From a virus: a stretch of 64,000 nt of DNA. A model generated the notes under the pieces. It had not been told where the DNA came from. It searched no databases and saw only the letters and a program-made list of their open reading frames with translations. Positions within the stretch are counted from its first letter, which is position 1. Every line of letters starts with the position of its first letter. Positions 1 through 64,000 of the stretch are shown one piece after another. A program made the position numbers and the translations under genes. The stretch is taken from the IMG/VR virus record IMGVR_UViG_3300003320_000410, positions 6,937 through 70,936 of that record; one strand, given 5' to 3'.

Positions 1-100
1 TGTTAAATAAGTTTAACAAAAATCTTTAAAAAATAAGTATCATTTTATTTCCAAAGTTGAAAGTTGAATAGTATCTTAGCAGTACCAATAACGAATAATA

Positions 101-280
101 ATGAAACAGACAGTAACATTCATCGAAAAGTCAGTCTACGGACGGACGCTTATATATCCAAAATGCGATAAGGCTAATATTTTCGCCGGGCTTATTGGCA
201 CAAAGACTTTTACCATGAGTCAATTAAACCTCATCGAAGGGCTCGGATATAAGATAGTGCTAATCGCGTTACCGGCATAG
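101..280 (+). CDS. Small hypothetical phage protein (59 aa, MKQTVTFIEKSVYGRTLIYPKC...), not in ORF track
   Basis: ATG after A-rich leader, TAG at 278-280; translated by hand. Confidence 0.7.
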   Translation: MKQTVTFIEKSVYGRTLIYPKCDKANIFAGLIGTKTFTMSQLNLIEGLGYKIVLIALPA

Positions 281-348
281 CCATCAGTAACCAGCAGGAC
301 ACCCGCTACCGATAAAAATGGAGCGGGCTTTCTGGGCAAAACTAAGTT

Positions 349-564
349 ATGAATACTAATGAATTCTCTCCAAAAACACTACGACAGTTAGCAGCGAAGG
401 GCATTTCTATAATTGGGAAACAGGCAATACCGGGATTTGAAGGAGACAAATATTTCTCTGGGACAGCTTATAATTTAGAATGGAACCATCACGGTTTCAT
501 GCGGACCTATTCGCAAGTTATTGTATTAGCATCTTCATCTTGGAATCCTGAAACTGATCTTTAA
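349..564 (+). CDS. Hypothetical early protein
   Basis: ORF track; part of co-oriented small-ORF string. Confidence 0.7.
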   Translation: MNTNEFSPKTLRQLAAKGISIIGKQAIPGFEGDKYFSGTAYNLEWNHHGFMRTYSQVIVLASSSWNPETDL

Positions 565-600
565 TTAACCTCTCTATTAAATGCTTTAAATTAATTAGCT

Positions 601-930
601 ATGAATAAGCTATCAAATGTGGTCATTGGGAATAATGGGCTGGATATCTATACAGCGGATGAACATTTCACTCCCATCTGTACATGTGAATCTAAGGCAT
701 ACGCCAGCGAGATTAAGCATGCCATAAATAACGGCACCAAACTCCAACAAGAGCACGATACAGAGATACTAGAATTTGTCCCGTGGCTTACTAAATGGTA
801 TCTACATACAGGATATGGCACATACGTCCATATAAACGATGCCACTCCCGGCTTCTTGGCTAATGATAAATATCATAGCCTTAAAGAGTTACTTGACTTC
901 TTCCGTAAACAACAAATACCTCAGTTATGA
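601..930 (+). CDS. Hypothetical early protein
   Basis: ORF track; ATGA overlap with next ORF. Confidence 0.7.
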   Translation: MNKLSNVVIGNNGLDIYTADEHFTPICTCESKAYASEIKHAINNGTKLQQEHDTEILEFVPWLTKWYLHTGYGTYVHINDATPGFLANDKYHSLKELLDFFRKQQIPQL

Positions 931-1112
931 ATCTGCAATTATTCATTTTTAGTTGTAAAAGAGCTGAACTTACGGCAGGCGTAGCTTATACTGATTATGT
1001 TATAATGCACCAAAAAGAAAAAACCGGATTGCCTCCATTAACACTAACCGAGTTTTCAAAGAAATACAATTCATCTTTTGCATATATGCGAATTAAAAAA
1101 TCCAATCGATGA
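927..1112 (+). CDS. Hypothetical early protein
   Basis: Start/stop coupled on both sides. Confidence 0.65.
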   Translation: MNLQLFIFSCKRAELTAGVAYTDYVIMHQKEKTGLPPLTLTEFSKKYNSSFAYMRIKKSNR

Positions 1113-1327
1113 AAAAAGAAATTCCATGCGAATATAGAGGTTCTAATGGAGTGTGGTTTAAGGCAACATTTCATAGCAGAGCTAGACAGACCGCGACCAT
1201 CCTTATAACTATGCAGGATGGCTCTAAAATAAAATCCAAGAGGTCCGTATTTGATGTAAGAATTAATGGTGAAATATTGCCATATAAATCCAGATATGAA
1301 TTCACCAATAGATTCAATCCTTTTTAA
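1109..1327 (+). CDS. Hypothetical early protein
   Basis: Coupled to upstream ORF. Confidence 0.65.
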   Translation: MKKEIPCEYRGSNGVWFKATFHSRARQTATILITMQDGSKIKSKRSVFDVRINGEILPYKSRYEFTNRFNPF

Positions 1328-1346
1328 AATAAAAACTAAAACACCC

Positions 1347-1460
1347 ATGAAAAAACTACTGATCCAAACCCTAGTACAAGCTATTTTAATCTTTACTGTT
1401 ATCTGTGGTATAGCAGCATTAGCAGTATCTTTTTATCCTAGTATTTCTAAAACTTTTTAA
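1347..1460 (+). CDS. Small single-TM peptide (MKKLLIQTLVQAILIF...)
   Basis: Internal ATG of track ORF 1266..1460 after A-rich leader; hydrophobic stretch. Confidence 0.55.
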   Translation: MKKLLIQTLVQAILIFTVICGIAALAVSFYPSISKTF

Positions 1461-1491
1461 ACAAATATTTTTAACAATTAAAAGTACAATT

Positions 1492-1641
1492 ATGATTAAT
1501 GTATGGGGCAAATTGCCCAATGAAAGTGAAGTTTTGCTGGCCGTTGTAGAACGTGCAGGAGAAGCCAAACAGGTAAAAGATGAATACAATACCGTATTCA
1601 AAGACGAAGGCATTACTTTCCGCATGGAAGCAAAAAAATAA
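1492..1641 (+). CDS. Hypothetical protein (49 aa, MINVWGKLPNESEV...), not in track
   Basis: ATG after A-rich leader; fills gap in + strand string. Confidence 0.6.
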   Translation: MINVWGKLPNESEVLLAVVERAGEAKQVKDEYNTVFKDEGITFRMEAKK

Positions 1642-1707
1642 TCATTTTTCACTTGCTGGACAACCGGGATAATACCCGGTTTAAGGCATTAGTAAAACTT
1701 AATAATT

Positions 1708-1935
1708 ATGAAAATAGAACTTAAAGAAGAGCGAGAAGTAAATGGTGACATTTATTACGCCATTTTTTCGGACGACACGAGACTGCAAGGTTTTTATGGG
1801 GGCACTATATTCGATAAAGACCTTACTATGCGAGGGAAGGCCAAAAATGATGCCTATGCAAAATATGAGGAGATCATAGAAGCTGGCACTGCACCCAAAA
1901 AATCCATATGCACCCTTGAATCAACAGAAATATAA
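1708..1935 (+). CDS. Hypothetical early protein
   Basis: ORF track; A-rich leader. Confidence 0.7.
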   Translation: MKIELKEEREVNGDIYYAIFSDDTRLQGFYGGTIFDKDLTMRGKAKNDAYAKYEEIIEAGTAPKKSICTLESTEI

Positions 1936-2110
1936 ATATCTCATGCAAAACAATTCAGACCTTCATTACCCTGCAAACGTACGACAAGTAGAAAGGCAGA
2001 TAGCCCGTAATAAGGCTGCCTTTAAACGTATGATACGCCGATTTTTAATTGCTCTGGCTATATTTGTAGTACTGTATGTAGGGCTTATTGTTTACATTTT
2101 AAATTCTTAA
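1916..2110 (+). CDS. Small protein with C-terminal TM helix (start may be a later Met)
   Basis: Hydrophobic FLIALAIFVVLYVGLIVYIL. Confidence 0.6.
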   Translation: MNQQKYKYLMQNNSDLHYPANVRQVERQIARNKAAFKRMIRRFLIALAIFVVLYVGLIVYILNS

Positions 2111-2113
2111 ATC

Positions 2114-2437
2114 ATGAGACACGTTTTCACCACTCATCAAACATTGAATGTTTTGACAGGTCATTTGCACACCAACATGGATGACATTTACAAGTTCTTT
2201 AACGATGTAATAGAACCGGGCATTATGACCCATATGTTACCTCGTGCATTTAGATCAATAAAGCCTATTTTAGAAAGCAAGCTACCCAATTTGCCGCATG
2301 ACGGATACCATCCTGAGTTACCCAACGACGATGTGGCATTTGAGTTCACAGATGCCGACAAGCAAACATTCTGGAAGTCATATTTAGAGATGCCGAATCC
2401 ATTGGAAGGGAAAGAAGTCATAGCTGTAAAAATATAA
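2114..2437 (+). CDS. Hypothetical phage protein
   Basis: ORF track. Confidence 0.7.
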   Translation: MRHVFTTHQTLNVLTGHLHTNMDDIYKFFNDVIEPGIMTHMLPRAFRSIKPILESKLPNLPHDGYHPELPNDDVAFEFTDADKQTFWKSYLEMPNPLEGKEVIAVKI

Positions 2438-2474
2438 CCCATGCCACACATTAAATCCACTGTAAACTTAAATT

Positions 2475-2738
2475 ATGTCAAATAGATTATCATGCGGGTG
2501 TATCCCCGATGCTTCAGGATACGGCTATTGTCCGGAATGTGAACGTAAACTCCGTGAAAAGATTTGGCGTGAAATGGGAGAGAATCGCAGGCGTTATGAC
2601 CGGCATTTCGATCCTGTTGGAAGTGCGGCACTAGATGATGCTGTATTCCCAGATGGACCACCTTCCGGTTGTTCCTGTCACATTAACCCACCTTGCAGTT
2701 ATTGCGTAAATAAAAACAGCGAAGATGAGAACGATTAA
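2475..2738 (+). CDS. Cys-rich, probably Zn-binding protein
   Basis: CGC, CPEC and CSCHINPPCSYC motifs. Confidence 0.7.
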   Translation: MSNRLSCGCIPDASGYGYCPECERKLREKIWREMGENRRRYDRHFDPVGSAALDDAVFPDGPPSGCSCHINPPCSYCVNKNSEDEND

Positions 2739-2979
2739 GGATACCAGTCCCGCACTTCAGCGAATTGACAAATTCAAAAGAGACATTCTTAAAGAGTTAT
2801 TACAGGAATGTACGGAGAGCCAGCACATGAACTTTAAAAGGATGTATTCTCACAAGGCATTAGATATACCAATTAACGAGGCCGTTGATAAAATGGCTGA
2901 CGACAAAATTGATTGGGCTATATGCCAGTGCGAAACTACCGTCAAAAAAAACAAAACCAGCGCCAATGCCCCACATTAA
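2725..2979 (+). CDS. Hypothetical phage protein
   Basis: ORF track; overlaps neighbours by a few codons. Confidence 0.65.
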   Translation: MRTIKDTSPALQRIDKFKRDILKELLQECTESQHMNFKRMYSHKALDIPINEAVDKMADDKIDWAICQCETTVKKNKTSANAPH

Positions 2980-3178
2980 AAGCTCCATCAACTTAGAAAG
3001 AGCCTCTAAAAAGCTCGTTAAAGACATTCTCCCTGATCCATTCTTAACCTGGATGAAAGAGCGCGGTATAAGCTTTAAAAACGGCTATTGGAAAGACTAC
3101 ACAGGTAAGAAACTATGTGAAAGCTATGATGAGTTACTGATTATATTCAGGGAAGAAGAAAGAGAACAATACTTATAA
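2966..3178 (+). CDS. Hypothetical protein (MPHIKSSINL...)
   Basis: In-frame ATG at 2966 within track ORF 2885..3178. Confidence 0.6.
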   Translation: MPHIKSSINLERASKKLVKDILPDPFLTWMKERGISFKNGYWKDYTGKKLCESYDELLIIFREEEREQYL

Positions 3179-3202
3179 AGGCTACTGGCAAACCGAAATA
3201 GT

Positions 3203-3228
3203 CCCCGGCAAAAAAGTCGGGGCTTTTT
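3203..3228 (+). terminator. Intrinsic terminator ending the early + strand block
   Basis: CCCCGGC/GTCGGGG stem followed by T-run. Confidence 0.7.
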
Positions 3229-3286
3229 ATTAACTTTATTAAAACACTATTTAAGAAAGAAGATTGAGTGTACCAAATAAAAAAGG

Positions 3287-3315
3287 AAAGCCCCGGTAGA
3301 AACTGGGGCTTTTTT
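3287..3315. terminator. Bidirectional intrinsic terminator at convergence of early and late blocks
   Basis: AAAGCCCCGGT-AGAA-ACTGGGGCTTT with A- and T-runs on the flanks. Confidence 0.8.
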
Positions 3316-3334
3316 CGCATTTATCACTTGAAAT

Positions 3335-3445
3335 TCAAAAGCCGGAATAAGTACGATGCACTTTACCGCACATAGTTCTATCCGATCTACAGGCGGAGAT
3401 CATAAACATACATAAAATTCCTACTAAAAAGAGAATGCGTTTCAT
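3335..3445 (-). CDS. Tiny lipoprotein (36 aa, MKRILFLVGILCMFMISAC-RSDRTMCGKVHRTYSGF), not in track
   Basis: Basic N-region, hydrophobic h-region, lipobox ISAC; followed by the 3287 terminator. Confidence 0.7.
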   Translation of the reverse strand: MKRILFLVGILCMFMISACRSDRTMCGKVHRTYSGF

Positions 3446-3636
3446 TGTATTTTTGATTTTAGGGGTTACAAAATTGAACACCCCGCTGGGAACAGTAGGG
3501 TGTTTTTGATCATAGACTAATCAAAGTCCATTAATCATTAAACCTAAATCCTATGAATAATTATCAACCCGCGAAATAATCTAAATAGATTGCCGGGCAC
3601 TGTGTCCTTGCTATTCCAACACATTCAAAAATTTTT

Positions 3637-3668
3637 AAAAGAGGGGCCGCATCCGCTAACGGCCCTCT
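3637..3668 (-). terminator. Intrinsic terminator after ORF 3706..3909
   Basis: AGAGGGCCG/CGGCCCCTCT stem then T-run on minus strand. Confidence 0.65.
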
Positions 3669-3705
3669 CTATCAGAACCATAACCCGAAAAGAAACCGTC
3701 CGTCC

Positions 3706-3909
3706 TTAATTATTTTGACCCGTTTTGGTTTTCCAAGCTGGGTAATTATCTTCTGTTACTGAGTATTCAGGATCGTCGCTGGCCGGGAACATCCTCTTTA
3801 CTTTTGCATCTTCAATAGGGTCTTTTTCAGTTTTAAAGATGACCAGCAATAATACTCCGGTTCCGGTTACCGCCAATCCTGCTGCAATACAAGTGACAAG
3901 ATGAGACAT
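3706..3909 (-). CDS. Small N-terminal TM protein
   Basis: Hydrophobic N-terminus; own terminator. Confidence 0.55.
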   Translation of the reverse strand: MSHLVTCIAAGLAVTGTGVLLLVIFKTEKDPIEDAKVKRMFPASDDPEYSVTEDNYPAWKTKTGQNN

Positions 3910-4070
3910 GGCTTTAAAGATTTTAGCGTTAGGATAATAGAGGACGGATTAAAAAAGGTCGGTCGTCGAGTATTGCAACTCTCTGTTTCTCTAAACGGCA
4001 TCGTACCCACACCGTTGGGAATTAACCCACTTAGTTAGACACATCCCAAGCATCTGACTTAGGGCGAAGT

Positions 4071-4237
4071 TTTGCGGGGCAGGATTGTTTCATACTTGCA
4101 TGGGCGTTTTTACCCTCTGTTTTTGGGTCTACAGCTGACATCTATATACTTATTTCACTCTCGCCAGCATACTTATGAGCCAAGCACACTCCCGCTGACG
4201 ATCAATACATGATAGCGTCTTATTCCGCCACCCGCAA
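4071..4237 (-). ncRNA. Candidate expanded tRNA-like structured RNA (167 nt)
   Basis: Perfect 7-bp TTGCGGG/CCCGCAA closing stem, D-arm-like GCG-GAATAAGA-CGC, T-arm-like GCAAG/CCTGC, GGCTCAT-loop hairpin; lies in an ORF-free gap. Confidence 0.4.
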
Positions 4238-4335
4238 TATATTCATTCAAAGAACATTTTAAAAATTAGCCCAATTGAGACCAATCAGGCTGTCTAACGA
4301 TTGCTTGCCAATATGAAAAAGTTTTAAAGAACTAT

Positions 4336-4536
4336 TTAATCTTCTTCCCATCCAGAGCGAAGACCATATCTCCTTTTTTCGTCTCTTGTCAATCTCCGTT
4401 CGCTCCCGGCCGGATCATTCCACGGCTTGGTAGGGTCATCTTTTTTGCATGGATCATTATGTGGCGCAAAAGGATCATCCCGATACATAGGATCATTCCA
4501 AGGCGCAAATGGGTCTGTATTACGTGGATGTGACAT
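4336..4536 (-). CDS. Small protein with three DPxxP(W/H)NDP repeats
   Basis: DPFAPWNDP, DPFAPHNDP, DPTKPWNDP. Confidence 0.65.
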   Translation of the reverse strand: MSHPRNTDPFAPWNDPMYRDDPFAPHNDPCKKDDPTKPWNDPAGSERRLTRDEKRRYGLRSGWEED

Positions 4537-4549
4537 ATCTGTAAATTTT

Positions 4550-4699
4550 TTATCTTGATATATAATCGTAAAGCAATTCGGCCATTTTAGTAGAAATCGT
4601 TTTGCCTTCTTCTGCGGCTTTTATCCTGAATGCCTTTTTATTATCCTTTGTTACCTTAACTGATATTAATTCCTCTCTTTTCTGGCCTTTTTTCTTCAT
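4550..4699 (-). CDS. Ribbon-helix-helix DNA-binding protein (49 aa), not in track
   Basis: MKKKGQKREELISVKVTKDNKKAFRIKAAEEGKTISTKMAELLYDYISR: strand-helix-G-x-S-helix pattern. Confidence 0.7.
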   Translation of the reverse strand: MKKKGQKREELISVKVTKDNKKAFRIKAAEEGKTISTKMAELLYDYISR

Positions 4700-4704
4700 G
4701 AACT

Positions 4705-4721
4705 CTAAGGTATGACCTTAG
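4705..4721. promoter_or_regulatory. Palindromic operator candidate upstream of RHH gene
   Basis: CTAAGGT-ATG-ACCTTAG perfect inverted repeat 5 nt upstream of the RHH start codon. Confidence 0.55.
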
Positions 4722-4756
4722 TACGAAATATCAAAACTTTTTCTGATTTTTTTTTG

Positions 4757-4788
4757 AAAAAGGGCCACGATCTTTTCAGACCGCAGCC
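4757..4788 (-). terminator. Intrinsic terminator after endolysin
   Basis: GGGCTGCGGTCT-GAAA-AGATCGTGGCCC then TTTT on minus strand. Confidence 0.8.
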
Positions 4789-4816
4789 CCACCCCTAAAA
4801 ACCCTATCGAAAATCT

Positions 4817-5281
4817 TTAAATATCAACATATTTAGTGCCGGGGATAACCCTCCCTTGCTGGTGTAATTGTAATAAATCTCTCCAATTATACCCAAATCT
4901 ATTCTCAAAATGCGGGGTATCAAGAATGCTTTTGAAATCCCCTCCCCATGCCATCCCGTGTTTTTTCATTATTTCAACTACTTTCATCCAATTAGGCCCC
5001 ACTACCCAATCTGGTTTGCCATTGGTGATCATTTCGAAATCGAATGCAAGGCCGTAATTATGATAACTCTGCCCAGCTTTGGAGTTAGTCACTCGTGGCC
5101 CTGGCTCTGTTCTACCTTTTGCATACAGTTTGTCGCTCTCTTCAAAAGTCCTATACCCTTGTGTTACTATAATTTTCACATTATCAGGCATGGCAGCTTG
5201 GGCTTCTTCCCATGCTTGTATAGCTGAATCCCTGAATTTTGGATGCAAGGTGGTTAGCTGTGTTAGTGATTGTTGATCCAT
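4817..5281 (-). CDS. Endolysin, M15-family L-Ala-D-Glu peptidase
   Basis: GYRT..E...LY..GRT, SYHNYGLAFD and DTPHFE motifs. Confidence 0.9.
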   Translation of the reverse strand: MDQQSLTQLTTLHPKFRDSAIQAWEEAQAAMPDNVKIIVTQGYRTFEESDKLYAKGRTEPGPRVTNSKAGQSYHNYGLAFDFEMITNGKPDWVVGPNWMKVVEIMKKHGMAWGGDFKSILDTPHFENRFGYNWRDLLQLHQQGRVIPGTKYVDI

Positions 5282-5651
5282 TATAAAACCATAAAAATAT
5301 TAAGAATAATAAATACAGCCAAAGCTCCCATGAATACATAAGGATAGCTGTTGCCTATTTTTGAATCTAGCCAACTTCCGTTAGGGCTGGAGTGCGTATA
5401 AAAAACGGCTTACGTGGTTTTCGTAAAAAGTTCAGCAATGGGTTGAATGCGAAAATCCGTTCCATTACCAACGCACCACATAAGAACCAATCCCATCTAC
5501 TTACCCACGTGAACATTCCGATAACAATGCCTACTACAATCGCCCAGAAAGTATGATTGATCTTTTTATTGGCATCAAATCTTTCGGCATGGTAGCTGGC
5601 AATGGCTAAATTCACACAAAGGAATAGTATTTCATCTATAATTTGTGCCAT
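5281..5651 (-). CDS. Membrane protein apparently split by a -1 frameshift at the T6 run 5400-5405 (track shows only 5367..5690)
   Basis: The -1 frame continues YTHSSPNGSWLDSKIG...FMVL with an extra TM helix and ends in TAATG overlap with the endolysin start. Confidence 0.6.
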
Positions 5652-5652
5652 T

Positions 5653-5931
5653 TTAAAAGCCGATAAATACGCCTCTCTTCGATTGTTCAACCGTTGTGTT
5701 CTGAGCTACATTGGCCGGATTTTTAAATATAGCGCCCATAGTCAGAAAGGCAAAAACAATCACCCATATCAATTTTAAAGTGTCTAGGCTCTTATTCATT
5801 TTAACGGCCATTTTTTCAATTATGAATAAGCCAATAAAATGAGCTGCTATAAAAGCTCCTATCCAAATCCAATAAGAGGCGAACGAAGCGCAGTACTTCC
5901 ACGCTTCACCGAAAGATATGTATTCAGGCAT
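5653..5931 (-). CDS. Two-TM membrane protein (lysis region)
   Basis: Two hydrophobic helices. Confidence 0.7.
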   Translation of the reverse strand: MPEYISFGEAWKYCASFASYWIWIGAFIAAHFIGLFIIEKMAVKMNKSLDTLKLIWVIVFAFLTMGAIFKNPANVAQNTTVEQSKRGVFIGF

Positions 5932-5934
5932 AGA

Positions 5935-6033
5935 TTAAAGTTTTACTTTGTTGCCATTGTTTCGTACAAGATAGCCAGCTACAAAAGAGCCAGCAAGTAA
6001 TGTAATAAATAGCCAAATGGGAAGATGCATCAT
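5935..6033 (-). CDS. Single-TM peptide (MMHLPIWLFITLLAGSFVAGYLVRNNGNKVKL), not in track
   Basis: Fills the gap between neighbouring ORFs; hydrophobic. Confidence 0.55.
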   Translation of the reverse strand: MMHLPIWLFITLLAGSFVAGYLVRNNGNKVKL

Positions 6034-6048
6034 ATAAATATGTGTTGA

Positions 6049-6579
6049 TTAAAAAATGCTTCGGATACGAGCATAGGCATCAGGTTTATAAGGTCGCACT
6101 AGTGATCTGCCTACAATATAAATGAAAAGTATTAAAAATTCATATACCATAGGCCATTCATTGAAATTTACCCAATAGAAAATAAGGTCAATAATGATAT
6201 ATGCCAAGACTAGGATAGAGGCTAAAAATACAGTAGTACTATATGTAACCGCCGTTTTACAAAAGGCTATCATTCTTACTATCCACGCTAAAGACGTGGA
6301 ACTATCTTTATAATACCAGTATTCGGCCTGAACCCTATTAAACCCTGGCAATAGAAACCAATTGCAATTATGGGTATATACCGAAGGTTTCAAGTAATGA
6401 ATATAAGTAGGAATCTCCGGTATCTCTATGCTAATGAGTAGCAGTGCTACTGTCCATACCACCCGTCTTTTGTTTTGATCATCATTTTGGCGGCGGCTTT
6501 GGCGGGGGGTTACTTCCATTGCTACCCTCATCTTCCGTCTGTTGGCCATCTGGTTTTGGTTTGGGTTTCGGCTTATCAC
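6049..6579 (-). CDS. Multi-TM membrane protein (start uncertain)
   Basis: About four hydrophobic segments. Confidence 0.65.
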   Translation of the reverse strand: MISRNPNQNQMANRRKMRVAMEVTPRQSRRQNDDQNKRRVVWTVALLLISIEIPEIPTYIHYLKPSVYTHNCNWFLLPGFNRVQAEYWYYKDSSTSLAWIVRMIAFCKTAVTYSTTVFLASILVLAYIIIDLIFYWVNFNEWPMVYEFLILFIYIVGRSLVRPYKPDAYARIRSIF

Positions 6580-6610
6580 CTTTAATTTTCTTCCCTTTGT
6601 GATATATCAT
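6482..6610 (-). CDS. Pro/Lys-rich peptide (42 aa, MIYHKGKKIKGDKPKPKPKPDGQ...NPPPKPPPK), not in track
   Basis: ATG after leader at 6610, TGA at 6482-6484; overlaps the uncertain 5' end of the next ORF. Confidence 0.45.
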   Translation of the reverse strand: MIYHKGKKIKGDKPKPKPKPDGQQTEDEGSNGSNPPPKPPPK

Positions 6611-6622
6611 ATAAGTAAATTT

Positions 6623-6916
6623 TTAAGCTGCTCGATTATTTTTTCTTTTTCCTGTAGGGTTTGGGCTTTTTTTTTCCTTCCATTTGTCAAATTTATAAGA
6701 GACGTAACAACTCATGAGTGTAGTGCCTCCTGTCAATATGATTGTTCCTGCCCCCTTCAATAGATATATCAAAATAGATGGAATACCCTGGCCGCTCCAA
6801 AAAAGACCAAGGCTTCCAAACAACCCAAGAAAACTTCCTTTAAAAGCAGTTGAAAACTTTTCCTGATAACAGTATTTGACAAATCTGGCAAACTGTTTCC
6901 AAATTGATGATTCCAT
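6623..6916 (-). CDS. Holin-like two-TM protein
   Basis: Two TM segments, basic C-terminal tail, lysis-region position. Confidence 0.5.
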   Translation of the reverse strand: MESSIWKQFARFVKYCYQEKFSTAFKGSFLGLFGSLGLFWSGQGIPSILIYLLKGAGTIILTGGTTLMSCYVSYKFDKWKEKKSPNPTGKRKNNRAA

Positions 6917-6974
6917 TGTGGTAAGGGTGGCTCTAATAGATTGGGAATATTGTTTTGCTCATAATTTTTCATAC

Positions 6975-7649
6975 TCAAAATCTTATAAGTGAATAAGTAA
7001 TACCAATGCCAGGAATGATTTTTATCTGTCCTCCTATTATACCCGCACCCACAAAAGGTCCAATACTAAATCGTTTCGGCTTTGTGTTTATCTTCTTATA
7101 GTCTGCATACAATTGGCTGTACTTTAACTGCGTTTGGAAAAATCCATTATTGCAATCTATTAACTGCTGATTGAGACGGTTGGCTATTTCTGTTTTGGTT
7201 GCAATAATTTCGTCATTTACTTTCCGTAGTGAGTCATTCGAAAAGATATAATACCCCACTACAGCCTTGGCATTGATTACAGCATCCCGTAGGCTGTCGC
7301 AACGATTGAGAGTGCGTAAAGTATCTTTCTGAGCTTCAGCATCATTTAAATCGGCTATCAATTCGCCTATGTCGTTGGATTGTTTGGCAAGGTTTTTCTC
7401 ATATGACACAATAATGGCCGTTAGACTATCCTTATCGTTTTTAAAGGAATCAGCCTTTTTGCTTATGGAGTCTATTACGTGCTTGCTTTGCTGGTCATGC
7501 TGCTGCATTACGAAGGCAATGCTATCGATACTCTTTTTATCAGACGAATGATCTGGCCCGGGATTTTTATTGCACCCATTTTCCCACAAAATGACACAAA
7601 TAACCACCACAATGGCAAATCCTATCCCATATGGTAATGGGCTTTTCAT
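6975..7649 (-). CDS. Spanin-like protein: N-terminal anchor, long coiled coil, C-terminal beta-hairpin-like segment
   Basis: TM helix, heptad-rich middle, C-terminal RFSIGPFVGAG...IGITYSLIRF; about six D-S/T-x sequons. Confidence 0.55.
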   Translation of the reverse strand: MKSPLPYGIGFAIVVVICVILWENGCNKNPGPDHSSDKKSIDSIAFVMQQHDQQSKHVIDSISKKADSFKNDKDSLTAIIVSYEKNLAKQSNDIGELIADLNDAEAQKDTLRTLNRCDSLRDAVINAKAVVGYYIFSNDSLRKVNDEIIATKTEIANRLNQQLIDCNNGFFQTQLKYSQLYADYKKINTKPKRFSIGPFVGAGIIGGQIKIIPGIGITYSLIRF

Positions 7650-7918
7650 TTATTGGTGGTATCAGTTGAGGTGCTATTATTGTTTTGCGCCATTTTAATA
7701 TCTCTGTACTTTTCATACATATTGACACCAAAAATGGTACACAAAGCCATAAGCATAGCATAATATAATTGATCTCTAAGCGTAGGATCAGCTATTTTGC
7801 CCCAAATAAAGCTAACCGGAAATTGCGCCAAAAAGGCTAAGAGAAGAATGAAAAAAGCTACCCGCTTGCTGGAAGGACTTCCATTTTCGGAAAGAGTCTC
7901 TTTAATAAACTTTATCAT
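7646..7918 (-). CDS. Holin-like two-TM protein
   Basis: SSKRVAFFILL N-terminal motif, two TM helices, polar tail. Confidence 0.6.
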   Translation of the reverse strand: MIKFIKETLSENGSPSSKRVAFFILLLAFLAQFPVSFIWGKIADPTLRDQLYYAMLMALCTIFGVNMYEKYRDIKMAQNNNSTSTDTTNK

Positions 7919-7961
7919 TATTGGGATTTTAGCGTTAAGCGAATATAAACTTTTTTTGGAA

Positions 7962-8765
7962 TTACGGAAGGGTTTGCTGTGTATTATCCGAATACGTTAT
8001 AAGTATGGATTTTATCGTCTTGGCAATCGGCGGCGGAACAGCTACCGGTGGGGTTACGACGGGAGCGGGTGTCGTAGCTTGTATTACATCGTCATAAATA
8101 TTCAATCCTTTCGGTCCTTTGTAATTATTATCATAGAATTGATTCCACCCGCTATGACCAGCATTGTATGAGATAAAGTCTTCATTGTATCCAGCGCCTT
8201 TCAATAGGACTGTAAAGAATCTTTGCATAGATTGAAAGAATGAGTCTTGCGTACCACAAAATCCTATACTCCGCATTTTGGCCAGTCGGAGATCATTGCC
8301 GCCTAATGAGTCGTTGGGAGAAGTGCCTGCCGATCCGCTCATGGCCATACTCATTACGATTATCCCGGCTATGGGCACATAATGAGCATCATCTTCGCTT
8401 TGGATATATCGCATTACATGGTCGGCTCCATAGGAAAGGCCGGTTAAATAGATTTTGGATTTATCAACGGGGAGATTGCTAATTACGGCCTGAATAGCTG
8501 CTCTTAAAAAGGGAATAGCTGCCGGATTGTTGTATGTTCCGTAGGTATATGGAGTTTGAGCAAAAGCTATTATAAAGTTAGGCGTCCACCCATTTTTAAC
8601 GAAAGCCATTGGCCCATTCACATAGGCTCTTGATGGATCATTACCAGATTCCCCGCTGCCTGGGAACATGATAAATACCGGCAAAGTCCCTGTTGCATTA
8701 TCTGGGACATAATACACCAGATTAAAATTACCAATTGGTGAAGAAAATACTTTTGTCGTTATCAT
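7962..8765 (-). CDS. Alpha/beta hydrolase (esterase/peptidase-like) with Pro-rich C-terminal linker
   Basis: FPGSGE oxyanion region, nucleophile elbow TGLSYGA, candidate Asp (GTQD) and His (AGHSGW). Confidence 0.8.
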   Translation of the reverse strand: MITTKVFSSPIGNFNLVYYVPDNATGTLPVFIMFPGSGESGNDPSRAYVNGPMAFVKNGWTPNFIIAFAQTPYTYGTYNNPAAIPFLRAAIQAVISNLPVDKSKIYLTGLSYGADHVMRYIQSEDDAHYVPIAGIIVMSMAMSGSAGTSPNDSLGGNDLRLAKMRSIGFCGTQDSFFQSMQRFFTVLLKGAGYNEDFISYNAGHSGWNQFYDNNYKGPKGLNIYDDVIQATTPAPVVTPPVAVPPPIAKTIKSILITYSDNTQQTLP

Positions 8766-10375
8766 AACTGTTTCGATTTAAATTTCTTTTTATGAATCCA
8801 CTGCCCAACGCCACTAGGCAACGATACAATTACTTGCGCTTGTACAGTATCTTGTCCGCTGTTATTATCGGATATTAAATCCTGGAATACATATGTGCCG
8901 TTGATCATGTTGGATACACTAACCGTTTGCGAACTAGTATTGGTGAGCGTGGCGGTATTAGGTCCGCTCTTTTGCGTCCAAGAATGGGAGATAATAGAAC
9001 AACAAACGGTATCTACCCCGTTCGCTGCTGGCTGAGAAACAGCAAACACCTTTAACATATTACCGGTGGCTGTAATTGTGGTACTGGACGTACTGATATT
9101 CTGATTGGCTGCATCAACAGTAGGTGGAGTCCCATTATAGGTTTGCGTACGCGCCGTTAATACCGTCACTTGAGTTGGTGAAAGAATATCTAAAGCATCA
9201 TAATGAAACTGATCCATATTAGACCCATCCGGAGTCCAGATATTAGCAGCAAATCCATTGCCCATTACATTTGCTTTATTCCTTCCCCATGAAAATACGC
9301 TATCTAATTGATCTGTGGCATACGTATAAAGTCCGAACCAAGATGTTTTATAAACATGCTTCCAATTTGTTTTTGAACCAATTTGAACTGGGATACCGGT
9401 TGGATGTTCTCCATTAGTAAAAGACCATCCATAATTTGGATAGCCCGGATAATCATATCTCCCAACGAATTCTTGTCCATTTCCCACCTCTCCGAAAGAG
9501 TTCCAACCACATCCATACAGCTTACCGGTTGAGTCTATGTAATGGATGGTATTCCAATCAACCGCCAATTCTTTTATAGGTATGGTTAATCCCCAAAGAC
9601 TTTGAATGGAGGTAGGAGTAGTGAAAGCAGTAGAGCCGCCGTATAGACTTACAGAAGTTCCTGCAACGAAAGGGTAGCCCATTGTTTGAGAACCTGTAGC
9701 AGCAGGCATAAGATACCCCCAAAAATCAACAGCAGCGGAAAATATATCAATTGCGGGGCGAACTGTATTATATATAGTAGGCGTCTGACCTTGTATTCCC
9801 GGCACCCATTTATATACATGCAACCCATCACCTGTTAGTCCCAATATAGTATTACCACCCATCGCCACTTTTTTAAAATGGACTCCGCCCGGTGAAAGCT
9901 GCGTATAATTCATGGTTTGCCCGGTAAATGTTGTTAGATTGCCGCCGGGATAGAAAAGGGAGTAAGCATCTTTCCCGCCATAATAAATAGCAGAGTCAGA
10001 CCCTCGGATATAGGTTTGAGCAGCAGAATAGAAGGTTGCGTAAAAAAGACCTGTTATAGCATTGCCTAAACTATCGGTTGTTAATTCATAAATTCCGTCC
10101 GTTGGGTCTGTAAATATTTTTGTGTACCAGTAATTCCCCGCTTGATCCAATAAAATAGCATAGTTAAATCCACCGGTGGTAAAAGACCAAGATGTTACCC
10201 CTGCTGGCATCGACCATTTCTTTATGAAAGTTCCTCCGTTATTACTATACCCGTACATATTCCCATCTGACATGATGTAGTATACACGGTATTCGCATAC
10301 CAATACACTCTTAACCGTCAATTGAGCTTTAACAGAAAAGGACAGAAACAATAATATAGATAGAATATACTTCAT
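8762..10375 (-). CDS. Signal-peptide protein with RCC1/BLIP-II-like repeats and C-terminal PKD-like domain
   Basis: Start MKYILSILLFLSFSVKA-Q at 10375 (TAATG overlap); YGCGWNSFGEVGNG and FSWGRN repeats; SWTQKSGP...GTYVFQ PKD pattern. Confidence 0.75.
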   Translation of the reverse strand: MKYILSILLFLSFSVKAQLTVKSVLVCEYRVYYIMSDGNMYGYSNNGGTFIKKWSMPAGVTSWSFTTGGFNYAILLDQAGNYWYTKIFTDPTDGIYELTTDSLGNAITGLFYATFYSAAQTYIRGSDSAIYYGGKDAYSLFYPGGNLTTFTGQTMNYTQLSPGGVHFKKVAMGGNTILGLTGDGLHVYKWVPGIQGQTPTIYNTVRPAIDIFSAAVDFWGYLMPAATGSQTMGYPFVAGTSVSLYGGSTAFTTPTSIQSLWGLTIPIKELAVDWNTIHYIDSTGKLYGCGWNSFGEVGNGQEFVGRYDYPGYPNYGWSFTNGEHPTGIPVQIGSKTNWKHVYKTSWFGLYTYATDQLDSVFSWGRNKANVMGNGFAANIWTPDGSNMDQFHYDALDILSPTQVTVLTARTQTYNGTPPTVDAANQNISTSSTTITATGNMLKVFAVSQPAANGVDTVCCSIISHSWTQKSGPNTATLTNTSSQTVSVSNMINGTYVFQDLISDNNSGQDTVQAQVIVSLPSGVGQWIHKKKFKSKQL

Positions 10376-13300
10376 TAATTTTCTTTGTACCAAAACGATG
10401 GGCCAGCGACTATGATAACAGAGCTTCCTGCTGCCACAGTTAAAGAAGTAACAGAAGAAGTGTCGTATATATTATCTGAACCACTCCGAGAAATGGTCAA
10501 ATTACCACTACCTGCATTTTTTATAAAATATTTTCGTCCCTGATTAGCATTAAGAGACGGTAAAGTATATGTGGCTGTTGATCCGTTGAAAACGTAGTCG
10601 GTGGCCGTTGCTAAGGTTATGCTTGTGGAGCCTTCTAATACAAGTCCAATTCCAGGGCTTGCTGATTTCAAATTCCATCTTGTGCCATCAGAGGTGATAT
10701 TATAAGCTCCCCCTGTGGCTAAGGAAGTAATAGAATCATATGGTGAAATATAAAATGCAGATGAGGGCGTCCATTTATTTGTAGACGCTGTGGCATTCTG
10801 TATATATATTCCCAAATCAACACCACTTACATTAGTCGCAGATGGGGATGGTATGGTAACGGTTCTGGTAGCTGTAATATTACCACCCAAATAAAAATCT
10901 CTCGAATCAGAGGTAGTATAATTGGCATCTGTTGTGGTAGCCCCATTACCATATCCTACCGTTCCAAACATCTTTAAAAATCCGTTTTGTCCAACTATAG
11001 GCCATAGCGTTATATTATTAGCCCTCCCCGTAAGTGATCCTATTGGACTTCCAGAAGTTCCCAACAACAAATTAAAACTACCTCCCGACAATGTTCTATT
11101 GGCGGTCAATGTTCCATCTGAATTAAATATATTACTCCCTCCTGTGCCCCCTAAATCAATCCACCCGGACGGGGTTTTTAGCTGTAAAGAATCTACTGTA
11201 GAGTTGTAGATAAGCATCCCGTTTTTCGGCCCGGATACATTCACGGTTACGGTGCTTCCTGAGCCTGTTCCACCCGTTAGCGTTCCGGTCACCGGAGTTC
11301 CTGGGACATAGTTGACACCGCCTTCCACTACATCCGCGCCGATACTACTGCCGCCCGCTAAATAACAGTTTACTACCGCACCAGTACCAATGCCGGGCGT
11401 AGACAGTGTCAGCGTAGGGGCCGCACTCCATGAACCGCCAGTGATGGTAATGGAGCTTACACATCCCATGCTGTCCCGTTGAGCAGTTGTCATCCGAGGC
11501 GGCAAAAAACCTCTGGTTGTGGAGCGCATTTCCACCAGCGCATTCCAGTTGTTCGAGCTATCTCCGCCTATTAATGTTCTTCCGCCTGCTGTGTTGAAAT
11601 AATTGTTGCCGTACTTATTTCTAAGGCCCAATAATTCCGCTCCTCCCTGGCTCGTGATAGTGGGATTGTAATCTATACCACCTAATCTATTACCTCGCTG
11701 GTTTACGCTCGTATTATTAAAAGTGGGCGTCAGGTCCAGGGTTGTGACAGTATCCAATGTCCCGGTCAGGTTATTTACATCGAATTTTATCCGTGTCCCA
11801 GGTGACCTTCCGTTCGATCCGATCTGATTTATACCGGTCGTATAATATTGACCTAAAAAGACCCCGGGAGTATTCGCCGTAGAATAAGTCGCATCCAACC
11901 GAAGCGTATTGCTCACCACGCCAATGCCATATCCTAGAGCGGAAGCAGCTGAGGTGTTACCTGCCTGAAGACTGCCGAAAAAGCTGCCTATACTTGTTGC
12001 GGTTGTTTTTATTGGCGATGTACCGGCAGCAGAATTAACAACCATATTGCCATTTAATGTATCATATCCGCCAATTACCATACCCCCAGACGCGCCGGCA
12101 ACCATTTTGAGTAAATTAGTTGTATCCGCATATCTAAATTGCCCTACTATACGACCCGCATTGAAATCTGGTGCAGTAACTAGCAATGTAGCTATATCCT
12201 GCTGTGCTTTAGTAGACCCGTTATAATTGCTTCTTTTGGTATAATAAATGTTATTATTGGGATTGTTATCCAAATACGACATGATGGAGGAGAATCCAGT
12301 AAACGAAGACCCTGTTACATTGGTTACACTATTAATTTTTATCCATACACTATCAAAAGGCAATGGCGCGATGACATTAAGGGTATCCGTACTTTTAGAG
12401 ATAGTATACCCAGACACACCTCCTATCGTAATGCTTGCTGGACGACTATATCCAGTAAATCCAGCCGGGTCTAATTCGTTGATGAATATAAGTTTTCTTA
12501 AAACCGGCAAGTTGGCCTGCCTAAAGGCAAAATAGGCCAAGCTATCATACCCTGTTTTAGTAGGATGGATATCGTCTGCGATTAAAGCATTATGATGTAT
12601 ATTGTCGAATCCTGCGTCTGTCCGATAGGTGCTATCCCCCCACCACCCTTCATAATCTACTACCGATGCCCCATATTGATCCAAAATACCTAGCCTTAGC
12701 TTGCCATTTACGTATTTAACTTGTTTTAACATTGCTTGATTTGAAAGCGCATCTCCAGGCAGGTTAAATACAACGCATTTAACACCTCTCTGTTGACACT
12801 GGCTTGCCATCCACTCCAAATTCAAAAGAGTTTGGTCGGGAGTAATATTAGCAGGTACGTCGTTTATCCCGGCTATAATCATTACGCATACTGGGCGGCG
12901 GCTTAGCGTTTGTGATCCCCTAGCATCATTCGGGTTACTTACTTCACCAAACGCATCTCGTAAAAATCTTTTTCTTATATCATTAGTAGTTTGTCCCCCA
13001 ATCCCTCTATTTCTCCATGTATAATTAGTGATTTGACTAAGGCGGTAACTTAAAGTTCCGGGCGAATCAGGGTAATCATATTTATAGGTATTTTGAGGGA
13101 CGCCAGACAAAAGCCAATGTTCTGGCCCATGCAAAGCAGGATGCCCTTCCGCCTGGGAATCACCTATTACCACCCCGAATGGAAGCGTTATGTACACGCT
13201 ATCGCCGGTTAATGTACTAGTAAGCCAACCCCCATATTCCGTAGAACCAACAGTTCCCGCACGCGTAGTACTGAATCTATAAACTACGGAATCTATCGAA

Positions 13301-15615
13301 GTGTAGCTATAATTTGTAACCGACGAACCAGCATTCACGCCGTTTGCAAATACCAAGATTTTAGTCTCACTCAGTGGTCGTGGTAATATACCATTAGATG
13401 GCTGATCTTGAATTAAGGTTGTGTCTTGTGCTTTATTGAAGCCATTGCCCATAAAAATATGGGTAGCGGACAAATTAGAGGTCAATTTATTGTTAAATGT
13501 TGACCAATCGGTGCTAGATAATTTACCGGAATGCGTGGGGTCGGCTGTAGGTAAATTAAACGTATGTACCGTACCAGTTGAAGAAATGCCAAAATCCGTC
13601 CCGGTAGTCCCAGTAGCAAATGTTTGCGTTGCTCCGGTAAGCCCATTTAAGGAAGTAATTCCACTTGCCCCCCCGGCTGCCGATATAGTAATAGAACTGT
13701 CTGGATTATGCGTTATAGTTATATTCGTTCCAGCCACAAGGTTATTTAAATATAATGTATCACTCGAAATATTTCCTATTTGAACGCCTGTTCCGGAGAC
13801 TCTATTTTTTACAAATAACGTATCTGGTGCTAAAGAAGCAGGATTGCCGGACCCGTCATACCCTATAATATTACCCGCTGTTCCATTAGCTATTTTCAAA
13901 TTCAATTGATTGGTAGTGGCCGAATCCAATGCTAATAAAGAGCCTACTGTAAATGTCTTTATATTATTCGTATTAGGGAGTGCCCATCTATATCCTGCAC
14001 CTACGTTCGAGTTGGTAGCGCCGCCAGATGCAGCGTTAAGCACCCCAGCCGTCATAGACAATCCTGTACCTAATGTAATTTCCTGATAGTTTCCGGCTGA
14101 TTGCGCACCCAATAATACACTCCCGGCAGAGGCTTGTTGAAATTTGCCGTAGGTAACTTTATTGTTTCCGATAATTAAATTAGGGGTTAAAGACGTTGCA
14201 CCACTAGCAGTTCCTGTTACATCCCCTCCCGCATTAGGGGTAAAAGTAATCGTTTGGTTTGCCGTTAAATAGGTTGAATTATCGTAACTTATGGTCGTAC
14301 CGGAAGCTTTTACAAAACCTGTTCCATTTAATTGATTTTGCTTTAAGCTGTTTTGGTAAAGTGTAGTAAGACCCGTTATAGAGTTTACGGTATCACCTCC
14401 ATAGTTTGGGATATTTAAATTGGGAGAAGAAAAGGTTGCCGCCCCACTTACCCCCGTAGTTGTAAAAACTATTGCGGCCTGTTTCGCATTGAATGTATTA
14501 TAATCTGAATTACTGATGGTGCCGGATGTCACACTGCTAGATGATGCTAATGGTATATTCAGCGTGTGAGTGCTGCCAGAACTTACAAAGGCAGGCGTTG
14601 TCCCGGATGCGCCATTGGCAAAAGTTTGAGTACTTGTAGTGAGGCCATTTAAAGAAGATATACCCCCTCCGCCACCGCCAACAATAATATACCTAAAATA
14701 TCTAGTACCATTTCTGAATTCATACACGCTGTCATTGCTGATGGTTGTACTGTCCACCTTATTATTCCAAGTGTTGAATAGTGTGGGATTGGCGATGCCG
14801 CTTGCAGAAGCGCTTACAGTTGGTATGTTCAAAACAGCCGTTCCGCCTAGATTAGCTGAAGTCGCTCCCCAATTGGGAGCACTACCGGAAGTCCCTATTG
14901 AAAAATTAATAGACGAGTTAGCCAGATTGCCATTAGGTATCCCAGTGGGCAAATCAGCCGTTACCAACGTTCTGAAAGAAGGCGTACCTGGGCTACCTAT
15001 GGATGGCCCAGCAAAGAAAGTATTAGCACTTTGATTGGCTAAATTCATTGTTCCGGTCCATGCCCCCCCACTATTATTAAATGTAACCGGGCTATTGAAC
15101 ACTCCGCTGGGAACCGTAAAAACTAAAGAGCTTATGCCGCCCCCTGATGTTCCCCTTAATAAAACACTCGTCGTAGTTCCATTTAATTGATGGAAATTGA
15201 AAACAGAATCATTGACTCTATAAATAGTATCTACTAAACTCAATGGAACATTTGTAGAGTCCACATACACTTTTACTAAATTACTGTCAGCTACTCCGTT
15301 TCTATACCACCATAAAGTTGTTATACCTCCGGTATATGTTCCGTTCCCATTCAACGTGCCTCCCTGATGTACAGCCATGAATTCATGACCAAAACGGGAT
15401 GCAGATGTTGGCCTATTTAGTCGCACCTCTGTTGTATCCCTAAAATCCCTATACCTGAAATTGATAGTATCATAATACATTAAACGCCCATTAAAGGGGG
15501 CATTTTGAGAAGGGAATATAGCATCATTTATTGGTATGTGTTTGGTCGGTAAGTATCCTTGAGAATACCCAACAATGGATGCGAGAACAAATAATATAGT
15601 TAGTATTTTCTTCAT
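10375..15615 (-). CDS. Tail fibre/spike-like protein (1746 aa) with signal peptide and internal SGNH hydrolase domain
   Basis: G/S/T-rich fibre repeats; SGNH blocks GDSQ, RGIGG, GIND, DIHP; C-terminal TLP...GRKYFIKN fibre domain; N-terminal MKKILTILFVLASIVGYS-Q. Confidence 0.8.
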   Translation of the reverse strand: MKKILTILFVLASIVGYSQGYLPTKHIPINDAIFPSQNAPFNGRLMYYDTINFRYRDFRDTTEVRLNRPTSASRFGHEFMAVHQGGTLNGNGTYTGGITTLWWYRNGVADSNLVKVYVDSTNVPLSLVDTIYRVNDSVFNFHQLNGTTTSVLLRGTSGGGISSLVFTVPSGVFNSPVTFNNSGGAWTGTMNLANQSANTFFAGPSIGSPGTPSFRTLVTADLPTGIPNGNLANSSINFSIGTSGSAPNWGATSANLGGTAVLNIPTVSASASGIANPTLFNTWNNKVDSTTISNDSVYEFRNGTRYFRYIIVGGGGGGISSLNGLTTSTQTFANGASGTTPAFVSSGSTHTLNIPLASSSSVTSGTISNSDYNTFNAKQAAIVFTTTGVSGAATFSSPNLNIPNYGGDTVNSITGLTTLYQNSLKQNQLNGTGFVKASGTTISYDNSTYLTANQTITFTPNAGGDVTGTASGATSLTPNLIIGNNKVTYGKFQQASAGSVLLGAQSAGNYQEITLGTGLSMTAGVLNAASGGATNSNVGAGYRWALPNTNNIKTFTVGSLLALDSATTNQLNLKIANGTAGNIIGYDGSGNPASLAPDTLFVKNRVSGTGVQIGNISSDTLYLNNLVAGTNITITHNPDSSITISAAGGASGITSLNGLTGATQTFATGTTGTDFGISSTGTVHTFNLPTADPTHSGKLSSTDWSTFNNKLTSNLSATHIFMGNGFNKAQDTTLIQDQPSNGILPRPLSETKILVFANGVNAGSSVTNYSYTSIDSVVYRFSTTRAGTVGSTEYGGWLTSTLTGDSVYITLPFGVVIGDSQAEGHPALHGPEHWLLSGVPQNTYKYDYPDSPGTLSYRLSQITNYTWRNRGIGGQTTNDIRKRFLRDAFGEVSNPNDARGSQTLSRRPVCVMIIAGINDVPANITPDQTLLNLEWMASQCQQRGVKCVVFNLPGDALSNQAMLKQVKYVNGKLRLGILDQYGASVVDYEGWWGDSTYRTDAGFDNIHHNALIADDIHPTKTGYDSLAYFAFRQANLPVLRKLIFINELDPAGFTGYSRPASITIGGVSGYTISKSTDTLNVIAPLPFDSVWIKINSVTNVTGSSFTGFSSIMSYLDNNPNNNIYYTKRSNYNGSTKAQQDIATLLVTAPDFNAGRIVGQFRYADTTNLLKMVAGASGGMVIGGYDTLNGNMVVNSAAGTSPIKTTATSIGSFFGSLQAGNTSAASALGYGIGVVSNTLRLDATYSTANTPGVFLGQYYTTGINQIGSNGRSPGTRIKFDVNNLTGTLDTVTTLDLTPTFNNTSVNQRGNRLGGIDYNPTITSQGGAELLGLRNKYGNNYFNTAGGRTLIGGDSSNNWNALVEMRSTTRGFLPPRMTTAQRDSMGCVSSITITGGSWSAAPTLTLSTPGIGTGAVVNCYLAGGSSIGADVVEGGVNYVPGTPVTGTLTGGTGSGSTVTVNVSGPKNGMLIYNSTVDSLQLKTPSGWIDLGGTGGSNIFNSDGTLTANRTLSGGSFNLLLGTSGSPIGSLTGRANNITLWPIVGQNGFLKMFGTVGYGNGATTTDANYTTSDSRDFYLGGNITATRTVTIPSPSATNVSGVDLGIYIQNATASTNKWTPSSAFYISPYDSITSLATGGAYNITSDGTRWNLKSASPGIGLVLEGSTSITLATATDYVFNGSTATYTLPSLNANQGRKYFIKNAGSGNLTISRSGSDNIYDTSSVTSLTVAAGSSVIIVAGPSFWYKEN

Positions 15616-16490
15616 ACCGTGCTTATTGTAATGAGATTCGACGGGTTTACTGTGAAAGGATTTCCTGAACGACTAAATACATACTTCTTACTGTTGAATG
15701 CATTTATTTCAAATACAAATCCAGGAATAGGGCCGTTATCTACTGGTGGGTTATCGAAATGATTTTTGGTTGGTTCGGTATCTGGATATTGTATAACGAT
15801 GTATTTGGCAGAAATAGCTTCCGGGAATTGAATAGGGAATGGATTGCCCGGTGTTACTGTTAAGCTAAATATATATGGTACATTATCTACCCCACTTTCC
15901 AGATCAGCGCTATAATCCGTATCTCCATAGTATACACGTACTACAGTCGCGCTTGTAACGGTCAATGTCGCGATAGACGACGTGGCTGTTTTCCCATTTG
16001 AGTCTACTACTTTCACATAAAAGGTTTTACCGGAGTCAGATAATTGAGCATTTGAGAGCGTATAAACAGATGAGGTAGCACCCGATATTGGGTTACCTAA
16101 TGAATCATACCATTGATAAGAGAAAGGAGAACTTCCCGTAACCGCAACCGAAAAAGAGGCATTTTGCCCCGCCGTTACTGAAATTGAATTAGGCCCAGTT
16201 ATAACCGGTGCTCCCAATGCAATGTTATCTATGATCACCAATGCTTTTTGAAGATACGGCCAGCACAACGCTAATAGGTAATTAGCCATATCATTCATAA
16301 ACTGAGCAGATGATCCGTATGTATAATACCATTCTATGGCTTTACGTTCCATATAAAGCATCTGTGGCAATCTGGGGTCCGTTGGTTTCTTATTGTAGAA
16401 GTCTGCCGCCCGAACATCCTGACTAGCCAATACTTGACAAATCTTAGCTATCTGTATGGTCTCCGGTATGGTATATGGTACGGCTCCCAT
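15612..16490 (-). CDS. Virion accessory protein with immunoglobulin (I-set-like) domain
   Basis: PVITGP..ISVTAGQNASFSVAVTGSSPFSYQWY...DSG.FYV.V pattern. Confidence 0.75.
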   Translation of the reverse strand: MGAVPYTIPETIQIAKICQVLASQDVRAADFYNKKPTDPRLPQMLYMERKAIEWYYTYGSSAQFMNDMANYLLALCWPYLQKALVIIDNIALGAPVITGPNSISVTAGQNASFSVAVTGSSPFSYQWYDSLGNPISGATSSVYTLSNAQLSDSGKTFYVKVVDSNGKTATSSIATLTVTSATVVRVYYGDTDYSADLESGVDNVPYIFSLTVTPGNPFPIQFPEAISAKYIVIQYPDTEPTKNHFDNPPVDNGPIPGFVFEINAFNSKKYVFSRSGNPFTVNPSNLITISTV

Positions 16491-17011
16491 CAGAAATAAA
16501 CTTGTTGATTGCTGATTAAATTATAGGCTTCATCCAATGAATTTTGTGCTAAATATACATCCTGCATTTCGGTTACCGATTGTACGGCATCATCAATAAA
16601 TAATCTCAATTTAGACTTGTTAGAATAAAAATTATTATCGCTCACCAATAATGGATTAGATGCCTGCATGCGCGTAAGCCCGGCGTAAAAGTTCTCACTG
16701 TTGGAAGTGAAGGCATTTAAGATAGTCTGTGTATACGTGCTGGGGCTGGGTAATGGGCTGGAAGATAACCAATCGCATTCTATCCTTAGAGCGTAATCCC
16801 TGTCCAAAAGATTAATAACAATAGAGGATTGAGAAATGGGCCAATCTATGTATGCATTGGACGCGCCAATGGGAGTAAGAGTAGTCCCATCTGCCTTAAA
16901 AAGGTAAACTTTTCGATCAATCAAGCTAGGATCGGTGCCTGTGCTTGTGTCTGTCAAAGTGAAAGATTGATAATCAACCCCTTGCGATATTGAAAAGTTC
17001 CCATTAAACAT
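16490..17011 (-). CDS. Putative virion structural protein
   Basis: Position between head genes and fibres; beta-rich N-terminal half. Confidence 0.55.
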   Translation of the reverse strand: MFNGNFSISQGVDYQSFTLTDTSTGTDPSLIDRKVYLFKADGTTLTPIGASNAYIDWPISQSSIVINLLDRDYALRIECDWLSSSPLPSPSTYTQTILNAFTSNSENFYAGLTRMQASNPLLVSDNNFYSNKSKLRLFIDDAVQSVTEMQDVYLAQNSLDEAYNLISNQQVYF

Positions 17012-17018
17012 TTTTTAT

Positions 17019-17747
17019 TTATTGTAGATATTTAAAAATATATCCTTTGGTTGATTTTTGCCGTCCATTAACAACGAAAGAAATCAAATTTCTATTGATT
17101 GATAATTGTTCTGATGCTTCGTTTATGCAGACATAATCCCTTATCTTATTATTATTTAAATCATACTGTGTTATTGCTTTCCCCCTGAGTTTTGTATTTT
17201 GTTTTTTATATTGAAGCCGCATTTCCTCTGTCATTTTTCTGCCTCTTAATTTAGACGCTCTTTTTTCTTTTGTATACTGAGATTGTCTAACACCAAGAGA
17301 GTTTTGTTTGCCTTTCATGCTTTGAGATATCTTCAATTTAACTTCAGCAGGAATTGTTTTGCCAATATTTCTTTCTCTTGCTTTTTTCCTAAAATCTTCA
17401 GATTTCTTAACTCCCAAAGTCCCGCGCCCCCCTTTGGTCAAATTCATTCCGTTTTGTTCTGGCCATTGTTTTCTAAATGACATCATAGTTCTAATCCAAA
17501 ATATCTCTTTTCCGTTAGCATAATGTATATCGGATTTGAAGGAATCTATAACTTCAAAGGAATGAGACTTGAACCCATATTTAATGATTGATCTGTGTAA
17601 TAATCTTTGATCTTTACTAAATCCTTTTTCATAAAATCGTATTCTTTTTTTTAAATTAGAGGTTAGACCTATATAAATACGACCTTTTGGATTTGTTATT
17701 TTATAAATATCCCAATGTCTAACGATATTAAAATTGGCCTTCAGCAT
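17019..17747 (-). CDS. GIY-YIG homing endonuclease with NUMOD3/NUMOD1-like repeats
   Basis: IYKITNPKGRIYIG; C-terminal ITQYDLNNNKIRDY; start moved to ATG 17747 because 17783 lies inside a terminator. Confidence 0.85.
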   Translation of the reverse strand: MLKANFNIVRHWDIYKITNPKGRIYIGLTSNLKKRIRFYEKGFSKDQRLLHRSIIKYGFKSHSFEVIDSFKSDIHYANGKEIFWIRTMMSFRKQWPEQNGMNLTKGGRGTLGVKKSEDFRKKARERNIGKTIPAEVKLKISQSMKGKQNSLGVRQSQYTKEKRASKLRGRKMTEEMRLQYKKQNTKLRGKAITQYDLNNNKIRDYVCINEASEQLSINRNLISFVVNGRQKSTKGYIFKYLQ

Positions 17748-17760
17748 ATTTGAAATTTTT

Positions 17761-17798
17761 AAAAAAGGGACGGCAACCTGCAAATGCAGTCAGCCATC
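17761..17798 (-). terminator. Intrinsic terminator after head genes
   Basis: GATGGC...CTGCA-TT-TGCAG...GCCGTC then T-run on minus strand. Confidence 0.7.
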
Positions 17799-17830
17799 GG
17801 ATCACTAAGTAAATCAACTTAATAACCAAT

Positions 17831-18715
17831 TCAAACTTTTGTCAAAGACTCGATCTTTTTGAATATCTCATCCGCTTTGGTGCCGCCCGTGCGTAAAAAT
17901 TCTCCAAAGCGTTCTACTTCGTTTTTAACTCCATCACCCGCACCCAAAACGGTTATAACCTGCTGGTTTGATCCCCACAAAAACTTTCCACCTACCGGAT
18001 CAAACGAAACAACTCCTTTTGACATAGCCCGCTTAATAGTGGACTGATATTTTATGTTTTCGCTCTCCACCAAATCGATAAACATCTTAGGATCATCTTC
18101 CGCCATTTGTTCTATCCGGTTCCTGAGAATGTCCACATCTTCGTTTTCATCCCATACCATAGCGGCGGCAAAGTCTTTTACCTGCTGATTGGACATTCTT
18201 TCGGCGGCTGCAAATGCCTTTGTTTTTGCCTTACGAATCTCTCTTTCTTTACCGGCTTCAGCCTTTTCGTCTACCGGCGTAACTACTGGATTCCTTTTCT
18301 TATCTTGGAATAAGCCGCCGTTTACCTTGGGATGCAGTTCCAAGTACATGGCATCGGCAAATCCTTCTGGCTCCGTTAAATCCAATTTCATAACGCCTTC
18401 GTTTTTGCCATGAATGCGGATGCGTCTAAACCGTTTTGGCAATCCCTTTTCATCAACCTCTTGGACAAGCCCTATTTTTTTTACTTTTGACTTATCCGGC
18501 CTATTCTCTTTTTCATCGATAATATCAAACACTACGGGGTCCAAAGTATAATTAGCGGGCCAAATTATTTTCCCATTTACTTTTTCAGGGTCTGGGTTTT
18601 CATTGCTGATGGCAAATTTGTAAACACCTTCTTTACCTTTTGCCCGTACCCTTTCTTCTAATGATTTACGAAGATCGGGCGATAAATCATTGAAATGTGC
18701 TACTTTTTCAAGCAT
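17831..18715 (-). CDS. Head-associated protein downstream of major capsid
   Basis: Position; helical C-terminal half. Confidence 0.55.
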   Translation of the reverse strand: MLEKVAHFNDLSPDLRKSLEERVRAKGKEGVYKFAISNENPDPEKVNGKIIWPANYTLDPVVFDIIDEKENRPDKSKVKKIGLVQEVDEKGLPKRFRRIRIHGKNEGVMKLDLTEPEGFADAMYLELHPKVNGGLFQDKKRNPVVTPVDEKAEAGKEREIRKAKTKAFAAAERMSNQQVKDFAAAMVWDENEDVDILRNRIEQMAEDDPKMFIDLVESENIKYQSTIKRAMSKGVVSFDPVGGKFLWGSNQQVITVLGAGDGVKNEVERFGEFLRTGGTKADEIFKKIESLTKV

Positions 18716-18752
18716 AAAAATTTTTTGAATTGGTTATTAAATTGATGCACTT

Positions 18753-20108
18753 TTAAACTACGCGATACTTCAGGAAAAGTTTCACGCCAAGGCATTCAAG
18801 ACCTTGGGCGGTGAACCAGTCAGTGTGAAGATACATCTGGCTGTTGGTGGGAACGTCCGCCAAAGCACCTGTCCTCCATTCTTTGATAATCCCATTGGAC
18901 GAACCGGTAGCAGGATTACCGTTGAAAGGGCTAGGTGTATGGCGAATCTGCATACGTGGCTCCCGGCCACCGTCTACCGTCTCCAAGGAATCCTTGGGAA
19001 CAAAGAAGATAGAGCCGTTGATATCTGGATTAAGCGTGGCCGAAAACAATTGCGGATGATCGAAGATGGGAATATGCACGAAGTCGATCTTATAACCGCG
19101 ATAGCTGATCTGGTCAACTTCCAGGTCTACGCTACGTCCGTCGATGACCATACGGACAGAGGTAACACCCGAAGAACCCAAGTTCTTGAAAAATTTATCC
19201 AACACAGCCTTGGAACGAGACCCCATGAATCCCATTTGATCGGTGGGGGATTTGACAGCAATCCAATCATCTACGATGTCGTCCAATTCAGTAAACCCGA
19301 ATGTACCCAGAACGGCGGCTCCATCACTTGTACCGTAGGTCGTTACATACCAGTTTAGACCGCCGGTAGTTTGAATAGGAAGGCCGCTGGTGGGCTCAGC
19401 CAAGAATGGGTTGGCATCATTGAAGCTGGTGGAAGATTGAACACCGGCAATCATCTGGTAGGAAATATCTCCGTTCAGCTTGATAACCTTTTGTATCAAT
19501 TGGTAAGGCAGAATATGATAATCGCCGTTTACCTCTACTTCCACTTTAGCCACTTTCTGAACGTCGGTAATTTCATCTACTTCCCGGAAATTCTGAATGA
19601 GGTTGAAGTATTTGGTAAGTCCGTACCGACGATTAACAGGAGCATCCGATTTTTCCGGAAACGAGTTAGAGCCAAAGGCCACCAAATCATTGACGGTTGC
19701 AAAGAAAGGAGCAGCATTACCACCTACGGAGCGAACGGTTAAGGTAGCTGTGCCGGACCCGAAAGTAACCGCCTGTACACGGGCCTGTTTGCCTACGTTG
19801 TTGATGTTGGACGTTTGGATCAAATCACCTACGCGCGGAAAGGTAGCGGCGGTGTTGATCGTAAACTGGATTTGGGCCAGACCGGTAGATGTCACGGCGG
19901 AAATAGTACCCACTTCATAAACGTCATTGTTTACAAAGTTGTGGTAGTTGAACATCTTAGCAGGCTTGTAGCGGCCTACTATTTTCATGATGTCTGTAAA
20001 AGCACGGTCGCGGGATTGATCGTAAATATTAGGATCGATATCCCTCTGATCCAAAAAGTCGATGGCTGAAATGTACGATTTAATCATCGTACCCTGTGTA
20101 ACTGGCAT
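18753..20108 (-). CDS. Major capsid protein
   Basis: 451 aa after portal and scaffold; capsid-like motifs YFNLIQNFRE and TTGGL. Confidence 0.8.
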   Translation of the reverse strand: MPVTQGTMIKSYISAIDFLDQRDIDPNIYDQSRDRAFTDIMKIVGRYKPAKMFNYHNFVNNDVYEVGTISAVTSTGLAQIQFTINTAATFPRVGDLIQTSNINNVGKQARVQAVTFGSGTATLTVRSVGGNAAPFFATVNDLVAFGSNSFPEKSDAPVNRRYGLTKYFNLIQNFREVDEITDVQKVAKVEVEVNGDYHILPYQLIQKVIKLNGDISYQMIAGVQSSTSFNDANPFLAEPTSGLPIQTTGGLNWYVTTYGTSDGAAVLGTFGFTELDDIVDDWIAVKSPTDQMGFMGSRSKAVLDKFFKNLGSSGVTSVRMVIDGRSVDLEVDQISYRGYKIDFVHIPIFDHPQLFSATLNPDINGSIFFVPKDSLETVDGGREPRMQIRHTPSPFNGNPATGSSNGIIKEWRTGALADVPTNSQMYLHTDWFTAQGLECLGVKLFLKYRVV

Positions 20109-20159
20109 GGCTATAGATTGTAAATGTTAAATAATTTTTCATTTACAACCCTAGTGCTC

Positions 20160-21344
20160 TTATTGTCCGCCGGAGACTAATCGACCGCGTTTGGCTGCTG
20201 CTGCTGCTGGACTCATATTTTCTATCTCAGCTTTAGCGGGTGCGCCTGGGTCTTTCGGTTTGGCGTTCTCTATGGGTTCGATGGCTTTCTGGCCGCCAAG
20301 AGATTTGTAATGTTTTGCGTATTGGGTGAGGAAGTCTTTTCCGTGAATGGCTATCATGGCTATGAGGGCCTGCTTTTCTACGTCGGGAACAAATTGAGTG
20401 GAACCGTCTGGTTTATCTTGCTTGATAAACATATGCTCACCCCATTTATTCTGATCGAAAAGGACTTCTAACAGATTGTTGGGATCAACGGGGTAACTGA
20501 ACTTGTCATCACCCTCCCCAAAGGTCATTTTCTTATCTGCTAAAACGCCTCTTATATATGGATTGTCGTTCACGAACGACTGATACGCTTCTCTCTCTTG
20601 TTGACGCTGCTGTTCCTGTGGGTCAGGTACAGCGGGCTTCGGCTCTGGCGCGGCGGGGAGTAAATACTTTTGTTGTTCTGTCGTTAATTGAGTCCGAATG
20701 GCTTTTACATCGGCCATTAATTCGATCTTGCCATCTTCGTATTCATCTTCTGAATACAATTGCGGGTCAAGTTTGTACCGGTCAATTACTTTCAGCTTGT
20801 ACAACCGATCTAACTGTTTAGCATCCAATTCCGGATTCTGCTCCCTCAGATGATGTCTCATCACTTCTTCGGGGGCCATCTTCTGGAAATCGGTGTCTAA
20901 GGCAGCTAAATACTGTCTTACATTGCCGTTTGACTTGTAGTGATGTAAGAGCCCTAAAACTTTGGGGTCCAAATCTTTCAAGTCGGCCAGTCTTTCATCA
21001 AACCCCAGCTCCTTCAAAATTGCACTGGGTTGTTGACTTTTAAGAACTTCTTGCCAAGTGGGAATCACCGGTTGCGGAGGCTCTGTATGAGGTGTTGCCG
21101 CTGGTTCTTCTTTCTTTGGCGTAGGAGTACTTGGTTTTGCCTCAGCTTTCGGCGTCTCAGTCGCAGGCGCGGGTGTAGACGGGGTGGCTGGTGTAGGTTC
21201 TTCCTTTTTCTCCGTTGTATTGATAGATGGCACGGGGCCGTCATCTCCTGGTTGTCTCAACACGCCTGACTTTGCCATTACTGCCGCTAAATTCGGGGCT
21301 ACTTCTGCGGGCGCGTCGATATCGTAAAACTTTCTTATGTACAT
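20160..21344 (-). CDS. Capsid scaffolding protein
   Basis: Pro/Glu/Lys-rich disordered N-terminus plus helical body, directly upstream of MCP. Confidence 0.65.
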   Translation of the reverse strand: MYIRKFYDIDAPAEVAPNLAAVMAKSGVLRQPGDDGPVPSINTTEKKEEPTPATPSTPAPATETPKAEAKPSTPTPKKEEPAATPHTEPPQPVIPTWQEVLKSQQPSAILKELGFDERLADLKDLDPKVLGLLHHYKSNGNVRQYLAALDTDFQKMAPEEVMRHHLREQNPELDAKQLDRLYKLKVIDRYKLDPQLYSEDEYEDGKIELMADVKAIRTQLTTEQQKYLLPAAPEPKPAVPDPQEQQRQQEREAYQSFVNDNPYIRGVLADKKMTFGEGDDKFSYPVDPNNLLEVLFDQNKWGEHMFIKQDKPDGSTQFVPDVEKQALIAMIAIHGKDFLTQYAKHYKSLGGQKAIEPIENAKPKDPGAPAKAEIENMSPAAAAAKRGRLVSGGQ

Positions 21345-21413
21345 TTGAATTGGTTAGTTAAAGTTAGAATAATTTTTGATTATCCAAAAAAATTGTGCAT
21401 TTATTTTCCCGGA

Positions 21414-21860
21414 TTAGGAAATTTCCGCCTCAATAATGAGATTGGTCAAGTCCCAGTAATGGGTCCGTCCGGTCGCCTGATCGGGGAAATGAGCTTTCCC
21501 TAACCGTTCGTATTGGTGTTCGACTAGCTTTAAAACACCCTCGTTATTAAGCTCTCGCAAGGTTATCCGCAACCTCTTCATAACATCTTGTCTGATGTAT
21601 TCTGGCTGAGCCGGGGGTTTTACTATCGGATATAGAGACTTTAAAAAGTCATTCAATTTTATCCTACCCTTCTTTCCTTGTGCAAAAGCTTTAATTCTTT
21701 CTTTGTGCGAAAGGGCTGGATTCATTTCTGGCTTTAATTCTGTAGTTACTGGTTTTTCTTCCGGCATTATGGGAGTGTCGGCTTTTACTTCTGTAACTAC
21801 TACTTCTTGAACAGGTGATGGCTGTTCGTTTACATTTTGTGTGTTTAATTCTGTAGACAT
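21414..21860 (-). CDS. Hypothetical protein between portal and scaffold
   Basis: ORF track; acidic disordered N-terminus. Confidence 0.65.
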   Translation of the reverse strand: MSTELNTQNVNEQPSPVQEVVVTEVKADTPIMPEEKPVTTELKPEMNPALSHKERIKAFAQGKKGRIKLNDFLKSLYPIVKPPAQPEYIRQDVMKRLRITLRELNNEGVLKLVEHQYERLGKAHFPDQATGRTHYWDLTNLIIEAEIS

Positions 21861-21862
21861 AT

Positions 21863-24208
21863 TTATTCTGATTTAGTTGTGGGTTCTAAAAGTTTGGGTA
21901 TGTTTTGGATATGACTCGCCGCAATCTTCGCCGTTCCTGTTGTGTCAGCTACCGCTTGCTTCGAAAAATTACTCTCCCTAGCTATCTGTAGGGCATACTG
22001 CTGTCTTAATTGCTCTTTCTGAAGTTCGCCGTCTACTTCCATTTTCTTTTTCTGTAATTCAACTTGGGCCTCAAGCTGCTTTTGTTGCATCATCGATTGT
22101 GCGGCAATTTGAGCGGCCATTTGCGATTGCTGCCCTTGTGTTTGCAGTTCGGCTTGCTTTTGCATGGCCATTTTATCTTTAGCCTTTTCAACACGGTAGG
22201 CCAAAATTCTCATTGCTTGTTTTGCGTTATGAGTGCTTATAATAAATATTGCATCTGCGGTAGATAAAAAACCATTCGCTATGTCCTGCTGAACGAGATT
22301 CATTAGCCATGCTTTTTCTTGTTCTGTGCTGGCCTCTTGTAGCATAATTCCATGATCCCTAACACTCAAGTCGGAATCCAATTTCAAAAACGTAAGTGCA
22401 TTAGAATTGAGGGCACCTTTATATGGCATTACCCCTTCTACGTCTCCCTTGCGTAAACCTTGTTTTTGACGGCAGAGCACATCTTCCGCTAATTTACAAG
22501 TAAGCCAATTCTCTGCTGCTGCTAACGGATAAAGTGCGTCGTCTGTGCTGATATTGGCGGTCTCATATCCTGGCGTAAGCGTTTTCGGGTTAGGGTCTCC
22601 TGCCGTAATAGCATTATATCCAGTGGTTGCTTCTATGGATTGTACCGTATTTAAAAGGTCTTGATATAGTCCTGCCAATTCCGATATAGCTGAGTTGGTA
22701 ATGGGGATAACCGGTTTCCAGTTTGGCCCCATTGGATTGCCGTCTTCGCCTTTGCTTCGCCCCAATAAGACTCCCGTATCGAAGAACATTTGCAAAACTT
22801 CTCGTGGGGTCATGTTCTTGCCGCCCTTGTTCAAAGCGATATTTTCCAGCGCATCCAAATCTATCCACCAACCAGAAGGAACGGCCCTATTTTTCCAGTT
22901 CTGTATTTTATAAATAGTAAGTTGATAGTCGTCCAGGTAAGGGATAAGACGTTCCATAACGCCTTGTGCCCGCATTTCATAGAAATTGAAGGCATAGAAC
23001 TTATAAGATAGAGTTGTCTGAGCCTTCTTTTTAGGGTCGTTGCTCCTTTTTTGATCATAGGCCAGCCCAAAATCATATACATGATCCGTTCCTACTATCC
23101 ATTTTACTTTATAGATAGATTTCACTCGTTTGCGGGTGTATTTATCTTTAGCTACTTTTCCCCGGCCATAATCGGCCCGTCTAAAATCCAGTTGTCCGGA
23201 TTCATTAACAACCATTTTGTAATTGTAATCGTCGTAGCTTTCAAACTCCAAGTCCAGCACCTTGCACTTGAACTTATCATATGGACGGTACATCCCCACA
23301 ACGCGACCATAGATGTTAGGATTTCCCCATTTACCAGCCAATGACCCTGCAAATTCTTGTAACTCATCCTCGCTAAAGCGTGGCGTTCCATCTTCATTTT
23401 TAATCAATGCCAAATCATTCAGTGATACATCTATGACCTCTCCGGCATGCACCATATCTGTAAAGTCACCCTTACGACATAGGTTAGTGATAACACATTC
23501 CACATTGGCGCGGCGGAATTTCGCTTTATTGTCGTCACCCAACCATTCTTTGTATCCGGCTATCCCGTAATCGAAAAGGTCTTCATAAATGCTTTTTCTC
23601 CATTGGATATAATCATTTTCATAAAATCCTAATTCGATGGCATTTTCGGCATCCTCACTACGCATAAATTGTTCTCCCATCATAATTCGCATTTCCAATT
23701 CCTCTACGTCCATTGGTTCGCCTGATTGTAAGGATATGAGCGGGTGATTCGCCATTTCAGGATTTTGCTGCTGCATCAATTGACGAACGGCTAATTTTGC
23801 CTTCATGCCAGCATAGTATTGATCCAATTCTCCTTTTGCTAAGGAATCTACAGGGGTAGCAACAATCCCCATTACCTGCTTCATCAAACGAGACAATGCT
23901 CTATCCCTATATCTGGAAACGATCGGTCGTACGGTCCAGTCCACAGAAAGCCATGTTTCATCCGTCTGCTGATCTACCCCCAATTGCTTCTTGTATTGAG
24001 ATATGACCTGTTTTCCTAATGCATACATTCTGAATTTTTCGTAGTCCCCATTGTTGTTGTATAATACTCCCTTTGGATAGGCGTAACACCAATCATAAAA
24101 TGCTGCCTTAGCATATGCCATACAATATTCTGCACCCTTTTTTGCCGGGTCTATAGCGGAATCAGGAAAAGGATAACTCCCACCCGCAGCTATTTGTACA
24201 TACCGCAT
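21863..24208 (-). CDS. Portal protein
   Basis: 781 aa following terminase; Gln-rich coiled-coil C-terminus. Confidence 0.8.
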   Translation of the reverse strand: MRYVQIAAGGSYPFPDSAIDPAKKGAEYCMAYAKAAFYDWCYAYPKGVLYNNNGDYEKFRMYALGKQVISQYKKQLGVDQQTDETWLSVDWTVRPIVSRYRDRALSRLMKQVMGIVATPVDSLAKGELDQYYAGMKAKLAVRQLMQQQNPEMANHPLISLQSGEPMDVEELEMRIMMGEQFMRSEDAENAIELGFYENDYIQWRKSIYEDLFDYGIAGYKEWLGDDNKAKFRRANVECVITNLCRKGDFTDMVHAGEVIDVSLNDLALIKNEDGTPRFSEDELQEFAGSLAGKWGNPNIYGRVVGMYRPYDKFKCKVLDLEFESYDDYNYKMVVNESGQLDFRRADYGRGKVAKDKYTRKRVKSIYKVKWIVGTDHVYDFGLAYDQKRSNDPKKKAQTTLSYKFYAFNFYEMRAQGVMERLIPYLDDYQLTIYKIQNWKNRAVPSGWWIDLDALENIALNKGGKNMTPREVLQMFFDTGVLLGRSKGEDGNPMGPNWKPVIPITNSAISELAGLYQDLLNTVQSIEATTGYNAITAGDPNPKTLTPGYETANISTDDALYPLAAAENWLTCKLAEDVLCRQKQGLRKGDVEGVMPYKGALNSNALTFLKLDSDLSVRDHGIMLQEASTEQEKAWLMNLVQQDIANGFLSTADAIFIISTHNAKQAMRILAYRVEKAKDKMAMQKQAELQTQGQQSQMAAQIAAQSMMQQKQLEAQVELQKKKMEVDGELQKEQLRQQYALQIARESNFSKQAVADTTGTAKIAASHIQNIPKLLEPTTKSE

Positions 24209-24209
24209 A

Positions 24210-24359
24210 TCATGCTATATTTAAATGTTTCCAACTTTTTTTTGATATAAGTTCTCCAACGTGTTGCCGACCAAGAGTACTTATTTGATAATCCCCATCA
24301 TATCCTACTATATCTCTCCATATTTCCTTTTCTCCCGCTGCGATCTGAACGTATCTCAT
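24210..24359 (-). pseudogene. Internally deleted NUMOD4 homing endonuclease relic (49 aa) fused to a copy of portal codons 1-9; not in track
   Basis: MRYVQIAAG-EKEIWRDIVGYDGDYQISTLGR-QHVGELISKKSWKHLNIA. Confidence 0.75.
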
Positions 24360-24361
24360 AA

Positions 24362-26476
24362 TTAACTAGCTTTATGCATTGGCAAAATAGATTCAATATC
24401 TCTGTGTGCTTCTGTTGGTCGTTTATACCTTGTTCCTCTAACGTTAATGAGTGTAAATCCAGCTGCCATAGGTTCATCGAACTTTTGAGTATCCTCCACC
24501 GCAAAACCTAACCACCCGGTATCTTTTCTTATTAATGACTTAAACAGTATTTTTTTATGATGTTCATTGATATACGATTCTGTATAATTGCATATCATTT
24601 GCACCACATTGCCAGTTCCGTCTGTATAAATTCCTGGTTCTGCTTCTCCCGGCAACCATACTAAGAATCCGCCGCATCCCATTTCATTAAAATAATCCTT
24701 CCAGTGGTTAACGTTCCTTTCGAATAATACCTTGCACCCGCATAGCCAGGCCATTTTAAGAACATCATCATTTGCCTCCCTAGTTGATCCGGGTCTGAAA
24801 CAATATCTAAGAACAAACATATCATTAAACTCATTTTCCAAGTCTAACTGATCTTTTACTTGATAGGCAAATGCTGCACAATTTGATCTTCGTTTATCCT
24901 TTGTCTTATCATACTTAAACGGGTCCGCTCCTATTCGAATGGCGAAATTATTGTTCGGAATAAATTTACCATTGTTTTCTACAACCTTATTAGGGTCCTT
25001 CGGCCACCAATCTTTTACTTTTTCAAATCTACCATTTTCATTTGGAATCCATACAATTTCATTGACGACTAGTTTTTCTTCGCCGCGTACATCTTTTTTT
25101 ATTTGGAATGGCATTCCGTCTTTCCATTTCAAATCCCCTTTTTCAGTCAAATCATTTCGCCAAGAAATAGCGTCTAACTGATTATTCAATAGTTCCGGGT
25201 CATACAAGGCATGTTCTCCGTCACCAGAAAATGCCTCTTTAAAGGTCATCGGATTTTTTCTCTTGAAAGAAGATAGCGCCCTGCTATCCCCATCATTTTC
25301 GTACTTCTGCCTAGTATTCAGCAAAAACTGGATAGCCCTTTCTTCATCCGCATAACCATACTTATCAAAGAACATGGCTTTTTGGGCGGGTACAAAGAGT
25401 GTATACAATCCCGTCCCCGTTCGTCCATTGGCATCTCGTTCCAATGGGTTTGATTGAGCCGTCATTTCTTGGAAATCATAATTCTCTGGTTCCCCTTTAT
25501 CAGGTTCTACTGTAGTAGTATATATAGCTTTTCTTCTTCCAAACTCCCCGTCAATTTCACTACAATACCGTACTATATTTTGTCGTTCTTTGATGCTAGT
25601 TGGCTTTTTAGTTTTACCAGCCTCATCCGCTACATAAGAGTCCACCTCCGGACCGTCCAGCGCGTTTTCATGGGATGCATAGAAGTTAATAAAAGAATTA
25701 AGCGCTTCTTCCGTTTGTTCCTGTTCCGCGCTTGATCCTCTACGAGAAGTATTAAAGAACCTAAGCTCTTCGCTTGGGTCGTCCCCTTTCATTACGTCGT
25801 ATGTCGGCCTAAAGAAGTGAGGTAATGTTTTCCACGGATGCACCACTCCTTTTTTGAACATTTCCCATGCATCATCATCGGTCTTGGATTGGCAGGTAGC
25901 ATGATGATTCTCTTGCCTAGAAGCTCTTTCATACATCCAACAGCCGGACTTTGCCGTCTTACCGCTTTTCCTTTTCTCGATATCGTTAAGACCTAAACAA
26001 TTTGGATCATCCTCGCAATATTTTACCACGTACCAGTACTTCATGTCTGGTATTCTGAATCCAAAATATTTACCTTGAAACTTCCAATAAGTCAACATGA
26101 AATAATGTACTCCTACAATATATTCCAATTGACTTTCTTTGGTATATGGATTGTAGTTCCAAAACCATACCCCGCACAATCTCCTATGCCATTCCCTTAC
26201 TCTAAATTCCTCTAACTCAATATTGATAAATAAAGGATCGAACTTTTGCCTTTCTTCTTCTTGTTTTCTTAGTAATTTGTAGTTTTTTGGCAATTCAGGT
26301 TTCTCCCAAAATTGTTCTTCCGGAATATCGGAACGCTTTAAAATGTCTGTCTCTTTAACTTGGCCATCAGAAACATCTACGCCATACCCAAGAGGAGGTC
26401 GCCAGCACCGGTAAATGAACCCAAATGCATTATCTGGTATTTCGTATACACTCCCTCCTAGTATCTCTTTAAACAT
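24362..26476 (-). CDS. terL: Terminase large subunit
   Basis: Walker A-like KRKSGKT, Walker B VADEAGK, nuclease-domain GADP and KFDE. Confidence 0.9.
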   Translation of the reverse strand: MFKEILGGSVYEIPDNAFGFIYRCWRPPLGYGVDVSDGQVKETDILKRSDIPEEQFWEKPELPKNYKLLRKQEEERQKFDPLFINIELEEFRVREWHRRLCGVWFWNYNPYTKESQLEYIVGVHYFMLTYWKFQGKYFGFRIPDMKYWYVVKYCEDDPNCLGLNDIEKRKSGKTAKSGCWMYERASRQENHHATCQSKTDDDAWEMFKKGVVHPWKTLPHFFRPTYDVMKGDDPSEELRFFNTSRRGSSAEQEQTEEALNSFINFYASHENALDGPEVDSYVADEAGKTKKPTSIKERQNIVRYCSEIDGEFGRRKAIYTTTVEPDKGEPENYDFQEMTAQSNPLERDANGRTGTGLYTLFVPAQKAMFFDKYGYADEERAIQFLLNTRQKYENDGDSRALSSFKRKNPMTFKEAFSGDGEHALYDPELLNNQLDAISWRNDLTEKGDLKWKDGMPFQIKKDVRGEEKLVVNEIVWIPNENGRFEKVKDWWPKDPNKVVENNGKFIPNNNFAIRIGADPFKYDKTKDKRRSNCAAFAYQVKDQLDLENEFNDMFVLRYCFRPGSTREANDDVLKMAWLCGCKVLFERNVNHWKDYFNEMGCGGFLVWLPGEAEPGIYTDGTGNVVQMICNYTESYINEHHKKILFKSLIRKDTGWLGFAVEDTQKFDEPMAAGFTLINVRGTRYKRPTEAHRDIESILPMHKAS

Positions 26477-26813
26477 CGTTCGTTCTTCTCGCTATTGATT
26501 GTGGTGTTATAGGAATAATTCGCTTGGCGTCCTTTTCTTCATCTCCCGTAATGCCAGCAGCATCGCCTAATGTTTTTATAGCAACTGCCAAATCTGCGGC
26601 ATCTTTCCAAATTACTTTCAATCTATCAAACGTCTTAGACTTTGGGTCATCCAATTCTATTTTTATCAAATCTGTATTATTTAATAATTGGGCCATTTCC
26701 CACGCCTTTCTAACTAAACTATAATATAGTTTAGCAGCTCCGTTTTCTTCATACTTAGCCACTAATTTTTCAAGTTCATCAACCCTATTTTGAAGCTCTT
26801 CAATTCTGCTCAT
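26469..26813 (-). CDS. Putative terminase small subunit
   Basis: Small helical protein overlapping the terL start. Confidence 0.45.
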   Translation of the reverse strand: MSRIEELQNRVDELEKLVAKYEENGAAKLYYSLVRKAWEMAQLLNNTDLIKIELDDPKSKTFDRLKVIWKDAADLAVAIKTLGDAAGITGDEEKDAKRIIPITPQSIARRTNDV

Positions 26814-27705
26814 TACAAATATTTTTCGTCTTTTTATTTCTATAATTCACTCCATCATATTTAGCCCCTTTGCTTATATTATCCACTTTCCACAATGGCT
26901 GTAAATTAGTATAATGGAAACATTTCAATTGTTCTTCAACCTTCGTTAGATCAAAGCTAGAGCATGGCTTTATGTGATCAATGTGAATATCAGATATATT
27001 AGCCCAAGTCATCCCTTTTTTAAATTTACTTTCTATGTGAACCTTAAGAGTTTCTTTGTCGCACCCAACCAATTCTGAAAAAGAATTTCTTTTATACTTT
27101 TCACCTCCAAGACTCTTTATGGCTGTCCTCAATCTAAATCTTAATCTTCTAGTAATTATATATGCAGGATCATTATCCTTTCTATAATTATGCCTTTGCA
27201 TCCGCCTGGCATTTAATTTTATTTTATTCTTCTGCACATACTTTTTTCTACTTTCTTTATTTTCAGGCTTATCATTCCATTCTTTTTGCTTTCTTAAAAC
27301 CTCCTCTCTATTTTTTAAATATTTTTCCCTTTTTTGTTTTTTTATCTTTTCTTTATTCAAAGGGTCAGAAATATATTTTTTATAGTGGGTTTTAGTGTAC
27401 TCTTTCCCTTCTTCACTATTTCTCCATTTAGCATTATTGCATAATAATTCATTTCTATTCTCCCAATATTTTCTCTTTCTGTACTCTTTCATTCGTTCTT
27501 TATTTTCTGGTCTGCTTCTCCATTCTAATGATCTTTTTATTTCCTCTTCCCTGTTATTCAAATATTTACTCTTTTTATATTCAGCTGAGCAGACTTTACA
27601 CATCGGCTGAACTAAGCCTGTTATAGAAGATTTTTTGTGGTATTCATTTTTATTCTTTTCAATACCACATTTTGTGCATACTTTTGTTTCTTTCCTTTTT
27701 CTCAT
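26800..27705 (-). CDS. HNH-type endonuclease with N-terminal CxxC fingers and charged repeats
   Basis: CTKC..CKVC; C-terminal HIDHIKPC...CFHYTNLQPLW..DN. Confidence 0.8.
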   Translation of the reverse strand: MRKRKETKVCTKCGIEKNKNEYHKKSSITGLVQPMCKVCSAEYKKSKYLNNREEEIKRSLEWRSRPENKERMKEYRKRKYWENRNELLCNNAKWRNSEEGKEYTKTHYKKYISDPLNKEKIKKQKREKYLKNREEVLRKQKEWNDKPENKESRKKYVQKNKIKLNARRMQRHNYRKDNDPAYIITRRLRFRLRTAIKSLGGEKYKRNSFSELVGCDKETLKVHIESKFKKGMTWANISDIHIDHIKPCSSFDLTKVEEQLKCFHYTNLQPLWKVDNISKGAKYDGVNYRNKKTKNICNEQN

Positions 27706-27708
27706 TTT

Positions 27709-28800
27709 CTATAGAAATTTTTCATCTTTTAACATTTTGGCTGCTTGTAATCTGGCCTGAACATTTTTATAAATACTTCCATACGAAGCAGGACGAAAAT
27801 TCATATCAAGAAAATTGTCATTTTTTAAATAACCCTTCTCCTTATAAGACTGTATCATTTTACGAACATTCCCAGCCCCCCCGTTATATGCAGCCAATAA
27901 AAAAAAGTCTCTTTGTCTAGGTGTCAAAATAATATTATTTTTAGATAAATAATTATCTAAATCATCACCTGCTGCTCGTAAAACAGCACTTTTAGCCATC
28001 AATGCATCAGCATCGGTCTTGAAGGCAGCCGCATTTAACTTCTCTCCTTTTTCGTTTTCGGCATAGAACTTAGTAAATCTATCTGAAAATCCTTTTGGCA
28101 AATAGCCCTTCTTTTCCAAGGCAGCGGCCTGATCTGCAAACATGTCAAGGCCATAGTTATAGAATGAATCGACCGGATATTCAGCAGCTTTTTCTTTATT
28201 TTTTTCTGACCAATTTACATAGGCTTCACTAGCATTATCTGAGTATTTGGGGTCTACAGCGCCAGACATACCCTCTTCCATTGCAGAACCATACAATAAT
28301 GCAGGGTCAATTTTGTTGAATTGTGCAGCTTGCGTAACTGCATCCCTAACTTTGCCACCTGCTATAGGAAATTCGTTGTCCAATTTATTACCCCAGTTAT
28401 ATCGTCCTTGTTCTCTTAAATAAGGATTGGATGCATATTTTACTTTTAACTGATCGGCGGTGGGATGTACTGTCGGTGGGGTGGTGCCGGGTGTTGTTGT
28501 CGGAGGGGCAGTAGCTGGGATGCCTAAATATCTCTCCATATCTGTTCCAAAATCAATTGATCCTTTTTTGAATTCCGGGTACTTCATGGAGTTACCACTT
28601 AAATAAGAGTCGGGCAATCCTTGTTTGGCGTACGATAATTGCTCGGGTGTTAGATTACCGAAACTATTACCATTCTTGAATTGAGATATTTCATACTGAG
28701 CATGTGGGGCCAATTCAGGCGGGGCATTATTATTCCAATCCGTTCTTTGTTGAACTGATAAAGGAGTATAGTTTTCTGGTTGTAATAGTTCGTCTGTCAT
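27709..28800 (-). CDS. Virion-associated lytic transglycosylase (SLT-like)
   Basis: IDPALLYGSAMEEG, YGL and LAAYNGG lysozyme-fold motifs; follows ejection proteins. Confidence 0.7.
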   Translation of the reverse strand: MTDELLQPENYTPLSVQQRTDWNNNAPPELAPHAQYEISQFKNGNSFGNLTPEQLSYAKQGLPDSYLSGNSMKYPEFKKGSIDFGTDMERYLGIPATAPPTTTPGTTPPTVHPTADQLKVKYASNPYLREQGRYNWGNKLDNEFPIAGGKVRDAVTQAAQFNKIDPALLYGSAMEEGMSGAVDPKYSDNASEAYVNWSEKNKEKAAEYPVDSFYNYGLDMFADQAAALEKKGYLPKGFSDRFTKFYAENEKGEKLNAAAFKTDADALMAKSAVLRAAGDDLDNYLSKNNIILTPRQRDFFLLAAYNGGAGNVRKMIQSYKEKGYLKNDNFLDMNFRPASYGSIYKNVQARLQAAKMLKDEKFL

Positions 28801-31800
28801 CTTCCTGGTGTTATTATGTATTGTTCGCTTGCGCCACCGCCGCCTCCAGAACCGCCGCCTTTAGATTGATATGTCTGTACTCCAACACCAAACATAGAAG
28901 GAATACCCACGCCTAAAGCACTCCCTATTCCACCATCATCGTAAGCGGTTTTTATATCACCCAATACCAACGGTAGATTTTTAGATGCTTCACTGGTAAA
29001 GGTTGCGGGTTGCCCGGTTACATCCGTCCCTTTTAAAATGTCTATCGTTTCGGCAGGTACAGGCGCAAGTTTGCCTCTTAGGAATTGGAATAACACATCG
29101 GCCCTTGTTTGTCCAAATTGCCCCTCTCCTGTTAATTCTTTAATGTTTCCAGATGTAGTTGATTTTTTTTCGCCAGTTATTAGCTGGGCAGCCAATCGCA
29201 CATACTGCTGAAATCCACCCCATATATCCCATCTTGTATTGCCGACTTTTATTTTTCCGAAATCGGAACTACGCGGGTCGTCTTCTACATCCGCCCCTCC
29301 CATCTTTGCCAGTCCTAAGACCATTGTCCCCAATCCTATGAATTTAGCCATGTCTTTAAAATATTGTACCCGCACTTCTCTGGGTACTTTTGAATAGAAT
29401 TTAGGGTTTGCCCAATTCGTCAGCAAATTTAATCGAGAGGCTATCAAACGTGGAGAGAAAAACATAGCATTCAAAATAGGAGCCGATTTTTCCATGACTT
29501 CCGGCATTTTACCCCGCCCTGTTGCGGCTCCTACGTAATCGGCCATAGCTTGGTAAAGTTCAGGGCTATTGTCAAAGGTTTTACCATCGGCCAAAAATGC
29601 GTCTTGTGCCCGCCTAAATATGTCTACCCGCATTTTATTCAAAAATCCTACATATGCCCGTTCAGAGCCTTTTATAAGTTTACCTATTCCCAAGGGTAAT
29701 TTCTCTGCAAAGTTACTCATGAAGGCTTCCTCTTTTGCCGTAAGTTTTGGATCGTGCGGATCAGATAAAGGTAGTCCCACCTTCTGCATAATCTCATAAT
29801 CTGGTGCTTCTTTCAAGTCTGCGAACCATCGGTCGAATACTTTCTGAGAACCCGCCATTTTGAACATCGTAACAAATTGGCTTCCCAAATCTTTTCTCCC
29901 CTTAGAGTCAAACAATTGTTTCGTTACGCCCCATATACCCTGTCTCAGCGGGGCCGAAAAGTCCATAGACGACATTAACGCCCTGGGTGTATTGAGCACT
30001 TCCGCTCCCGTATCTATCAATTTCTGAACTTTGGGACGGTTGGCGTATTGCTGCTTTAATAAACCAATTTCCCGATCTGATTTAGCCTTATTTAAGGCAT
30101 CTCTTGCTTTTACCGCGTCCTTGTATAGATTAGGATATTTTTCTCTTACTTCTGGATTATCCAACAATGGCACCTTTTTTTCATCCGGCCCAAAATCACC
30201 CTTTGCAATTTTTTCTTGCACCTCTTTCAATTCCTTCTTATTCCTATTGATCATGGATTCCAGCCGCTGCCTTGTTTCTGTTTTGGGTTCCGTGTAAAAA
30301 GTATTGGCCTCTTTTTCATCTTTTCGACGTGTACGAATAATATCAGCTATTTGCTTTTTTAAATTCGTTATCTGCTTATTTCGTTCGACCTTCTTTTTTT
30401 CGTTCTTTGGCTCTTCCCCTCTTTGTAGTTGTCCCAACCGGTTCAAAAGAGCGGCTTCATCTTTTAGGTCTCTGGCTTTGGCGGCTAATTCATTTTTGGT
30501 AGCTTTTTTAGGATTGTACTCTCCGGCTATAATATCGTGTACATCCTTTTCCGTAATGCCGGGGAGAATATCCTTTAAATCGGAGTGGATGCTTTTTACG
30601 ACATCCTCCAATTTATCAATACCCTCTTCAAGAAGGCTTTTCATCAACTTACCTACATGCGGCGCAATAGCCGTTAATTGAGCAACACCAGGAACGGAGG
30701 CTGTTAATCCTCCTTCTCCTTTGGCTACTTTTAACAAATCAGCCCGCATGTCCGCCAATATATCTTTCCGCTCTTTTACATAATCAGCATGGGATTTTTT
30801 AGAAACTCCTTTTTTGCTCCCCGATTTTTTAATTTCATTCTGAGCTTTGAGTTTAGCGTTTTCTTCTTCCAAATCTTTAATCTTTGCCTCGTAGTCTGCT
30901 TGCTTTTGTTTAATATCGTCATATTGTGCCTTAACATCTGCTTTTTGCTGGTCTGTTAATTCATCTACTCCCAATGCATCTTTTTCTTGTTGGATATAGT
31001 CCGACAGAGATTCATCATTTAATACGAATAGCCGTCTTGCTCGAAAGGCCGCCCCTTCTTCAGAACCTACTTTATCGCTGGCCCTGGAAAGTAGTTCCCG
31101 CATGTCCTGTAATCGGTCGAACTCAGGATCAGAAATATCCATATGGTTCAACTTCGCTTTTAATGCCCCTACCATTTTTGAAAAAGCTACCTGTTCAGTA
31201 TCCGTAAACCCTTCATCCGTATCCAATACGCGGTGCGCTTTCCCTACAAAATCATATCCTTTTTTAATAAGATCGTCCGCTTCTGATTCTAGCTTAACAT
31301 CGTCTTTAGTAGGTCTTGGCACACGCCTGCTGATTCCCATTTCTTCATAAATCTTTTCCGTATCGGCATGGGCTAATCGGGTTACATCTTGTGGTTCCGG
31401 TTCGAAGGGAAGATCATGCATGTTGGGCGGGATAGACCCTACTTTGCCCCCTTCTTGTTGCTCAGTTTCGCCATCCCCGGATGCAGGCTCCGAAGATGCT
31501 GATATATCATTGCCGCGTGTTTCTTCGCTTCCTTCAGCGGTATCCCCTCCTTCTTGAATTTGTCGCGGATTTTTTCGTACACTTCTGGCATTTTGTTTAA
31601 TTTTTAAGGTTATATCATCAATTGGTATTTCATGTACATGATGGTCTTGCGCTCCTTCTACATAGACAGTTTTCCCGTCTTGGCTTACACTTCTTACTTT
31701 CTGCGGTCCTTCGAAATGGGGGGAAACAACGGTATCGCCCGGCTGAATGGAGTTTTCTTTTTTTACTAACGTAGCCGGCTCCGGAGTCTTGGCATTTAAA

Positions 31801-34235
31801 TAATCTTGGGCAGCCTTTTCATTCCACTGCCTGCCATTTTTTTCATAAGCATCCCACAACATCATATTATTGGAATGATTCACAACAAGGGTACTAGGTG
31901 GTTCATTTTCTAATTCGGTACGCGCCTTTATTACCCGATCCTTATATTCGTTAAAAGATTCATTGATATGCTTTCCTTCAAATTCTTTTTCGTCCGGATG
32001 AGTTACGAAGTATTCTTGCGCCTTTTTAAATTCTTCGTCGCTGGCCTTATCGAAATCTCCAATATCCCATGTATTCAATTCAGGGCGGCTTTCGGTTTTT
32101 GCCCCTGTTTTTTCAGATACAATATGTCCCGTTTCCTTCGCCCGCTCTAAATCGGAAGTAATGATCTTTGTTACCCCTTTATCCTTTACCTCTTCTGCTA
32201 AACTATTCGCATCTTTCTTTCCTTCGGCGGATAAAACATTATCATTGGGGCCGCTCACTTTTCCTTGTTCATCGTCCTTGGTATTGGCATGGCGGGATTC
32301 CAAAAAGCCTTCATTTTCTGTTATATTATCATTTTCATTAATGTTTCCACGTGAAACGTTTGTCTCATTTTGGGAAACTTCTTTAGGCTTTTTATCCCTA
32401 GACAACTCTAAAATGTCATCATTGATAGCCTTGATCTTTTCTTTTATTTCAGTATGAAAGGCTTTGTCTGCGCTTTCTAACTGAAGTTCTAAGTCATCCC
32501 GGCGTTTGATCTTGTCATAAATTTTGGCCCTTGATTCATCGGTTACATTGTCGGGGATAGAAGTAGCCAACATTTTATGCTCTTCTATTTCCTTGGCGGC
32601 TGTTTGGGCTTCATCCGGCGTAATATGTCCTTGTAATATCTGGTTGCCCAATTCTTGGTTTATTTGTTCGGGGGTAGCTTTAGACAGCCCTTCCAATACT
32701 TGTGTCTTAACTCCTTTTGACAAGGCTCCCGTTCCTTTCGCAATAGCCGCCAATCCCAACGTAAATAACGCTCCACTCTCCATTGAATGAGCTATATCTT
32801 CTCCCGATGTATCATGCTGAATACCTTTCATGTCGGCCAGCTTGTTCTTAGCATCCTGAGCAGCACCTTGAATGAGTCCGACGGCCCCGGCTTCCCCTAC
32901 GCCTGTTGCTACTTGTTTTAAGGCCGATTTAAGAGCCGTTTTATACCCCTGCGCCAAACTAAACTTTGGGATCGGCATTTCTCCTATTTTGCCACCCATA
33001 TACATCATAGCGGCTCCTGAAATGGCATCAACGGCAGATTCATCCTTAGCCTGCCCATTAGCTTGCTTGTATGCATCCTCTGGGCTCATCCCCTCGTTAC
33101 GGAGCTGGTTGTAATATTTTTGAAGGGCATTTGCATAGGAGAGCTTTCGGAAGTCATTGCCGGATACGGCAGCAGATACAAACTTATCGGTTGCGGGAGC
33201 GAATTCTTCAGCGCCAGGGACCATAGCGGTTGCTGCACCTACTGCTTTACCAGCAAGCAATCCTTTTAAGGGTTGAGCAGCCATGCCGCCCGTTAATTCA
33301 GAAACAAATCCTTTGGGAACGGGAGTTGGTTCGTCAGGATCATACTCCGCCCTCCTTTTTTCCAATTCTTTTATGGCATCTTCTGGGGCCAGACTAGTGA
33401 AAAGACTATAATCTGCAAATCCTTTATTCTTTTCCTGCAATCCTGTTGCAATACTTTCCCAAGCATCCTCTGGCTTCATTAAATGACCGCCTTGTATATT
33501 GTACGTCAACTTGCCCTTTTCTATCTGTTGGGCATTGTGCAATATTTTGGAAGCGTTTTGTTCTCTATTGGCGGCATCTGCTACATATAAAGAAACTTGT
33601 ATTTGCTTGGCTTTATCTGGCTTTTTGTCGGCTATATTATGTAGAAATCCCCTAGCGGCTTGTTCGTTATTTTGAAGGTTTTGCTGAAACGCTTGTACAT
33701 CTTCAGGTGTTATTTGTACTTGTGGGACCGGAGCTGCTAATTGCTGTGCTGACTGCTGGGCTGCCGTTAATGGCTGATCGGTTTTAGGCTGTTGCGAATA
33801 TTGTAATAAACGTTGTTGTTCAGCGGCGCGCGCTTTTTGCTTGTGAATGATGTCCGGTATAATATCCTGATTGCTTTGAAATTCAGCATTCAGATGTTGG
33901 GCTGCCTTGTCTTGTACAGCTTTTAAATGATCTGCTGTAGTTCCGGGCAGCATTTTAGGCGTAGGACGTGGTATATTGGTTGCTTCGGAAAGAGGCTTTT
34001 GTTGAGGGATATTAGGACTTAGTTTCGGGATAGCGACTGAATATTTTGTCTTAAAATCATCCACCACTTTCTTGATATTCTCTTCCGGCTCTTTATTATC
34101 AATCATCTTTTGAACGATACCGTCTAATTTCTTCCTATTATCTTCAGATAATACAGATTTGGGGCCAGGGCCTTCTTGGTTATCCTGTCCTTCTCCTATT
34201 TCAGGCGCATCCATTATTTCCTGCTCTTCTGCCAT
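28797..34235 (-). CDS. Giant putative ejection/polyvalent protein (1812 aa) with internal histidine-phosphatase domain
   Basis: Size, position after muzzle; RHA, SDLERAKET and LVVNH motifs at about aa 643-800. Confidence 0.75.
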   Translation of the reverse strand: MAEEQEIMDAPEIGEGQDNQEGPGPKSVLSEDNRKKLDGIVQKMIDNKEPEENIKKVVDDFKTKYSVAIPKLSPNIPQQKPLSEATNIPRPTPKMLPGTTADHLKAVQDKAAQHLNAEFQSNQDIIPDIIHKQKARAAEQQRLLQYSQQPKTDQPLTAAQQSAQQLAAPVPQVQITPEDVQAFQQNLQNNEQAARGFLHNIADKKPDKAKQIQVSLYVADAANREQNASKILHNAQQIEKGKLTYNIQGGHLMKPEDAWESIATGLQEKNKGFADYSLFTSLAPEDAIKELEKRRAEYDPDEPTPVPKGFVSELTGGMAAQPLKGLLAGKAVGAATAMVPGAEEFAPATDKFVSAAVSGNDFRKLSYANALQKYYNQLRNEGMSPEDAYKQANGQAKDESAVDAISGAAMMYMGGKIGEMPIPKFSLAQGYKTALKSALKQVATGVGEAGAVGLIQGAAQDAKNKLADMKGIQHDTSGEDIAHSMESGALFTLGLAAIAKGTGALSKGVKTQVLEGLSKATPEQINQELGNQILQGHITPDEAQTAAKEIEEHKMLATSIPDNVTDESRAKIYDKIKRRDDLELQLESADKAFHTEIKEKIKAINDDILELSRDKKPKEVSQNETNVSRGNINENDNITENEGFLESRHANTKDDEQGKVSGPNDNVLSAEGKKDANSLAEEVKDKGVTKIITSDLERAKETGHIVSEKTGAKTESRPELNTWDIGDFDKASDEEFKKAQEYFVTHPDEKEFEGKHINESFNEYKDRVIKARTELENEPPSTLVVNHSNNMMLWDAYEKNGRQWNEKAAQDYLNAKTPEPATLVKKENSIQPGDTVVSPHFEGPQKVRSVSQDGKTVYVEGAQDHHVHEIPIDDITLKIKQNARSVRKNPRQIQEGGDTAEGSEETRGNDISASSEPASGDGETEQQEGGKVGSIPPNMHDLPFEPEPQDVTRLAHADTEKIYEEMGISRRVPRPTKDDVKLESEADDLIKKGYDFVGKAHRVLDTDEGFTDTEQVAFSKMVGALKAKLNHMDISDPEFDRLQDMRELLSRASDKVGSEEGAAFRARRLFVLNDESLSDYIQQEKDALGVDELTDQQKADVKAQYDDIKQKQADYEAKIKDLEEENAKLKAQNEIKKSGSKKGVSKKSHADYVKERKDILADMRADLLKVAKGEGGLTASVPGVAQLTAIAPHVGKLMKSLLEEGIDKLEDVVKSIHSDLKDILPGITEKDVHDIIAGEYNPKKATKNELAAKARDLKDEAALLNRLGQLQRGEEPKNEKKKVERNKQITNLKKQIADIIRTRRKDEKEANTFYTEPKTETRQRLESMINRNKKELKEVQEKIAKGDFGPDEKKVPLLDNPEVREKYPNLYKDAVKARDALNKAKSDREIGLLKQQYANRPKVQKLIDTGAEVLNTPRALMSSMDFSAPLRQGIWGVTKQLFDSKGRKDLGSQFVTMFKMAGSQKVFDRWFADLKEAPDYEIMQKVGLPLSDPHDPKLTAKEEAFMSNFAEKLPLGIGKLIKGSERAYVGFLNKMRVDIFRRAQDAFLADGKTFDNSPELYQAMADYVGAATGRGKMPEVMEKSAPILNAMFFSPRLIASRLNLLTNWANPKFYSKVPREVRVQYFKDMAKFIGLGTMVLGLAKMGGADVEDDPRSSDFGKIKVGNTRWDIWGGFQQYVRLAAQLITGEKKSTTSGNIKELTGEGQFGQTRADVLFQFLRGKLAPVPAETIDILKGTDVTGQPATFTSEASKNLPLVLGDIKTAYDDGGIGSALGVGIPSMFGVGVQTYQSKGGGSGGGGGASEQYIITPGR

Positions 34236-36061
34236 CAGTAGTTATATTTCTTTCTTAAATCCTCTGTATTTCCGGATGAGTTTTGTTTTAGATAAGCGGA
34301 TAGTTTCTCTTTATCTGGAAAAGTAACTTTCTTCGTTTTACCATCTGGTGTTTCTACGGTCAATGCATATTTGTCTCTTCCGAAGAAAGTAGTTACCGTT
34401 CTTACATCAACATCTTTAATGGTCCCGTCCGGCGTTCCTATTCCTTTTAAATCTCCGAAATTATCACTTTTCAGGGCCGTATCTATTTTGTTTTGATGCT
34501 CTTCATTAATACGATCAGAGGCGGCCGTAGGATTACCGGCTTGGGTAAACTTAGCGCCCTTGTACCCCATTTTATCAAGTAGGCCACTGACTTTATTGGG
34601 GTCAATGCCATTAGCTCCGGCAATCCTATTCATGAAGATGCCTATTCTGTTTTCTGGCCATTCTTCCAAGGTGACAGGTTTATTACCAGAAGCATCTTTC
34701 GTTTTGGACTGCTTCTCTACTAGGAGTGCCCGTTTGGTCGGATCATAGTATATGGATTTGAATATCTCTCCTTCGCTTCTACCTGATTTTAAACCACCAC
34801 CGGGAAAATAAGGAGTTACATCAATTACATTCCGACCATTCACGTCTTTTTGTTCTCCTTCCAAATAATCCGGATCATTATTGAAGATATTTCCAATAGA
34901 TTCAAGGGCGTTTGTCTTTACCTGTTTGCCTGATTTTGGAGTTTCTATATAATAATCTCCCTTTAGCTTTGTTGCCTCTTCGTATTTTTGGAGTTTTTTA
35001 AGCATTTCAGGATCACCACCTATATCCACCTTGATAGCCGGAGCTGTTTCTTTTTGTTGATCCACAGTTCTGAAGGTGCTTCTTTTTCTACGTTCCAATT
35101 CATCATGTAATACAGAACGAGCCATAGCGTCCCATTGCGGAGAGCCTTCAGCCGGTAATTGCTTTACGCCTGCTGCCCGGAAATGCGTATTCACTTGTCC
35201 CCTTATGTAATCCGCTATATCGGGATTGTGCTGCATAATGGCATTGAAATAACCTTTATCCAATGCTTGGTAGGGTTGGCCTGTTTCCGGATTGATCATG
35301 GGCTTGTTATCATCTCCTACTATGGGGCTCCCGACAACACCCAAACCTACAGGATTCCCCTGCTGATCTACCGCCACATTCCCATTTTGATCTCTCTGCA
35401 AATCTTCCCAGAATGGATGTTTGGCTTCGTATTTAACGTTTCGAGACCGCCCGGCATACGTCGTGGTGACATTACGGGAATAATCGGCCATCGGGGTTTT
35501 GTTCACAAAGTCATCTAATCCCTTGGATGTAGTGATGGCTTCCGGATTATTTTTAGCCACTTCCGTCACCCAGTTTGTTTCCGGGTCTACGGTTGTAATG
35601 TCTTTTAACTTTCCATCGGGTCCATAAAAGGCGGCTCTTTTGGCCTCTGTTTCTAACGCTTCTGGATTATATCCAGCATATCCTTTTAATTTCGAAATGG
35701 ATTCTTTTATATTTTGATTGATCAGTTTTGCCTTGGTGGAATATTCGTTCAATCGGGATACTTTTGGTCCCAGTGCCATCATAATATCGGGCGTAGATGC
35801 TCCTTGGGCGGCCAATTTTTGCCCTTCCTGTAACACGTCTTGAAATCCCGTTACGATTTGCGGATCGTAGGCAGTCCCGGTCAAATGATCTTTTGGATCA
35901 AGATAATCAGCCAGAAACTTTGATGTAGCGGATTTCCGGCCTTCTGCCTGACGAGCAACGGCATCTTGTTTATCGCTTTGCTCTTTAACTGTATCCGCAA
36001 GTCGATAAAGACCTTCTTGTTTATTTTCTGGCGTAATAAAATTACTTACATCCAATGGCAT
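34235..36061 (-). CDS. Putative ejection (DNA transfer) protein
   Basis: 608 aa between pilot-like and giant proteins. Confidence 0.5.
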   Translation of the reverse strand: MPLDVSNFITPENKQEGLYRLADTVKEQSDKQDAVARQAEGRKSATSKFLADYLDPKDHLTGTAYDPQIVTGFQDVLQEGQKLAAQGASTPDIMMALGPKVSRLNEYSTKAKLINQNIKESISKLKGYAGYNPEALETEAKRAAFYGPDGKLKDITTVDPETNWVTEVAKNNPEAITTSKGLDDFVNKTPMADYSRNVTTTYAGRSRNVKYEAKHPFWEDLQRDQNGNVAVDQQGNPVGLGVVGSPIVGDDNKPMINPETGQPYQALDKGYFNAIMQHNPDIADYIRGQVNTHFRAAGVKQLPAEGSPQWDAMARSVLHDELERRKRSTFRTVDQQKETAPAIKVDIGGDPEMLKKLQKYEEATKLKGDYYIETPKSGKQVKTNALESIGNIFNNDPDYLEGEQKDVNGRNVIDVTPYFPGGGLKSGRSEGEIFKSIYYDPTKRALLVEKQSKTKDASGNKPVTLEEWPENRIGIFMNRIAGANGIDPNKVSGLLDKMGYKGAKFTQAGNPTAASDRINEEHQNKIDTALKSDNFGDLKGIGTPDGTIKDVDVRTVTTFFGRDKYALTVETPDGKTKKVTFPDKEKLSAYLKQNSSGNTEDLRKKYNY

Positions 36062-36072
36062 AGTATATTATT

Positions 36073-36684
36073 TTAAGAACCTCCATAACCCCATGCGGCT
36101 GCTGGTGTTGGTGGCGTAGGTTTGCCGCCTCCAAAGCCTCCCGACAACCCGAAATTAGCAAGGCCGTATCCCATATTGGAAAAACTTTTCCAAGCATTAG
36201 CGGTGTTAGCAGACTGAGCGCCCCTTATTTGTGCCAGATCGTTGAACCGACGTACCTGATCTTGATAAGCCTTATCTCCTTCCTGAATTTCTCCCTCTTC
36301 AGCACCTACATAGTTGCCGTAACGACGCTGGTAATCTTGCGCTTCTTGTTCGCTCAGTTTTTCAAATCCGGCATTCGTATTGGCTTGTGCGGCTGCATTG
36401 GCGGCAAGAGCCTGAGAACTATCTGTAGCATTACGTTCTACACCGGCCATTGTGTTAGCCTGGGAGCCATATATATTTGCTTGGGCGTATGCGGCACCGG
36501 GGGCGCGGGCATTCAAAAGATTTTGCGCTAGGGCTAATCGACTGGCGGCAAGGGGATTTTTTTGATAAACCGGGTCTTGGCTTATCAATTCCTGAAGTCG
36601 TTTATTAGCCCCAAAAGAGCCTATTAGTCCCCCTATGCTTCCCACCACCCCTAAGCCTAGCCCGGCTATCATTGACGGGTCCAT
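36073..36684 (-). CDS. Putative pilot/ejection protein
   Basis: Gly-rich hydrophobic N-terminus, Ala/Gln/Asn-rich helical body. Confidence 0.6.
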   Translation of the reverse strand: MDPSMIAGLGLGVVGSIGGLIGSFGANKRLQELISQDPVYQKNPLAASRLALAQNLLNARAPGAAYAQANIYGSQANTMAGVERNATDSSQALAANAAAQANTNAGFEKLSEQEAQDYQRRYGNYVGAEEGEIQEGDKAYQDQVRRFNDLAQIRGAQSANTANAWKSFSNMGYGLANFGLSGGFGGGKPTPPTPAAAWGYGGS

Positions 36685-36711
36685 ATTATTCTATTTTTTA
36701 AAGTTTTTAAA

Positions 36712-39700
36712 TCATGTTGTATGCCCCAAGCTGATCGAAAATCCGAAGGTAAAAAAGCGGAGCTGCAAAGGTCCTTTTGTCGGATTAAATTGCAACATCG
36801 TTTTCAAAGCTAAGGCTCTCATTTTATTTCCTGTCAGCAATCCGTTAAAATCCATTCCGGTTGCTGTTGGTTGCAATTTGTTCCGATACATCGCCGCATA
36901 CATCTGCCCCTCTTTTATTTCGAAATCAAAATCCGTTAAATCACTAGCCTGCTCTTCCAGATCATATTGTTCAAATTCATCCAAAGAGGGTTCAGTGCGA
37001 AAATAAACTAATGTAGGTCGATAATTTCCTTCTATGGATACGTTGTTATAAACTTTGGGTCTATTCGGAATTTGGTTGCCCAAAAACATAATCTTTGGCG
37101 TTTTGGCTTCTCCGTAATACGTACAGGGGAATACATTGCTATTATGTTCGTATATCTTTCCGGCCTTGAATGAAAATACTTTATTCTGCATCCCCGTCAA
37201 CCATTCAGGCGAAAAACGGTAAACCCCTTGCCAATGATTGGGCTGGGCATTTAATTTATACACCAGCGTTTTCCCCTGTCCGTCCCATATATCGAATGGA
37301 TAAATCATATCGGGATAATCCGGCAAATATCCTTTCGGTGGAGTGGCTAATACTTTTGGAACCGATATTAAAAGCTCCCAGTTATTTGAATCGACACAAG
37401 AAAATATAAATGGACGGCTACCCAATGCTTCAATAACCGATTGTGACATAGACGCATATTGCGCACAGAATAATTTCCAATAACGAGTCATTTTGTAATT
37501 AGAGATAGGGAATAGCCCATTCGCCGAATATTGAATCACCTTTCCATTCAGCACATCCACCCAAAATACGTTCCCCCTGAATTCTACTACCGATTCCGGC
37601 GAAATAGTCCCAAAGTTTCCCTTCAGCACATTTATCGTTCCTATCACTCCACTGGCTTGAGCCAAAAATGCATCTCCCGTAGTGCTCAATACCTGTGTTT
37701 CTCCCATATAAAGAGATGTGGTATCTTTCACGCAAATCCCCAGCATGATAGTTCCTATCTCACCTTCTACCTTAGAGGTTAATTGCAGTTTTTTTAAGGG
37801 GCCACATTCCGGATAAATATCTTTAGTATCCAGCGCATCAAAAGTAGACAACCCATTGTTTTTTGAACCTAGAATAAAAGTATTGCTAAAGGCAATGCTA
37901 CCTGTTTTTGTTACCTGCCCAATGTCGTCGATAAAGTTGGGCCTCCCGGCTGAAGTAAACCAAGGAAAATAAAATTTATCGTTCGGACTCATCCCTTCCG
38001 TAAAGTAATTAGTAGTAGAGTTAGTCCTTGAAAAGATAAACACATCCCCTACAATACTGCCTGTCAGGGCGCTGTATTGTCTGCTATTGGTTCCGGGATT
38101 AAGGACGGGGAATATGTTATTTTCTTCGAAATAGGGTTCGTTCGATTGCCGTTTGTACGGTGTATAAATCTCATAAATTCCTTCCGTGGTGGCCAGAGAA
38201 CCGACATCCATTAATTGGCAGATAATCCATTTACCCGACTCCCCTATGATGGAGAGATTATAAAGTGTCCCATGTATATATGCTTCCACCAAATCTCCTT
38301 CAGAAAAAGAATACCCTTGCGCATGTGAATTTAAAAAGGTAAGATCAATGGCTATCCCTGCCAAATCAGAACTATACGCTGTTGTGGTAAAAGTATAATC
38401 GCCTGATGTATCTTTGTCAGCATAAATAAACACTCCTAAACTTTGCAGGAAAAACCGTGTTCTGAGACATTGGGTAATATTAATCGAATAGTAATACGCC
38501 CAATCCGGTATTTCATTTAAAGCATTTGCATTGCTCAATAGCCAAGTAATAGCTGTTATATAAGTATAAGCACTTAACCCAGTATCCGGAGTAGTAAACA
38601 ATAAAGAAGGATTAGTAAGAATACCGCACTCTCTTCCGTAATTATCTTTGAATGAAATGGATACTTGGTAAGAGGCATTTGATTTAAATGCCGTACCCAC
38701 TACGGAAGAAACGGGTGTTGCCGAACTTATTATGATACTGGCGGCCGATTGATTGATATAATCCGTAGGCGCAATAGCTATCGCACTTCCCCGAAAGCTA
38801 TTCACCATTTGACTGAATGTAGACCCACGGTATACTAAATCGGTAGCATTGACGCTGGGCGGGAAAGGAGGCACTGATCCGCCTGTCCATGTGTACCAAT
38901 ATTGGCCCGTAGGCGGATTGCCGCCAAAATTAGTAGTCGTAAATAACACATAGGCGCTTCCGGAAGCATCCGGCGCGGTGGTGTGATATTTCAACAAAAA
39001 CCAATTCCCGATTATATCGCTCGATGATCCTGAAAATGTTTGAGAAGTTGAAGAAAGAGAAAGAGATGTACTAATAGGTGTGTCGTACCCGATTTTATAA
39101 TTACCTAAGAAAAGCCTGTTTTTAGCTGTCTCTAATGCTTCAGCAGTTAACGGGACGCTATCGAATAATTTGACGCTATAGGCGTCGTCCAGTGGAACAC
39201 CAATCTGGTCATTGTAAAACCGGAATGTCAATGGTGTTGTTCCTGCATTGTGAGCGTTTATTTCAGCCAAATCCGTAGGATTCGACTTCTTCCATGACTT
39301 TATGACAAAGAACTTATTGGTAGCTAAAAACTTTACTACCATGTCTATTTGAATGACATCTTGATCAATTGGCTCTGCCGTTGGTATATTTACATCTATG
39401 CAGTTAAAAGTATCTCCATCAGCATTGTAATCGGCTAATAAGGATTGACCCGATAGAGTAGATATTTCGTATTGCGAATAGCCATACCGGTAGCAAAACT
39501 GTTGAGATGAATTAGCAATAAGATTGGCGAAAACCGTTGGCGTTGTCTGCGTTTGTTTAACTTGGATAGGTGGCAGCCCTGGTTGCCTCCGTATGATAGT
39601 CAAATTTGATTGATCCAGTGGGATAGTATAAGCGGGTACATCTGAAAAGGATGGCCCTCCATTCATTTTTATGCCAGCGTCGATATTGATTCGTCTGGGT

Positions 39701-40134
39701 TCATTTTGATCATCATTAACCCAATACACACACCCGTTTATGACGCGGGCTGAATGTATGATTTTATTCTTGTCCCAATTCAGGCCGCCTGTTATTTGGC
39801 TTTCCAGTAAAACAACATACCAAATGTTAGCCGTCAAATCATAACAATCTATTCGGCTTCCGGCTACATCGTACGTAAATTCAATGATTCGACTATTTAC
39901 TTCATCTTCAGCCGCACCAATGGTAACAGCAGTGGGTGAAGTTAATGCGGGATTGGGTATTAAAACATTCGCACCTAAGCTCTCTAAAATACCTGTTTCC
40001 CCGCTATCTGTCGTAAGAGTTCTAACCTCTTCGGCGTTAATCCACTCGTTCAATTTAACAGCCATGGGCGCATCGTCAAAGTTCCCCCCGAAACCTTGCC
40101 CTTCCCCACCAAAGTATTTTTTTTCTCTCTCCAT
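36712..40134 (-). CDS. Tail muzzle/stabilisation protein
   Basis: 1140 aa, beta-rich, directly after ring-like genes as in crAss-like and P22-like tails. Confidence 0.65.
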   Translation of the reverse strand: MEREKKYFGGEGQGFGGNFDDAPMAVKLNEWINAEEVRTLTTDSGETGILESLGANVLIPNPALTSPTAVTIGAAEDEVNSRIIEFTYDVAGSRIDCYDLTANIWYVVLLESQITGGLNWDKNKIIHSARVINGCVYWVNDDQNEPRRINIDAGIKMNGGPSFSDVPAYTIPLDQSNLTIIRRQPGLPPIQVKQTQTTPTVFANLIANSSQQFCYRYGYSQYEISTLSGQSLLADYNADGDTFNCIDVNIPTAEPIDQDVIQIDMVVKFLATNKFFVIKSWKKSNPTDLAEINAHNAGTTPLTFRFYNDQIGVPLDDAYSVKLFDSVPLTAEALETAKNRLFLGNYKIGYDTPISTSLSLSSTSQTFSGSSSDIIGNWFLLKYHTTAPDASGSAYVLFTTTNFGGNPPTGQYWYTWTGGSVPPFPPSVNATDLVYRGSTFSQMVNSFRGSAIAIAPTDYINQSAASIIISSATPVSSVVGTAFKSNASYQVSISFKDNYGRECGILTNPSLLFTTPDTGLSAYTYITAITWLLSNANALNEIPDWAYYYSINITQCLRTRFFLQSLGVFIYADKDTSGDYTFTTTAYSSDLAGIAIDLTFLNSHAQGYSFSEGDLVEAYIHGTLYNLSIIGESGKWIICQLMDVGSLATTEGIYEIYTPYKRQSNEPYFEENNIFPVLNPGTNSRQYSALTGSIVGDVFIFSRTNSTTNYFTEGMSPNDKFYFPWFTSAGRPNFIDDIGQVTKTGSIAFSNTFILGSKNNGLSTFDALDTKDIYPECGPLKKLQLTSKVEGEIGTIMLGICVKDTTSLYMGETQVLSTTGDAFLAQASGVIGTINVLKGNFGTISPESVVEFRGNVFWVDVLNGKVIQYSANGLFPISNYKMTRYWKLFCAQYASMSQSVIEALGSRPFIFSCVDSNNWELLISVPKVLATPPKGYLPDYPDMIYPFDIWDGQGKTLVYKLNAQPNHWQGVYRFSPEWLTGMQNKVFSFKAGKIYEHNSNVFPCTYYGEAKTPKIMFLGNQIPNRPKVYNNVSIEGNYRPTLVYFRTEPSLDEFEQYDLEEQASDLTDFDFEIKEGQMYAAMYRNKLQPTATGMDFNGLLTGNKMRALALKTMLQFNPTKGPLQLRFFTFGFSISLGHTT

Positions 40135-40887
40135 TTAGCTTTTAATAGATGCTCTATAGGTTGAACGAATAATATCTATGATATCAGTGACAGTGAGCGT
40201 GTTCAGACGTGCTCTTAACTTTCTTTTCTCGTTATAAAACGTTCTCGCTTCCGGTGAATCTTTTATAGCTGCCCTTGGACTCCTTTGCCAATCCGTATAA
40301 GTAAACAATGTCCTCGATGCTGCTGTTTCAATCTTGCTGGCGTTATCTACTGTTTGCCCATCTGAAATGTACATAACCACCGCCGTAGAACTAGTGAATG
40401 TTCCTGTCAATTGGATTTGCCTTCTTTCTTTAATCACATTATATGCATTCAATCGCCCATTTCCAGGCGCTCCAAAACGTCGGCCTGTTGGCTCACCCCA
40501 GTCCGACACATTCCAATACCAAAAAAACTCTCCATTAAATGTTAAAGAGTTCGGCTCATCCGTAGTAATGACCACGGGACTAGGAATGAATGAACCTGTA
40601 GAGTCATGCGAACGGATAGGTGTTATGCTAGCTCTCTGTGGTACGGGTTGTAGAAATCCTCCACGCGGCAAATATAAACCCACAACATCAACCAAATCGT
40701 CTGGAAAATCAATCGCATTGTAATTGTTGACTGGCAATGTGGCGGAATTTACTATTTGTAAACTGTCAAAATTCAGCTCCTTCAAACAAGTCGAATGGTG
40801 CAACAGGGTCTCCAAATAAAAATGGATCGGCAGACCGCGTTCAAGCAGGTATCGCCTTGTTAATGAATCTAAGGAGTCAAAAATCAT
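40135..40887 (-). CDS. Tail ring/tubular protein
   Basis: About 250 aa, immediately upstream of muzzle gene. Confidence 0.55.
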   Translation of the reverse strand: MIFDSLDSLTRRYLLERGLPIHFYLETLLHHSTCLKELNFDSLQIVNSATLPVNNYNAIDFPDDLVDVVGLYLPRGGFLQPVPQRASITPIRSHDSTGSFIPSPVVITTDEPNSLTFNGEFFWYWNVSDWGEPTGRRFGAPGNGRLNAYNVIKERRQIQLTGTFTSSTAVVMYISDGQTVDNASKIETAASRTLFTYTDWQRSPRAAIKDSPEARTFYNEKRKLRARLNTLTVTDIIDIIRSTYRASIKS

Positions 40888-40889
40888 TT

Positions 40890-41627
40890 TTACTTATATT
40901 TAAAAATGAAACCGTGCGATGTTTTATTTTTACCCTTTAATATGTAATGTATATTATTAGGATGGATTCCCAACTCCGACGCTGCGGCAAGAGTAGAAGG
41001 AAATTCTTTAATAAATATTCCATTACTATCAAATTGTATTATTGGTTTTCGGACAGATTCGCCTCCCTTTTTAAGGTTATTAACAATTCCTATCTTATCA
41101 TGCCTATTCTTTGCAGCAATCGACTGCTTTAATTTCACCACAGGATTTGCAAACACTTCTCTCATTTTAGCTTTCTCTTTTGGATCATTCCATCTTTTTA
41201 ATTGCGATGCTGATAATTTATTTCTGGACGCTGGATTAGCCCATACTTTTTTAGAGGCTTCTGATCTTCTAATTCTTGCCTCCTCTGTAAATTTTATACC
41301 AGAACCTCCATCACCTCCATCTGTTAAATTCATCCCATTTTCATTAGGCCACCTGTTTTTATTTGACTTATAAAAGTCTATCCAAAATTTTTCTCTCTCA
41401 AATGCGAAATATTCGGTTGAATGCATTTTTTCAATCTCCTCTTTAATATGCGCTTCCCACCCATACTTGCAAATGGATGCATACATAAGTCTTTGATGCT
41501 TGCACTCCAATCTCATGTATTTGCCCATCCTTTCATTGAAATCTCTTGTTTTACCAATATAAACGCGCCCTTTAGGGTTCGTTATTTTGTAAATGCTCCA
41601 ATGTCTGAGTTTCTTTTCTACGCTCAT
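40890..41627 (-). CDS. GIY-YIG homing endonuclease with NUMOD1-like C-terminus
   Basis: IYKITNPKGRVYIG; IIQFDSNGIFIKEFPS..AA. Confidence 0.85.
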   Translation of the reverse strand: MSVEKKLRHWSIYKITNPKGRVYIGKTRDFNERMGKYMRLECKHQRLMYASICKYGWEAHIKEEIEKMHSTEYFAFEREKFWIDFYKSNKNRWPNENGMNLTDGGDGGSGIKFTEEARIRRSEASKKVWANPASRNKLSASQLKRWNDPKEKAKMREVFANPVVKLKQSIAAKNRHDKIGIVNNLKKGGESVRKPIIQFDSNGIFIKEFPSTLAAASELGIHPNNIHYILKGKNKTSHGFIFKYK

Positions 41628-42301
41628 TACGTTTGTTTTTGCTCTGTTAGGGGTATTCCTTTCAATTCCTTTCTGCCAGGATCGACCACCTTATCGCTAA
41701 CTGGTTCTGGCGCATATAATGCTACTACCATTTGCTTAATCTGAAACTCCTGCTCAGGGAGCAGGGGCAGTGGATCGAAATCTCCATATTGGGAGATGTC
41801 CATTATCACTAGTCTCATACTTACCTTAAATGGCGGATCGGTTGGTGCAGGTGTCAAGTTCTTGGTGAATAATACTTGATCTCCATACACTTCATACCCA
41901 CACTGCCCCATTAAATCACTTATCAATCGTTGGGATTTAAGTAATCCAAACTGTCCTAGCTGTAAGGGGATGTACTCTTGGGACGGTTCCCCATCTGGAA
42001 ATACACTCCACACTCCCATGTCACGAGGCAATTTAATGGGTTTAATTGGAAGTTTTGCAGCGGTGCGTCCGTTGAATGTAGTTGTAGGTATGCCCGTATA
42101 AAGCCCCAATACGCTACCGTTGGGAATGGTTTCTCCTAGTCGTCCATTGACCTGAAAATAGTCAACCTTCAATAATTGGTTAATGGCTTGGCCTACGGCT
42201 ATTTTCAATTCGTATATAGATACTTTCCCTGCAATAGGAATATTGCCGCCATATATTAAGCGGCCACACTCTTCGGCCAAGCGAAAAATTGTCGTTGCCA
42301 T
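41627..42301 (-). CDS. Tail ring/adaptor protein
   Basis: About 224 aa in tail block. Confidence 0.5.
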   Translation of the reverse strand: MATTIFRLAEECGRLIYGGNIPIAGKVSIYELKIAVGQAINQLLKVDYFQVNGRLGETIPNGSVLGLYTGIPTTTFNGRTAAKLPIKPIKLPRDMGVWSVFPDGEPSQEYIPLQLGQFGLLKSQRLISDLMGQCGYEVYGDQVLFTKNLTPAPTDPPFKVSMRLVIMDISQYGDFDPLPLLPEQEFQIKQMVVALYAPEPVSDKVVDPGRKELKGIPLTEQKQT

Positions 42302-42307
42302 TATTTT

Positions 42308-42538
42308 TTATTTAGCTTCCTCATACCAGTCCGAACAGTATGAATCTGCTGGTGCTGGTATAATATCACTTCCCATCCACAGTTGAAAATATTTATTTGA
42401 ACATTTTTGATTCCCTTTGTAATACTCGCATGATGCACATGAACTTCCGCCCTTCGGCACTCTCATCCCCGGCTTATGGTCAGGCGGGTATTCAACTTTA
42501 CCTTTTTTGTTTTGCATAGCAGATATCGGATTCATCAT
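42308..42538 (-). CDS. Small four-Cys protein, HiPIP-like motif
   Basis: CASCEYY...C...YCSDWY. Confidence 0.55.
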   Translation of the reverse strand: MMNPISAMQNKKGKVEYPPDHKPGMRVPKGGSSCASCEYYKGNQKCSNKYFQLWMGSDIIPAPADSYCSDWYEEAK

Positions 42539-43191
42539 AGCTTCATAGTTTGCATAAGGTTTTGATTATTTTTTGCATCTGACCACTGAAGGATATCATT
42601 TTCGGATAAATTGATACCGATACTTTCAAGACTGCACAAAAGCAAACTTTCTATTTCATCGTCCGACCATAAAAGTTGTGTAGATGCCGATTGATTATAA
42701 ACTATGACCCGTCCGCTGACTGTTGTATAAACAAACTTGGGTGGTTGAGGGCGTGAAAAATAGGAGATGAATCCCGATTGGGTCACTTTGGGATAAAGCT
42801 GAAAATCCCATCCGGCTGTTATTTCTGCAAAGGGGGCTGTGATAGAATTAGGGATTACCTGCGAATTGGCCCTATTGGTTATTTCGTCCTCGTTCAAAAC
42901 TGGGCATGGTACTCTTTTACCGTCAACCATAGGGATAATGTCTATTAAATCCATATAGTCGTCGGGGGCCGTAAGAAATCCGTTTGTGTCTGTGGTAAAT
43001 GCAACGTTCTTTTTGAAAGGGGCCAGGGCATCCGTCAACCGCTGGCCAGTCCCATATTTTATGAAGCAATTTTTGTAGTATCGGAGCTGCCCTTTGTCTG
43101 TTATAAGGTCTAGTTCTTCAGGTGGATAGAAACCCCCTTGGGCTTTGTTTATAAAGAACTGTAAAAAGTTATAACATTCTTTTAAGTCCAT
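42535..43191 (-). CDS. Tail ring/adaptor protein
   Basis: ATG at 43191 preferred to TTG at 43203; SRPQPPKFVY pattern; size about 220 aa. Confidence 0.55.
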   Translation of the reverse strand: MDLKECYNFLQFFINKAQGGFYPPEELDLITDKGQLRYYKNCFIKYGTGQRLTDALAPFKKNVAFTTDTNGFLTAPDDYMDLIDIIPMVDGKRVPCPVLNEDEITNRANSQVIPNSITAPFAEITAGWDFQLYPKVTQSGFISYFSRPQPPKFVYTTVSGRVIVYNQSASTQLLWSDDEIESLLLCSLESIGINLSENDILQWSDAKNNQNLMQTMKL

Positions 43192-43257
43192 GACGGGGCA
43201 CAAAATTTGATGGGTGTCCCAAATTTACCCCAATTTCCGAATTTAGGAAATCTTTTT

Positions 43258-43914
43258 TTACATAACGTGCCCGAAATCAGGTTGGTTGCGCTTGTAGCCC
43301 ATGATGTGTGTCTGTGTGATAATGCCGAATTTTTTCTTCCCTATTTCATATTTCTGCAATTTTCTGGGATCAAAAAAGACTGTGTCTCCTTCTTTGGCAT
43401 CGATGCTTTTTAGATGAGTGAGATTGTTCCCGATGCCCGTTAATGTGGCCCACCCAAGGCCGTCTATGTTTTTCATGTTGGCCGGAAGGATAATGTTCAT
43501 GGGGTTGTTGTAGTCCTCTACCATACAATAGCCGTTTACCATGATAATTTGTCCTTGGCGGATAACTGCAAATATTTTATCAATCTTCCCGCTCCAATAT
43601 TCTTTCCCGCGATACCAAAATGCGTTTCTAAATCGTTGGCTATCATTCGTAAATTCATGTATTAGGTCATATCGGAAGATAGCCGTATCTCCCACCTGCA
43701 TGTCCTTGATAGAAAAACCCCTGAGCCAGCCGTTTTGTCCTTCGATAACTGTTTTGGGTAAGGCAATAATCTCTCCTACGATATTCACCATGTCGGCAGA
43801 ATTTATATCTGATGCCTGGGAATACATGGCAGATGTTCGAGCCACCGCGCCGTATTGTTTAACGAATGTATCGCCGATTTTAAGCAAAAGATTGTTGAAA
43901 GGAGATTGAAGCAT
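43258..43914 (-). CDS. Tandem GroES-like beta-barrel protein
   Basis: Two GroES-like units (SPFNNLLLK...GEIIALP...VGDTAIF; GYCMVE...EGDTVFF); ATG at 43914. Confidence 0.5.
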   Translation of the reverse strand: MLQSPFNNLLLKIGDTFVKQYGAVARTSAMYSQASDINSADMVNIVGEIIALPKTVIEGQNGWLRGFSIKDMQVGDTAIFRYDLIHEFTNDSQRFRNAFWYRGKEYWSGKIDKIFAVIRQGQIIMVNGYCMVEDYNNPMNIILPANMKNIDGLGWATLTGIGNNLTHLKSIDAKEGDTVFFDPRKLQKYEIGKKKFGIITQTHIMGYKRNQPDFGHVM

Positions 43915-43929
43915 GTGGAAATATTTTTT

Positions 43930-43952
43930 CAAAGATAGGTAAATTGCTTTAC
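43930..43952 (-). promoter_or_regulatory. Bacteroidota sigma-A -7 element (TATCTTTG) for the late block, with adjacent GTAAA-N4-TTTAC palindrome
   Basis: CAAAGATA at 43930-43937 matches TAnnTTTG on minus strand; palindrome at 43939-43952. Confidence 0.65.
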
Positions 43953-43965
43953 TTTTACTTACACA

Positions 43966-44169
43966 ATGGAGACAATGACAATTCGACCCGGCAAAAAATA
44001 TGCAGGGATTGTGAAGAAATTACAGAATGCTGCAAGTGATTCCGGAAGGTCATTGAATAATTTTGTTTTATTCTTACTTGACAATCATTTAAAAAATAGC
44101 ACGAATGAGCACCAAAATGCCGGACAAACTGCTGGGGGGACGCCTCCTAGTGAAAGTATTAAAGAGTGA
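43966..44169 (+). CDS. Ribbon-helix-helix (Arc-like) protein
   Basis: TMTIRP...KKLQNAASDSGRSLNNFVLFLL. Confidence 0.7.
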   Translation: METMTIRPGKKYAGIVKKLQNAASDSGRSLNNFVLFLLDNHLKNSTNEHQNAGQTAGGTPPSESIKE

Positions 44170-44395
44170 AGAACATGAAATGGAGAGCGGGCTTGTAATT
44201 CCAAAAACAGCCAATTCGCAATTGACCGAGGGTCTTGTGGTAAAGATAGATGAATCAATAAAAGACTTCACGCCAGTAGGTAATATAGTTGTTTTCCCTA
44301 CTGGCTCTGGGGTGGGACAGTTTATTGACAATGCGCCACACTTATGGCTTTCGGTTAATGACGTGTGGGGAACCTTCTCAATGGATAATGAATGA
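44105..44395 (+). CDS. groES: Co-chaperonin GroES homologue
   Basis: LLGGRLLVK...ESGLVIP mobile loop, EGLVV, VGNIVVF; 96 aa. Confidence 0.85.
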   Translation: MSTKMPDKLLGGRLLVKVLKSEEHEMESGLVIPKTANSQLTEGLVVKIDESIKDFTPVGNIVVFPTGSGVGQFIDNAPHLWLSVNDVWGTFSMDNE

Positions 44396-45087
44396 ACAAT
44401 CCATTAAAGATATTATTTAAGTTCCCTACCCGTGGCAGGCCGGAATATTTCATCAAAACGATGGAAAATATTTATAGCAACATAGCTTACGGCGATGATT
44501 ATTTAATTTGGGTAACGGCTGATTCAGACGATGCGTCGATGAATAATGAAAATATTAGATCTAAATATCCATACGATTTTCCAAACTCCATAGTGAGTTT
44601 TGGCAGATCGACATCGAAGGTAGATGCTATTAATAGAGACATGGGTTTAGCTTCTCAACGTTTCGACTGGGATATACTTATAGTTGTATCAGATGACATG
44701 GAATTTACCTTTTATGGATTTGATAAAATCATAAGAGATCAATTCAGTGATGGCGATCTTGACAAATTAATTCATCTACCCGATTCTGATGCGAAAGATG
44801 CATTAGCTACTATGTACATAGCTGGAAGAACATTTTATGACCGCTTTGGCTTTATATACAATCCTTGTTATCATAGCTTATTTTGCGACAATGAAATACA
44901 GGAAATAGCCAAACAGTTAGGATGCTACCGATACGTAGATATTCCCGGCATCATTTTTCATCACAACCCAGCGTATGGCCATAGAGAAAAAGACCAAATG
45001 TTTATAGAACAGCAAGAAATAGGATGGGATAAAGATCATAAAACGTTCTTAGAAAGACAATCCAAAAATTTTTATTTGAATATATGA
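44392..45087 (+). CDS. Glycosyltransferase, GT-A fold (GT2-like)
   Basis: FPTRGR, DSDD, SDD, CDNE motifs. Confidence 0.75.
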   Translation: MNNPLKILFKFPTRGRPEYFIKTMENIYSNIAYGDDYLIWVTADSDDASMNNENIRSKYPYDFPNSIVSFGRSTSKVDAINRDMGLASQRFDWDILIVVSDDMEFTFYGFDKIIRDQFSDGDLDKLIHLPDSDAKDALATMYIAGRTFYDRFGFIYNPCYHSLFCDNEIQEIAKQLGCYRYVDIPGIIFHHNPAYGHREKDQMFIEQQEIGWDKDHKTFLERQSKNFYLNI

Positions 45088-45680
45088 TCCCATTACTAAC
45101 TATAATGATCCCAACCACCGTAGACAGGCAAGACCTTTTCAGGCCCTTGATTTCGGAATTATGGCGTCAAATATATGAAAGTGCGTGGCTCCCGGCTGTT
45201 GATATAATTTCTATGGAGGACGACAAACGAATTTCTGTAGGCTATAAACGCCAGCTTTTATTAGAAAGGGCCACAGGATTATTTGTAGTGGGGTTTGATT
45301 CCGACGACTGGCCAGCCGAAGATTATATTTCTTCCATAATGGGGGCCATTTCTAACCATCCAAATACTGATCATGTTGGATTTTTAGAGCACTGTACGAT
45401 AGATGGCAAAGAAAGCATATCCTGTTTTTCATCTAGTCATTTGAAATGGGAAGAGAATGCTCACGGGTTTGACCATATTCGTTGCGCTAACCCAAAATCG
45501 GTCATCCGCCGTTCGATTGCTTTAAAGGTAGGGTTTCAGGATTTGAGATACGGAGAGGATAGAATATTTTCAGAAGCAGTTACGCCATTAATCAAATCAG
45601 AAGTTTTTTTGAATAAGGTTTTATATTATTATCGCCACACTTCAAATATGACTCATGAAAAAAGATACGGCATTATTTGA
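45084..45680 (+). CDS. Glycosyltransferase family 2-like
   Basis: LTIMIPT, FDSDD, GED, LYYY motifs. Confidence 0.8.
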   Translation: MIPLLTIMIPTTVDRQDLFRPLISELWRQIYESAWLPAVDIISMEDDKRISVGYKRQLLLERATGLFVVGFDSDDWPAEDYISSIMGAISNHPNTDHVGFLEHCTIDGKESISCFSSSHLKWEENAHGFDHIRCANPKSVIRRSIALKVGFQDLRYGEDRIFSEAVTPLIKSEVFLNKVLYYYRHTSNMTHEKRYGII

Positions 45681-46389
45681 GATTGTTTGTAGAGTTTGTC
45701 AAACTGTTAAGGGTGTTGAATCGTTTATTGGTAAAACTAAAAAAAATGGTCGTTTTTACTATGATAAAATATGCAAAGAATGCCTGAATAAAAGGCTTAG
45801 GTCAAAAAGGGTTATAAAAAGACAAAACATCCCAGAAATTCCAGGAGAGATTTGGGTGCACCTTCCTGAATTTGAAGGTCACTATCAAATTAGCAATTTA
45901 GCCAGAGTAAAGTCTATTGATAGGGTTGTGATGAGATCGGATGGATTTGCAGTTAGAAAACCATCTCAAATCAGAAAGGTTAGAATTAATCAAGATGGAT
46001 ATTTGCAACTAGTTTTAATTAAGGATGGTAATTTTTATAATACCTCTCTCCATATACAGATGGCAAAGGCTTTTGTTCCGAACCCAAATAATCTGCCTGA
46101 AGTTAACCACATAGATGGCAATAAACAAAATTGCTTACCCACTAATCTCGAATGGAACACCCACCTATGCAATATGCAGCATGCTGTTAAAAACGGCCTT
46201 AGAAAATACGCAAAAGGAGGCCCCTCAATCAGATACAAAATACCATTAAATGACGTTCTTTATATTTACAGAAGTGATGAAAAAACTGGTGTATTAGCCA
46301 AAAAGTACAATGTAACTAAGTCCGCCATTCAAAGGATTAAAAATGGACAAACATATTCAAAAGTAACTAATCATGGAGCTAAAGAATAA
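45655..46389 (+). CDS. NUMOD4-HNH homing endonuclease
   Basis: EIWVHLPEFEGHYQISNLARVKS; VNHIDGNKQNC...NLEW. Confidence 0.9.
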   Translation: MKKDTALFEIVCRVCQTVKGVESFIGKTKKNGRFYYDKICKECLNKRLRSKRVIKRQNIPEIPGEIWVHLPEFEGHYQISNLARVKSIDRVVMRSDGFAVRKPSQIRKVRINQDGYLQLVLIKDGNFYNTSLHIQMAKAFVPNPNNLPEVNHIDGNKQNCLPTNLEWNTHLCNMQHAVKNGLRKYAKGGPSIRYKIPLNDVLYIYRSDEKTGVLAKKYNVTKSAIQRIKNGQTYSKVTNHGAKE

Positions 46390-47053
46390 GCCATGCATCA
46401 TATCGGCAGGTATAGGAGGACATTACCCATTTGGAATTGATCGACTAGAAAAGTCTTTGAACTATCATGGCTGGCCGGGGGCGACAATGTTTTGGAAAGA
46501 CTATCCGAAAGGATGCCCAGCCCATATAGGTGATGGCCAATACAATTTCAAGTTATACTGCTTCAATGAAGCCTTCAAGGCAGGTCATAAAGTAGTACTT
46601 TGGTTAGACAGTTCGATTTACCCAATCAAAGATGTTATGCCAATCTTCGACTACATTAATGATAATGGGTTATTTTTTTTCAAATCCGGATATCCGTTGA
46701 GTGCGACCGCTACAGATAGACTTTTAGATTACATGGATTGCAAAAGAGAGAGATTAGTTGATGTTCCTGAGTTTGCAACCGGTTGCGTAGGCATTCGCAT
46801 TGACAACCCTAAAGGAGCACATTTCTTTGCGGCTTGGGAAAGAATGATGCATGCGGGATTATTTGGAGGAAGCAGGACGCACAGCAAAGAAGATAGCCCT
46901 CATCCATTGTTCAAGTTTTCGCGCCAGGATCAGTCAGCGGCAAGTGCAGTACTTCATGAAATGGGCATCACTACAGCCGGAGAAGATAAAGACTGGGTAT
47001 CTTACTACCCTCATTCAACAGATAAGACAATCCTGTTTATAAAGGGTATATGA
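46373..47053 (+). CDS. Glycosyltransferase-like protein (GT-A fold)
   Basis: YNFK...VLWLDSS, RQDQS motifs. Confidence 0.6.
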   Translation: MELKNKPCIISAGIGGHYPFGIDRLEKSLNYHGWPGATMFWKDYPKGCPAHIGDGQYNFKLYCFNEAFKAGHKVVLWLDSSIYPIKDVMPIFDYINDNGLFFFKSGYPLSATATDRLLDYMDCKRERLVDVPEFATGCVGIRIDNPKGAHFFAAWERMMHAGLFGGSRTHSKEDSPHPLFKFSRQDQSAASAVLHEMGITTAGEDKDWVSYYPHSTDKTILFIKGI

Positions 47054-47092
47054 CTTTATTAATAATGTTAGCCATCATTTTGTGTATTTTAT

Positions 47093-47923
47093 ATGGCTAT
47101 ATTTCAAGTAGACACAATGAAAGCGATAATATCGAGCACGGAAGATGATAAGTATTTATTCTTTATCCCAATAGTGGCTTGGTGCTGGAAGAAACTCGAT
47201 GTTCAGACTATTTGTTTTATCCCATCGGGGCGCATTTCGGCATTGAAGATAGATTTGATATTTGAAGTGTTGCAAAAGGTAGATACCCCTGTAGAATTTC
47301 ATGTTTTTGATTGCGCTGAAGGCAAGGAGGCCACTTACGCCCAATGTTCAAGACTATATGCGGGGGCCTTGGATTTATTAGATGATGAAATACTTGTAAC
47401 TTCCGATGCAGACATGGCGCTTTTCAAGTTACCTATTCCAGAACTTATTGATTCCTCTGTACAATTTAATGTATTTGGATCAGACTTAGTTCCTCCAAAG
47501 CAAATTCCAATGTGCTACGTTTCCGCAAAGGCTTCAGATTGGAAATTAGCCTTTTCAAAAGGACGCTCACTTCAACAGTGTTTGGACGAATTATTAAAAA
47601 ATATAGAATCTGCCACAATGAAATCAGACTATTGGGGCAAAGATCAAGAAGAGATGTTTAATAGCCTTTATCTGCATCCAATAGTAATTCAAGACAATCC
47701 AAGGGCTAGGCCCGGCACACAATTCGCTTCAAACCGGTGCGACAGAGACGACATAAATTGGCGTTCATATTTAGGGGGGTATTTAGTCGATGCCCATCTA
47801 TGGAGGCCGGGGTACACAGACGAAAACTTTGCTAATATCCTTGAATTACTACAGACGCAATATCCGAATGACCATTTTGATTGGTTAATAAAATATAGAA
47901 ATGATTATGTCAGTCTTTTATAA
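47093..47923 (+). CDS. Glycosyltransferase-like protein
   Basis: QCSRL, ILVTSDADM (DxD), WGKDQ motifs. Confidence 0.55.
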   Translation: MAIFQVDTMKAIISSTEDDKYLFFIPIVAWCWKKLDVQTICFIPSGRISALKIDLIFEVLQKVDTPVEFHVFDCAEGKEATYAQCSRLYAGALDLLDDEILVTSDADMALFKLPIPELIDSSVQFNVFGSDLVPPKQIPMCYVSAKASDWKLAFSKGRSLQQCLDELLKNIESATMKSDYWGKDQEEMFNSLYLHPIVIQDNPRARPGTQFASNRCDRDDINWRSYLGGYLVDAHLWRPGYTDENFANILELLQTQYPNDHFDWLIKYRNDYVSLL

Positions 47924-48473
47924 TTCTCCACGTTTTTATGAAATAAAACCTCTGCAAAAAGAGAAGTGGTTACCTTTGGGTGATTTTGAAAATAACATCT
48001 GGGTAAGCAACATGGGGAGAATAAAGGCCATTGCTTGTCAAAATAGGAATAATCGAAAAAGGGGAGAAGAGTACATAATACCACAATTTATCTGCGGTAG
48101 AGGATATTTGACTATAGGATTTTGTTATAATGGCAAAAACTATATGAAATCTGTTCATAGGCTAGTTGCATTGCTTTTCATTCCGAATCCTTTAAATAAA
48201 AAGACGGTAAATCATAAAAAGGGAATAAAAATCGATAACAGGGCCACTGAACTTGAATGGGCCACTTATTCAGAACAAGAAATACATTCATTAAAATTGG
48301 GTCTTAGAAAAACAGGGTCAGCCCATTTTGCTACAAAATTAACAGATGAAGATGTTTTATTTATTAAAACATCAAATATGAAACAAAATGAATTAGCTAA
48401 AAAATTCGGTATTTCAACAGCTCATATTAATAATATAATAAAAGGTAAAAGAAGAAAGAATGAATATTCCTGA
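47901..48473 (+). CDS. NUMOD4-HNH homing endonuclease
   Basis: WVSNMGRIK; VHRLVA..F, VNHKKG.K.DNR..ELEW. Confidence 0.9.
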   Translation: MIMSVFYNSPRFYEIKPLQKEKWLPLGDFENNIWVSNMGRIKAIACQNRNNRKRGEEYIIPQFICGRGYLTIGFCYNGKNYMKSVHRLVALLFIPNPLNKKTVNHKKGIKIDNRATELEWATYSEQEIHSLKLGLRKTGSAHFATKLTDEDVLFIKTSNMKQNELAKKFGISTAHINNIIKGKRRKNEYS

Positions 48474-49032
48474 GCTTGTAGAATGGCAAAGAGTTGATCC
48501 AGACAATGGATTAGTAGAGCCTTGGTGGACATGGCCCTGCGTGGAAGTTATTAAAACATGGAATTTAAAAGATAAATTATGGCTTGAATTTGGGGCGGGT
48601 TTATCTACAGCGTGGCTTAGGGAAAAATGTAAAAATGTAGTCAGTATAGAAGCGAATACAGAATGGGGCGAAAAAGCTTTGAATTACTGTATAGATGCCG
48701 GGAAAGACAATGGCATTATCTTTTATTCAGATTTAGCAGACGGAATTCCAAATAACTGGCCACTATATATTAGCAATGTCCCGAATTGGAATTTCGATAT
48801 TATCAGCGTGGATGGCATTTTCAGAAACGAATGTCTACAATGGGCATTGGATCACTTTAAAGGCCGTGGCGGCATTTTGATTGTGGACAACCTAGATCAG
48901 GACTATGTATGGATCAGCCCGGCAGCCAATGAATTAATGGCCCCATATCCTTGTGAAATTTATTATCAGCCAGACCACACCAACCACGAGGGTAAAAAAT
49001 GGAACACAAGAATTTATAGGATACCAGCATGA
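48460..49032 (+). CDS. Class I SAM-dependent methyltransferase
   Basis: LEFGAGLST, SIEAN, DIISVDG, LIVDN. Confidence 0.8.
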   Translation: MNIPELVEWQRVDPDNGLVEPWWTWPCVEVIKTWNLKDKLWLEFGAGLSTAWLREKCKNVVSIEANTEWGEKALNYCIDAGKDNGIIFYSDLADGIPNNWPLYISNVPNWNFDIISVDGIFRNECLQWALDHFKGRGGILIVDNLDQDYVWISPAANELMAPYPCEIYYQPDHTNHEGKKWNTRIYRIPA

Positions 49033-49589
49033 TTCAACCGCAAATAATTTACGACGACCGCCATCCGGAGAAATGGCAACCGTTAATCGATGGCTTAAAA
49101 GAGCAAGGAATTACAGACTTTAAGATATGGGAGCCGGTTTTTGATCCCAATAGTGTAATAAAGTCGATCAATTTAAGCCATAAACAGATAGTGCAATGGG
49201 CTAAATTCCACAATTTACCGGAAGTCTGCATATTTGAGGACGACATTTTTTTCACTTCTACCGGCGCATGGCAACGGTTTTTGGACGAAACACCTGTTTG
49301 GCCCTTTGACATCTATCTGGGTGGCACCTACGGCCTAAATAAGCCCATTACAGGAAAGATAGATAAAATTAATGGGCTGCATTGCTACATCTTAAGACAG
49401 CGGTTTTATGACACGTTTCTGAGCGTTCCAGACGATATTCATATTGACGTAGCGCTGGACAATCTAGGGTGCTATTACATCTGTTATCCGTTTGTTGCTT
49501 TACAAAGACCAGGGTTTTCAGCAAATTCTCGCGCTTTTTCTGATAAAAATACTGATTTGTCTAAGGAGGACGTCTACACTGGATTATGA
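49029..49589 (+). CDS. Glycosyltransferase family 25-like
   Basis: SH...I, CIFEDD, HCYI, HID, ALQ motifs. Confidence 0.7.
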   Translation: MIQPQIIYDDRHPEKWQPLIDGLKEQGITDFKIWEPVFDPNSVIKSINLSHKQIVQWAKFHNLPEVCIFEDDIFFTSTGAWQRFLDETPVWPFDIYLGGTYGLNKPITGKIDKINGLHCYILRQRFYDTFLSVPDDIHIDVALDNLGCYYICYPFVALQRPGFSANSRAFSDKNTDLSKEDVYTGL

Positions 49590-49900
49590 GCCCCTATATT
49601 ACGTACAAAGACACGAATAAAAACGGGGATTTATGCCTGTACATCCTTCAGCGAGAATTTCCCCATTACCAAGGTGTCATTTGCTACCTTCCTATCCATG
49701 ATTCTATTTGCTGTATCCCGATAGCCGGGCATAATCTTTATTTGGCTTTTGCAGGTACGATCCGGGGGAATTACATCATGTCAAATCCAGAATATGAAAA
49801 ACAAGTAGGTCTTATCTTTGAATCTATGGCGGCGTGGTTTTATGAAAACAGGATACGGACTGACCCTAAGCGTTACAAGAAATGGGCTATTCATCCTTAA
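49586..49900 (+). CDS. Hypothetical protein ending the GT operon
   Basis: ATGA coupled; tail-to-tail overlap with next ORF. Confidence 0.65.
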   Translation: MSPYITYKDTNKNGDLCLYILQREFPHYQGVICYLPIHDSICCIPIAGHNLYLAFAGTIRGNYIMSNPEYEKQVGLIFESMAAWFYENRIRTDPKRYKKWAIHP

Positions 49901-50369
49901 AGAGGTCTCTTTCTATTCTGTGTTCCCAGATTTTTTCAACTACCGCGTTGAGGCCGTGGCGCGTATCCCTATCAAATAGAGTTTGCAATCCTCTCTCTTC
50001 TTTCCAGCAGTAGTCATAAAGTTTTTTGGCTTTCTTGTACTGACTTTCCGGCTGCCCTTCGAATTGTTTAAGACGTTCCCGTAGTTTATTACACCAAAGC
50101 TGACAAATGCGCCAATGTACGTTTTCATGGGAAAGTGTTCTCTCATCATTGGTTGTAGTCCAGCATTTTTCTGGGACAAGCTGGCAAGATACATCAAAGT
50201 GCATCTTGCCTTTTTCATCCGTCTCTACTTCCATATTCCATTCGTATCCAGTGTTAGCTGAATATCCTCGGGCTATTTGGGCGGAATCCGGGACACCCTT
50301 ATAGAAATCCCATGTTAGTTGTTTAGGCCCTGTGTAAAGAGCCAATACAAGGTATAGTAGAGTGTTCAT
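49887..50369 (-). CDS. DUF922-like Zn metalloprotease candidate
   Basis: LTW..YKG.P start, HENVH (HExxH), N-terminal hydrophobic segment. Confidence 0.65.
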   Translation of the reverse strand: MNTLLYLVLALYTGPKQLTWDFYKGVPDSAQIARGYSANTGYEWNMEVETDEKGKMHFDVSCQLVPEKCWTTTNDERTLSHENVHWRICQLWCNKLRERLKQFEGQPESQYKKAKKLYDYCWKEERGLQTLFDRDTRHGLNAVVEKIWEHRIERDLFKDE

Positions 50370-51109
50370 GGTTGTGGTTTTGGTGATGATCTTTCACAAT
50401 GTTGATGCCATATTTTTGTTCCGTCCCAATCGCCAATAGCGGATGATTTAAAACCCCTCTTGCCGCATATGCAGCATTTATCCCAATATCTTCTTTTAAG
50501 TCTTTGAATTGGGTGAAATTGAATTTTCCAATGATGTATGTGCCAGCGGGGGTGATTATACCATTTTGTCGTAGACCTCAGAATCCATCCATAAATAATT
50601 TGTGCGTAATGATCTAAAGCCTCTTCTCTATTCCAATTTTCTCCTGTACCCTTTCGAAACATCCCGGTAATTTCAGAATATAAAGAATCTGTTGGGTTTT
50701 CTGCAAAATGCAAAATATCAAACAGGTTTTTATTCATCCATCTTCTGTGTTTCTTCCTGTTGTATTTAAAATATTCCCACGCAGATTTACTGAACATACA
50801 AAGAGCAATTCCATGAACCGACATAACAGGCACGCCGGTAATAGGGGTAAAATAGCCAGTCAAATACATAGTACCATTTGATTCCGAAATATAAGTCCTA
50901 TCAAAGTCAAATTCAATGGAGGATTTGATCTTTTTAAGTATTTCCTTATCACCATGTCTGGCTCTCTTAAACCACCCGCATGAATCATCTGTACCATCTT
51001 TTTCGGGGTCAACATGCCAAATGGTTATTAACGGCGTACGATATGACCCGTTTTTTCTTTTCTTGGCTCCCAAATAAATCTCATGGGCAACCGTCATTGG
51101 ATCATGCAT
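50366..51109 (-). CDS. Hypothetical phage protein with C-terminal CxxC..H motif
   Basis: ORF track; coupled stop/start. Confidence 0.7.
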   Translation of the reverse strand: MHDPMTVAHEIYLGAKKRKNGSYRTPLITIWHVDPEKDGTDDSCGWFKRARHGDKEILKKIKSSIEFDFDRTYISESNGTMYLTGYFTPITGVPVMSVHGIALCMFSKSAWEYFKYNRKKHRRWMNKNLFDILHFAENPTDSLYSEITGMFRKGTGENWNREEALDHYAQIIYGWILRSTTKWYNHPRWHIHHWKIQFHPIQRLKRRYWDKCCICGKRGFKSSAIGDWDGTKIWHQHCERSSPKPQP

Positions 51110-51112
51110 AGT

Positions 51113-51346
51113 TTAATCTTTAGGTTCACGTTCTTTGAATGAAAATGCTATGTAAGAGGATTTAAGACCTTCGGTTTCCACGTTTATTACCTCTCTTACT
51201 AGTTCTTCATTGGGGTATGTTTCACACTGAAAGATTAGCGTGTCTTTTGGCATAATGGTGCGAGATGTTTTCTCTACGAGCATATTTCTTCCGGTCTTAC
51301 TTATGGAGCCGTATAGGCTACTATCCAACTGAAATACATGAGTCAT
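51113..51346 (-). CDS. Small ASCH/PUA-like protein
   Basis: DTLIF...REVINVETEGLKSSYIAFSF resembles DUF3850-type pattern. Confidence 0.45.
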   Translation of the reverse strand: MTHVFQLDSSLYGSISKTGRNMLVEKTSRTIMPKDTLIFQCETYPNEELVREVINVETEGLKSSYIAFSFKEREPKD

Positions 51347-51406
51347 ATGACAACAATTTGAATTTTGACGGTTTTATTTTCTTGATCTGTTAGCTTATAC
51401 CAGTAG

Positions 51407-51679
51407 TTACGGATTGGTTTTTTTTGTTGAATCTACTTTCATTTGCTTTTGCACCTGAGCAATAAGCTCCTGTTGGAATACTGTAATAGAGTCTTTCCAC
51501 TGAGACACGACGTTGGCGGGCAATGTGGACTTGTCCATAATGGCTTTTGCGTTATCCAACATTTGTAAATGAGATTGCCATTGTTCCGCCGTGAAAGTTA
51601 CATGATACGTTTTACTTTCAATGAACGTAAAAGAAAAAATACTAAAGGCCAATGCTAAGAATAGAACTGTTTGTTTCAT
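51407..51679 (-). CDS. Secreted small protein
   Basis: Signal-peptide-like N-terminus; DSI and DST sequons. Confidence 0.65.
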   Translation of the reverse strand: MKQTVLFLALAFSIFSFTFIESKTYHVTFTAEQWQSHLQMLDNAKAIMDKSTLPANVVSQWKDSITVFQQELIAQVQKQMKVDSTKKTNP

Positions 51680-51692
51680 GTTTTATTTTATT

Positions 51693-52055
51693 TTAGTGTT
51701 TAATTGCTTTTTGTTTGTTTAAAGTCTGCCAGTCTTTTTGTGATAAGTACCCTATTATTGGGCTATCTATAGTAAACACAAGTGGAATACCAGAACCTTT
51801 TATTACTCGATTTGGATAGCTTTTAAAATTCACATCGCTATTGTAGATATTTGAGATATTTTGTTTTATTGATACAACAGAATCATACTGCCTTTTCGCC
51901 ATCCGCAAGGAATCCCTATATAAAATCTTCATCTTGGCATTATATTGCAAAGCCTCTCTGTATTCAGATATTTCTTTTTCCTCATGCCATATGGCACCAC
52001 AATAAAGACTAAGTAGAATAACGTATGCTGCAATTGCCCACAATTCTTTTTTCAT
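51693..52055 (-). CDS. Membrane-anchored protein
   Basis: N-terminal TM helix; DSL and DSV sequons. Confidence 0.65.
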   Translation of the reverse strand: MKKELWAIAAYVILLSLYCGAIWHEEKEISEYREALQYNAKMKILYRDSLRMAKRQYDSVVSIKQNISNIYNSDVNFKSYPNRVIKGSGIPLVFTIDSPIIGYLSQKDWQTLNKQKAIKH

Positions 52056-52068
52056 ATAATGAAGTCTT

Positions 52069-52374
52069 TTAAGCAGTTTTTAATTTAAGTCTCTCCATTC
52101 TCATTTGCTTGATGATCTTTCTTGTCCAATCCGGGGTTAGCTTAAACTCTTTTGCTATTTCTTTAAGTTCTACTCCATCCTCATGCAGTTTATACATCTC
52201 TCTCATATCTAGTAATGTTAGTTTTTGATTTCCTCCACCACCCTGTATAGAAGGAGTAATATGCTTATAAATCTCCCAATAACAATTCGTATTGCTCGCT
52301 ATCCTTCTTAGTTCCTTTTCTGATGAACTTTCTATCACCTGACCATCAAAGCACAAAGAATAGGTAACTTTCAT
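52069..52374 (-). CDS. HTH DNA-binding protein
   Basis: C-terminal GVELKEIAKEFKLTPDWTRKII. Confidence 0.7.
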   Translation of the reverse strand: MKVTYSLCFDGQVIESSSEKELRRIASNTNCYWEIYKHITPSIQGGGGNQKLTLLDMREMYKLHEDGVELKEIAKEFKLTPDWTRKIIKQMRMERLKLKTA

Positions 52375-52377
52375 AAA

Positions 52378-52575
52378 TCAGAAAAACATTTCCTTGAATA
52401 ATTTACGATCCTCCTTTCTCTCATTTGCATAGGCATTAGCTATGTCACGTCTACAAGGAATACAATACCCTTCTCTTCCATCTACGGTATCGTGTCTTTT
52501 TGCAAATTCTTCAATATCCTTTATACCTTTACATTTGGGACACTTCTTTTTTCCGGGAGGTAAATCTGTTCTCAT
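52378..52575 (-). CDS. Zn-finger protein
   Basis: CPKC...CIPC; ATG 52575 coupled to upstream stop. Confidence 0.65.
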   Translation of the reverse strand: MRTDLPPGKKKCPKCKGIKDIEEFAKRHDTVDGREGYCIPCRRDIANAYANERKEDRKLFKEMFF

Positions 52576-52856
52576 TGTAAGTAATATTCTAAAGTGATTA
52601 AACATTTCGCAATCCGATGCCGGATCATTTCGTCAGTTTGCCCGTTTGAAAATTCATCTACAGATTTCCAAAGGTTTACCTGATCCTCAATTTCATAGAC
52701 AGGTTTAATCTTTCCAGAGCGCAACAATTTACCATATCCCATCCCCATAATTTCCTGTATGGCCCAGGAACTTGCCATAGCACTCATCCAAGCAACGTTA
52801 TTATTTTGGAATAGGTCAACTTGCTTTTTTACTAAATCAGCAAAATAGCCAATCAT
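52572..52856 (-). CDS. Hypothetical protein
   Basis: ORF track; coupled. Confidence 0.65.
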   Translation of the reverse strand: MIGYFADLVKKQVDLFQNNNVAWMSAMASSWAIQEIMGMGYGKLLRSGKIKPVYEIEDQVNLWKSVDEFSNGQTDEMIRHRIAKCLITLEYYLQ

Positions 52857-53476
52857 TCGTCGCCGGTATAAGTGTTAAATAAATCCAATAAAGTAGCTGA
52901 ATCATCCCCTCTTTTCATATCACAGTGCTTTACCGTTGATCTGGCACTATGCCCCATTCCTTTTAAGGTAAGGTGTTGCTCATATCTGATTGCTTCCAAT
53001 GTCCTATATCGTTTATCCCGGTATTTTTCAAAATAATCAAAAAACATGGGCATATCCAATTTTTCTGATATTTTACCAAACTTTCCGGTTAAAAGGTCTT
53101 TCAGGAACAATAGAACATCTTCAATGGATAGTTGATCCTCATGGGCGCTATCTATGATACCATCCGCCAAATCCAATATCTGATCTGCTGACATCCTAGC
53201 CTTTTCTATATTATTAAAAGCGGAAAGTATTGAGGCAGATAGCGCAGCCTGTACCCTTTTCCGCCCTTCTGGTTGCTTTATAAGTTCCGGTATGCGTTGC
53301 TCAAAAGGGATTGCCAGGGTTTTTTCATATTTCACCATTCCTTGCTCTCTATAGACCGCCAAGACTTCGTTTATTTTAGCCGGACTACCCTTCTGTTCCA
53401 TTACGCTTAATATAGGCTGCGTATAGGTCGTCGGAAGTTGGTTTTTCTGTTGATTTTGTTGTGGTAGATTTTCCAT
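52853..53476 (-). CDS. Putative replication accessory (helicase-loader position) protein
   Basis: Follows replisome-organiser-like ORF; FLKDLLTGKFG pattern; start could be 53401. Confidence 0.45.
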   Translation of the reverse strand: MENLPQQNQQKNQLPTTYTQPILSVMEQKGSPAKINEVLAVYREQGMVKYEKTLAIPFEQRIPELIKQPEGRKRVQAALSASILSAFNNIEKARMSADQILDLADGIIDSAHEDQLSIEDVLLFLKDLLTGKFGKISEKLDMPMFFDYFEKYRDKRYRTLEAIRYEQHLTLKGMGHSARSTVKHCDMKRGDDSATLLDLFNTYTGDE

Positions 53477-53738
53477 TTTGATCTTTTTTAGGATTATGCA
53501 CCTTATAAAAGCCCTTCCAATTTCGGGAAATACTTCGGTTTACGATCCTCTTTGCATGTTCCTCATCTCCCTCCGAAAGGTCTACCAGTTCATTTAAGGC
53601 CGCCTGTTCGCTTATCTCGTTCTTATAGGCAAAGTGGTGCGTTTCCCACCTAAAACGTTTCCACATTATCCAAATTGGTTCAAACCCTTCCGAAAATGGA
53701 CTTTGTAATCCTTTCGTGAAAACATGCTCTTTATTCAT
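53385..53738 (-). CDS. Replisome-organiser C-terminal-like protein
   Basis: W..FR......Y....EQAALNEL..LS....A..I...SI...WKGFY pattern. Confidence 0.55.
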   Translation of the reverse strand: MNKEHVFTKGLQSPFSEGFEPIWIMWKRFRWETHHFAYKNEISEQAALNELVDLSEGDEEHAKRIVNRSISRNWKGFYKVHNPKKDQNGKSTTTKSTEKPTSDDLYAAYIKRNGTEG

Positions 53739-53746
53739 GGCTTTGT

Positions 53747-54643
53747 TTAATTTTTAATAATAACTTCTGCCCTCCCATATCTCAACTCCATTCTCTTTTG
53801 TACTACGATGTAGCCGTCTTGAATGAAAGCATACATTGGCATCAACCCCTGTATTTTCATTGCCTTTAAAAGGCCGTCCGCAGGACCCCCCCCGGAGGGG
53901 CCGCCGGAGGCTATCAATCTACAGAATCGCCGCTGTGAAGTAAGCAACCCAATGTTAATAAGTTTTGCCCTTATAGCAGCCCCCTGAGCCTGGGAGAGCT
54001 TTAATAATCTGCCAAACCCATTTGCAGACAGGCCAACATAACAACTGTTTATCCTTTCAGAGAAGTTATTGGGAACTTGGTTCCTTGGGCAGTTTTGTAC
54101 TCCGGACTTTCTGATGTTATATTCCTGTTGCTGTAGGTTAAAACGTATTATTTGCGCTCTTAATAAATTTAACTGATTTTTGTGGTCAACTGGCACACCT
54201 ATATTCTTGCTACCCCAAATCTGGCCTATTTTTCTTAGCCCCTTAAAGGTCAAATTCCCTGAATGATCTACGACCAATCCACTATTTCTCAATACCTTTA
54301 AATGAAAGGCGAGGCAGGCCGGAGAGCATTTAAGTATTTGAGATAGCCCCCGAAGATTGAAACGGTAATGTGTATTATTTACATATAAAGACTTCATTCG
54401 GACAAAATATCCCAATGACCGTAACCAGCCATATTCGTTGGCGTCCTTAATTAGTCTTACAGGTAAGAATACAGTGTCGCGCAATTCCTTGGATTTTAGC
54501 AATAAAAAAAGCCCCGTACGTATGTACGCGGCCCTGATTGCTAAATCTTTATTCCATTTATGAGAAAATGTCCGAAGTCGGACAGAGATGGACAAAAATA
54601 AGTTTTTTTGCTCATAAAATTGAATAAAAGATTTTAGCGGCAT
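53747..54643 (-). CDS. Winged-HTH protein, possible replication initiator
   Basis: Two wHTH-like segments (LSQILKCSPACLAFHLKVL; FGRLLKLSQAQGAAIRAKL). Confidence 0.5.
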   Translation of the reverse strand: MPLKSFIQFYEQKNLFLSISVRLRTFSHKWNKDLAIRAAYIRTGLFLLLKSKELRDTVFLPVRLIKDANEYGWLRSLGYFVRMKSLYVNNTHYRFNLRGLSQILKCSPACLAFHLKVLRNSGLVVDHSGNLTFKGLRKIGQIWGSKNIGVPVDHKNQLNLLRAQIIRFNLQQQEYNIRKSGVQNCPRNQVPNNFSERINSCYVGLSANGFGRLLKLSQAQGAAIRAKLINIGLLTSQRRFCRLIASGGPSGGGPADGLLKAMKIQGLMPMYAFIQDGYIVVQKRMELRYGRAEVIIKN

Positions 54644-54675
54644 AAAAATGAGAATTATTTAATACTCGACCAAAT

Positions 54676-55083
54676 TTATTTTTCCAACCCTCTCCACCAT
54701 AAAGGAGTAGAAGGACGTTTTTCGGAGTTTAGGGCCTTATTAAGCTCTGTTTTCTTCAGGTATAGATTGTCTAGATAGGGTGCTATGGCAATAATCAGTT
54801 TCCGGGTATTTTCCAACATAACTGAATATAATCCTTTTTGCCTCTTCCCAATCGTGCTGTCTATTTTACGATCTAGCCATTTTGCAAATTCATCTGGCGT
54901 TAAGTTGGATTTAGCTCCATTACACATATGACAGCAATACAAAATGTTGGTTTTACCTGAATGTCCTCCTTTACTACGTGGGATAATATGATCCTTTGTT
55001 CTGAGCAAAACTTTGCCCCCAACGGAAGCAGCTCCCATTGGCCTTTCACAATAAAAACATGTCTTTGCTTTATAGGTGTTCAT
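54676..55083 (-). CDS. HNH endonuclease
   Basis: CFYC, TKDHIIPRSKGG, CHMCNGAK. Confidence 0.85.
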   Translation of the reverse strand: MNTYKAKTCFYCERPMGAASVGGKVLLRTKDHIIPRSKGGHSGKTNILYCCHMCNGAKSNLTPDEFAKWLDRKIDSTIGKRQKGLYSVMLENTRKLIIAIAPYLDNLYLKKTELNKALNSEKRPSTPLWWRGLEK

Positions 55084-55120
55084 ATTTTTTACTGAACCGG
55101 GTCTGATACTTTATTAAAGC

Positions 55121-55462
55121 CTAAAATAGTTCTATTTGTTCAAGTAGTTTTTGTTCTTTTGCTTCTTTTTCGGTTCGCGGAGGCTTTTGGCTAATTTGCT
55201 GCTGCACATACTCTTCAATTAATTTAATACCAGGAAGATTATACTCGGTTCTGTTAAGTTTATATTCTGTCCAGGTACAAGGAACTTTATATCTACTTAA
55301 TCCTTCTTTTCTAGTTCTTGAAACAATAACACCAAACGGCTTTTCAATGCATCTACTTACTTCCCGGGGAACGTTGGTAATACCCAAGTTTTTGAAGCCA
55401 GTCATTATAGTAATAACTTCTCCTCTTAATAGGGCCATAGCCAGAGCTGCTTTAGCATTCAT
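55121..55462 (-). CDS. Putative HTH/wHTH protein
   Basis: LLRGEVIT...NVPREVSR pattern. Confidence 0.5.
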   Translation of the reverse strand: MNAKAALAMALLRGEVITIMTGFKNLGITNVPREVSRCIEKPFGVIVSRTRKEGLSRYKVPCTWTEYKLNRTEYNLPGIKLIEEYVQQQISQKPPRTEKEAKEQKLLEQIELF

Positions 55463-55842
55463 ATATCGAATAAGTTTTGAAGTCCTTTTTTCTTGTTTCT
55501 GGTGATCCTTGAATTCTCTTTATGTTGCTTAGAGTCTAACCGTAAATGATGTAGTTGACAAAGGGCTGCTAAATTTTCGTCAGAATTATTTGTTACATCA
55601 TGGTCCAAATGGGCTACGGTAAGAACTATCTTAATGATTTTCCAGCCTACCGATTTAGCCCATTCCGCATCGGCATCGCCTTGGTGTGAGCATTCAATCG
55701 GATGCCAACCACCAAGATCATCCCTATAACCGATATCGTAGTTTTTTACTCCGCATTCTTTGCAACAGTTATTTTCTCTTTGGAGGATTCTTTCCCGGAT
55801 TTGTTTCCAGTCTTTAGGATATCTGGAATAGTCACAAGGCAT
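55459..55842 (-). CDS. HNH-like protein
   Basis: CKECG, LTVAHLDH, NLAALCQLHH. Confidence 0.75.
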   Translation of the reverse strand: MPCDYSRYPKDWKQIRERILQRENNCCKECGVKNYDIGYRDDLGGWHPIECSHQGDADAEWAKSVGWKIIKIVLTVAHLDHDVTNNSDENLAALCQLHHLRLDSKQHKENSRITRNKKKGLQNLFDI

Positions 55843-55845
55843 ATA

Positions 55846-56148
55846 TTAATCTTTAAATAGTACTACCTTTACATTGCCATGACGGAAGTTCGAACTAATA
55901 ATTACGCCTGAAAGCCTTTCTTTATCTTCCTTTGTTAAGTTGTGCCATTTTGCAGCCGGTATATTATGCTGCTCGAAATTCCAAAAACCGATTGGATTAG
56001 GATGATCCATTCTTCCAACGACAAAGAATCTTTCTTTTAACCAATCTTCCGCTTCATATAATGCGCCCCAATCTACCTTACCCCCATTAGTGAAGATGCG
56101 TTCTTCCTGCACTTTATGTCCGTATATTCTTTTAGATACTGTTTGCAT
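55846..56148 (-). CDS. Hypothetical phage protein
   Basis: ORF track. Confidence 0.65.
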   Translation of the reverse strand: MQTVSKRIYGHKVQEERIFTNGGKVDWGALYEAEDWLKERFFVVGRMDHPNPIGFWNFEQHNIPAAKWHNLTKEDKERLSGVIISSNFRHGNVKVVLFKD

Positions 56149-56380
56149 GTTGTAAGTTTTTAAGGTAATCGAGAGCCATTTTTCTTGCGGTTAAGAGTAA
56201 AAACGCTCTTGTATTATGATCCCCGTCTAAGTCTTTGGAGATTTTTCTATATAGGATCATAAACGTCTCCGCTACTATTTCCTGAGTTTTTTCTCTTTCA
56301 TTTATTAACGAATATACAAGCTCATAGGTTTCTTGCCAGTATTTATCATAGTATTCCTTCAACACTGTTCTACGCTCCAT
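56132..56380 (-). CDS. ECF sigma-70 region-2-only protein (82 aa)
   Basis: YDKYWQETY..V...I...EKTQEIVAETFMILY...RAFLLLTARKMALDYLK; no region 4; ATG at 56380. Confidence 0.65.
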   Translation of the reverse strand: MERRTVLKEYYDKYWQETYELVYSLINEREKTQEIVAETFMILYRKISKDLDGDHNTRAFLLLTARKMALDYLKNLQHANSI

Positions 56381-56437
56381 AATCAAAGGCTTTTAAAAGG
56401 TGTGATGTAAAGCAACGAAATATATTTTGAATTTCCA

Positions 56438-56453
56438 AGTAAATTATTTTACT
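56438..56453. promoter_or_regulatory. Palindromic operator in divergent control region
   Basis: AGTAAA-TTAT-TTTACT; same GTAAA-N4-TTTAC core as at 43939. Confidence 0.6.
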
Positions 56454-56472
56454 TTACATAAAATTAGTTCAA

Positions 56473-56649
56473 ATGGCAGAGACAAAACAGATAAGCGCGA
56501 CTATTAATACGGATGTAGCAAACGATGTTACGCAACTGGCGAAAGATGACAAAAGAAGTTTTAGCCAAATGGTGGAAATGCTTTTGATGGAGGCGCTTGT
56601 GGCTAGGAGTAATTCAAAGATCAGGCAGAATAAAGAAAAAATAAGATAA
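56473..56649 (+). CDS. Ribbon-helix-helix protein (58 aa), not in track
   Basis: KQISATINTDVANDVTQLAKDDKRSFSQMVEMLLMEAL; TAATG overlap with next gene. Confidence 0.75.
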   Translation: MAETKQISATINTDVANDVTQLAKDDKRSFSQMVEMLLMEALVARSNSKIRQNKEKIR

Positions 56650-57161
56650 TGGGTTTGGAAGAAATTAGGCGGTTGAAGGATGCTTCAACTGAGCCGAAAC
56701 AAAAAAAAATATATCAAATCCCTAAAGTGTCTAAAAAGAAGGCAGAGAGAGCCGCCAAAGACAAGGAATTGATAGAGTCTGGAAAGGCTATTGTTTCCGG
56801 AGGCAGTGCTGATTTAAAGCGGTGGTTTGAAGAAAGGCGCAAGGAAATGACTGGTCGCTGCCTGCATTGCCAGGGTAAATCGTGCAAAGACTCTGATGAA
56901 TATTTTAAATTCAGCATCGCTCATATACTCCCCAAAAGGTTGTTTAAATCCGTAGCTACGCATCACCTTAACTGGATAGAGCTTTGTTTTTGGGGAAATT
57001 CTTGTCACACAAACCTAGACAATAACGCACTTGATTTGACAGACTTAAACTGCTTCGACACCGTAATTCAACGATTTGTAGCAATGTACCCTTCGATAGA
57101 CAAATCTGAAAGAAAATATATTCCTGATGCTCTTTTACAATATGTGGAGGTAGAAAAATGA
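56649..57161 (+). CDS. His-Me finger nuclease-like protein (NinG/Rap-like position)
   Basis: CLHC, AHILPK, NWIELC, CH motifs. Confidence 0.55.
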   Translation: MGLEEIRRLKDASTEPKQKKIYQIPKVSKKKAERAAKDKELIESGKAIVSGGSADLKRWFEERRKEMTGRCLHCQGKSCKDSDEYFKFSIAHILPKRLFKSVATHHLNWIELCFWGNSCHTNLDNNALDLTDLNCFDTVIQRFVAMYPSIDKSERKYIPDALLQYVEVEK

Positions 57162-57730
57162 ATAAAACGCATGGTCTTTCTAAGAGCCGTTTGTATAGGA
57201 TTTGGAATGGCATGATGATGAGATGCTATAACCCTAGACGAGAATGCTATCCGCGCTATGGCGGGAGGGGCATAAAAGTATGTATCAGGTGGCATAAGTT
57301 TGATAATTTTCTTTTAGATATGGGACCTACGTACATGGATGGCCTTACTTTAGAAAGAAATAAAGTAAACAAGGGGTATTGTAAGTCAAATTGTAAATGG
57401 ATACCGTTTTTGGATCAATCAAAAAACAGATCAAATACAATAAAATTATCGGTTAACGGCAGAAAATTGTCAATCCCGGAGTGGAGCACTATTAGCGGCG
57501 AGAGTGTTAAATTAATTTATCAGAGGATTAAAAATGGGTGGTCGGCAAGAGATTGTATATACGGGCGCGGGAATAGAAGGAAATTATCTTCCGAGCAAAC
57601 TGATATGGTGTTTTTTGAATATAAAAAGGGCACTAGCAAAAGAGCTATAGGTAGACTTGTCGGCGTAAGTCACAGTAGAGTTACATCCATCTTACAATCC
57701 AAACTTCTTAGTGCACGAAAAACCAAATAA
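57158..57730 (+). CDS. HNH-family homing endonuclease with C-terminal HTH
   Basis: THGLS.SRLY.IW..M..RC, YGGRGI, TLER, NC.W. Confidence 0.8.
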   Translation: MNKTHGLSKSRLYRIWNGMMMRCYNPRRECYPRYGGRGIKVCIRWHKFDNFLLDMGPTYMDGLTLERNKVNKGYCKSNCKWIPFLDQSKNRSNTIKLSVNGRKLSIPEWSTISGESVKLIYQRIKNGWSARDCIYGRGNRRKLSSEQTDMVFFEYKKGTSKRAIGRLVGVSHSRVTSILQSKLLSARKTK

Positions 57731-57794
57731 AAGGTCTTATTTCCTTTTACAGCAAAGAAGTGTCTCTAATGAAGAAAACCAAGCCCCTTAAGAT

Positions 57795-57986
57795 ATGACC
57801 CACCTTATACAAGTAGATATAAGGGGTATTCCCTACTGGCTTAAAGTAACTGGCCCCGGTTATTTGTACACATGGGTATGGCTGAAAGATAATGCTACTA
57901 AATTAACTCATGCCGAATGCCAAAACTGGAAATATAACCTCGCAAGAAATCATTGTGGATGGCCTCTTGAAATAATAAATACTTAA
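57795..57986 (+). CDS. Hypothetical protein
   Basis: ORF track. Confidence 0.6.
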   Translation: MTHLIQVDIRGIPYWLKVTGPGYLYTWVWLKDNATKLTHAECQNWKYNLARNHCGWPLEIINT

Positions 57987-57989
57987 TAT

Positions 57990-58760
57990 ATGAATGAAAA
58001 ACAGATGATAGTTGTGTGGTTTTCTTGTGGTGCAGCTAGTGCAGTAGCTGCAAAAAAGACATTGGAAATATACGGAGATAGGTATGATGTGCGGGTGGCA
58101 ACAAGTCATATAAAGCAGGAAGATGATGATAATTTCAGGTTTTTGAAAGACGTAGAAAAGTGGTTAGGAATAGACATATTATTGGCAATGAACCCAAAAT
58201 ATCCTACAGGTGATGCGGAAAAAGTTTGGGAGGACAGAAAATATATGTCTGGGATAAACGGAGCACCATGTACCTTGGAATTAAAAAAAGAGGCTCGTTA
58301 TGAATGGGAGCGCGTGCATAACCCCGATTGGCATGTGATGGGGTTTACCGTGGATGAAAAGGGGCGCTTTGATAGATTTAAATTAATGGAAAGGCCAAAT
58401 ACAATACCTGTTCTTATAGACCTTAACTTAACAAAACAGGATTGCTATAATCTTCTACTTGAAAATGGCATTCGACCTCCACGAACCTACGAAATGGGTT
58501 TTCCTAATGCCAATTGTATTGGATGCGTAAAGGCTACATCTCCAACTTATTGGAATCATGTAAGAAAGCATTTTCCTGAAGAATTTCGAAGGAGGGCGGA
58601 AATGTCAAGACGGTTGGGGGTTCGTCTGGTTCGCTATCAAAATAAGCGTATTTTTTTAGATGAATTGCCGTCAGATGCAAAAGGTAAACCAATGAATTCG
58701 ATGAAAATCGAATGTGGAATATTCTGTGACATAAATAAATCCTTAACGGTACAACGCTAA
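57990..58760 (+). CDS. PAPS-reductase-like PP-loop protein with conserved Cys cluster
   Basis: WFSCGAASA, APCT.ELK, NANCIGCVKA, ECGIFC. Confidence 0.75.
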   Translation: MNEKQMIVVWFSCGAASAVAAKKTLEIYGDRYDVRVATSHIKQEDDDNFRFLKDVEKWLGIDILLAMNPKYPTGDAEKVWEDRKYMSGINGAPCTLELKKEARYEWERVHNPDWHVMGFTVDEKGRFDRFKLMERPNTIPVLIDLNLTKQDCYNLLLENGIRPPRTYEMGFPNANCIGCVKATSPTYWNHVRKHFPEEFRRRAEMSRRLGVRLVRYQNKRIFLDELPSDAKGKPMNSMKIECGIFCDINKSLTVQR

Positions 58761-58778
58761 CAAATAAAAAAACTATAT

Positions 58779-59699
58779 ATGCCTGCATGGATAAAAGCGT
58801 CTGAAACATCACCGACCGAGACAATAATTAAGGTGCCTATTAAGATTCTTTGGGAGAACGGATTCACCTATTCCCTTGGAAGCTATAATGCCGATGATGA
58901 TGATTGGTGGGAACTTCCGAATAACGCCATTATTCCAGATGAACAAATAGAATATCTGAGCGAATCCCTTTCTTCCTCTCCATCTGGTTCTAGGGAAGGG
59001 CAGGAATATGGATCTAAGACACCAAAAGAGTTTTTGGACACAAGCCGCTCACCCGTTCAAGCCATGATCGACTATGCCCACCAGGAGGTGATGAACCATT
59101 CGCTAAGAAATACCGGACGTGCTGTCCATCCTGTTTATCGCGGCTGGGACTCAATAAAGCTCATAGGACGCTCGGAAGAAAGATTTAAGGAGCTAACGCA
59201 TAAGGGGTGGGATTGGAGTAGTTTTTATAATGGATGGTTGGAAGGTCGTTCTGATGCACTCGGAATCATGAAAGAGGAATATGACGCGGCGCATGCTTCC
59301 TCTCCATCTATAGGAATAGGACAGGTGGGGGATGAAATGCCAGAGGAAATAAAACTATGGGCGGAATCCCAGACGCAGGGACTTAGCTATCACTCAAAAG
59401 AATTGGTATTGTCTGGAATGAAAGTGCTTTGGGGCAAGATCGGACAACAGCTCACTTCCTGCCAAGCCGCCCGCGATGAAGCCATGAACGATGCGAATGT
59501 CTACAAAGAACTATATGCCAAAGCACAAAAGGACATTGCATCCCTCACAGAGCAATTAGGGAAGGTGATGGAGGAAAGGGATGCGTTCCGTTCCGTTCTT
59601 TTTGACATTGATAATGACAACGACGATGATTCTCATATTCTGTCGCAACCAGTTATGAAACATCTGCGAGAGACATTGGATAAATATCCCAAACAATAA
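58779..59699 (+). CDS. Mosaic hypothetical protein
   Basis: Modules separated by SSSPS linkers; C-terminal coiled coil. Confidence 0.65.
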   Translation: MPAWIKASETSPTETIIKVPIKILWENGFTYSLGSYNADDDDWWELPNNAIIPDEQIEYLSESLSSSPSGSREGQEYGSKTPKEFLDTSRSPVQAMIDYAHQEVMNHSLRNTGRAVHPVYRGWDSIKLIGRSEERFKELTHKGWDWSSFYNGWLEGRSDALGIMKEEYDAAHASSPSIGIGQVGDEMPEEIKLWAESQTQGLSYHSKELVLSGMKVLWGKIGQQLTSCQAARDEAMNDANVYKELYAKAQKDIASLTEQLGKVMEERDAFRSVLFDIDNDNDDDSHILSQPVMKHLRETLDKYPKQ

Positions 59700-59713
59700 A
59701 ACAAATACACATT

Positions 59714-60187
59714 ATGTCTACGATACTCAAAAACGAGATGGATATTCAATATGGTCAGCACGTGAACATGGTGCTCGTTCAGTGCTGTCGTTGCGGTGTG
59801 CCTTTTGCCATGCCGGCAGAATTGCAGCAACACTTCAGGGATGATCCCGAACGATATTTTTCCTGCCCTAATGGTCACCAGCAGCATTACTCCAAAAGCA
59901 CGGAGCAATCGTTGCGAGAACAGTTGGAAAGGCAAAAGAAAGATGCGGAGCAGAGAATCGCTTCTTTAAGCCAGGACTCCGCTTTCTGGCTGGATTACTA
60001 TACCAAGGCCGCCGAGGAGAGAAACAAGGTTAAAAAAGAGCTTGCCAAAGTAAAGAAGCGAGTCGCCAACGGTGTTTGCCCTTGCTGCAATAGAACTTTC
60101 CAAAATCTTGCGGAGCATATGTCTACGAAGCATCCGGAAATGAAACAAGAACCAAAGAAGCGCGGACGTCCACGCAAAAACCCATAA
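59714..60187 (+). CDS. Zn-ribbon, coiled-coil, C2H2-like finger and AT-hook-like protein
   Basis: CCRC, CPNGH, CPCCNRTFQNLAEHMSTKH, KRGRPRK. Confidence 0.7.
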   Translation: MSTILKNEMDIQYGQHVNMVLVQCCRCGVPFAMPAELQQHFRDDPERYFSCPNGHQQHYSKSTEQSLREQLERQKKDAEQRIASLSQDSAFWLDYYTKAAEERNKVKKELAKVKKRVANGVCPCCNRTFQNLAEHMSTKHPEMKQEPKKRGRPRKNP

Positions 60188-60199
60188 AACACCCTACCA

Positions 60200-60763
60200 A
60201 TGGAAAAGCAAGAAAAAGAAATAATGTACGAAAGCGATGAGGCAGCAGTCTTTAAAACCGGGATTTCGGGGTGGATAAGTGCTGATGGTCGTTTTTTTGG
60301 CAACAGCAAAGATGCGGAACACATGGCCAGATATGCAGGGTGTACACATCATATAGCAGAATGCGGCCATAAGGCGGAACGACATTGGTTAAAGTGTGAA
60401 AACTGCCGGGCAAAGCAGGATAGGGAAAGATTCTTTTCATACCCGGAAGTGCCCTGGGACGGCAGCACACCCATTGTAATATTCGATGATGATAAGTACT
60501 TCTTTAGCGAGGACGATCTTTTGGAGTACTGCGAGGATAACGAGTGCTCCCCGTCTGACCTTATGCTATGTCTTTGTAAGCCCAACTATCTGCGTCAAGT
60601 TGACGAAAGTTATTGGGAAGACGTTTTTCCCGAAGACCAATATTTGGATGACGTAGCTGATAAAGCTGTTTTGCAAGCGCTAAAGGCTCTAAATCTTGCT
60701 ATCAAAAACCAAGGCCCCGTCAGTTGGTCACAAGACAAGATCAGGATTGCTTACACGCAATAA
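60200..60763 (+). CDS. Hypothetical protein with Cys/His cluster
   Basis: CTH..AECG...CENC. Confidence 0.7.
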   Translation: MEKQEKEIMYESDEAAVFKTGISGWISADGRFFGNSKDAEHMARYAGCTHHIAECGHKAERHWLKCENCRAKQDRERFFSYPEVPWDGSTPIVIFDDDKYFFSEDDLLEYCEDNECSPSDLMLCLCKPNYLRQVDESYWEDVFPEDQYLDDVADKAVLQALKALNLAIKNQGPVSWSQDKIRIAYTQ

Positions 60764-60775
60764 CAATAAAACCCT

Positions 60776-60896
60776 TTCTCCGGGGTAATGCGGAGGACGG
60801 CATTGTTCCTAGCTGTGAGACAGGGACACTTCAAAGGGTATTGGACTACCCGGAACAGAAATAAACACGTCCTGCCTTTCTAGGTGGGACTCTTTT
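60776..60896 (+). promoter_or_regulatory. Candidate attenuator or structured leader upstream of the RNA-ligase pair
   Basis: Four hairpins; terminator stem GTCCTGCCT/AGGTGGGAC plus TCTTTT competes with AGGACG/CGTCCT pairing. Confidence 0.45.
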
Positions 60897-60900
60897 AAAA

Positions 60901-61137
60901 ATGGAGAAATATTCAGACTTCACTTTTCAAGACACCAACGATGGCTGGCAGATTGAAGCATGGAATGAATCAGAGGAAGAAGTTACAATCCTTAAAGTCT
61001 CATGGTACGAACTAAGAGACTTTGTAAGGAGATACTATGACTACTCTAAATCGGAAGCTACTTTGTTTTTGTCAAGGACAACGAATGATCAGGATGAAGA
61101 TTTATTAAGGTTGTATTTTCAAGAAAAATTTAAATAA
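60901..61137 (+). CDS. Hypothetical acidic protein
   Basis: ORF track; abuts ligase start. Confidence 0.65.
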   Translation: MEKYSDFTFQDTNDGWQIEAWNESEEEVTILKVSWYELRDFVRRYYDYSKSEATLFLSRTTNDQDEDLLRLYFQEKFK

Positions 61138-62157
61138 ATGGAAAGAAAATTAGCGTCAATTCAAGAGATTTTAGAAATTAATCCCATACCGGGAGCCGAT
61201 AATATTGAAGTGGCGACTGTAAAAGGTTGGAAATTAGTTGTAAAGAAAGGAGAATTTACGGTTGGAGAAAAGGCAATTTATTGTGAAATAGACAGTTTTT
61301 TGCCTATTAAAGAAGAGTTTGAGTTTCTCAGGAAAAGCTCCTTTAAGAGAATGGGCGAATTAGAGGGATTTAGATTGAAGACCATTAAATTGAGAGGACA
61401 AGTTTCTCAGGGTCTCTTATTGCCAGTTTTGGTATTGAAGGATAAAATATATGCAGATCAATTTAAGGCTCTGCAAATAGGGGACGACGTTTCAGAATCA
61501 TTGGGAATTTTTAAGTATGAGCCGCCCATCCCTGCCGAACTTTCTGGTATTATGAAAGGTGGTTTCCCTAATTTCATTCCCAAAACCGATGAGGAAAGGA
61601 TTCAAAATTTGACCGAGGTTTATCCGAATTTTAGGAAATCTAATTTTTATGTGACTGAAAAATTAGATGGCTCTTCAGCCACATATTACATGAACAATGG
61701 CATATTCGGCGTTTGTAGCCGTAATATAGACCTCTTGGAAGGAGATGGCAACACATTTTGGAAATTAGCCAGAGAGTTGCGTCTGGAAGAACAGATGAAG
61801 GAAAGCGAAAAGAATCTCTGTTTACAGGGAGAATTAATAGGCGAAGGAATACAGGGTAACCCGTATAAGTTGAAAGGACAAACAGTTCGTTTTTTTAATG
61901 GATTTGACATTGACGAGCAGCGGTATTTAACTCTAAATGAATTCTCTGAAGTTATGGAGCTTTTTGGCTTAGAGACTGTTCCTTTCGTTTTAATTGATTT
62001 TACACTTCCTGAGACTATTGACGAACTCTTGGTATTTTCAGAAGGGAAGTCCTTATTGAATCCCCAGGCAGAACGGGAGGGGCTCGTTATTAGAAATCAT
62101 ACAAGAACAATTTCCTTTAAAGTTATATCTAATAAGTTTCTATTAAAACAGGAATAA
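61138..62157 (+). CDS. ATP-dependent RNA ligase, DRB0094/Rnl5-like
   Basis: N-terminal RKLASI...PIPGAD.IE domain; nucleotidyltransferase motifs EKLDGSS, QGELIG, EREGLV, FKVIS. Confidence 0.88.
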   Translation: MERKLASIQEILEINPIPGADNIEVATVKGWKLVVKKGEFTVGEKAIYCEIDSFLPIKEEFEFLRKSSFKRMGELEGFRLKTIKLRGQVSQGLLLPVLVLKDKIYADQFKALQIGDDVSESLGIFKYEPPIPAELSGIMKGGFPNFIPKTDEERIQNLTEVYPNFRKSNFYVTEKLDGSSATYYMNNGIFGVCSRNIDLLEGDGNTFWKLARELRLEEQMKESEKNLCLQGELIGEGIQGNPYKLKGQTVRFFNGFDIDEQRYLTLNEFSEVMELFGLETVPFVLIDFTLPETIDELLVFSEGKSLLNPQAEREGLVIRNHTRTISFKVISNKFLLKQE

Positions 62158-62182
62158 AAAATCCCCGCACAATAGCGAGGAT
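62156..62182 (-). terminator. Hairpin terminator between convergent blocks
   Basis: ATCCCCGC/GCGAGGAT stem with A-run on + side. Confidence 0.55.
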
Positions 62183-62210
62183 TAAGTAAAGGTAGTTCTT
62201 TGTAGGCCGA

Positions 62211-62762
62211 TTACGAAAAGACCACGTCGAAGGTTACGCCGTCCTTAGAGGTAACGTTAAAGTTCTTTGTCACGGTGAAGTCGCCCTCTTGTGTGGAATT
62301 ATCTCCGGGATCAGTGTACTTTGCGTGTGTGGTGAAAGTAATTGCGCCGCTTCCTATCGCGATTGCAGTGGGCACTGCGTTGTTAGGATTAGCAGGATCG
62401 AGTGCAAAGGTGGCCGCCGCCGCGTTGGTGTTTAAACCAACCGCCTGATTAGAAAACTCTGCCGCAATGGGCTGCTGAGTCTTGTTGTCGAAAAGAGTAA
62501 AGATGCCGGGATTTGATTGTACGCCTACTGATAAAGAAATGTCTGCCATAATGTAAAGTTTATTTTGTATTTTAATAGAGAGACCAAAGATAGGTTTTCG
62601 ATCCGGTTTTGGCTTAGTGAGGTTTTCAATGATGTGGATTAATGACTTTTCATTATTTGCGAGGGTTTTGATTATATCAAGCTCCTCTTTGCAGTTGTGT
62701 CCAAACATATTGAATTGGAATAATTTACGAAACAAGTTACAAATATTTTGCCAGAAGTTCAT
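62211..62762 (-). CDS. Protein with C-terminal Ig-like beta domain (possible internal start MADISL)
   Basis: Beta-strand-rich, Ala/Thr/Asn-rich C-terminal 112 aa. Confidence 0.6.
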   Translation of the reverse strand: MNFWQNICNLFRKLFQFNMFGHNCKEELDIIKTLANNEKSLIHIIENLTKPKPDRKPIFGLSIKIQNKLYIMADISLSVGVQSNPGIFTLFDNKTQQPIAAEFSNQAVGLNTNAAAATFALDPANPNNAVPTAIAIGSGAITFTTHAKYTDPGDNSTQEGDFTVTKNFNVTSKDGVTFDVVFS

Positions 62763-63007
62763 TAAGGAATTGTTACTGTGGCCGTAACGAGAAGGGTGGC
62801 ATTTCCTGTTTTGGTAGCGCGGAATAAAGCTAATCCGGGGTTTTGAGCATTGGGGGTGATGTCACCTACCGGGTTGTCTAAGACATAAGACACTTCTGAA
62901 AATATCGCGTTAGGAACGATTACGCCGAATTTCCTGGCAACGAGGGTGATATTCTTGGTGCCACCCAAAAGAACATCTGCATGAGGTATTAGGGCTGTAT
63001 CTGACAT
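62762..63007 (-). CDS. Small Ig-like beta protein
   Basis: ATKTGNATLLVTATVT resembles bacterial Ig-like group 2 ends; TAATG coupling. Confidence 0.55.
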   Translation of the reverse strand: MSDTALIPHADVLLGGTKNITLVARKFGVIVPNAIFSEVSYVLDNPVGDITPNAQNPGLALFRATKTGNATLLVTATVTIP

Positions 63008-63014
63008 GGGAATT

Positions 63015-63191
63015 TTATTTTAAAGTACCGGGATTGTATTTGAGTCTTATCTTCCATCTCGCTGCTATCTTATTTTCATTTATAACAGTTCCCCATTGAA
63101 TGGCTAATGGTTCAGCTACTTCATAATCTGGAAGATCAGGACTGTATAGTCTATAAGAATTATGATGTTGATATGCTATTATAGTGTTCAT
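63015..63191 (-). CDS. Hypothetical protein
   Basis: ATG 63191 coupled to upstream TGA. Confidence 0.55.
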   Translation of the reverse strand: MNTIIAYQHHNSYRLYSPDLPDYEVAEPLAIQWGTVINENKIAARWKIRLKYNPGTLK

Positions 63192-63484
63192 GATTTTTCT
63201 TTGCGCGGTCTGAACTTTTGGCACCTTTTACATTTATACGGCATTTCTGAATCAAAGGTAGTAATCATGTAGATGCGATACCGGTGCCCGAGTATCTTAC
63301 ATAAAAAACGCTGCCATTTACTTGGCTTAGGAGGTTCATACGGCTTAATTGGCCATTCTGGAATGATCATAGCAAAATTGCTCATATGGCCGCCGTTTCC
63401 GAAATCATCCATAGAAAACGGCTTATATGACTTTATCTCAAATGATGATAATCCATATTGTTTTTTTCTTTTGAAAGGGCACAT
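63188..63484 (-). CDS. Hypothetical protein with C..LGH...CKRC motif
   Basis: ORF track. Confidence 0.6.
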   Translation of the reverse strand: MCPFKRKKQYGLSSFEIKSYKPFSMDDFGNGGHMSNFAMIIPEWPIKPYEPPKPSKWQRFLCKILGHRYRIYMITTFDSEMPYKCKRCQKFRPRKEKS

Positions 63485-63488
63485 ATCT

Positions 63489-63701
63489 TTACTTCTTTAG
63501 TTCTCTTTTGAAATTAAAATACTCTTTTCGATTAAGTCCGACAATGGTATGTTCCAAATTCCAATCTTCGAACCAACGGCTATCATTGCCACCTGTAATA
63601 CAGACTTCTAATTTGTTTTTCTCCTTATCAACCGATTCGACTCTGAATAGAAAGTTCGGCATATGAACATTTTCAAAAGTATCTCCGTATTGAAAATCCA
63701 T
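63489..63701 (-). CDS. Hypothetical protein
   Basis: ORF track. Confidence 0.65.
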   Translation of the reverse strand: MDFQYGDTFENVHMPNFLFRVESVDKEKNKLEVCITGGNDSRWFEDWNLEHTIVGLNRKEYFNFKRELKK

Positions 63702-63740
63702 TTTATTTACTAGTTTAAAGTATTGAAAGGCTATTTAATA

Positions 63741-63968
63741 TTATTCCAAAGAGGATGTCTTTTTTTTTAAAAATTCCGTAACAAGCAAATTCATTGTTGG
63801 GGTAATTTTGCGCCGCCGCCCGATTTTAAATGTAAGTTGGAGATTTATTTTCATCTCTTCTATCATTCTTGTCTGTGTTTCCAAGTTTTCATGTTCGGCG
63901 CATGCATATACCGCCATAGCGTATGACAGCAATTTATCTATTAATTCGGCTTGAGTTTCTTTCTTCAT
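63741..63968 (-). CDS. Hypothetical protein
   Basis: ORF track. Confidence 0.6.
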   Translation of the reverse strand: MKKETQAELIDKLLSYAMAVYACAEHENLETQTRMIEEMKINLQLTFKIGRRRKITPTMNLLVTEFLKKKTSSLE

Positions 63969-64000
63969 CCCTTATCCTCCTTTTTTATCCCCATTTTTAA

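What the first reader, a model, noticed from the sequence alone, without database searches (positions are those of the whole stretch)
8762..15615. Tail fibres with Sec signal peptides and dense Bacteroidota O-glycosylation sequons: possible periplasm-routed, host-glycosylated virion appendages
Seen: both the 1746-aa fibre (MKKILTILFVLASIVGYS|Q) and the 537-aa RCC1/PKD protein (MKYILSILLFLSFSVKA|Q) start with classic signal peptides with Gln at +1. By hand count about 24 of about 72 Asp in the fibre and about 6 in the neighbour fall in D-(S/T)-(A/L/V/I/M/T); my rough composition-based expectation is near 10 percent, and the major capsid protein has only one. The predicted periplasmic spanin-like protein has about six. 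Established: Bacteroidota cleave many signal peptides before Gln (Q-rule) and O-glycosylate extracytoplasmic proteins at this sequon; tailed phages normally assemble fibres in the cytoplasm. Inference: these receptor-binding proteins are exported, glycosylated by host machinery and joined to virions at or after lysis (host-glycan camouflage, solubility, or avoiding premature receptor binding), or they are fibre-derived envelope proteins. I am not aware of this being described.
Basis: partly seen in the sequence, partly recalled or inferred. Interest (0 to 1): 0.9.

Follow-up and report, generated by a model that had tools for sequence, protein, structure and literature searches.

The report
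Exported, sugar-tagged phage tail fibres
An uncultured phage of soil and root Bacteroidota, with hundreds of relatives, encodes its only tail-fibre-like protein with a conserved export signal and many copies of the host's sugar-attachment tag, so the fibre probably matures outside the cytoplasm, which is not known for tailed phages.

Summary
The 1746-aa fibre has 24 of 72 Asp in D-(S/T)-(A/L/V/I/M/T), against 6.9±2.5 in shuffles. The RCC1/PKD neighbour has 6 (1.9 expected), the spanin-like protein 6 (0.8) and the capsid protein 1.

Both proteins start with textbook type-I signal peptides followed by Gln.

The pattern extends to a large family. The fibre's N-terminal domain occurs in 619 protein clusters. 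Of 130 newly fetched top hits, 122 carry a signal peptide plus Gln.

- Signal-bearing fibres are about 2.4-3 times enriched in the sequon.
- The third-position spectrum (V, L, M, I, T, A favoured; D, E, P, Q, N avoided) matches the published Bacteroidota O-glycosylation motif.
- Homologues without a signal peptide are not enriched, including one that starts exactly at the predicted cleavage site.
- Fibres of cultured Flavobacteriia phages and crAss001 are not enriched either.

The host is Bacteroidota, probably Chitinophagaceae.

Export and host O-glycosylation are well supported, but only computationally. Whether the fibre joins virions is untested (about 45%). The RCC1/PKD protein is a captured host secreted protein that has lost its T9SS tail.

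First-stage notes of this scan reported the same feature on other phage DNA, without follow-up. I found no published description.

The parts
10375..15615 (-). Fibre gene (P0001, 1746 aa): signal peptide, conserved N-domain, repeat shaft, SGNH esterase, variable C-terminal tip. It carries 24 O-glycosylation sequons.
   Evidence: Its ATG overlaps the stop of the upstream gene (ATGA).
15562..15615 (-). Type-I signal peptide, residues 1-18 (MKK, 13-residue hydrophobic core, G-Y-S), with predicted cleavage before Gln19.
   Evidence: Gln19 is invariant in 24 aligned homologues. 67 of 121 first-round homologues and 122 of 130 second-round ones have SP+Gln. AF2 models a helix at 2-16 followed by a disordered linker.
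15250..15561 (-). Conserved N-terminal domain of the mature fibre (residues 19-122), the likely attachment domain.
   Evidence: The profile finds 619 clusters. It is homologous to the very N-terminus of the SP-less fibre P0018 (39% identity, E=9e-17). pLDDT is 80-90 for residues 45-116.
12544..13167 (-). SGNH/GDSL esterase domain (residues about 817-1024). Blocks: GDS 818-820, GIGG about 872, GIND 916-919, DDIH 1014-1017.
   Evidence: PF13472 E=1.6e-13. Motif positions.
10378..11415 (-). C-terminal tip region (residues 1401-1746), which is exchanged between relatives. It is the only segment not enriched in sequons (2 against 1.5).
8762..10375 (-). Exported RCC1-like beta-propeller plus PKD protein (537 aa, signal peptide residues 1-17, Gln18). 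It is a captured N-terminal part of a host T9SS-type secreted protein and lacks the CTD.
   Evidence: Its ATG overlaps the fibre's stop (TAATG).
7962..8765 (-). 267-aa protein with no signal peptide and no sequon enrichment; only sub-threshold esterase-type Pfam hits. Translationally coupled to the gene before it (ATGA).
6975..7649 (-). Spanin-like protein (224 aa): N-terminal TM helix, a helix-rich, coiled-coil-looking periplasmic part carrying 6 sequons, and a hydrophobic C-terminal end. It serves as an internal positive control for an extracytoplasmic phage protein.
   Evidence: Equivalents in relatives have 8/14 and 9/14 Asp in sequons.
15612..17011 (-). Two conserved SP-less genes just upstream of the fibre (173 aa, FN3/PKD-like lead only; 292 aa with an Ig-like domain). 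They are candidate virion partners and are not sequon-enriched.
18753..20108 (-). SU10-type major capsid protein, head of the same late gene string. 1 sequon in 33 Asp.
4817..5281 (-). Endolysin (Peptidase_M15_4/VanY) without a signal peptide. It marks the lysis cassette downstream of the fibre module.

Best explanation
The window is a roughly 72-kb tailed phage (SU10-type capsid, crAss-like tail genes) of a Bacteroidota host, probably Chitinophagaceae, from a root metagenome. Its only fibre-like gene encodes a receptor-binding-type fibre made as a Sec preprotein.

Proposed pathway, all inferred:
1. The 18-residue signal peptide takes the chain across the inner membrane.
2. Signal peptidase I cuts before Gln19, and the host glutaminyl cyclase would convert that Gln to pyroglutamate.
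3. The host's general O-glycosylation system adds glycans at up to 24 D-(S/T)-(A/I/L/V/M/T) sites.
4. The fibre folds and trimerises in the periplasm.

Shown here: the signal peptide and Gln+1 are conserved across hundreds of relatives. Sequon enrichment is specific to the published motif and occurs only in signal-bearing or membrane-anchored phage proteins. Selection has therefore acted on glycosylation of these proteins.

Inferred, at about 45%: the mature glycosylated fibres are the virion's receptor-binding and receptor-deacetylating (SGNH) appendages. They would dock through their conserved N-domain onto fibreless particles once holin lesions and lysis merge cytoplasm and periplasm.

The neighbouring RCC1/PKD protein is a captured host secreted protein. 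It has lost its T9SS C-terminal domain, so it should stay in the periplasm. It is glycosylated in the same way, and its role is unknown.
For: Signal peptide:
- The n/h/c regions are classical, and the -3/-1 positions are small.
- Gln19 is one of 14 invariant columns, while the signal sequence itself drifts.
- 122 of 130 new N-domain family members have SP+Gln.

Sequon:
- In 55 SP+Gln fibres D[ST][ALVIMT] has O/E 3.02 (962 against 319). D[ST][other] is 0.65, E[ST][..] 0.54 and the reversed motif 0.82.
- Third-position O/E values are V 4.6, L 3.9, M 3.7, I 3.5, T 2.4, A 1.6. D, E, P, Q and N are at or below 0.4. Ser is preferred over Thr. All of this matches the motif described in the review PMC12871550.
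- 47 SP-less homologues have O/E 0.60.
- P0018 has the same N-domain, starts at the cleavage point, has no SP, and carries 4 sequons against 9.5 expected.
- Enrichment runs along the whole fibre except the tip.
- The pattern repeats in four related phage loci.

Host:
- All 87 TerL hits among 50,697 GenBank phage records are Flavobacteriia phages, apart from one record labelled only Caudoviricetes.
- The RCC1/PKD protein is 49% identical to a Puia sp. protein.
- Shine-Dalgarno motifs are not used above background.

Virion role:
- The gene is translationally coupled in the late head-to-lysis string, with conserved synteny.
- The N-terminus is conserved and the enzymatic and tip domains are mosaic.
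- PHROGs and Pfam find no other fibre gene.
- P0018 lies behind large structural genes.

Feasibility:
- Bdellovibrio MAT fibres have a signal peptide too, and one was expressed recombinantly with a PelB leader (PMC10769870).
- Engineered sequons in exported proteins are glycosylated in Bacteroidota (PMC12871550).
Against: - There is no experimental datum: no cultured relative carries such a fibre. tblastn of the fibre against 50,697 phage records finds nothing.
- Fibres of Flavobacterium, Cellulophaga and crAss001 phages have no signal peptide.
- SignalP could not be run.
- No route is known by which a periplasmic fibre reaches a tail assembled in the cytoplasm, and no other structural protein has a signal peptide.
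- Complex prediction gave no verdict for the fibre N-domain with the upstream 292-aa protein.
- Part of the pooled enrichment is shared ancestry: 4 conserved sequon columns account for 71 of 116 sequons in the first 330 residues.
- Some exported Bacteroidota relatives (Ferruginibacter and the 'QNV' group) are not enriched.
- The adjacent gene is a captured host secreted protein, so the whole module might be an exported accessory set rather than virion parts.
Confidence: 0.5

Rival explanations
1. The fibre and its neighbour are exported and glycosylated but are not virion parts. They act in or on the envelope of the infected (or lysogenic) cell. One option is a receptor-destroying esterase that deacetylates surface polysaccharide, so that progeny are not trapped on debris or superinfection is blocked. 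Another is a cell-surface fibre like the Bdellovibrio MAT adhesins.
For: The architecture (signal peptide, conserved beta-rich N-domain, variable tips) equals that of the MAT fibres, which sit on a cell surface (PMC10769870). The neighbour gene is a captured host secreted protein. Relatives L009 and L010 carry integrases, so lysogenic expression is conceivable. P. gingivalis prophages carry Q-rule signal-peptide proteins that were proposed to modify the host envelope (PMC10367356). Tailed-phage assembly is cytoplasmic as far as is known.
Against: The gene is translationally coupled inside the late head-to-lysis string at a conserved position. The phage would then have no recognisable fibre at all. 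The same N-domain heads an SP-less fibre in a tail module. There is no T9SS CTD, lipobox or other route to the cell surface. A shaft of about 1700 aa with swapped tips is more than a periplasmic enzyme needs.
Confidence: 0.3
2. The hydrophobic N-terminus is not a cleaved export signal; it could be, for example, a membrane tether on the cytoplasmic side. The sequons would then be served by the phage's own glycosyltransferase-like genes (44392-49900) in the cytoplasm, as in mycobacteriophage virion glycosylation.
For: The phage has a string of GT-like genes, with weak Pfam matches to GT2 (E=0.0011) and GT25 (E=0.0017) (scan note e1-5348883). Phage-encoded cytoplasmic glycosylation of virion proteins is known in mycobacteriophages (own knowledge; only titles citing 'virion glycosylation' were seen).
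Against: Cytoplasmic structural proteins are not enriched at all: capsid 1, portal 3, the 1812-aa protein 2 of 135 Asp. Enrichment is confined to proteins with a signal peptide or TM anchor, including the spanin-like proteins of crAss001, phi38:1 and elemoF. The motif is exactly that of the host's periplasmic system. The invariant Gln directly after an A/G/S at -1 is the Bacteroidota signal-peptidase signature (PMC5837995). The n-region has only 2-3 residues, so nothing would face the cytoplasm.
Confidence: 0.07
3. The enrichment is a structural or compositional by-product, for example Asp-Ser turns before beta-strands in this fibre lineage. The proteins are not glycosylated.
For: In the AF2 model several sequons sit at turn-to-strand or helix N-cap positions. 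Four sequon columns are simply conserved by descent.
Against: SP-less homologues with the same shaft repeats and the same N-domain are depleted (O/E 0.60; P0018 4 against 9.5). Unrelated folds are enriched when exported: spanin-like proteins, the beta-propeller/PKD protein, and small SP proteins. The control motifs (D[ST][other], E[ST].., reversed) are at or below expectation.
Confidence: 0.05

Closest known systems
Bdellovibrio bacteriovorus mosaic adhesive trimer (MAT) fibres (Caulton et al. 2024, PMC10769870)
   Same: Both are phage-tail-fibre-like proteins with a signal peptide, an invariant beta-rich domain of about 100-130 aa directly after it, a long shaft and swappable C-terminal tips. 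Some Bdellovibrio proteins share shaft repeats with this fibre.
   Different: MAT fibres are chromosomal and sit on the predator's own surface. Their N-domain shows no evident sequence likeness (by eye; no profile comparison run). They have no Gln+1 rule and no sequon enrichment (O/E 0.74). The fibre here is encoded in a phage's late structural operon.
Classical tail fibres and tailspikes of tailed phages that carry SGNH esterase or other depolymerase domains (own knowledge; SP-less examples seen here in Cellulophaga phi38:1, Flavobacterium elemoF and crAss001)
   Same: Conserved N-terminal part, mosaic enzymatic and tip domains, and a place in the structural gene block. The SGNH domain has all four motif blocks.
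   Different: Those fibres start without a signal peptide, are assembled in the cytoplasm and are not sequon-enriched.
Substrates of the general O-glycosylation system of Bacteroidota (review PMC12871550) and the Bacteroidetes Q-rule (PMC5837995, PMC10653852)
   Same: Signal peptide with Gln at +1. The D-(S>T)-(V/L/I/M/T/A) sites show the same residue preferences and exclusions.
   Different: Those are cellular proteins, and the review does not mention phages (0 occurrences). The density here, about 30% of all Asp in a sequon, exceeds that of some exported cellular relatives.
Q-rule signal-peptide proteins of Porphyromonas gingivalis prophages (Matrishin et al. 2023, PMC10367356)
   Same: Phage-encoded proteins predicted to use the host Sec/SPI pathway with Gln at +1.
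   Different: Those are five proteins of unknown function, thought to modify the host envelope. They were not described as fibres, and glycosylation was not considered.
Virion glycosylation in mycobacteriophages (own knowledge; papers citing it listed)
   Same: Glycans on phage structural proteins.
   Different: There, phage-encoded transferases act in the cytoplasm on capsid and tail-tube proteins. Here the host's periplasmic system would act on an exported fibre.
pIII of filamentous phages (own knowledge)
   Same: A receptor-binding virion protein made with a Sec signal peptide and added to the particle outside the cytoplasm.
   Different: Inoviruses assemble by extrusion through the envelope. 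This is a tailed, lytic-type phage with capsid, portal and terminase.

Membership tests
Sec/SPI signal peptide obeying the Bacteroidetes Q-rule | Positively charged n-region, uncharged hydrophobic h-region of 10-15 residues, and small residues at -3/-1 | tested here: met
   MKK + ILTILFVLASIV + G-Y-S for the fibre; MK + YILSILLFLSF + S-V-K-A for the neighbour. A heuristic scan finds this in 67/121 and 122/130 homologues.
Sec/SPI signal peptide obeying the Bacteroidetes Q-rule | Gln at +1 of the mature protein | tested here: met
   Gln19 is invariant in the 24-sequence alignment. The rule is described in PMC5837995.
Sec/SPI signal peptide obeying the Bacteroidetes Q-rule | Positive call by a trained predictor (SignalP/DeepTMHMM) and actual cleavage with pyroGlu | not testable with these tools
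   No such predictor or proteomic data were available.
Substrate of the Bacteroidota general O-glycosylation system | Sequon D-(S/T)-(A/I/L/V/M/T) present, with the published residue preferences | tested here: met
   24 sites in the fibre. Family O/E is 3.02 with the matching third-position spectrum and Ser>Thr.
Substrate of the Bacteroidota general O-glycosylation system | Non-cytoplasmic location | tested here: inconclusive
   Inferred from the signal peptide only. Enrichment is confined to SP/TM proteins in 5 phage genomes.
Substrate of the Bacteroidota general O-glycosylation system | Host belongs to Bacteroidota | tested here: met
   TerL hits only phages of Flavobacteriia among named records. 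The RCC1/PKD protein is 49% identical to a Puia sp. protein. Shine-Dalgarno motifs are not used.
Substrate of the Bacteroidota general O-glycosylation system | Glycan actually attached | not testable with these tools
   Needs glycoproteomics.
Tailed-phage tail fibre / receptor-binding protein | Gene in the structural (late) block, with a conserved N-terminal part and mosaic distal domains | tested here: met
   Synteny MCP-294-173-292-fibre holds in L003, L005, L009 and L010. Relatives carry SGNH, pectate-lyase, BNR and S74 domains.
Tailed-phage tail fibre / receptor-binding protein | Fibre-type repeats or trimeric beta structure | tested here: inconclusive
   DUF5907 repeat E=5.9e-8. Precomputed PTL_trimer and Peptidase_S74 hits in relatives. 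No PDB sequence match. The monomer AF2 model is poor.
Tailed-phage tail fibre / receptor-binding protein | Physical presence on the virion | not testable with these tools
   There is no cultured relative. Complex prediction gave no verdict.
SGNH/GDSL hydrolase | Blocks I (GDS), II (G), III (GxND) and V (DxxH) | tested here: met
   GDS 818-820, GIGG about 872, GIND 916-919, DDIH 1014-1017. PF13472 E=1.6e-13.
T9SS cargo | C-terminal Por_Secre_tail domain (PF18962) | tested here: not met
   No Pfam hit in fibre residues 1380-1746 even at E<=1. The neighbour ends where its Puia homologue still has about 400 residues including the CTD.
Lipoprotein (SPII) | Lipobox with Cys at +1 | tested here: not met
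   There is no Cys near the cleavage site. The first Cys of the fibre is at residue 910.
Bdellovibrio MAT fibres | The MAT-specific N-terminal domain after the signal peptide | not tested
   Only the architecture was compared. The Bdellovibrio hits begin differently (APTGLTYQGR..).

The most novel reading that the evidence does not exclude
These phages finish their virions outside the cytoplasm. The receptor-binding fibres are exported by Sec, capped with pyroglutamate and coated with the host's own O-glycan in the periplasm. They dock onto fibreless particles only when lysis merges the compartments. This would be the first extracytoplasmic assembly step, and the first host-glycosylated receptor-binding protein, in a tailed phage. 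It would be used by a whole uncultured lineage (at least 619 protein clusters) of soil and root Bacteroidota phages.
Probability: 0.42. Interest if true: 0.92.

Novelty: new variant of a known kind. Interest (0 to 1): 0.8.

Why it matters
Tailed-phage morphogenesis is taught as wholly cytoplasmic. A large lineage whose only fibre carries a conserved, cleavable export signal and is under selection for the host's periplasmic glycosylation tag challenges that view, whichever way the virion question falls.

If the fibres are on virions:
- Phage particles of Bacteroidota would carry host-type glycans on their receptor-binding parts. That bears on stability, protease resistance, immune recognition and host range.
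- It would add a new assembly step at lysis.

If they are not on virions:
- These phages would deploy fibre-like exported effectors of a kind known only from Bdellovibrio.
- They would infect with no recognisable fibre.

In practice:
- A signal peptide should not be used to rule out a virion protein, or to call a gene "bacterial", in Bacteroidota viromes.
- Sequon density can mark extracytoplasmic phage proteins and point to a Bacteroidota host.
- The question is directly testable with one isolate or by heterologous expression.

Tried and rejected
- Megablast and tblastn of the fibre, and tblastn of the capsid protein, against GenBank phages gave no match.
- IMG/VR pattern scan with the fibre found one weak locus only.
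- The genome-contig scan with the N-terminal alignment found no relative, so no prophage or host name came from it.
- The Bacteroidota promoter motif TAnnTTTG, alone or with a -33 TTTG, is not enriched in the window (64 against 71.6; 0 against 3.8). It is uninformative.
- Whole-protein Pfam and PHROGs searches of the fibre gave no family. Segments had to be searched separately.
- No PDB sequence match.
- AF2 of residues 1-330 had mean pLDDT 63. Only residues 45-116 are confident, so no fold search was run.
- The listing of cluster members gave no organism names.
- Complex prediction of the upstream 292-aa protein with the fibre N-domain gave no verdict (score 0.00). This is neither support nor evidence against.
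- Atlas look-ups of the 292-aa and 173-aa proteins gave only Ig/FN3/PKD-like leads below the reliable score.
- Pfam support for the glycosyltransferase-like operon is sub-threshold.
- Lipoprotein and T9SS routes were considered and rejected: no lipobox Cys and no CTD.
- A mis-called start codon was rejected. The ATG overlaps the upstream stop, and the signal peptide is conserved in hundreds of relatives.

Full report
WHAT IS THERE

The window is 64 kb of a 72,437-bp IMG/VR virus record that is 95% complete. The same DNA is present in a root metagenome.

The late genes run on the minus strand in this order:
- Three ring-sized genes and a 1140-aa protein with a crAss muzzle C-domain.
- Genes of 203, 608, 1812 (with a His-phosphatase domain) and 363 aa.
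- An endonuclease, TerL and the portal.
- A 148-aa gene and a 394-aa gene in the scaffold position (no family hit).
- The SU10-type capsid protein.
- A 294-aa gene, a GIY-YIG homing endonuclease, a 173-aa gene and a 292-aa gene with an Ig-like domain.
- The 1746-aa fibre (15615..10375) and the 537-aa RCC1/PKD protein (10375..8762).
- A 267-aa protein.
- A lysis cassette with TM proteins, a 224-aa spanin-like protein (7649..6975) and an M15 endolysin (5281..4817).

The fibre's ATG overlaps the upstream stop (ATGA). Its own stop overlaps the next ATG (TAATG), and that gene's stop overlaps the following ATG. These genes are therefore translationally coupled members of the late string.

The fibre begins MKKILTILFVLASIVGYS|Q and the neighbour begins MKYILSILLFLSFSVKA|Q.

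Sequon counts against 2000 shuffles per protein:

| Protein | Sequons / Asp | Expected | p |
|---|---|---|---|
| Fibre | 24 / 72 | 6.9±2.5 | <=0.0005 |
| RCC1/PKD neighbour | 6 / 24 | 1.9 | 0.0065 |
| Spanin-like protein | 6 / 18 | 0.8 | <=0.0005 |
| Capsid protein | 1 / 33 | 1.9 | - |
| Portal | 3 / 54 | 1.8 | - |
| 1812-aa protein | 2 / 135 | 4.8 | - |
| Muzzle-like protein | 2 / 61 | 3.9 | - |

Genome-wide, the 8 proteins with a hydrophobic N-terminus hold 40 sequons against 10.4 expected. The other 89 proteins hold 39 against 43.3.

Within the fibre, four of five segments are enriched. The exception is the C-terminal tip, with 2 against 1.5.

IT IS A FAMILY TRAIT, AND IT TRACKS THE SIGNAL PEPTIDE

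A search with the first 500 residues found 525 homologues, mostly on contigs of 50-80 kb. Of 121 fetched, 67 start with a signal peptide followed by Gln. Gln19 is invariant in an alignment where the signal sequence itself drifts.

A profile of the mature N-domain (residues 19-122) finds 619 clusters at 50% identity among 1.84 billion representatives. Of 130 new top hits:
- 122 have SP+Gln.
- Their pooled sequon O/E is 2.4.
- 98 of the 103 long ones exceed expectation.

Motif controls in 55 SP+Gln fibres:

| Pattern | O/E |
|---|---|
| D[ST][ALVIMT] | 3.02 (962 against 319) |
| D[ST][other] | 0.65 |
| E[ST][ALVIMT] | 0.54 |
| N[ST][ALVIMT] | 0.88 |
| Reversed motif | 0.82 |

The third position favours V 4.6, L 3.9, M 3.7, I 3.5, T 2.4 and A 1.6. 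It excludes D, E, P, Q and N. Ser is preferred to Thr (4.4 against 1.9).

This is the motif of the Bacteroidota general O-glycosylation system as reviewed in PMC12871550:
- Asp is nearly obligatory and Glu is not tolerated.
- L/I/V/T/A/S make up about 90% of third positions; N/E/Q/P/D are below 1%.
- Ser is slightly preferred.
- Only non-cytoplasmic proteins are modified, and engineered motifs become glycosylated.

NATURAL CONTROLS

1. 47 homologues that share shaft repeats but have no signal peptide have O/E 0.60.
2. P0018 is a 2049-aa fibre behind large structural genes on a farmland phage contig. Its N-domain is 39% identical (E=9e-17) to that of an SP-bearing member. It starts exactly at the predicted cleavage point (M-SYNPS against ..S|QTYNPS). 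It has no signal peptide and 4 sequons against 9.5 expected. The other genuine SP-less members (P0308 and three fragments) are also not enriched.
3. Bdellovibrio relatives with non-Gln signal peptides have O/E 0.74.
4. Cultured Bacteroidota phages have SP-less, unenriched fibres: Flavobacterium elemoF, Cellulophaga phi38:1 and crAss001 gp22-26. Their TM-anchored spanin-like proteins are enriched: gp32 3 against 0.7, gp084 3 of 4 Asp, gp27 4 of 8 Asp.
5. In four related phage loci only the SP-fibre, the SP-bearing proteins after it and the spanin-like protein are enriched. Portal, scaffold-position, capsid and the SP-less upstream proteins are not.

A caveat applies to the pooled numbers. They contain shared ancestry: four conserved sequon columns give 71 of 116 sequons in the first 330 residues. 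Even so, the mosaic remainder is still 2.7-fold enriched, and unrelated exported folds show the same bias.

HOST

- All 87 TerL matches among 50,697 GenBank phage records are Flavobacteriia phages (Flavobacterium, Cellulophaga, Tenacibaculum, Maribacter), apart from one record labelled only Caudoviricetes.
- Shine-Dalgarno motifs occur at background frequency, 8 of 97 genes.
- The RCC1/PKD protein aligns from its first residue, signal peptide included, to residues 1-510 of a 910-aa Puia sp. protein (49% identity, E=1e-149). Other hits are from Flavitalea and Sphingobacteriales.
- The bacterial proteins continue for about 400 residues and carry the T9SS C-terminal domain PF18962. The phage copies lack it.
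- This protein family is SP+Gln and about 2.8-fold sequon-enriched in both phage and bacterial members.

The host is therefore Bacteroidota, probably Chitinophagaceae. The neighbour is a captured host secreted protein that should now stop in the periplasm.

WHAT THE FIBRE LOOKS LIKE

- Signal peptide, residues 1-18.
- A linker, then a small confident domain (residues 45-116, pLDDT 80-90).
- A Ser/Thr/Gly-rich repeat shaft with a DUF5907 repeat.
- An SGNH esterase with all four motif blocks: GDS 818-820, GIGG about 872, GIND 916-919, DDIH 1014-1017 (PF13472 E=1.6e-13).
- A tip domain that recurs behind different middles in relatives.

Relatives swap in pectate-lyase, BNR-sialidase-like and S74 chaperone domains. 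This is the architecture of a receptor-binding, receptor-modifying fibre.

There is no T9SS CTD and no lipobox. PHROGs and Pfam find no other fibre-like gene in the genome.

MECHANISM

The pathway below is inferred. The evidence makes it hard to avoid: the signal peptide and Gln+1 are conserved across hundreds of relatives, and the sequon enrichment follows the signal peptide.
- Sec export.
- SPI cleavage before Gln19.
- Cyclisation by the host glutaminyl cyclase. The Q-rule is described in PMC5837995, and Q-rule processing with cyclase activity stabilises extracytoplasmic proteins (PMC10653852).
- O-glycosylation at many of the 24 sites.

Periplasmic folding of such fibres is feasible. Bdellovibrio MAT fibres have a signal peptide, a conserved N-domain of about 130 aa and variable tips, and one was expressed recombinantly with a PelB leader (PMC10769870).

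The step I rate at about 45% is that these are the virion's fibres, docking through the conserved N-domain after holin lesions open the inner membrane.
- For: the operon position, the RBP-like mosaicism, the SP-less homologue in a tail module, the sparing of the tip from sequons, and the lack of any other fibre.
- Against: no precedent and no partner identified. Complex prediction gave no verdict.

The main rival (about 30%) is an exported envelope effector or MAT-like surface fibre. Two minor rivals are cytoplasmic glycosylation by the phage's weakly supported GT-like genes and a purely structural bias. Both are contradicted by the controls above.

PRIOR KNOWLEDGE

Four full-text searches found no description of Sec-exported or host-glycosylated tail fibres.
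- The O-glycosylation review never mentions phages.
- The nearest statement is that P. gingivalis prophages encode five unknown proteins with Q-rule signal peptides (PMC10367356).
- A DGR paper explicitly used the absence of signal peptides as a sign of phage origin (PMC6199706).
- First-stage notes of this scan flagged the same feature on other phage genomes, without follow-up.

VERDICT

Export plus host O-glycosylation is well supported computationally. Incorporation into virions is open. This is a new variant of a known kind (a tail fibre), it has a high-value reading that is still alive, and it is directly testable.

Noticed in passing
window 6975-7649; L003 18345-19016; L005 17183-17854; L008 44184-44783; L007 18051-18596; L012 25093-25695: TM-anchored spanin-like or lysis proteins of Bacteroidota phages are strongly enriched in the O-glycosylation sequon in every genome examined. 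Counts: 6/18, 8/14, 9/14, 3/4 Asp, 3 against 0.7 expected, and 4/8 Asp (crAss001 gp27). This suggests glycosylated spanins are general in this phylum.
   Followed up: partly
window 8762-10375: The RCC1/PKD protein is the first 510 residues, signal peptide included, of a Puia sp. (Chitinophagaceae) protein of about 910 aa (49% identity). It lacks the C-terminal 400 residues that carry the T9SS CTD. It is a host gene captured and truncated so that its product should stay in the periplasm.
   Followed up: yes
L011 10001-16150 (ENA farmland contig): P0018 is a 2049-aa fibre with the same N-domain but no signal peptide. It starts at the predicted cleavage point and is depleted in sequons (4 against 9.5). 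It is a natural signal-peptide-less variant, useful for experiments.
   Followed up: yes
window 44392-49900: A string of glycosyltransferase-like genes interrupted by two NUMOD4-HNH endonucleases. Pfam support is only sub-threshold (GT2 E=0.0011, GT25 E=0.0017). They might remodel the host's lipid-linked O-glycan that ends up on the exported phage proteins. This was not tested.
   Followed up: partly
window 40135-40887: A 250-aa tail-ring-sized protein without a signal peptide has 4 sequons against 1.1 expected (p=0.0135), two of them in its first 9 residues. This may be chance among 97 tests.
   Followed up: no
window 17019-17783: A GIY-YIG/NUMOD homing endonuclease sits between the 294-aa and 173-aa structural genes. 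The related phages L003 and L005 lack it at this place.
   Followed up: partly
L003 15247-15663; L005 14725-15138: Relatives have a 137-142-aa protein with an N-terminal TM anchor directly after the fibre gene. It could be a periplasm-facing fibre assembly factor. The window has no such gene.
   Followed up: no
L009 14887-16263; L010 16104-17210: Phages with other fibre N-domain types after the signal peptide (QTIQFLGSPTTQIY.., QVPIGCPTC..) carry integrases close to the fibre module, so part of this lineage is temperate. Their SP-less gene just upstream of the fibre (409-413 aa) changes together with the fibre's N-domain type.
   Followed up: partly
P0101, P0104, P0039, P0077, P0096 (chromosomal Ferruginibacter and similar proteins): These exported Bacteroidota proteins (SP+Gln, starting QNV..) share shaft repeats with the fibre but are not sequon-enriched (O/E 0.95). 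The enrichment in the phage fibres is therefore not an automatic result of export.
   Followed up: partly

Follow-up and report, generated by a model that had tools for sequence, protein, structure and literature searches.

The question raised by this locus is why the start of a phage portal gene should occur twice in succession, with the same peptide written in different codons. The window, i.e. the whole 64-kb stretch of DNA that was analysed, belongs to an uncultured soil phage, and its record is a metagenome assembly judged 95% complete. On the minus strand, the terL gene for the large terminase subunit (24362..26476; 704 aa; PHROG 6681, E 1.1e-52) is followed by a mini-ORF of 49 aa with a TGA stop (24210..24359) and then by the portal protein gene (21863..24208; 781 aa; PHROG 6547, portal, E 1.6e-53). 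The terL gene ends with TAA, after which two nucleotides (TT) lead to the ATG of the mini-ORF, whose frame has an in-frame stop 9 nt upstream of this ATG. A single base (T, 24209..24209) separates the stop of the mini-ORF from the portal ATG. Codons 1-9 of the mini-ORF (24333..24359) were ATG AGA TAC GTT CAG ATC GCA GCG GGA, and those of the working portal start (24182..24208) were ATG CGG TAT GTA CAA ATA GCT GCG GGT. Both encode MRYVQIAAG; 7 of the 9 codons and 8 of the 27 nucleotides differ, all synonymously. The shared first nine residues with silently different codons, reported in an earlier note on this DNA, were thereby confirmed on the minus strand. The portal of the window had 560 homologues at E <= 1e-30, and its identity with the portals of Flavobacterium, Cellulophaga and Maribacter podophages was 23-26%. 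The terL-to-portal DNA gave no match to GenBank phages by megablast, and a degenerate DNA pattern for MRYVQIAAG had no match in viral contigs.

The mini-ORF was aligned with 12 full-length endonuclease relatives, and it corresponded to residues 1-32 joined to the final 17 of the full-length endonuclease. Behind the portal-like tag, residues 10-32 (24264..24332) contained a linker and the first half of NUMOD4, as found by Pfam and by the alignment. The NUMOD4 match (PF07463) lay in residues 12-31 with an E of 6.7e-7 and 29.9 bits (cut-off 23.4), and covered only profile positions 1-20 of 49. Residues 33-49 with the TGA (24210..24263) formed the last helix, and these 17 residues, QHVGELISKKSWKHLNIA, aligned to the conserved ...WKHLKIA end, or WKHL(K/N)IA with its variant. 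At the deletion junction between 24264 and 24263, about 129 codons were missing in frame; these encode the HNH core and the greater part of the C-terminal helix-turn-helix. The missing alignment columns, 33 to ~166, include the conserved block HRLVA...EVNH.DGNK.NN...NL.W...NMKHA. Since the HNH (beta-beta-alpha metal) catalytic core is absent, the window copy is a relic and not a working member, and the earlier proposal of a NUMOD4-HNH homing endonuclease that had lost its catalytic core in frame was supported by the alignment. In the DNA alignment of the relic with the full gene, the ends of the deletion were too loosely placed to judge microhomology. A profile-free search of the mini-ORF against 1.8 billion representatives returned only itself and generic NUMOD4 repeats, and a near-length search returned only itself, making it a singleton in protein collections.

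Full-length endonucleases were found at the same terL-portal site in two other genomes, L007 and L011. The endonuclease of L007 has 180 aa (3029-3571), and its NUMOD4 was detected with an E of 7.3e-13 over profile positions 1-48; that of L011 has 179 aa. The HNH core block was present in both and in the remaining clade, and HNH_3 was found in 7 of 9 clade members. The L007 endonuclease starts with MRYEQISSGAQ, which is identical to residues 1-11 of its own portal, and the 6 of 33 nucleotides that differ are all silent. In L011, the endonuclease starts with MKYQALNNGS and the portal with MKYQSLNNGS, and 7 of the 8 differences in 30 nucleotides are silent. The geometry of stop, one nucleotide and ATG was also the same as in the window (TAA T ATG in L007 and TAA A ATG in L011). 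The DNA-level reading of occupied sites comprised these three genomes, in all of which the endonuclease carried its tag in frame and 9-11 portal codons were duplicated. Because the repeated start recurs at this site in two other genomes, the layout in the window is not due to chance. A search for the pattern 'WKHL.IA, stop, N, ATG' matched only the L011 contig.

The profile of the clade matched residues 2-125 of I-HmuI (PDB 1U3E) with an E of 7e-22, including the NUMOD4-like N-terminal strands and the HNH motif. The WKHLKIA-type end was shared by 10 of 12 clade members and by none of 108 more distant endonucleases. Similarly, a start of the form M[RKQN]Y was found in 9 of 12 clade proteins and 111 of 120 portals, compared with 2 of the 108 more distant endonucleases. 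The N-terminal tags of the clade matched known portal N-termini, for example over 11/11, 8/8 and 6/6 residues. Judging from these sequences, this is probably an endonuclease clade specialised on the portal-gene start, within a single family of uncultured Bacteroidota phages of ~70 kb.

Most of the related terL-portal junctions (~39/43) were empty, with the end of terL 0-23 nt from the portal ATG, and in some empty-site relatives the two genes overlapped (ATGA). The tagged element occurred in the window, L007 and L011, and an unrelated endonuclease was present at the same junction in L125. The element was thus sporadic at a fixed site, with empty sites among its relatives. The earlier note had called for relatives with the full endonuclease or an empty site; both were found, and the proposed insertion withstood this search because full endonucleases lay at the exact site in L007 and L011 and many sites were empty. 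The upstream copy occupies the position of the portal start in empty-site relatives. Apart from this displaced portal ATG, no ATG, GTG or TTG was present in the first 28 codons of the endonuclease frame in any of the three genomes. The displaced ATG is therefore the only in-frame start, in agreement with the earlier claim that the endonuclease took over the translation start of the portal.

The comparison of L007 with the empty-site relative L005 indicated which copy is ancestral. Over codons 1-9, the upstream copy of L007 differed from L005 at 2 nt and the downstream copy at 5 nt. The L007 tag, together with the final 135 nt of terL, was 97-100% identical to L005, and the downstream copy differed from L005 at 5 silent sites, with further changes after the copy. 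The upstream copy is the resident portal start in L007, and for this genome the question of the ancestral codon set was answered in its favour. For the window, a single piece of evidence, the conserved junction TAA-TT-ATG-AGA-TAC (14 nt), which the empty-site relative L001 shares without a difference between its terL and portal genes, suggests the same assignment.

Taken together, the mini-ORF is with good probability what is left of a mobile cassette, now dead, around an I-HmuI-like putative homing endonuclease, with the downstream copy of the portal start imported. The intact endonuclease has 171-181 aa in the order NUMOD4, HNH and C-terminal helix-turn-helix. The intact cassette consists of a startless endonuclease body, a stop codon with a single base behind it, and a new 5' end for the portal gene, and it is placed in frame after resident portal codon 6-11, in the window just after codon nine. 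Owing to the in-frame insertion and the lack of its own start codon, the endonuclease would be translated from the resident portal ATG directly after terL, and the portal from the imported ATG, 1 nt past the endonuclease stop. The upstream start would be the resident allele and the downstream start the allele brought by the element from a related phage, which would explain why the peptides match and the silent sites differ. If the enzyme cleaves at the portal start, the silent differences might keep the rebuilt start from being a target, and they might also prevent loss of the element via repeat recombination. In the window genome, a deletion of ~390 nt took out the HNH core and left a 49-codon scar, for which no clean excision would be possible and over which ribosomes would still pass from terL to reach the start of the portal.

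The identical peptides had been ascribed in the earlier note to selection on both copies or deliberate recoding, which was likely the wrong emphasis, as residues 2-11 are usually the same in related portals with at least 85% identity. A resident allele adjoining the allele of a related donor gives the same peptide with many silent differences, so that no selection on the tag is needed. Most simply, the element would have brought the twin start along from the portal gene of a related donor phage, and selection for nuclease immunity may add to the silent differences. Artificial recoding, as read from codon usage, was rejected, since the codons of both copies were ordinary for the window genome. 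At least 5 silent differences without any amino-acid difference in codons 2-9 were observed in only 2 of 528 portal-start pairs from different phages, and both pairs included an occupied locus. The twin starts within each of the three occupied genomes also lay at this extreme: they showed 5-7 silent differences and 0-1 replacements.

A stronger role of selection was considered, in which the downstream silent changes were favoured because they made the start uncuttable or removed a direct repeat of 27-33 bp that could delete the element. Summed over three genomes, 20 of 26 silently variable codons (0.77) differed between the two copies, compared with a silent divergence of 0.30-0.48 along the portal gene when occupied genomes were set against the closest relatives with an empty site. 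Moreover, the combination of many silent changes and no replacement was extreme only in comparisons with occupied loci, including L125. However, the value of 0.77 is near silent-site saturation, and a more distant donor therefore explains it equally well. In addition, both codon sets are ordinary, the changes in L125 were partly forced by the overlapping reading frame of its endonuclease, and the sample was small with comparisons that were not independent. Selected recoding is a serious possibility, although on the doubtful side. At the portal start (codons 2-12), the silent divergence of occupied-versus-empty pairs was 5/9 against a gene-wide 0.35 (P = 0.17). Amino-acid changes between the window portal and the 94%-identical portal of P0001 clustered at residues 14-43; as a co-conversion tract this cluster was discarded because the control showed the patch to be variable in all close relatives, with portal residues 12-43 strongly variable throughout. 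A co-conversion tract at the portal start is only suggestive, since the divergence at the start was not clearly above the gene-wide level and residues 12-43 are variable generally.

The scar might also, as the earlier note proposed for its present role, have been exapted as a leader ORF, its 49 codons being kept by selection so that ribosomes reach the portal ATG and re-initiate there. Such a role is plausible and compatible with the relic origin, to which it would add a present-day function. The two genes are 0-23 nt apart or overlap in empty-site relatives, and the relic keeps both the native terL-to-ATG junction and the stop, one nucleotide and ATG junction of the two intact elements. No terminator-like sites were present in the terL-mini-ORF-portal region, and promoter-like matches there were not more frequent than in shuffled sequence. 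The T4 mobE gene and other free-standing endonuclease genes have also been discussed as translationally coupled to their neighbours (PMC2988022). However, each of the three frames of the 3' remnant runs into a stop in the interval from -15 to +16 nt around the portal ATG. Ribosomes would arrive there after an out-of-frame deletion as well, and the in-frame state is therefore weak evidence for coupling. A deletion stays in frame by chance in one case out of three, phage homing endonuclease genes commonly decay through in-frame deletions (PMC10448857), and the relic is a singleton, which gives no measure of conservation. An exapted leader is rather unlikely.

The endonuclease could further be a working terminase accessory of the HK97-like or GVE2-like HNH type, with the mini-ORF as its reduced form, and a GVE2-like HNH does lie between terL and portal in all 89 Skunavirus genomes (PMC12724721). 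This reading (HK97 gp74, GVE2 or Skunavirus HrdP type) was rejected on distribution and is very improbable, because ~39/43 junctions are empty and only 3 (plus 1 unrelated) of ~44 related junctions carry an element. Furthermore, the clade is I-HmuI-like with NUMOD4, which is the homing type, and the window copy is without a catalytic core although the record was judged 95% complete. A chance ORF or a 27-nt repeat from chimeric assembly of two strains, conceivable for a metagenome assembly, can practically be dismissed, because the repeat flanks a recognisable endonuclease remnant and the same layout with different sequences occurs in two independent assemblies from other samples.

Among known systems, the mobile cassette proposed here is closest in layout to the mobile-ORF (mORF) endonucleases of mitochondria, which carry a foreign duplicate of the C-terminus of the host gene (PMC3630166). 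In these elements, the native copy is 91-98% identical to a relative and the inserted copy 64-81%, with proteins ~100% identical (PMC3630166). Such gene hybrids were described for atp6 of Allomyces macrogynus (Paquin, Laforest & Lang 1994) and for atp6, atp9, cox2 and nad3 of Glomus (PMC3630166). In both cases, the endonuclease is read in phase with a host gene that is essential, and a foreign duplicate replaces one gene end. Similarly, the resident copy stays alongside, close to relatives in nucleotides, and the import is diverged, with nearly identical peptides. In contrast, the phage element duplicates the 5' end (9-11 codons) and the mitochondrial elements the 3' end, as a mirror image, and the displaced resident piece in the phage is not a dead remnant but supplies the only start codon of the endonuclease. 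The likeness drawn here is one of layout; the phage nuclease is of the I-HmuI-like HNH type.

The seg and mob genes of T4, including mobE and mobA, are free-standing endonuclease genes; mobE and mobA split host genes, and homing is intronless (PMC2988022, PMC2790892). Like the phage element, they are sporadic, lie beside or inside essential genes, and have frames that abut or overlap their neighbours, suggesting coupling. Flanking DNA is also co-converted, and decay by in-frame deletion is known (PMC10448857). However, the T4 genes have their own start codons (AUG; GUG for mobA) and sit between genes or split one gene into two polypeptides, and no described T4 case borrows a host start and supplies a duplicate 5' end (PMC2988022, PMC2790892). 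A duplicated 5' end in a phage was not encountered in the literature, although the coverage was incomplete and absence is not proven. I-HmuI itself, an HNH homing endonuclease from an intron of Bacillus phage SPO1, matched the profile of the clade as described above. It is encoded in an intron and starts with M-EWKDI, whereas the clade is not located in an intron, carries at its N-terminus 6-11 additional residues taken from the portal, and possesses a different C-terminal helix-turn-helix that ends in WKHLKIA.

Engineered 'home-and-rescue' or 'cleave-and-rescue' drives are directed at an essential gene, for which they bring along a recoded rescue copy that the nuclease cannot cut; they are synthetic, Cas9-based and used in insects. 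The phage cassette resembles them in that a nuclease element is linked to a silently different replacement of its essential target, with immunity being putative here. It is tempting but speculative, and on balance unlikely, to regard the cassette as a natural drive of this kind. Such an element would have no start of its own, lie in frame within the first ~10 portal codons and always carry a recoded, nuclease-immune spare start; its imprecise loss would kill the phage, the recoding would be kept by selection, and repeated homing would explain the strong variation of portal residues 12-43 throughout the phage family.

As far as sequence comparison can tell, a layout known from fungal mitochondria exists in tailed phages too, in mirror image. 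An endonuclease element would here swap one end of an essential gene for its own copy and rely on the start codon of the host gene, providing a natural case in which a putative nuclease is paired with a rescue copy of its essential target that differs silently from it. The portal starts of L005 and L007 are a candidate pair of target and immune site for an uncharacterised I-HmuI-like enzyme. For annotation, such cassettes would account for small orphan reading frames, and for short 'twin' gene starts, in the terL-portal interval. They also warn that a portal gene can begin with codons of foreign origin.

The IMG/VR record holding the window is 72.4 kb long, with completeness judged as 95%. The minus strand of the window carries, in order, terL (24362–26476; PHROG terminase large subunit, E 1e-52), a mini-ORF of 49 codons (24210–24359), and the portal gene (21863–24208; PHROG portal, E 2e-53). 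The uncultured relatives of this portal number in the hundreds, and the portals of cultured Flavobacterium, Cellulophaga and Maribacter podophages were 23–26% identical to it. The terL TAA was followed by TT and the mini-ORF ATG, and the mini-ORF TGA by a single T and the portal ATG. Both proteins began with MRYVQIAAG, with 7 of the 9 codons spelled differently (8 of 27 nt, all eight silent), and residues 12–31 of the mini-ORF matched Pfam NUMOD4 above the curated cut-off. The earlier note had described exactly this arrangement, a synonymously recoded portal N-terminus joined to NUMOD4.

A full-length enzyme at this site, which the note had proposed to look for in relatives, was found in two of them. 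In the metagenome contig L007, whose portal was 70% identical to that of the window, a 180-aa ORF lay between terL and portal. It started with MRYEQISSGAQ, exactly residues 1–11 of the L007 portal, followed by a complete NUMOD4, an HNH block, a helix-turn-helix and a terminal NWKHLKIA, and it ended 1 nt short of the portal ATG. At the same site, the viral contig L011 encoded a 179-aa homologue starting with MKYQALNNGS (MKYQSLNNGS in its portal). In an alignment with the 12 closest I-HmuI-like endonucleases (the clade), the mini-ORF comprised residues 1–32 and the last 17 residues of the enzyme; an in-frame loss of about 129 codons had removed the HNH core entirely, as had been claimed. Moreover, the clade profile matched I-HmuI, a homing endonuclease of known structure (1U3E), at E 7e-22, and Pfam HNH_3 was present in 7 of 9 clade members. 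On the alignment and these matches, the mini-ORF is identified as a relic of a NUMOD4–HNH homing endonuclease. The intact form is predicted to be an ordinary I-HmuI-like HNH homing endonuclease, whereas the window copy lacks the catalytic core. In P0320, a short ORF (76 aa) of the representative library, the NUMOD4 start MENEIWKDIKGYEGAYQVSSLGN runs straight into a KKWKHI end, which indicates that a core deletion of this kind arose independently in a related endonuclease.

In all three occupied genomes, no in-frame ATG, GTG or TTG other than codon 1 of the tag (the endonuclease residues copying the portal N-terminus) was present upstream of or inside NUMOD4, and an in-frame stop lay 9–30 nt upstream of that codon. 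The enzyme thus lacks its own start codon and has to rely on the displaced portal start for translation, in agreement with the suggestion that it took over this start. The displaced start occupied the portal start position of empty genomes, and the window sequence TAATT-ATG-AGA-TAC was identical to the terL–portal junction of the empty-site relative L001. The ancestral codon set could be read from L005, an empty-site relative of L007 (DNA about 88% identical; last 135 nt of terL 97–100% identical). Over codons 1–9 of the L005 portal start, the upstream copy of L007 differed by 2 nt and the downstream copy by 5, all silent. From this comparison, the upstream copy is assigned as the resident and the downstream copy as the newcomer, directly in L007 and by the junction match in the window, as the note had proposed. 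Three occupied genomes were read at the DNA level; the nearest relative of the window, P0001 (portal 94% identical), was compared as protein.

Most related terL–portal junctions (about 39 of 43) were empty, with the terL end 0–23 nt from the portal ATG; two carried a tagged enzyme, one (L125) a different one, and one locus was without upstream sequence. The start M[RKQN]Y was shared by 9 of the 12 closest enzymes and 111 of 120 portals, and by 2 of 108 more distant enzymes, which typically started with M-(K/E)-E-x-W (protein level). Tags were 6–11 residues long and matched known portal N-termini (e.g., 11/11, 8/8, 6/6 and 7/8 residues), and the WKHLKIA-type end was found within the clade only. 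The element is accordingly considered mobile and site-specific, with a presumed target at the portal start. The L125 enzyme (968–1519 of IMGVR_UViG_3300027963_000104) was an untagged 183-aa NUMOD4–HNH gene, whose last 19 nt overlapped the portal start. The TAA stop of this gene depends entirely on portal codon 6 being ATA with an A after it; empty-site relatives have ATT before that A. The L125 portal start differed from theirs by 5 silent changes and no amino-acid change.

The identical peptide with different spelling was special in part only. Within the three genomes, 7/8, 6/10 and 7/8 of the silently variable codons differed between the copies, and a single replacement was seen altogether. 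Distinct portal starts were also compared between different phages (528 pairs, codons 2–9): no pair reached 6 silent differences, and only two had 5 with no replacement (L005–L007 and L110/L132/L142–L125), both involving an occupied locus. The silent divergence may have been increased by selection, either for a putatively uncuttable target or against a perfect direct repeat, although we regard this as less likely than not. Portals with cores at least 85% identical usually had identical residues 2–11 (0–2 differences) and strongly variable residues 12–43, the gene-wide silent divergence between such relatives was already 0.30–0.48 per codon, and both window codon sets were ordinary for this genome. 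For these reasons, the simplest account is that two natural alleles stand next to each other, the resident one and a second that the element brought in from a related phage. Of the proposed selection or deliberate-looking recoding, the extreme silent pattern stood, but the codons themselves gave no sign of design.

A coupling function of the relic from terL to portal is possible: by its geometry, ribosomes leaving terL could reach the portal ATG by way of the mini-ORF, the region held no terminator-like site, promoter-like matches did not exceed their frequency in shuffled sequence, and coupling has been discussed for free-standing T4 enzymes (PMC2988022). However, each of the three frames of the 3' remnant meets a stop between −15 and +16 nt of the portal ATG, and phage endonuclease genes ordinarily decay by in-frame deletion as well (PMC10448857). 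The relic was a singleton among 15 billion proteins, so its conservation cannot be measured.

The phage carries other endonuclease genes. A 301-aa endonuclease (26800–27705, minus strand; PHROG endonuclease VII/endonuclease, HNH-like C-terminal part) lay 3 nt from a lysin-like gene (27709–28800) and overlapped by 14 nt a 114-aa gene upstream of terL. The absence of any gene at that position in L001 and L007 suggests a second mobile endonuclease of the packaging module. Two NUMOD4–HNH genes on the plus strand, 45655–46389 (244 aa; clade profile E 1e-30) and 47901–48473 (190 aa; E 2e-28), looked full-length and overlapped both flanking genes by 14–26 nt; neither began with a copy of a neighbour's N-terminus. 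Another lay outside the window (G000:C1:4991–5317; E 6e-19).

Mobile-ORF (mORF) endonucleases of fungal mitochondria carry a foreign duplicate of the atp6, atp9, cox2 or nad3 C-terminus (PMC3630166, citing Paquin et al. 1994). There, the native copy is 91–98% and the inserted copy 64–81% identical to a relative, with proteins about 100% identical (PMC3630166). The phage element resembles these gene-hybrid mORFs in that a resident and a probably imported allele adjoin, with matching peptides and different spelling, but it sits at the 5' end and reuses the displaced fragment as the enzyme start. It also differs from the T4 seg and mob genes, which have their own starts and lie between genes or split them, and from the GVE2-like HNH between terL and portal of Skunavirus, an always-present packaging factor. 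No phage paper describing this layout was found in a non-exhaustive literature search. In addition, a hypervariable patch of the portal, residues 12–43 (about 24080–24175, minus strand), directly adjoins the landing site, with 3–15 substitutions against 0–2 at residues 2–11 (homologues P0001–P0120, portals 85–99% identical over residues 44–600). Compared with P0001, the window portal had 5 changes at residues 14–43 and only a single one over the 237 residues that follow. This hypervariability might stem from homing elements that co-converted the patch repeatedly.

Follow-up and report, generated by a model that had tools for sequence, protein, structure and literature searches.

Inside a giant open reading frame, P0001, of the 64,000-nucleotide stretch of viral DNA analysed here (the window), we identified a histidine-phosphatase module that is real but unusual. 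We think it somewhat probable that P0001 is a cargo or ejection protein of the phage polyvalent type, which would be packed into the particle and injected, and whose phosphatase, devoid of the general-acid glutamate, would act on a host substrate. The phage is podovirus-like, with a probable host among the Bacteroidota, and derives from a root metagenome. The stretch was found in one root-metagenome DNA sequencing run, possibly the source sample; no RNA run is listed as containing it. The coordinates of the protein, its regions and its neighbours are collected in Table 1.

Table 1. Features of P0001 and of the adjacent genes, with positions in the window.
Feature	Position	Strand	Basis or remark
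P0001, giant ORF, 1812 aa	28797..34235	(-)	stop-free translation
N-domain, conserved, aa 1-620	32376..34235	(-)	Gly/Ala-rich amphipathic segments
Histidine-phosphatase (branch 1) domain, aa 645-825	31761..32303	(-)	Pfam, AF2, Foldseek
Pfam His_Phos_1 (PF00300) envelope, aa 648-789	31869-32294	(-)	profile match
R648-H649, RH[GA] motif (SRHAN)	32289..32294	(-)	H649 codon 32289-32291, CAT
R698, second phosphate-pocket Arg (SDLERAKET)	32142..32144	(-)	motif and clade alignment
T722-W723 (LNTWDIG)	32067..32072	(-)	Thr at the canonical general-acid Glu site, then clade-specific Trp
H787, second catalytic-pocket His (LVVNHS)	31875..31877	(-)	motif and clade alignment
Small beta-rich module, aa 830-875	31611..31748	(-)	three predicted strands
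Middle region, conserved, aa 930-1300	30336..31448	(-)	mostly helical or charged
C-terminal domain, conserved, aa 1380-1812	28800..30098	(-)	confident model, mainly helical, Gly-rich tail at the end
1140-aa gene, upstream	36712..40134	(-)	homologous to phi38:1 gp97 and phrog_14478 (virion structural protein); muzzle-like position
203-aa and 608-aa genes, Cys-free, between the 1140-aa gene and P0001	34235..36684	(-)	positional equivalents of gp99, gp100
363-aa gene, Cys-free, directly downstream of P0001	27709..28800	(-)	last of the putative cargo block

The preliminary description had placed a histidine-phosphatase domain inside the giant protein at 31830-32310, and the domain is indeed located there, although its structural extent (31761-32303) reaches slightly beyond the lower bound. 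The Pfam family His_Phos_1 matched P0001 with 82.8 bits (gathering cut-off 21.7, E 3.3e-23) and the excised region alone with 87.5 bits, which, as a sequence match, far exceeds chance. The AF2 model made for this domain, covering aa 636-890, has a pLDDT of ~98 across aa 645-825. With this model Foldseek returned FBPase-2, iPSP1, CobC, GpgP and PhoE from the PDB at probability 1.00, and GpmB from the Swiss-Prot models at E 1e-11, so that the AlphaFold check proposed earlier came out in favour of the fold; the model matches the alpha/beta/alpha sandwich of solved branch-1 members. Moreover, a profile of the phosphatase clade matched PhoE (1H2E) at E 6e-33. Assignment to a subfamily is another matter. 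All 13 NCBIfam equivalogs that matched scored below their cut-offs (13/13), the best being cobC (63.3 vs 162.9) and SixA giving a weak partial match (20.7 bits vs 74.5). With scores this far under the cut-offs, membership in the CobC, GpmB, dPGM, PspA or SixA subfamilies was rejected, and the substrate is not readable from homology.

Downstream of the phosphatase, an SH3/KOW-like module had been suggested at ~31610-31745. The beta strands stand: three short ones are modelled in aa 830-875 by AF2, with a pLDDT of ~77-81. As to the family label, Pfam gave no SH3 or KOW match to this segment at E values up to 1. The module is kept in close relatives, be the phosphatase present or absent.

The motifs quoted in the preliminary description, namely RHA with H649, SDLERAKET, LNTWDIG, ESFNEYKD and LVVNH with H787, all occur in the translation of the ORF, and the phosphate-pocket set R648, H649, R698 and H787 is complete, with H649 as the predicted phospho-accepting nucleophile. 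The acidic residue of the L-x-E-x-x-x-G motif, which had been read as replaced, is replaced: in phmmer and profile alignments T722 falls on the catalytic general acid of PhoE (E83), FBPase-2 (E327) and CobC. We compared these positions among the 149 nearest cluster representatives (150 aligned sequences). The nucleophile His is present in 147/150, the equivalent of R698 in 148/150, that of H787 in 139/150 and the Arg of the RHG motif in 125/150, whereas the general-acid Glu is kept in just 10; the Trp that follows the replaced position is near-invariant. The R-H-R-H tetrad is intact in 117 of the 150 sequences and incomplete in 33, and in one subgroup of homologs EHG replaces RHG (Arg to Glu). 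The alignment thus presents the loss of Glu as a trait of the clade and not as decay. In P0001, D724, E697, D655 and E759 (the last within NESFNEYKDR) could be candidate stand-in acids.

This Glu-less 'Thr/Pro/Ser-Trp' clade is large: at E<=1e-3 it numbers no fewer than 1594 cluster representatives. Most of the nearest representatives (119/149) resemble P0001 in the phosphatase module alone; 80 of the 149 are proteins of at least 1000 aa and 43 are small. Those giant carriers whose gene context was examined are phage-encoded, and other carriers of the clade also hold SNF2/ResIII helicase, Eco57I methylase, Zeta-toxin and 2H domains. Stand-alone relatives of the phosphatase were seen on short contigs with small ORFs. 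When P0001 is compared with P0002, the relative nearest to it, the phosphatase is the most conserved segment, with 84% identity against 44-79% in the other segments.

Comparison with at least 374 homologs of P0001 puts the phosphatase module in a single variable slot, which is flanked by the N-domain and the middle region and whose length ranges between 25 and over 800 aa. Among 82 variable regions scanned, His_Phos_1 was found in 15, Kinase-PolyVal in 2 and ParB_N in 1, while in sister scaffolds (~60% identity) the slot is occupied by a histidine phosphatase in circularly permuted form; across at least 120 homologs the slot thus holds one of these four modules, or nothing. Judging from these alignments, the family is a conserved scaffold (N-domain, middle region and C-domain) with an optional, swappable enzyme cargo. 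By their slot contents, these proteins are large and multidomain with interchangeable effector domains, as polyvalent proteins are characterised. By Pfam, the hallmark domains of that class (LPD, MuF, MPTase) were not found in P0001. The C-domain, examined over 106 members, had no Pfam match, its profile matched no PDB sequence, and its model found nothing in the PDB with Foldseek at E<=0.001. Its matches were limited to viral hypothetical clusters and a partial match of LPD38 type, with a TM of 0.58 to a cluster that bears LPD38 in 13% of its members; a part of the C-domain therefore resembles LPD38-bearing viral clusters in features and, partially, in structure.

The gene lies between the 1140-aa gp97-like gene and those for TerL, portal and MCP. 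Stop and start codons overlap, by 1 nt with the upstream gene and by 4 nt with the downstream one, which places P0001 inside a late structural operon. The order 1140-203-608-1812 is preserved in relatives and mirrors gp97-98-99-100-101 of Cellulophaga phage phi38:1, all structural by GenBank annotation. Virion proteomics by Holmfeldt et al. in 2013 is said to be the source of the structural status of gp97-gp101; a phi38:1 proteomics paper makes no mention of gp101. The 1140-aa gene product matches gp97 at E 6e-17. No similarity was found by BLASTP between P0001 and gp101, nor between the 608-aa gene product and gp100. HHalign linked the N-domain profile to the gp101 family with a probability of 96.7% (E 3.3e-10, confident core ~110 columns; reversed controls E 0.2-0.4) and was negative for the middle and C-domains. 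Neither the 1140-aa gene nor the portal found a match among PDB sequences.

Composition adds a further indication. P0001 has no cysteine among its 1812 residues, against an expectation of ~15 given the mean of 0.82% in 14 other large late-block ORFs. The run of four genes to which it belongs (203, 608, 1812 and 363 aa) lacks Cys throughout, and 117 of 120 homologs of P0001 are likewise Cys-free. Indirectly, then, the data support a giant ejection protein: the genes are arranged as in the annotated structural block of phi38:1 and in the cargo block of crAss001, the N-domain is remotely homologous to gp101, the four-gene block is free of Cys, and Kinase-PolyVal and ParB occur in the same slot of homologs. 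P0001 is most likely packed into the particle and injected with the DNA. With tblastn against a phage collection, the C-domain found one uncultured record and the phosphatase three unannotated fragments; in a genome collection, all matches were MAG contigs, spread over many phyla and without an isolate genome among them, and they pointed to no particular host or prophage.

Whether the module is an enzyme at all deserves consideration. With its general acid missing and EHG present in a subgroup of homologs, hydrolytic activity may be reduced or lost, and the module could be a pseudo-enzyme with a phosphate-binding or structural role, which binds but does not turn over a phospho-ligand (DNA, a host phosphoprotein, or the phosphate of lipid A or LPS), or in which His649 serves as a phosphate sink. 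The rarity of the Glu and the incomplete tetrads in the clade would suit such a role. Yet highly divergent scaffolds share the nucleophile His, R698, H787 and Thr702 with a conservation of 93-99%, the phosphatase is the segment best kept between close relatives, and proton donors differ between the families of the histidine-phosphatase superfamily (PMC12051542). We therefore regard a non-catalytic module as unlikely.

Other explanations accept the enzyme and differ as to where it works. P0001 might stay out of the particle and act late inside the cell, in assembly, scaffolding or metabolism, its phosphatase serving phage metabolism in the infected cell. Stand-alone histidine phosphatases do exist in phages and giant viruses, and the small proteins among the nearest relatives would agree with this role. 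A position conserved inside the tail-and-cargo block, an N-domain remotely homologous to an annotated structural protein, avoidance of Cys throughout the family, and Kinase-PolyVal in homologs, a mark of the polyvalent class, all speak against it and make an unpackaged P0001 quite unlikely. Alternatively, the protein may be ejected but its phosphatase act in the envelope or periplasm during penetration, where phospho-compounds such as lipid A, undecaprenyl phosphates and phosphorylated glycans would be its substrates; the lytic domains of other ejection proteins act on peptidoglycan in a comparable way. In short-tailed phages, ejection proteins traverse the envelope and remodel it (PMC8954989, PMC10172136), envelope-directed enzymes are known among polyvalent proteins (PMC5512222), and the absence of Cys suits an oxidising periplasm. 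The alternative occupants of the slot, however, an ATP-requiring protein kinase and ParB, are cytoplasmic activities, and the helicase, methylase and 2H domains that accompany the phosphatase clade have cytoplasmic targets; action in the envelope is in our view quite unlikely.

For the reading we favour, that of an injected Glu-less phosphatase, we infer packaging, injection, catalysis and substrate class as follows. P0001 would be made late and packed into capsid or tail, then extruded partly unfolded into the host before or together with the DNA. The phosphatase module would refold there and dephosphorylate a host substrate through a phospho-His649 intermediate. Since in this clade the general-acid Glu is lost while nucleophile and phosphate pocket are retained, the preferred substrates may be those with good leaving groups (phosphohistidine, acyl phosphate, phosphoanhydride) or macromolecular phosphoproteins, rather than ordinary sugar-phosphate esters. 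The targets envisaged in the preliminary description, host signalling, nucleotide messengers and kinase-based defence, could each apply, and the evidence discriminates among none of them.

Injected enzymes, of which T4 Alt and the N4 virion RNA polymerase are examples, do their work ahead of phage gene expression and decide the success of an infection. Food for thought, and rather doubtful at this stage, is whether the Glu-less 'Thr/Pro/Ser-Trp' phosphatases form a phage-specific clade of injected effectors that would strip labile phosphates at the onset of infection, from the phospho-His or phospho-Asp of two-component, phosphotransferase or phosphorelay-type defence proteins, or from phosphoanhydride messengers. 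Given that sister phages hold a protein kinase in the same slot, the lineage would then rewrite host phosphorylation in either direction before phage gene expression. A large conserved clade, an altered active site and a slot in common with a kinase would suggest host phospho-signalling, or immune signalling based on phosphate, as an early target in common. Our literature search brought up no account of a histidine phosphatase within a polyvalent or ejection protein, nor one of a phosphatase delivered by injection. The domain is compact (~185 aa), confidently modelled and Cys-free, which should make it easy to express and to screen against substrates.

The protein class as such is known, and it is the phosphatase cargo that is uncatalogued. 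Polyvalent proteins, including Kinase-PolyVal carriers from Bacteroidetes (pro)phages, were catalogued by Iyer, Burroughs, Anand, de Souza and Aravind in 2017 (PMC5512222). Like P0001, they are giant multidomain proteins encoded among late virion genes and have interchangeable enzymatic modules, and the SNF2, methylase, Zeta-toxin and 2H domains held by other carriers of the phosphatase clade are typical of them. On the side of the differences, a single catalytic domain is recognisable in P0001, and Pfam gave no match to MPTase, MuF or LPD. The catalogue lists kinases, ADP-ribosyltransferases, GNATs and nucleases; the word 'phosphatase' is absent from its main text, and the histidine phosphatase thus falls outside it. 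The closest positional counterpart is gp101 of phi38:1 (1691 aa), which occupies the same place after a gene of ~1100-1300 aa (gp97) and two or three smaller genes. Both families are nearly Cys-free and have one conserved and one variable half, and their N-domains are remotely homologous, whereas the middle and C-domains of gp101 are unrelated to those of P0001 and none of the gp101 family members found carries His_Phos_1. In PhicrAss001, ring proteins are followed by the muzzle, small cargo (gp45, gp46) and the giant gp47/gp49/gp50; muzzle, cargo and giant proteins were all detected in virions by mass spectrometry, and a partly unfolded extrusion of the cargo has been proposed (Bayfield et al., 2023, PMC10172136). 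This muzzle-then-cargo order resembles the P0001 block in spite of no detectable sequence similarity, and the giant cargo of crassviruses is related to RNA polymerase where P0001 is a scaffold with a phosphatase.

As to the enzyme itself, the fold is common to PhoE of Geobacillus (Bacillus) stearothermophilus (PDB 1H2E/1EBB), CobC, iPSP1, GpgP, FBPase-2 and GpmB, with a TM by target of 0.6-0.7. PhoE and other branch-1 members share with P0001 the RH[GA] motif, the second Arg, the second His and the GES motif. They differ in that E83 of PhoE corresponds to Thr722, followed by the near-invariant Trp, and that the Asn at nucleophile+6 is Asp in P0001; enzymes of the PhoE type also stand alone, while the domain described here is embedded in an 1812-aa phage protein. 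Finally, the phosphohistidine phosphatase SixA belongs to the same superfamily and has a similarly compact domain. By its NCBIfam score the P0001 domain is not a member of the SixA family, but should a phosphoprotein be the target, SixA might be an analogue in function.

The 1812-aa giant protein of this phage, P0001, is encoded by a single unbroken ORF (28797-34235, minus strand) and contains a histidine-phosphatase domain, as the preliminary description had proposed. Pfam His_Phos_1 matches aa 648-789 with 82.8 bits (cut-off 21.7; E 3.3e-23), and the motifs and residue numbers quoted in that description are all correct in the translation. In PHROGs the domain matches phrog_12933, of unknown function (E 4e-12). 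The fold was likewise borne out by structure prediction: the AlphaFold2 prediction for aa 636-890, based on 150 aligned relatives, has a mean pLDDT of 87.7 (~98 over aa 645-825), and at probability 1.00 Foldseek returned histidine phosphatases only (FBPase-2, iPSP1, CobC, GpgP and PhoE; TM by target 0.6-0.7), with GpmB models on top in the Swiss-Prot set. The clade profile matches PhoE (1EBB/1H2E) with E 6e-33. PhoE-type broad-specificity phosphatases are the closest enzyme, sharing fold and pocket, whereas the P0001 module has another residue at the acid position and an entirely different context. All 13 matches to curated functional subfamilies of NCBIfam fell far under their cut-offs. As for the SH3/KOW-like module said to follow the domain, three beta strands are indeed predicted at aa 830-875 with moderate confidence (AlphaFold2), and the module is kept in close relatives with or without the phosphatase; its identity as SH3 or KOW was not confirmed. 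The plus strand has a 98-codon ORF (32161-32457) that overlaps the phosphatase-coding region, with nothing pointing to a real gene.

The unusual acid residue also held up: in residue-level alignments, T722 of LNTWDIG falls exactly on the catalytic Glu of FBPase-2, CobC and PhoE. The rest of the catalytic set is present (R648, H649, R698, H787), and the nucleophile+6 position, usually Asn, is Asp655. An exhaustive HMMER search with aa 636-832 over 1.84 billion cluster representatives gave 1594 matches at E<=1e-3, of which 219 reach E<=1e-10. Among the best 149, 80 proteins have at least 1000 aa (up to 4369) and 26 have 500-999 aa, while 119 share no further BLAST similarity with P0001 outside the module. 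Aligned together with P0001 (150 sequences), they conserve the nucleophile His in 147 cases, R698 in 148, H787 in 139 and the full R-H-R-H tetrad in 117; the canonical acid position is Thr in 65, Pro in 35, Ser in 20, Ala in 17 and Glu in only 10, next to a Trp in 140. Judged from this alignment, the Thr-Trp active site is a character of the clade and not decay. When P0001 is compared with the closest member of its giant-protein family, no segment is better conserved than the phosphatase (84% identity). This overall pattern argues for a functional pocket using a different acid or none. Proton donors are known to differ among families of this superfamily (PMC12051542). Seven homologs (P0010, P0013, P0024, P0033, P0037, P0053 and P0064; alignment A2) read S-E-H-G and not S-R-H-[AG], so that Glu replaces the first pocket Arg and the nucleophile His is retained; some homologs may thus have drifted.

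The phosphatase occupies an exchangeable slot in an otherwise conserved scaffold. Word-indexed searching recovered at least 374 giant homologs (1000-2600 aa), in which the slot varies from 25 to >800 aa; scanning 82 variable regions revealed His_Phos_1 in 15, Kinase-PolyVal in 2, ParB_N in 1 and TPR in 1. In P0003 and P0004, close relatives with ~60% overall identity, the same slot holds a circularly permuted histidine phosphatase: clade HMM positions 77-185 come ahead of 5-80, placing the C-half (TW motif, GE[ST]F, second His) before the N-half (RHG, second Arg). The relatives P0005-P0009 lack the module entirely. A further module without a Pfam family (K-G-S-x-Y, later N-x-T-T-R-N-K-A-A-R) lies at ~aa 905-1010 of P0022 and ~aa 660-760 of P0053, beside the kinase in one of these homologs and beside the phosphatase in the other; it resembles one more mobile component of the slot.

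Segments of P0001, permuted modules in its homologs, and genes of the late block in transcription order
Feature	Position	Strand	Basis or remark
N-domain	P0001:1-620		segment mapping
Variable slot	P0001:621-929		segment mapping
Middle region	P0001:930-1300		segment mapping
C-domain	P0001:1380-1812		segment mapping
Circularly permuted phosphatase, same slot	P0003:658-856; P0004:616-807; P0052:673-870; P0067:686-887; P0103:695-900		clade HMM
Three ring-sized genes		-	first in late block
1140-aa gene		-	phrog_14478 'virion structural protein'
203-aa and 608-aa genes		-	between 1140-aa gene and P0001
363-aa gene		-	directly after P0001
301-aa gene		-	HNH/endonuclease VII
114-aa gene		-	before TerL
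TerL		-	phrog_6681
Portal		-	phrog_6547
Major capsid protein		-	SU10-type; after portal

Several indirect lines are mutually consistent with P0001 being a virion or ejected protein. Its surroundings are late genes of the phage, every one on the minus strand, and it overlaps the preceding gene by 1 nt and the following one by 4 nt. Upstream, the 1140-aa gene has a homolog in gp97 of Cellulophaga phage phi38:1 (E 6e-17 and 4e-15), and the order 1140, 203, 608, 1812 aa compares with gp97 (1324 aa), gp98 (132), gp99 (200), gp100 (549) and gp101 (1691), each of which carries the annotation 'structural protein'; relatives L003/L004 have ~1300, (142), 220-230 and 470-520 aa, then the giant gene. BLASTP of P0001 against gp101 gave no match. 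HHalign of 75 N-domains against 29 gp101 relatives reached a probability of 96.7% (E 3.3e-10, score 99; reversed-sequence controls, E 0.2-0.4), with a confident core of ~110 columns around a Gly/Ala-rich segment. The gene order parallels that of crAss001, in which the proteins of the rings and the muzzle, the small cargo and the giant cargo were all detected in virions by mass spectrometry; extrusion in a partly unfolded state has been proposed for the cargo (PMC10172136). Moreover, cysteine is absent from P0001, from 117 of 120 homologs and from 24 of 29 gp101 relatives; against 14 other large late-block ORFs (62 Cys in 7566 aa, 0.82%), ~15 would be expected (Poisson chance of zero ~4e-7). 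Four consecutive genes (203, 608, 1812 and 363 aa; 27709-36684, minus) contain none in 2986 residues and lie between structural genes that do (12 in the 1140-aa gene, 13 in TerL, 7 in the portal), so the putative cargo block is sharply bounded. Such avoidance would fit unfolded passage through an oxidising periplasm. Homing-endonuclease-type genes (HNH/endonuclease VII, 26800-27705; GIY-YIG/NUMOD-like, 40890-41627; both minus) break the late block on either side of the cargo genes.

We propose that the giant protein is synthesised late, packaged as cargo and extruded ahead of or together with the DNA, after which the phosphatase module would refold and attack a host phospho-substrate via phospho-His649. 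Since Glu is missing and the domain is compact, labile phosphates or phosphoproteins would be likelier substrates than ordinary phosphoesters. In sister phages this slot is occupied by a protein kinase, which points to the phosphorylation state of the host as their common target. The missing Glu could also be read as the mark of a pseudo-enzyme or phosphate sink; given the conserved nucleophile His, R698 and H787, we consider this improbable. An envelope-directed activity during penetration is similarly unlikely. We also give a small chance to an intracellular role without packaging, beside the gene order, gp101 match and cysteine avoidance.

The parent IMG/VR record measures 72.4 kb (estimated 95% complete), and the only sequencing run containing the stretch is a root metagenome, possibly its source sample. 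The portal is 23-26% identical to those of Flavobacterium, Cellulophaga, Tenacibaculum and Maribacter podophages, a resemblance that suggests a Bacteroidota host. Loci encoding the C-domain (L007-L055) are all on MAG contigs (49 of 49; no isolate genomes), in bins spanning Bacteroidota, Saccharibacteria, Chloroflexota, archaea and other very different phyla; these contigs are probably of phage origin and were binned along with cellular sequence, making such host labels unreliable.

Confidence in the C-domain model is high (pLDDT 87, pTM 0.86); Pfam, PDB-sequence and PDB-fold searches gave no match, and it matches only viral clusters, one partially (TM 0.58 by target) with LPD38 in 13% of members. 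LPD38 is described as phage-specific, and Kinase-PolyVal is placed chiefly in (pro)phages of Bacteroidetes and Verrucomicrobia (PMC5512222). At the C-terminus (28800-28860, minus) the family has a Gly-rich run (GGGSGGGxGA) and after it a short conserved tail, which reads Y-x-I-K-E-W-K/Q in most relatives; P0001 has a different ending, YIITPGR. AF2 confidence is <50 in this region, which may serve as a signal for processing or targeting. Other giants with this phosphatase clade carry SNF2/ResIII/Helicase_C, Eco57I methylase, Zeta-toxin and 2H domains, typical components of polyvalent proteins (Iyer et al., 2017; PMC5512222). Phage-type polyvalent proteins, a class already known, are the closest system to P0001. 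The word 'phosphatase' is absent from the main text of Iyer et al. (2017; PMC5512222); with respect to the literature searched, three things are new: a histidine phosphatase as cargo, the Thr/Pro/Ser-Trp signature that lacks the Glu, and the coexistence of standard and circularly permuted histidine phosphatases in one slot.
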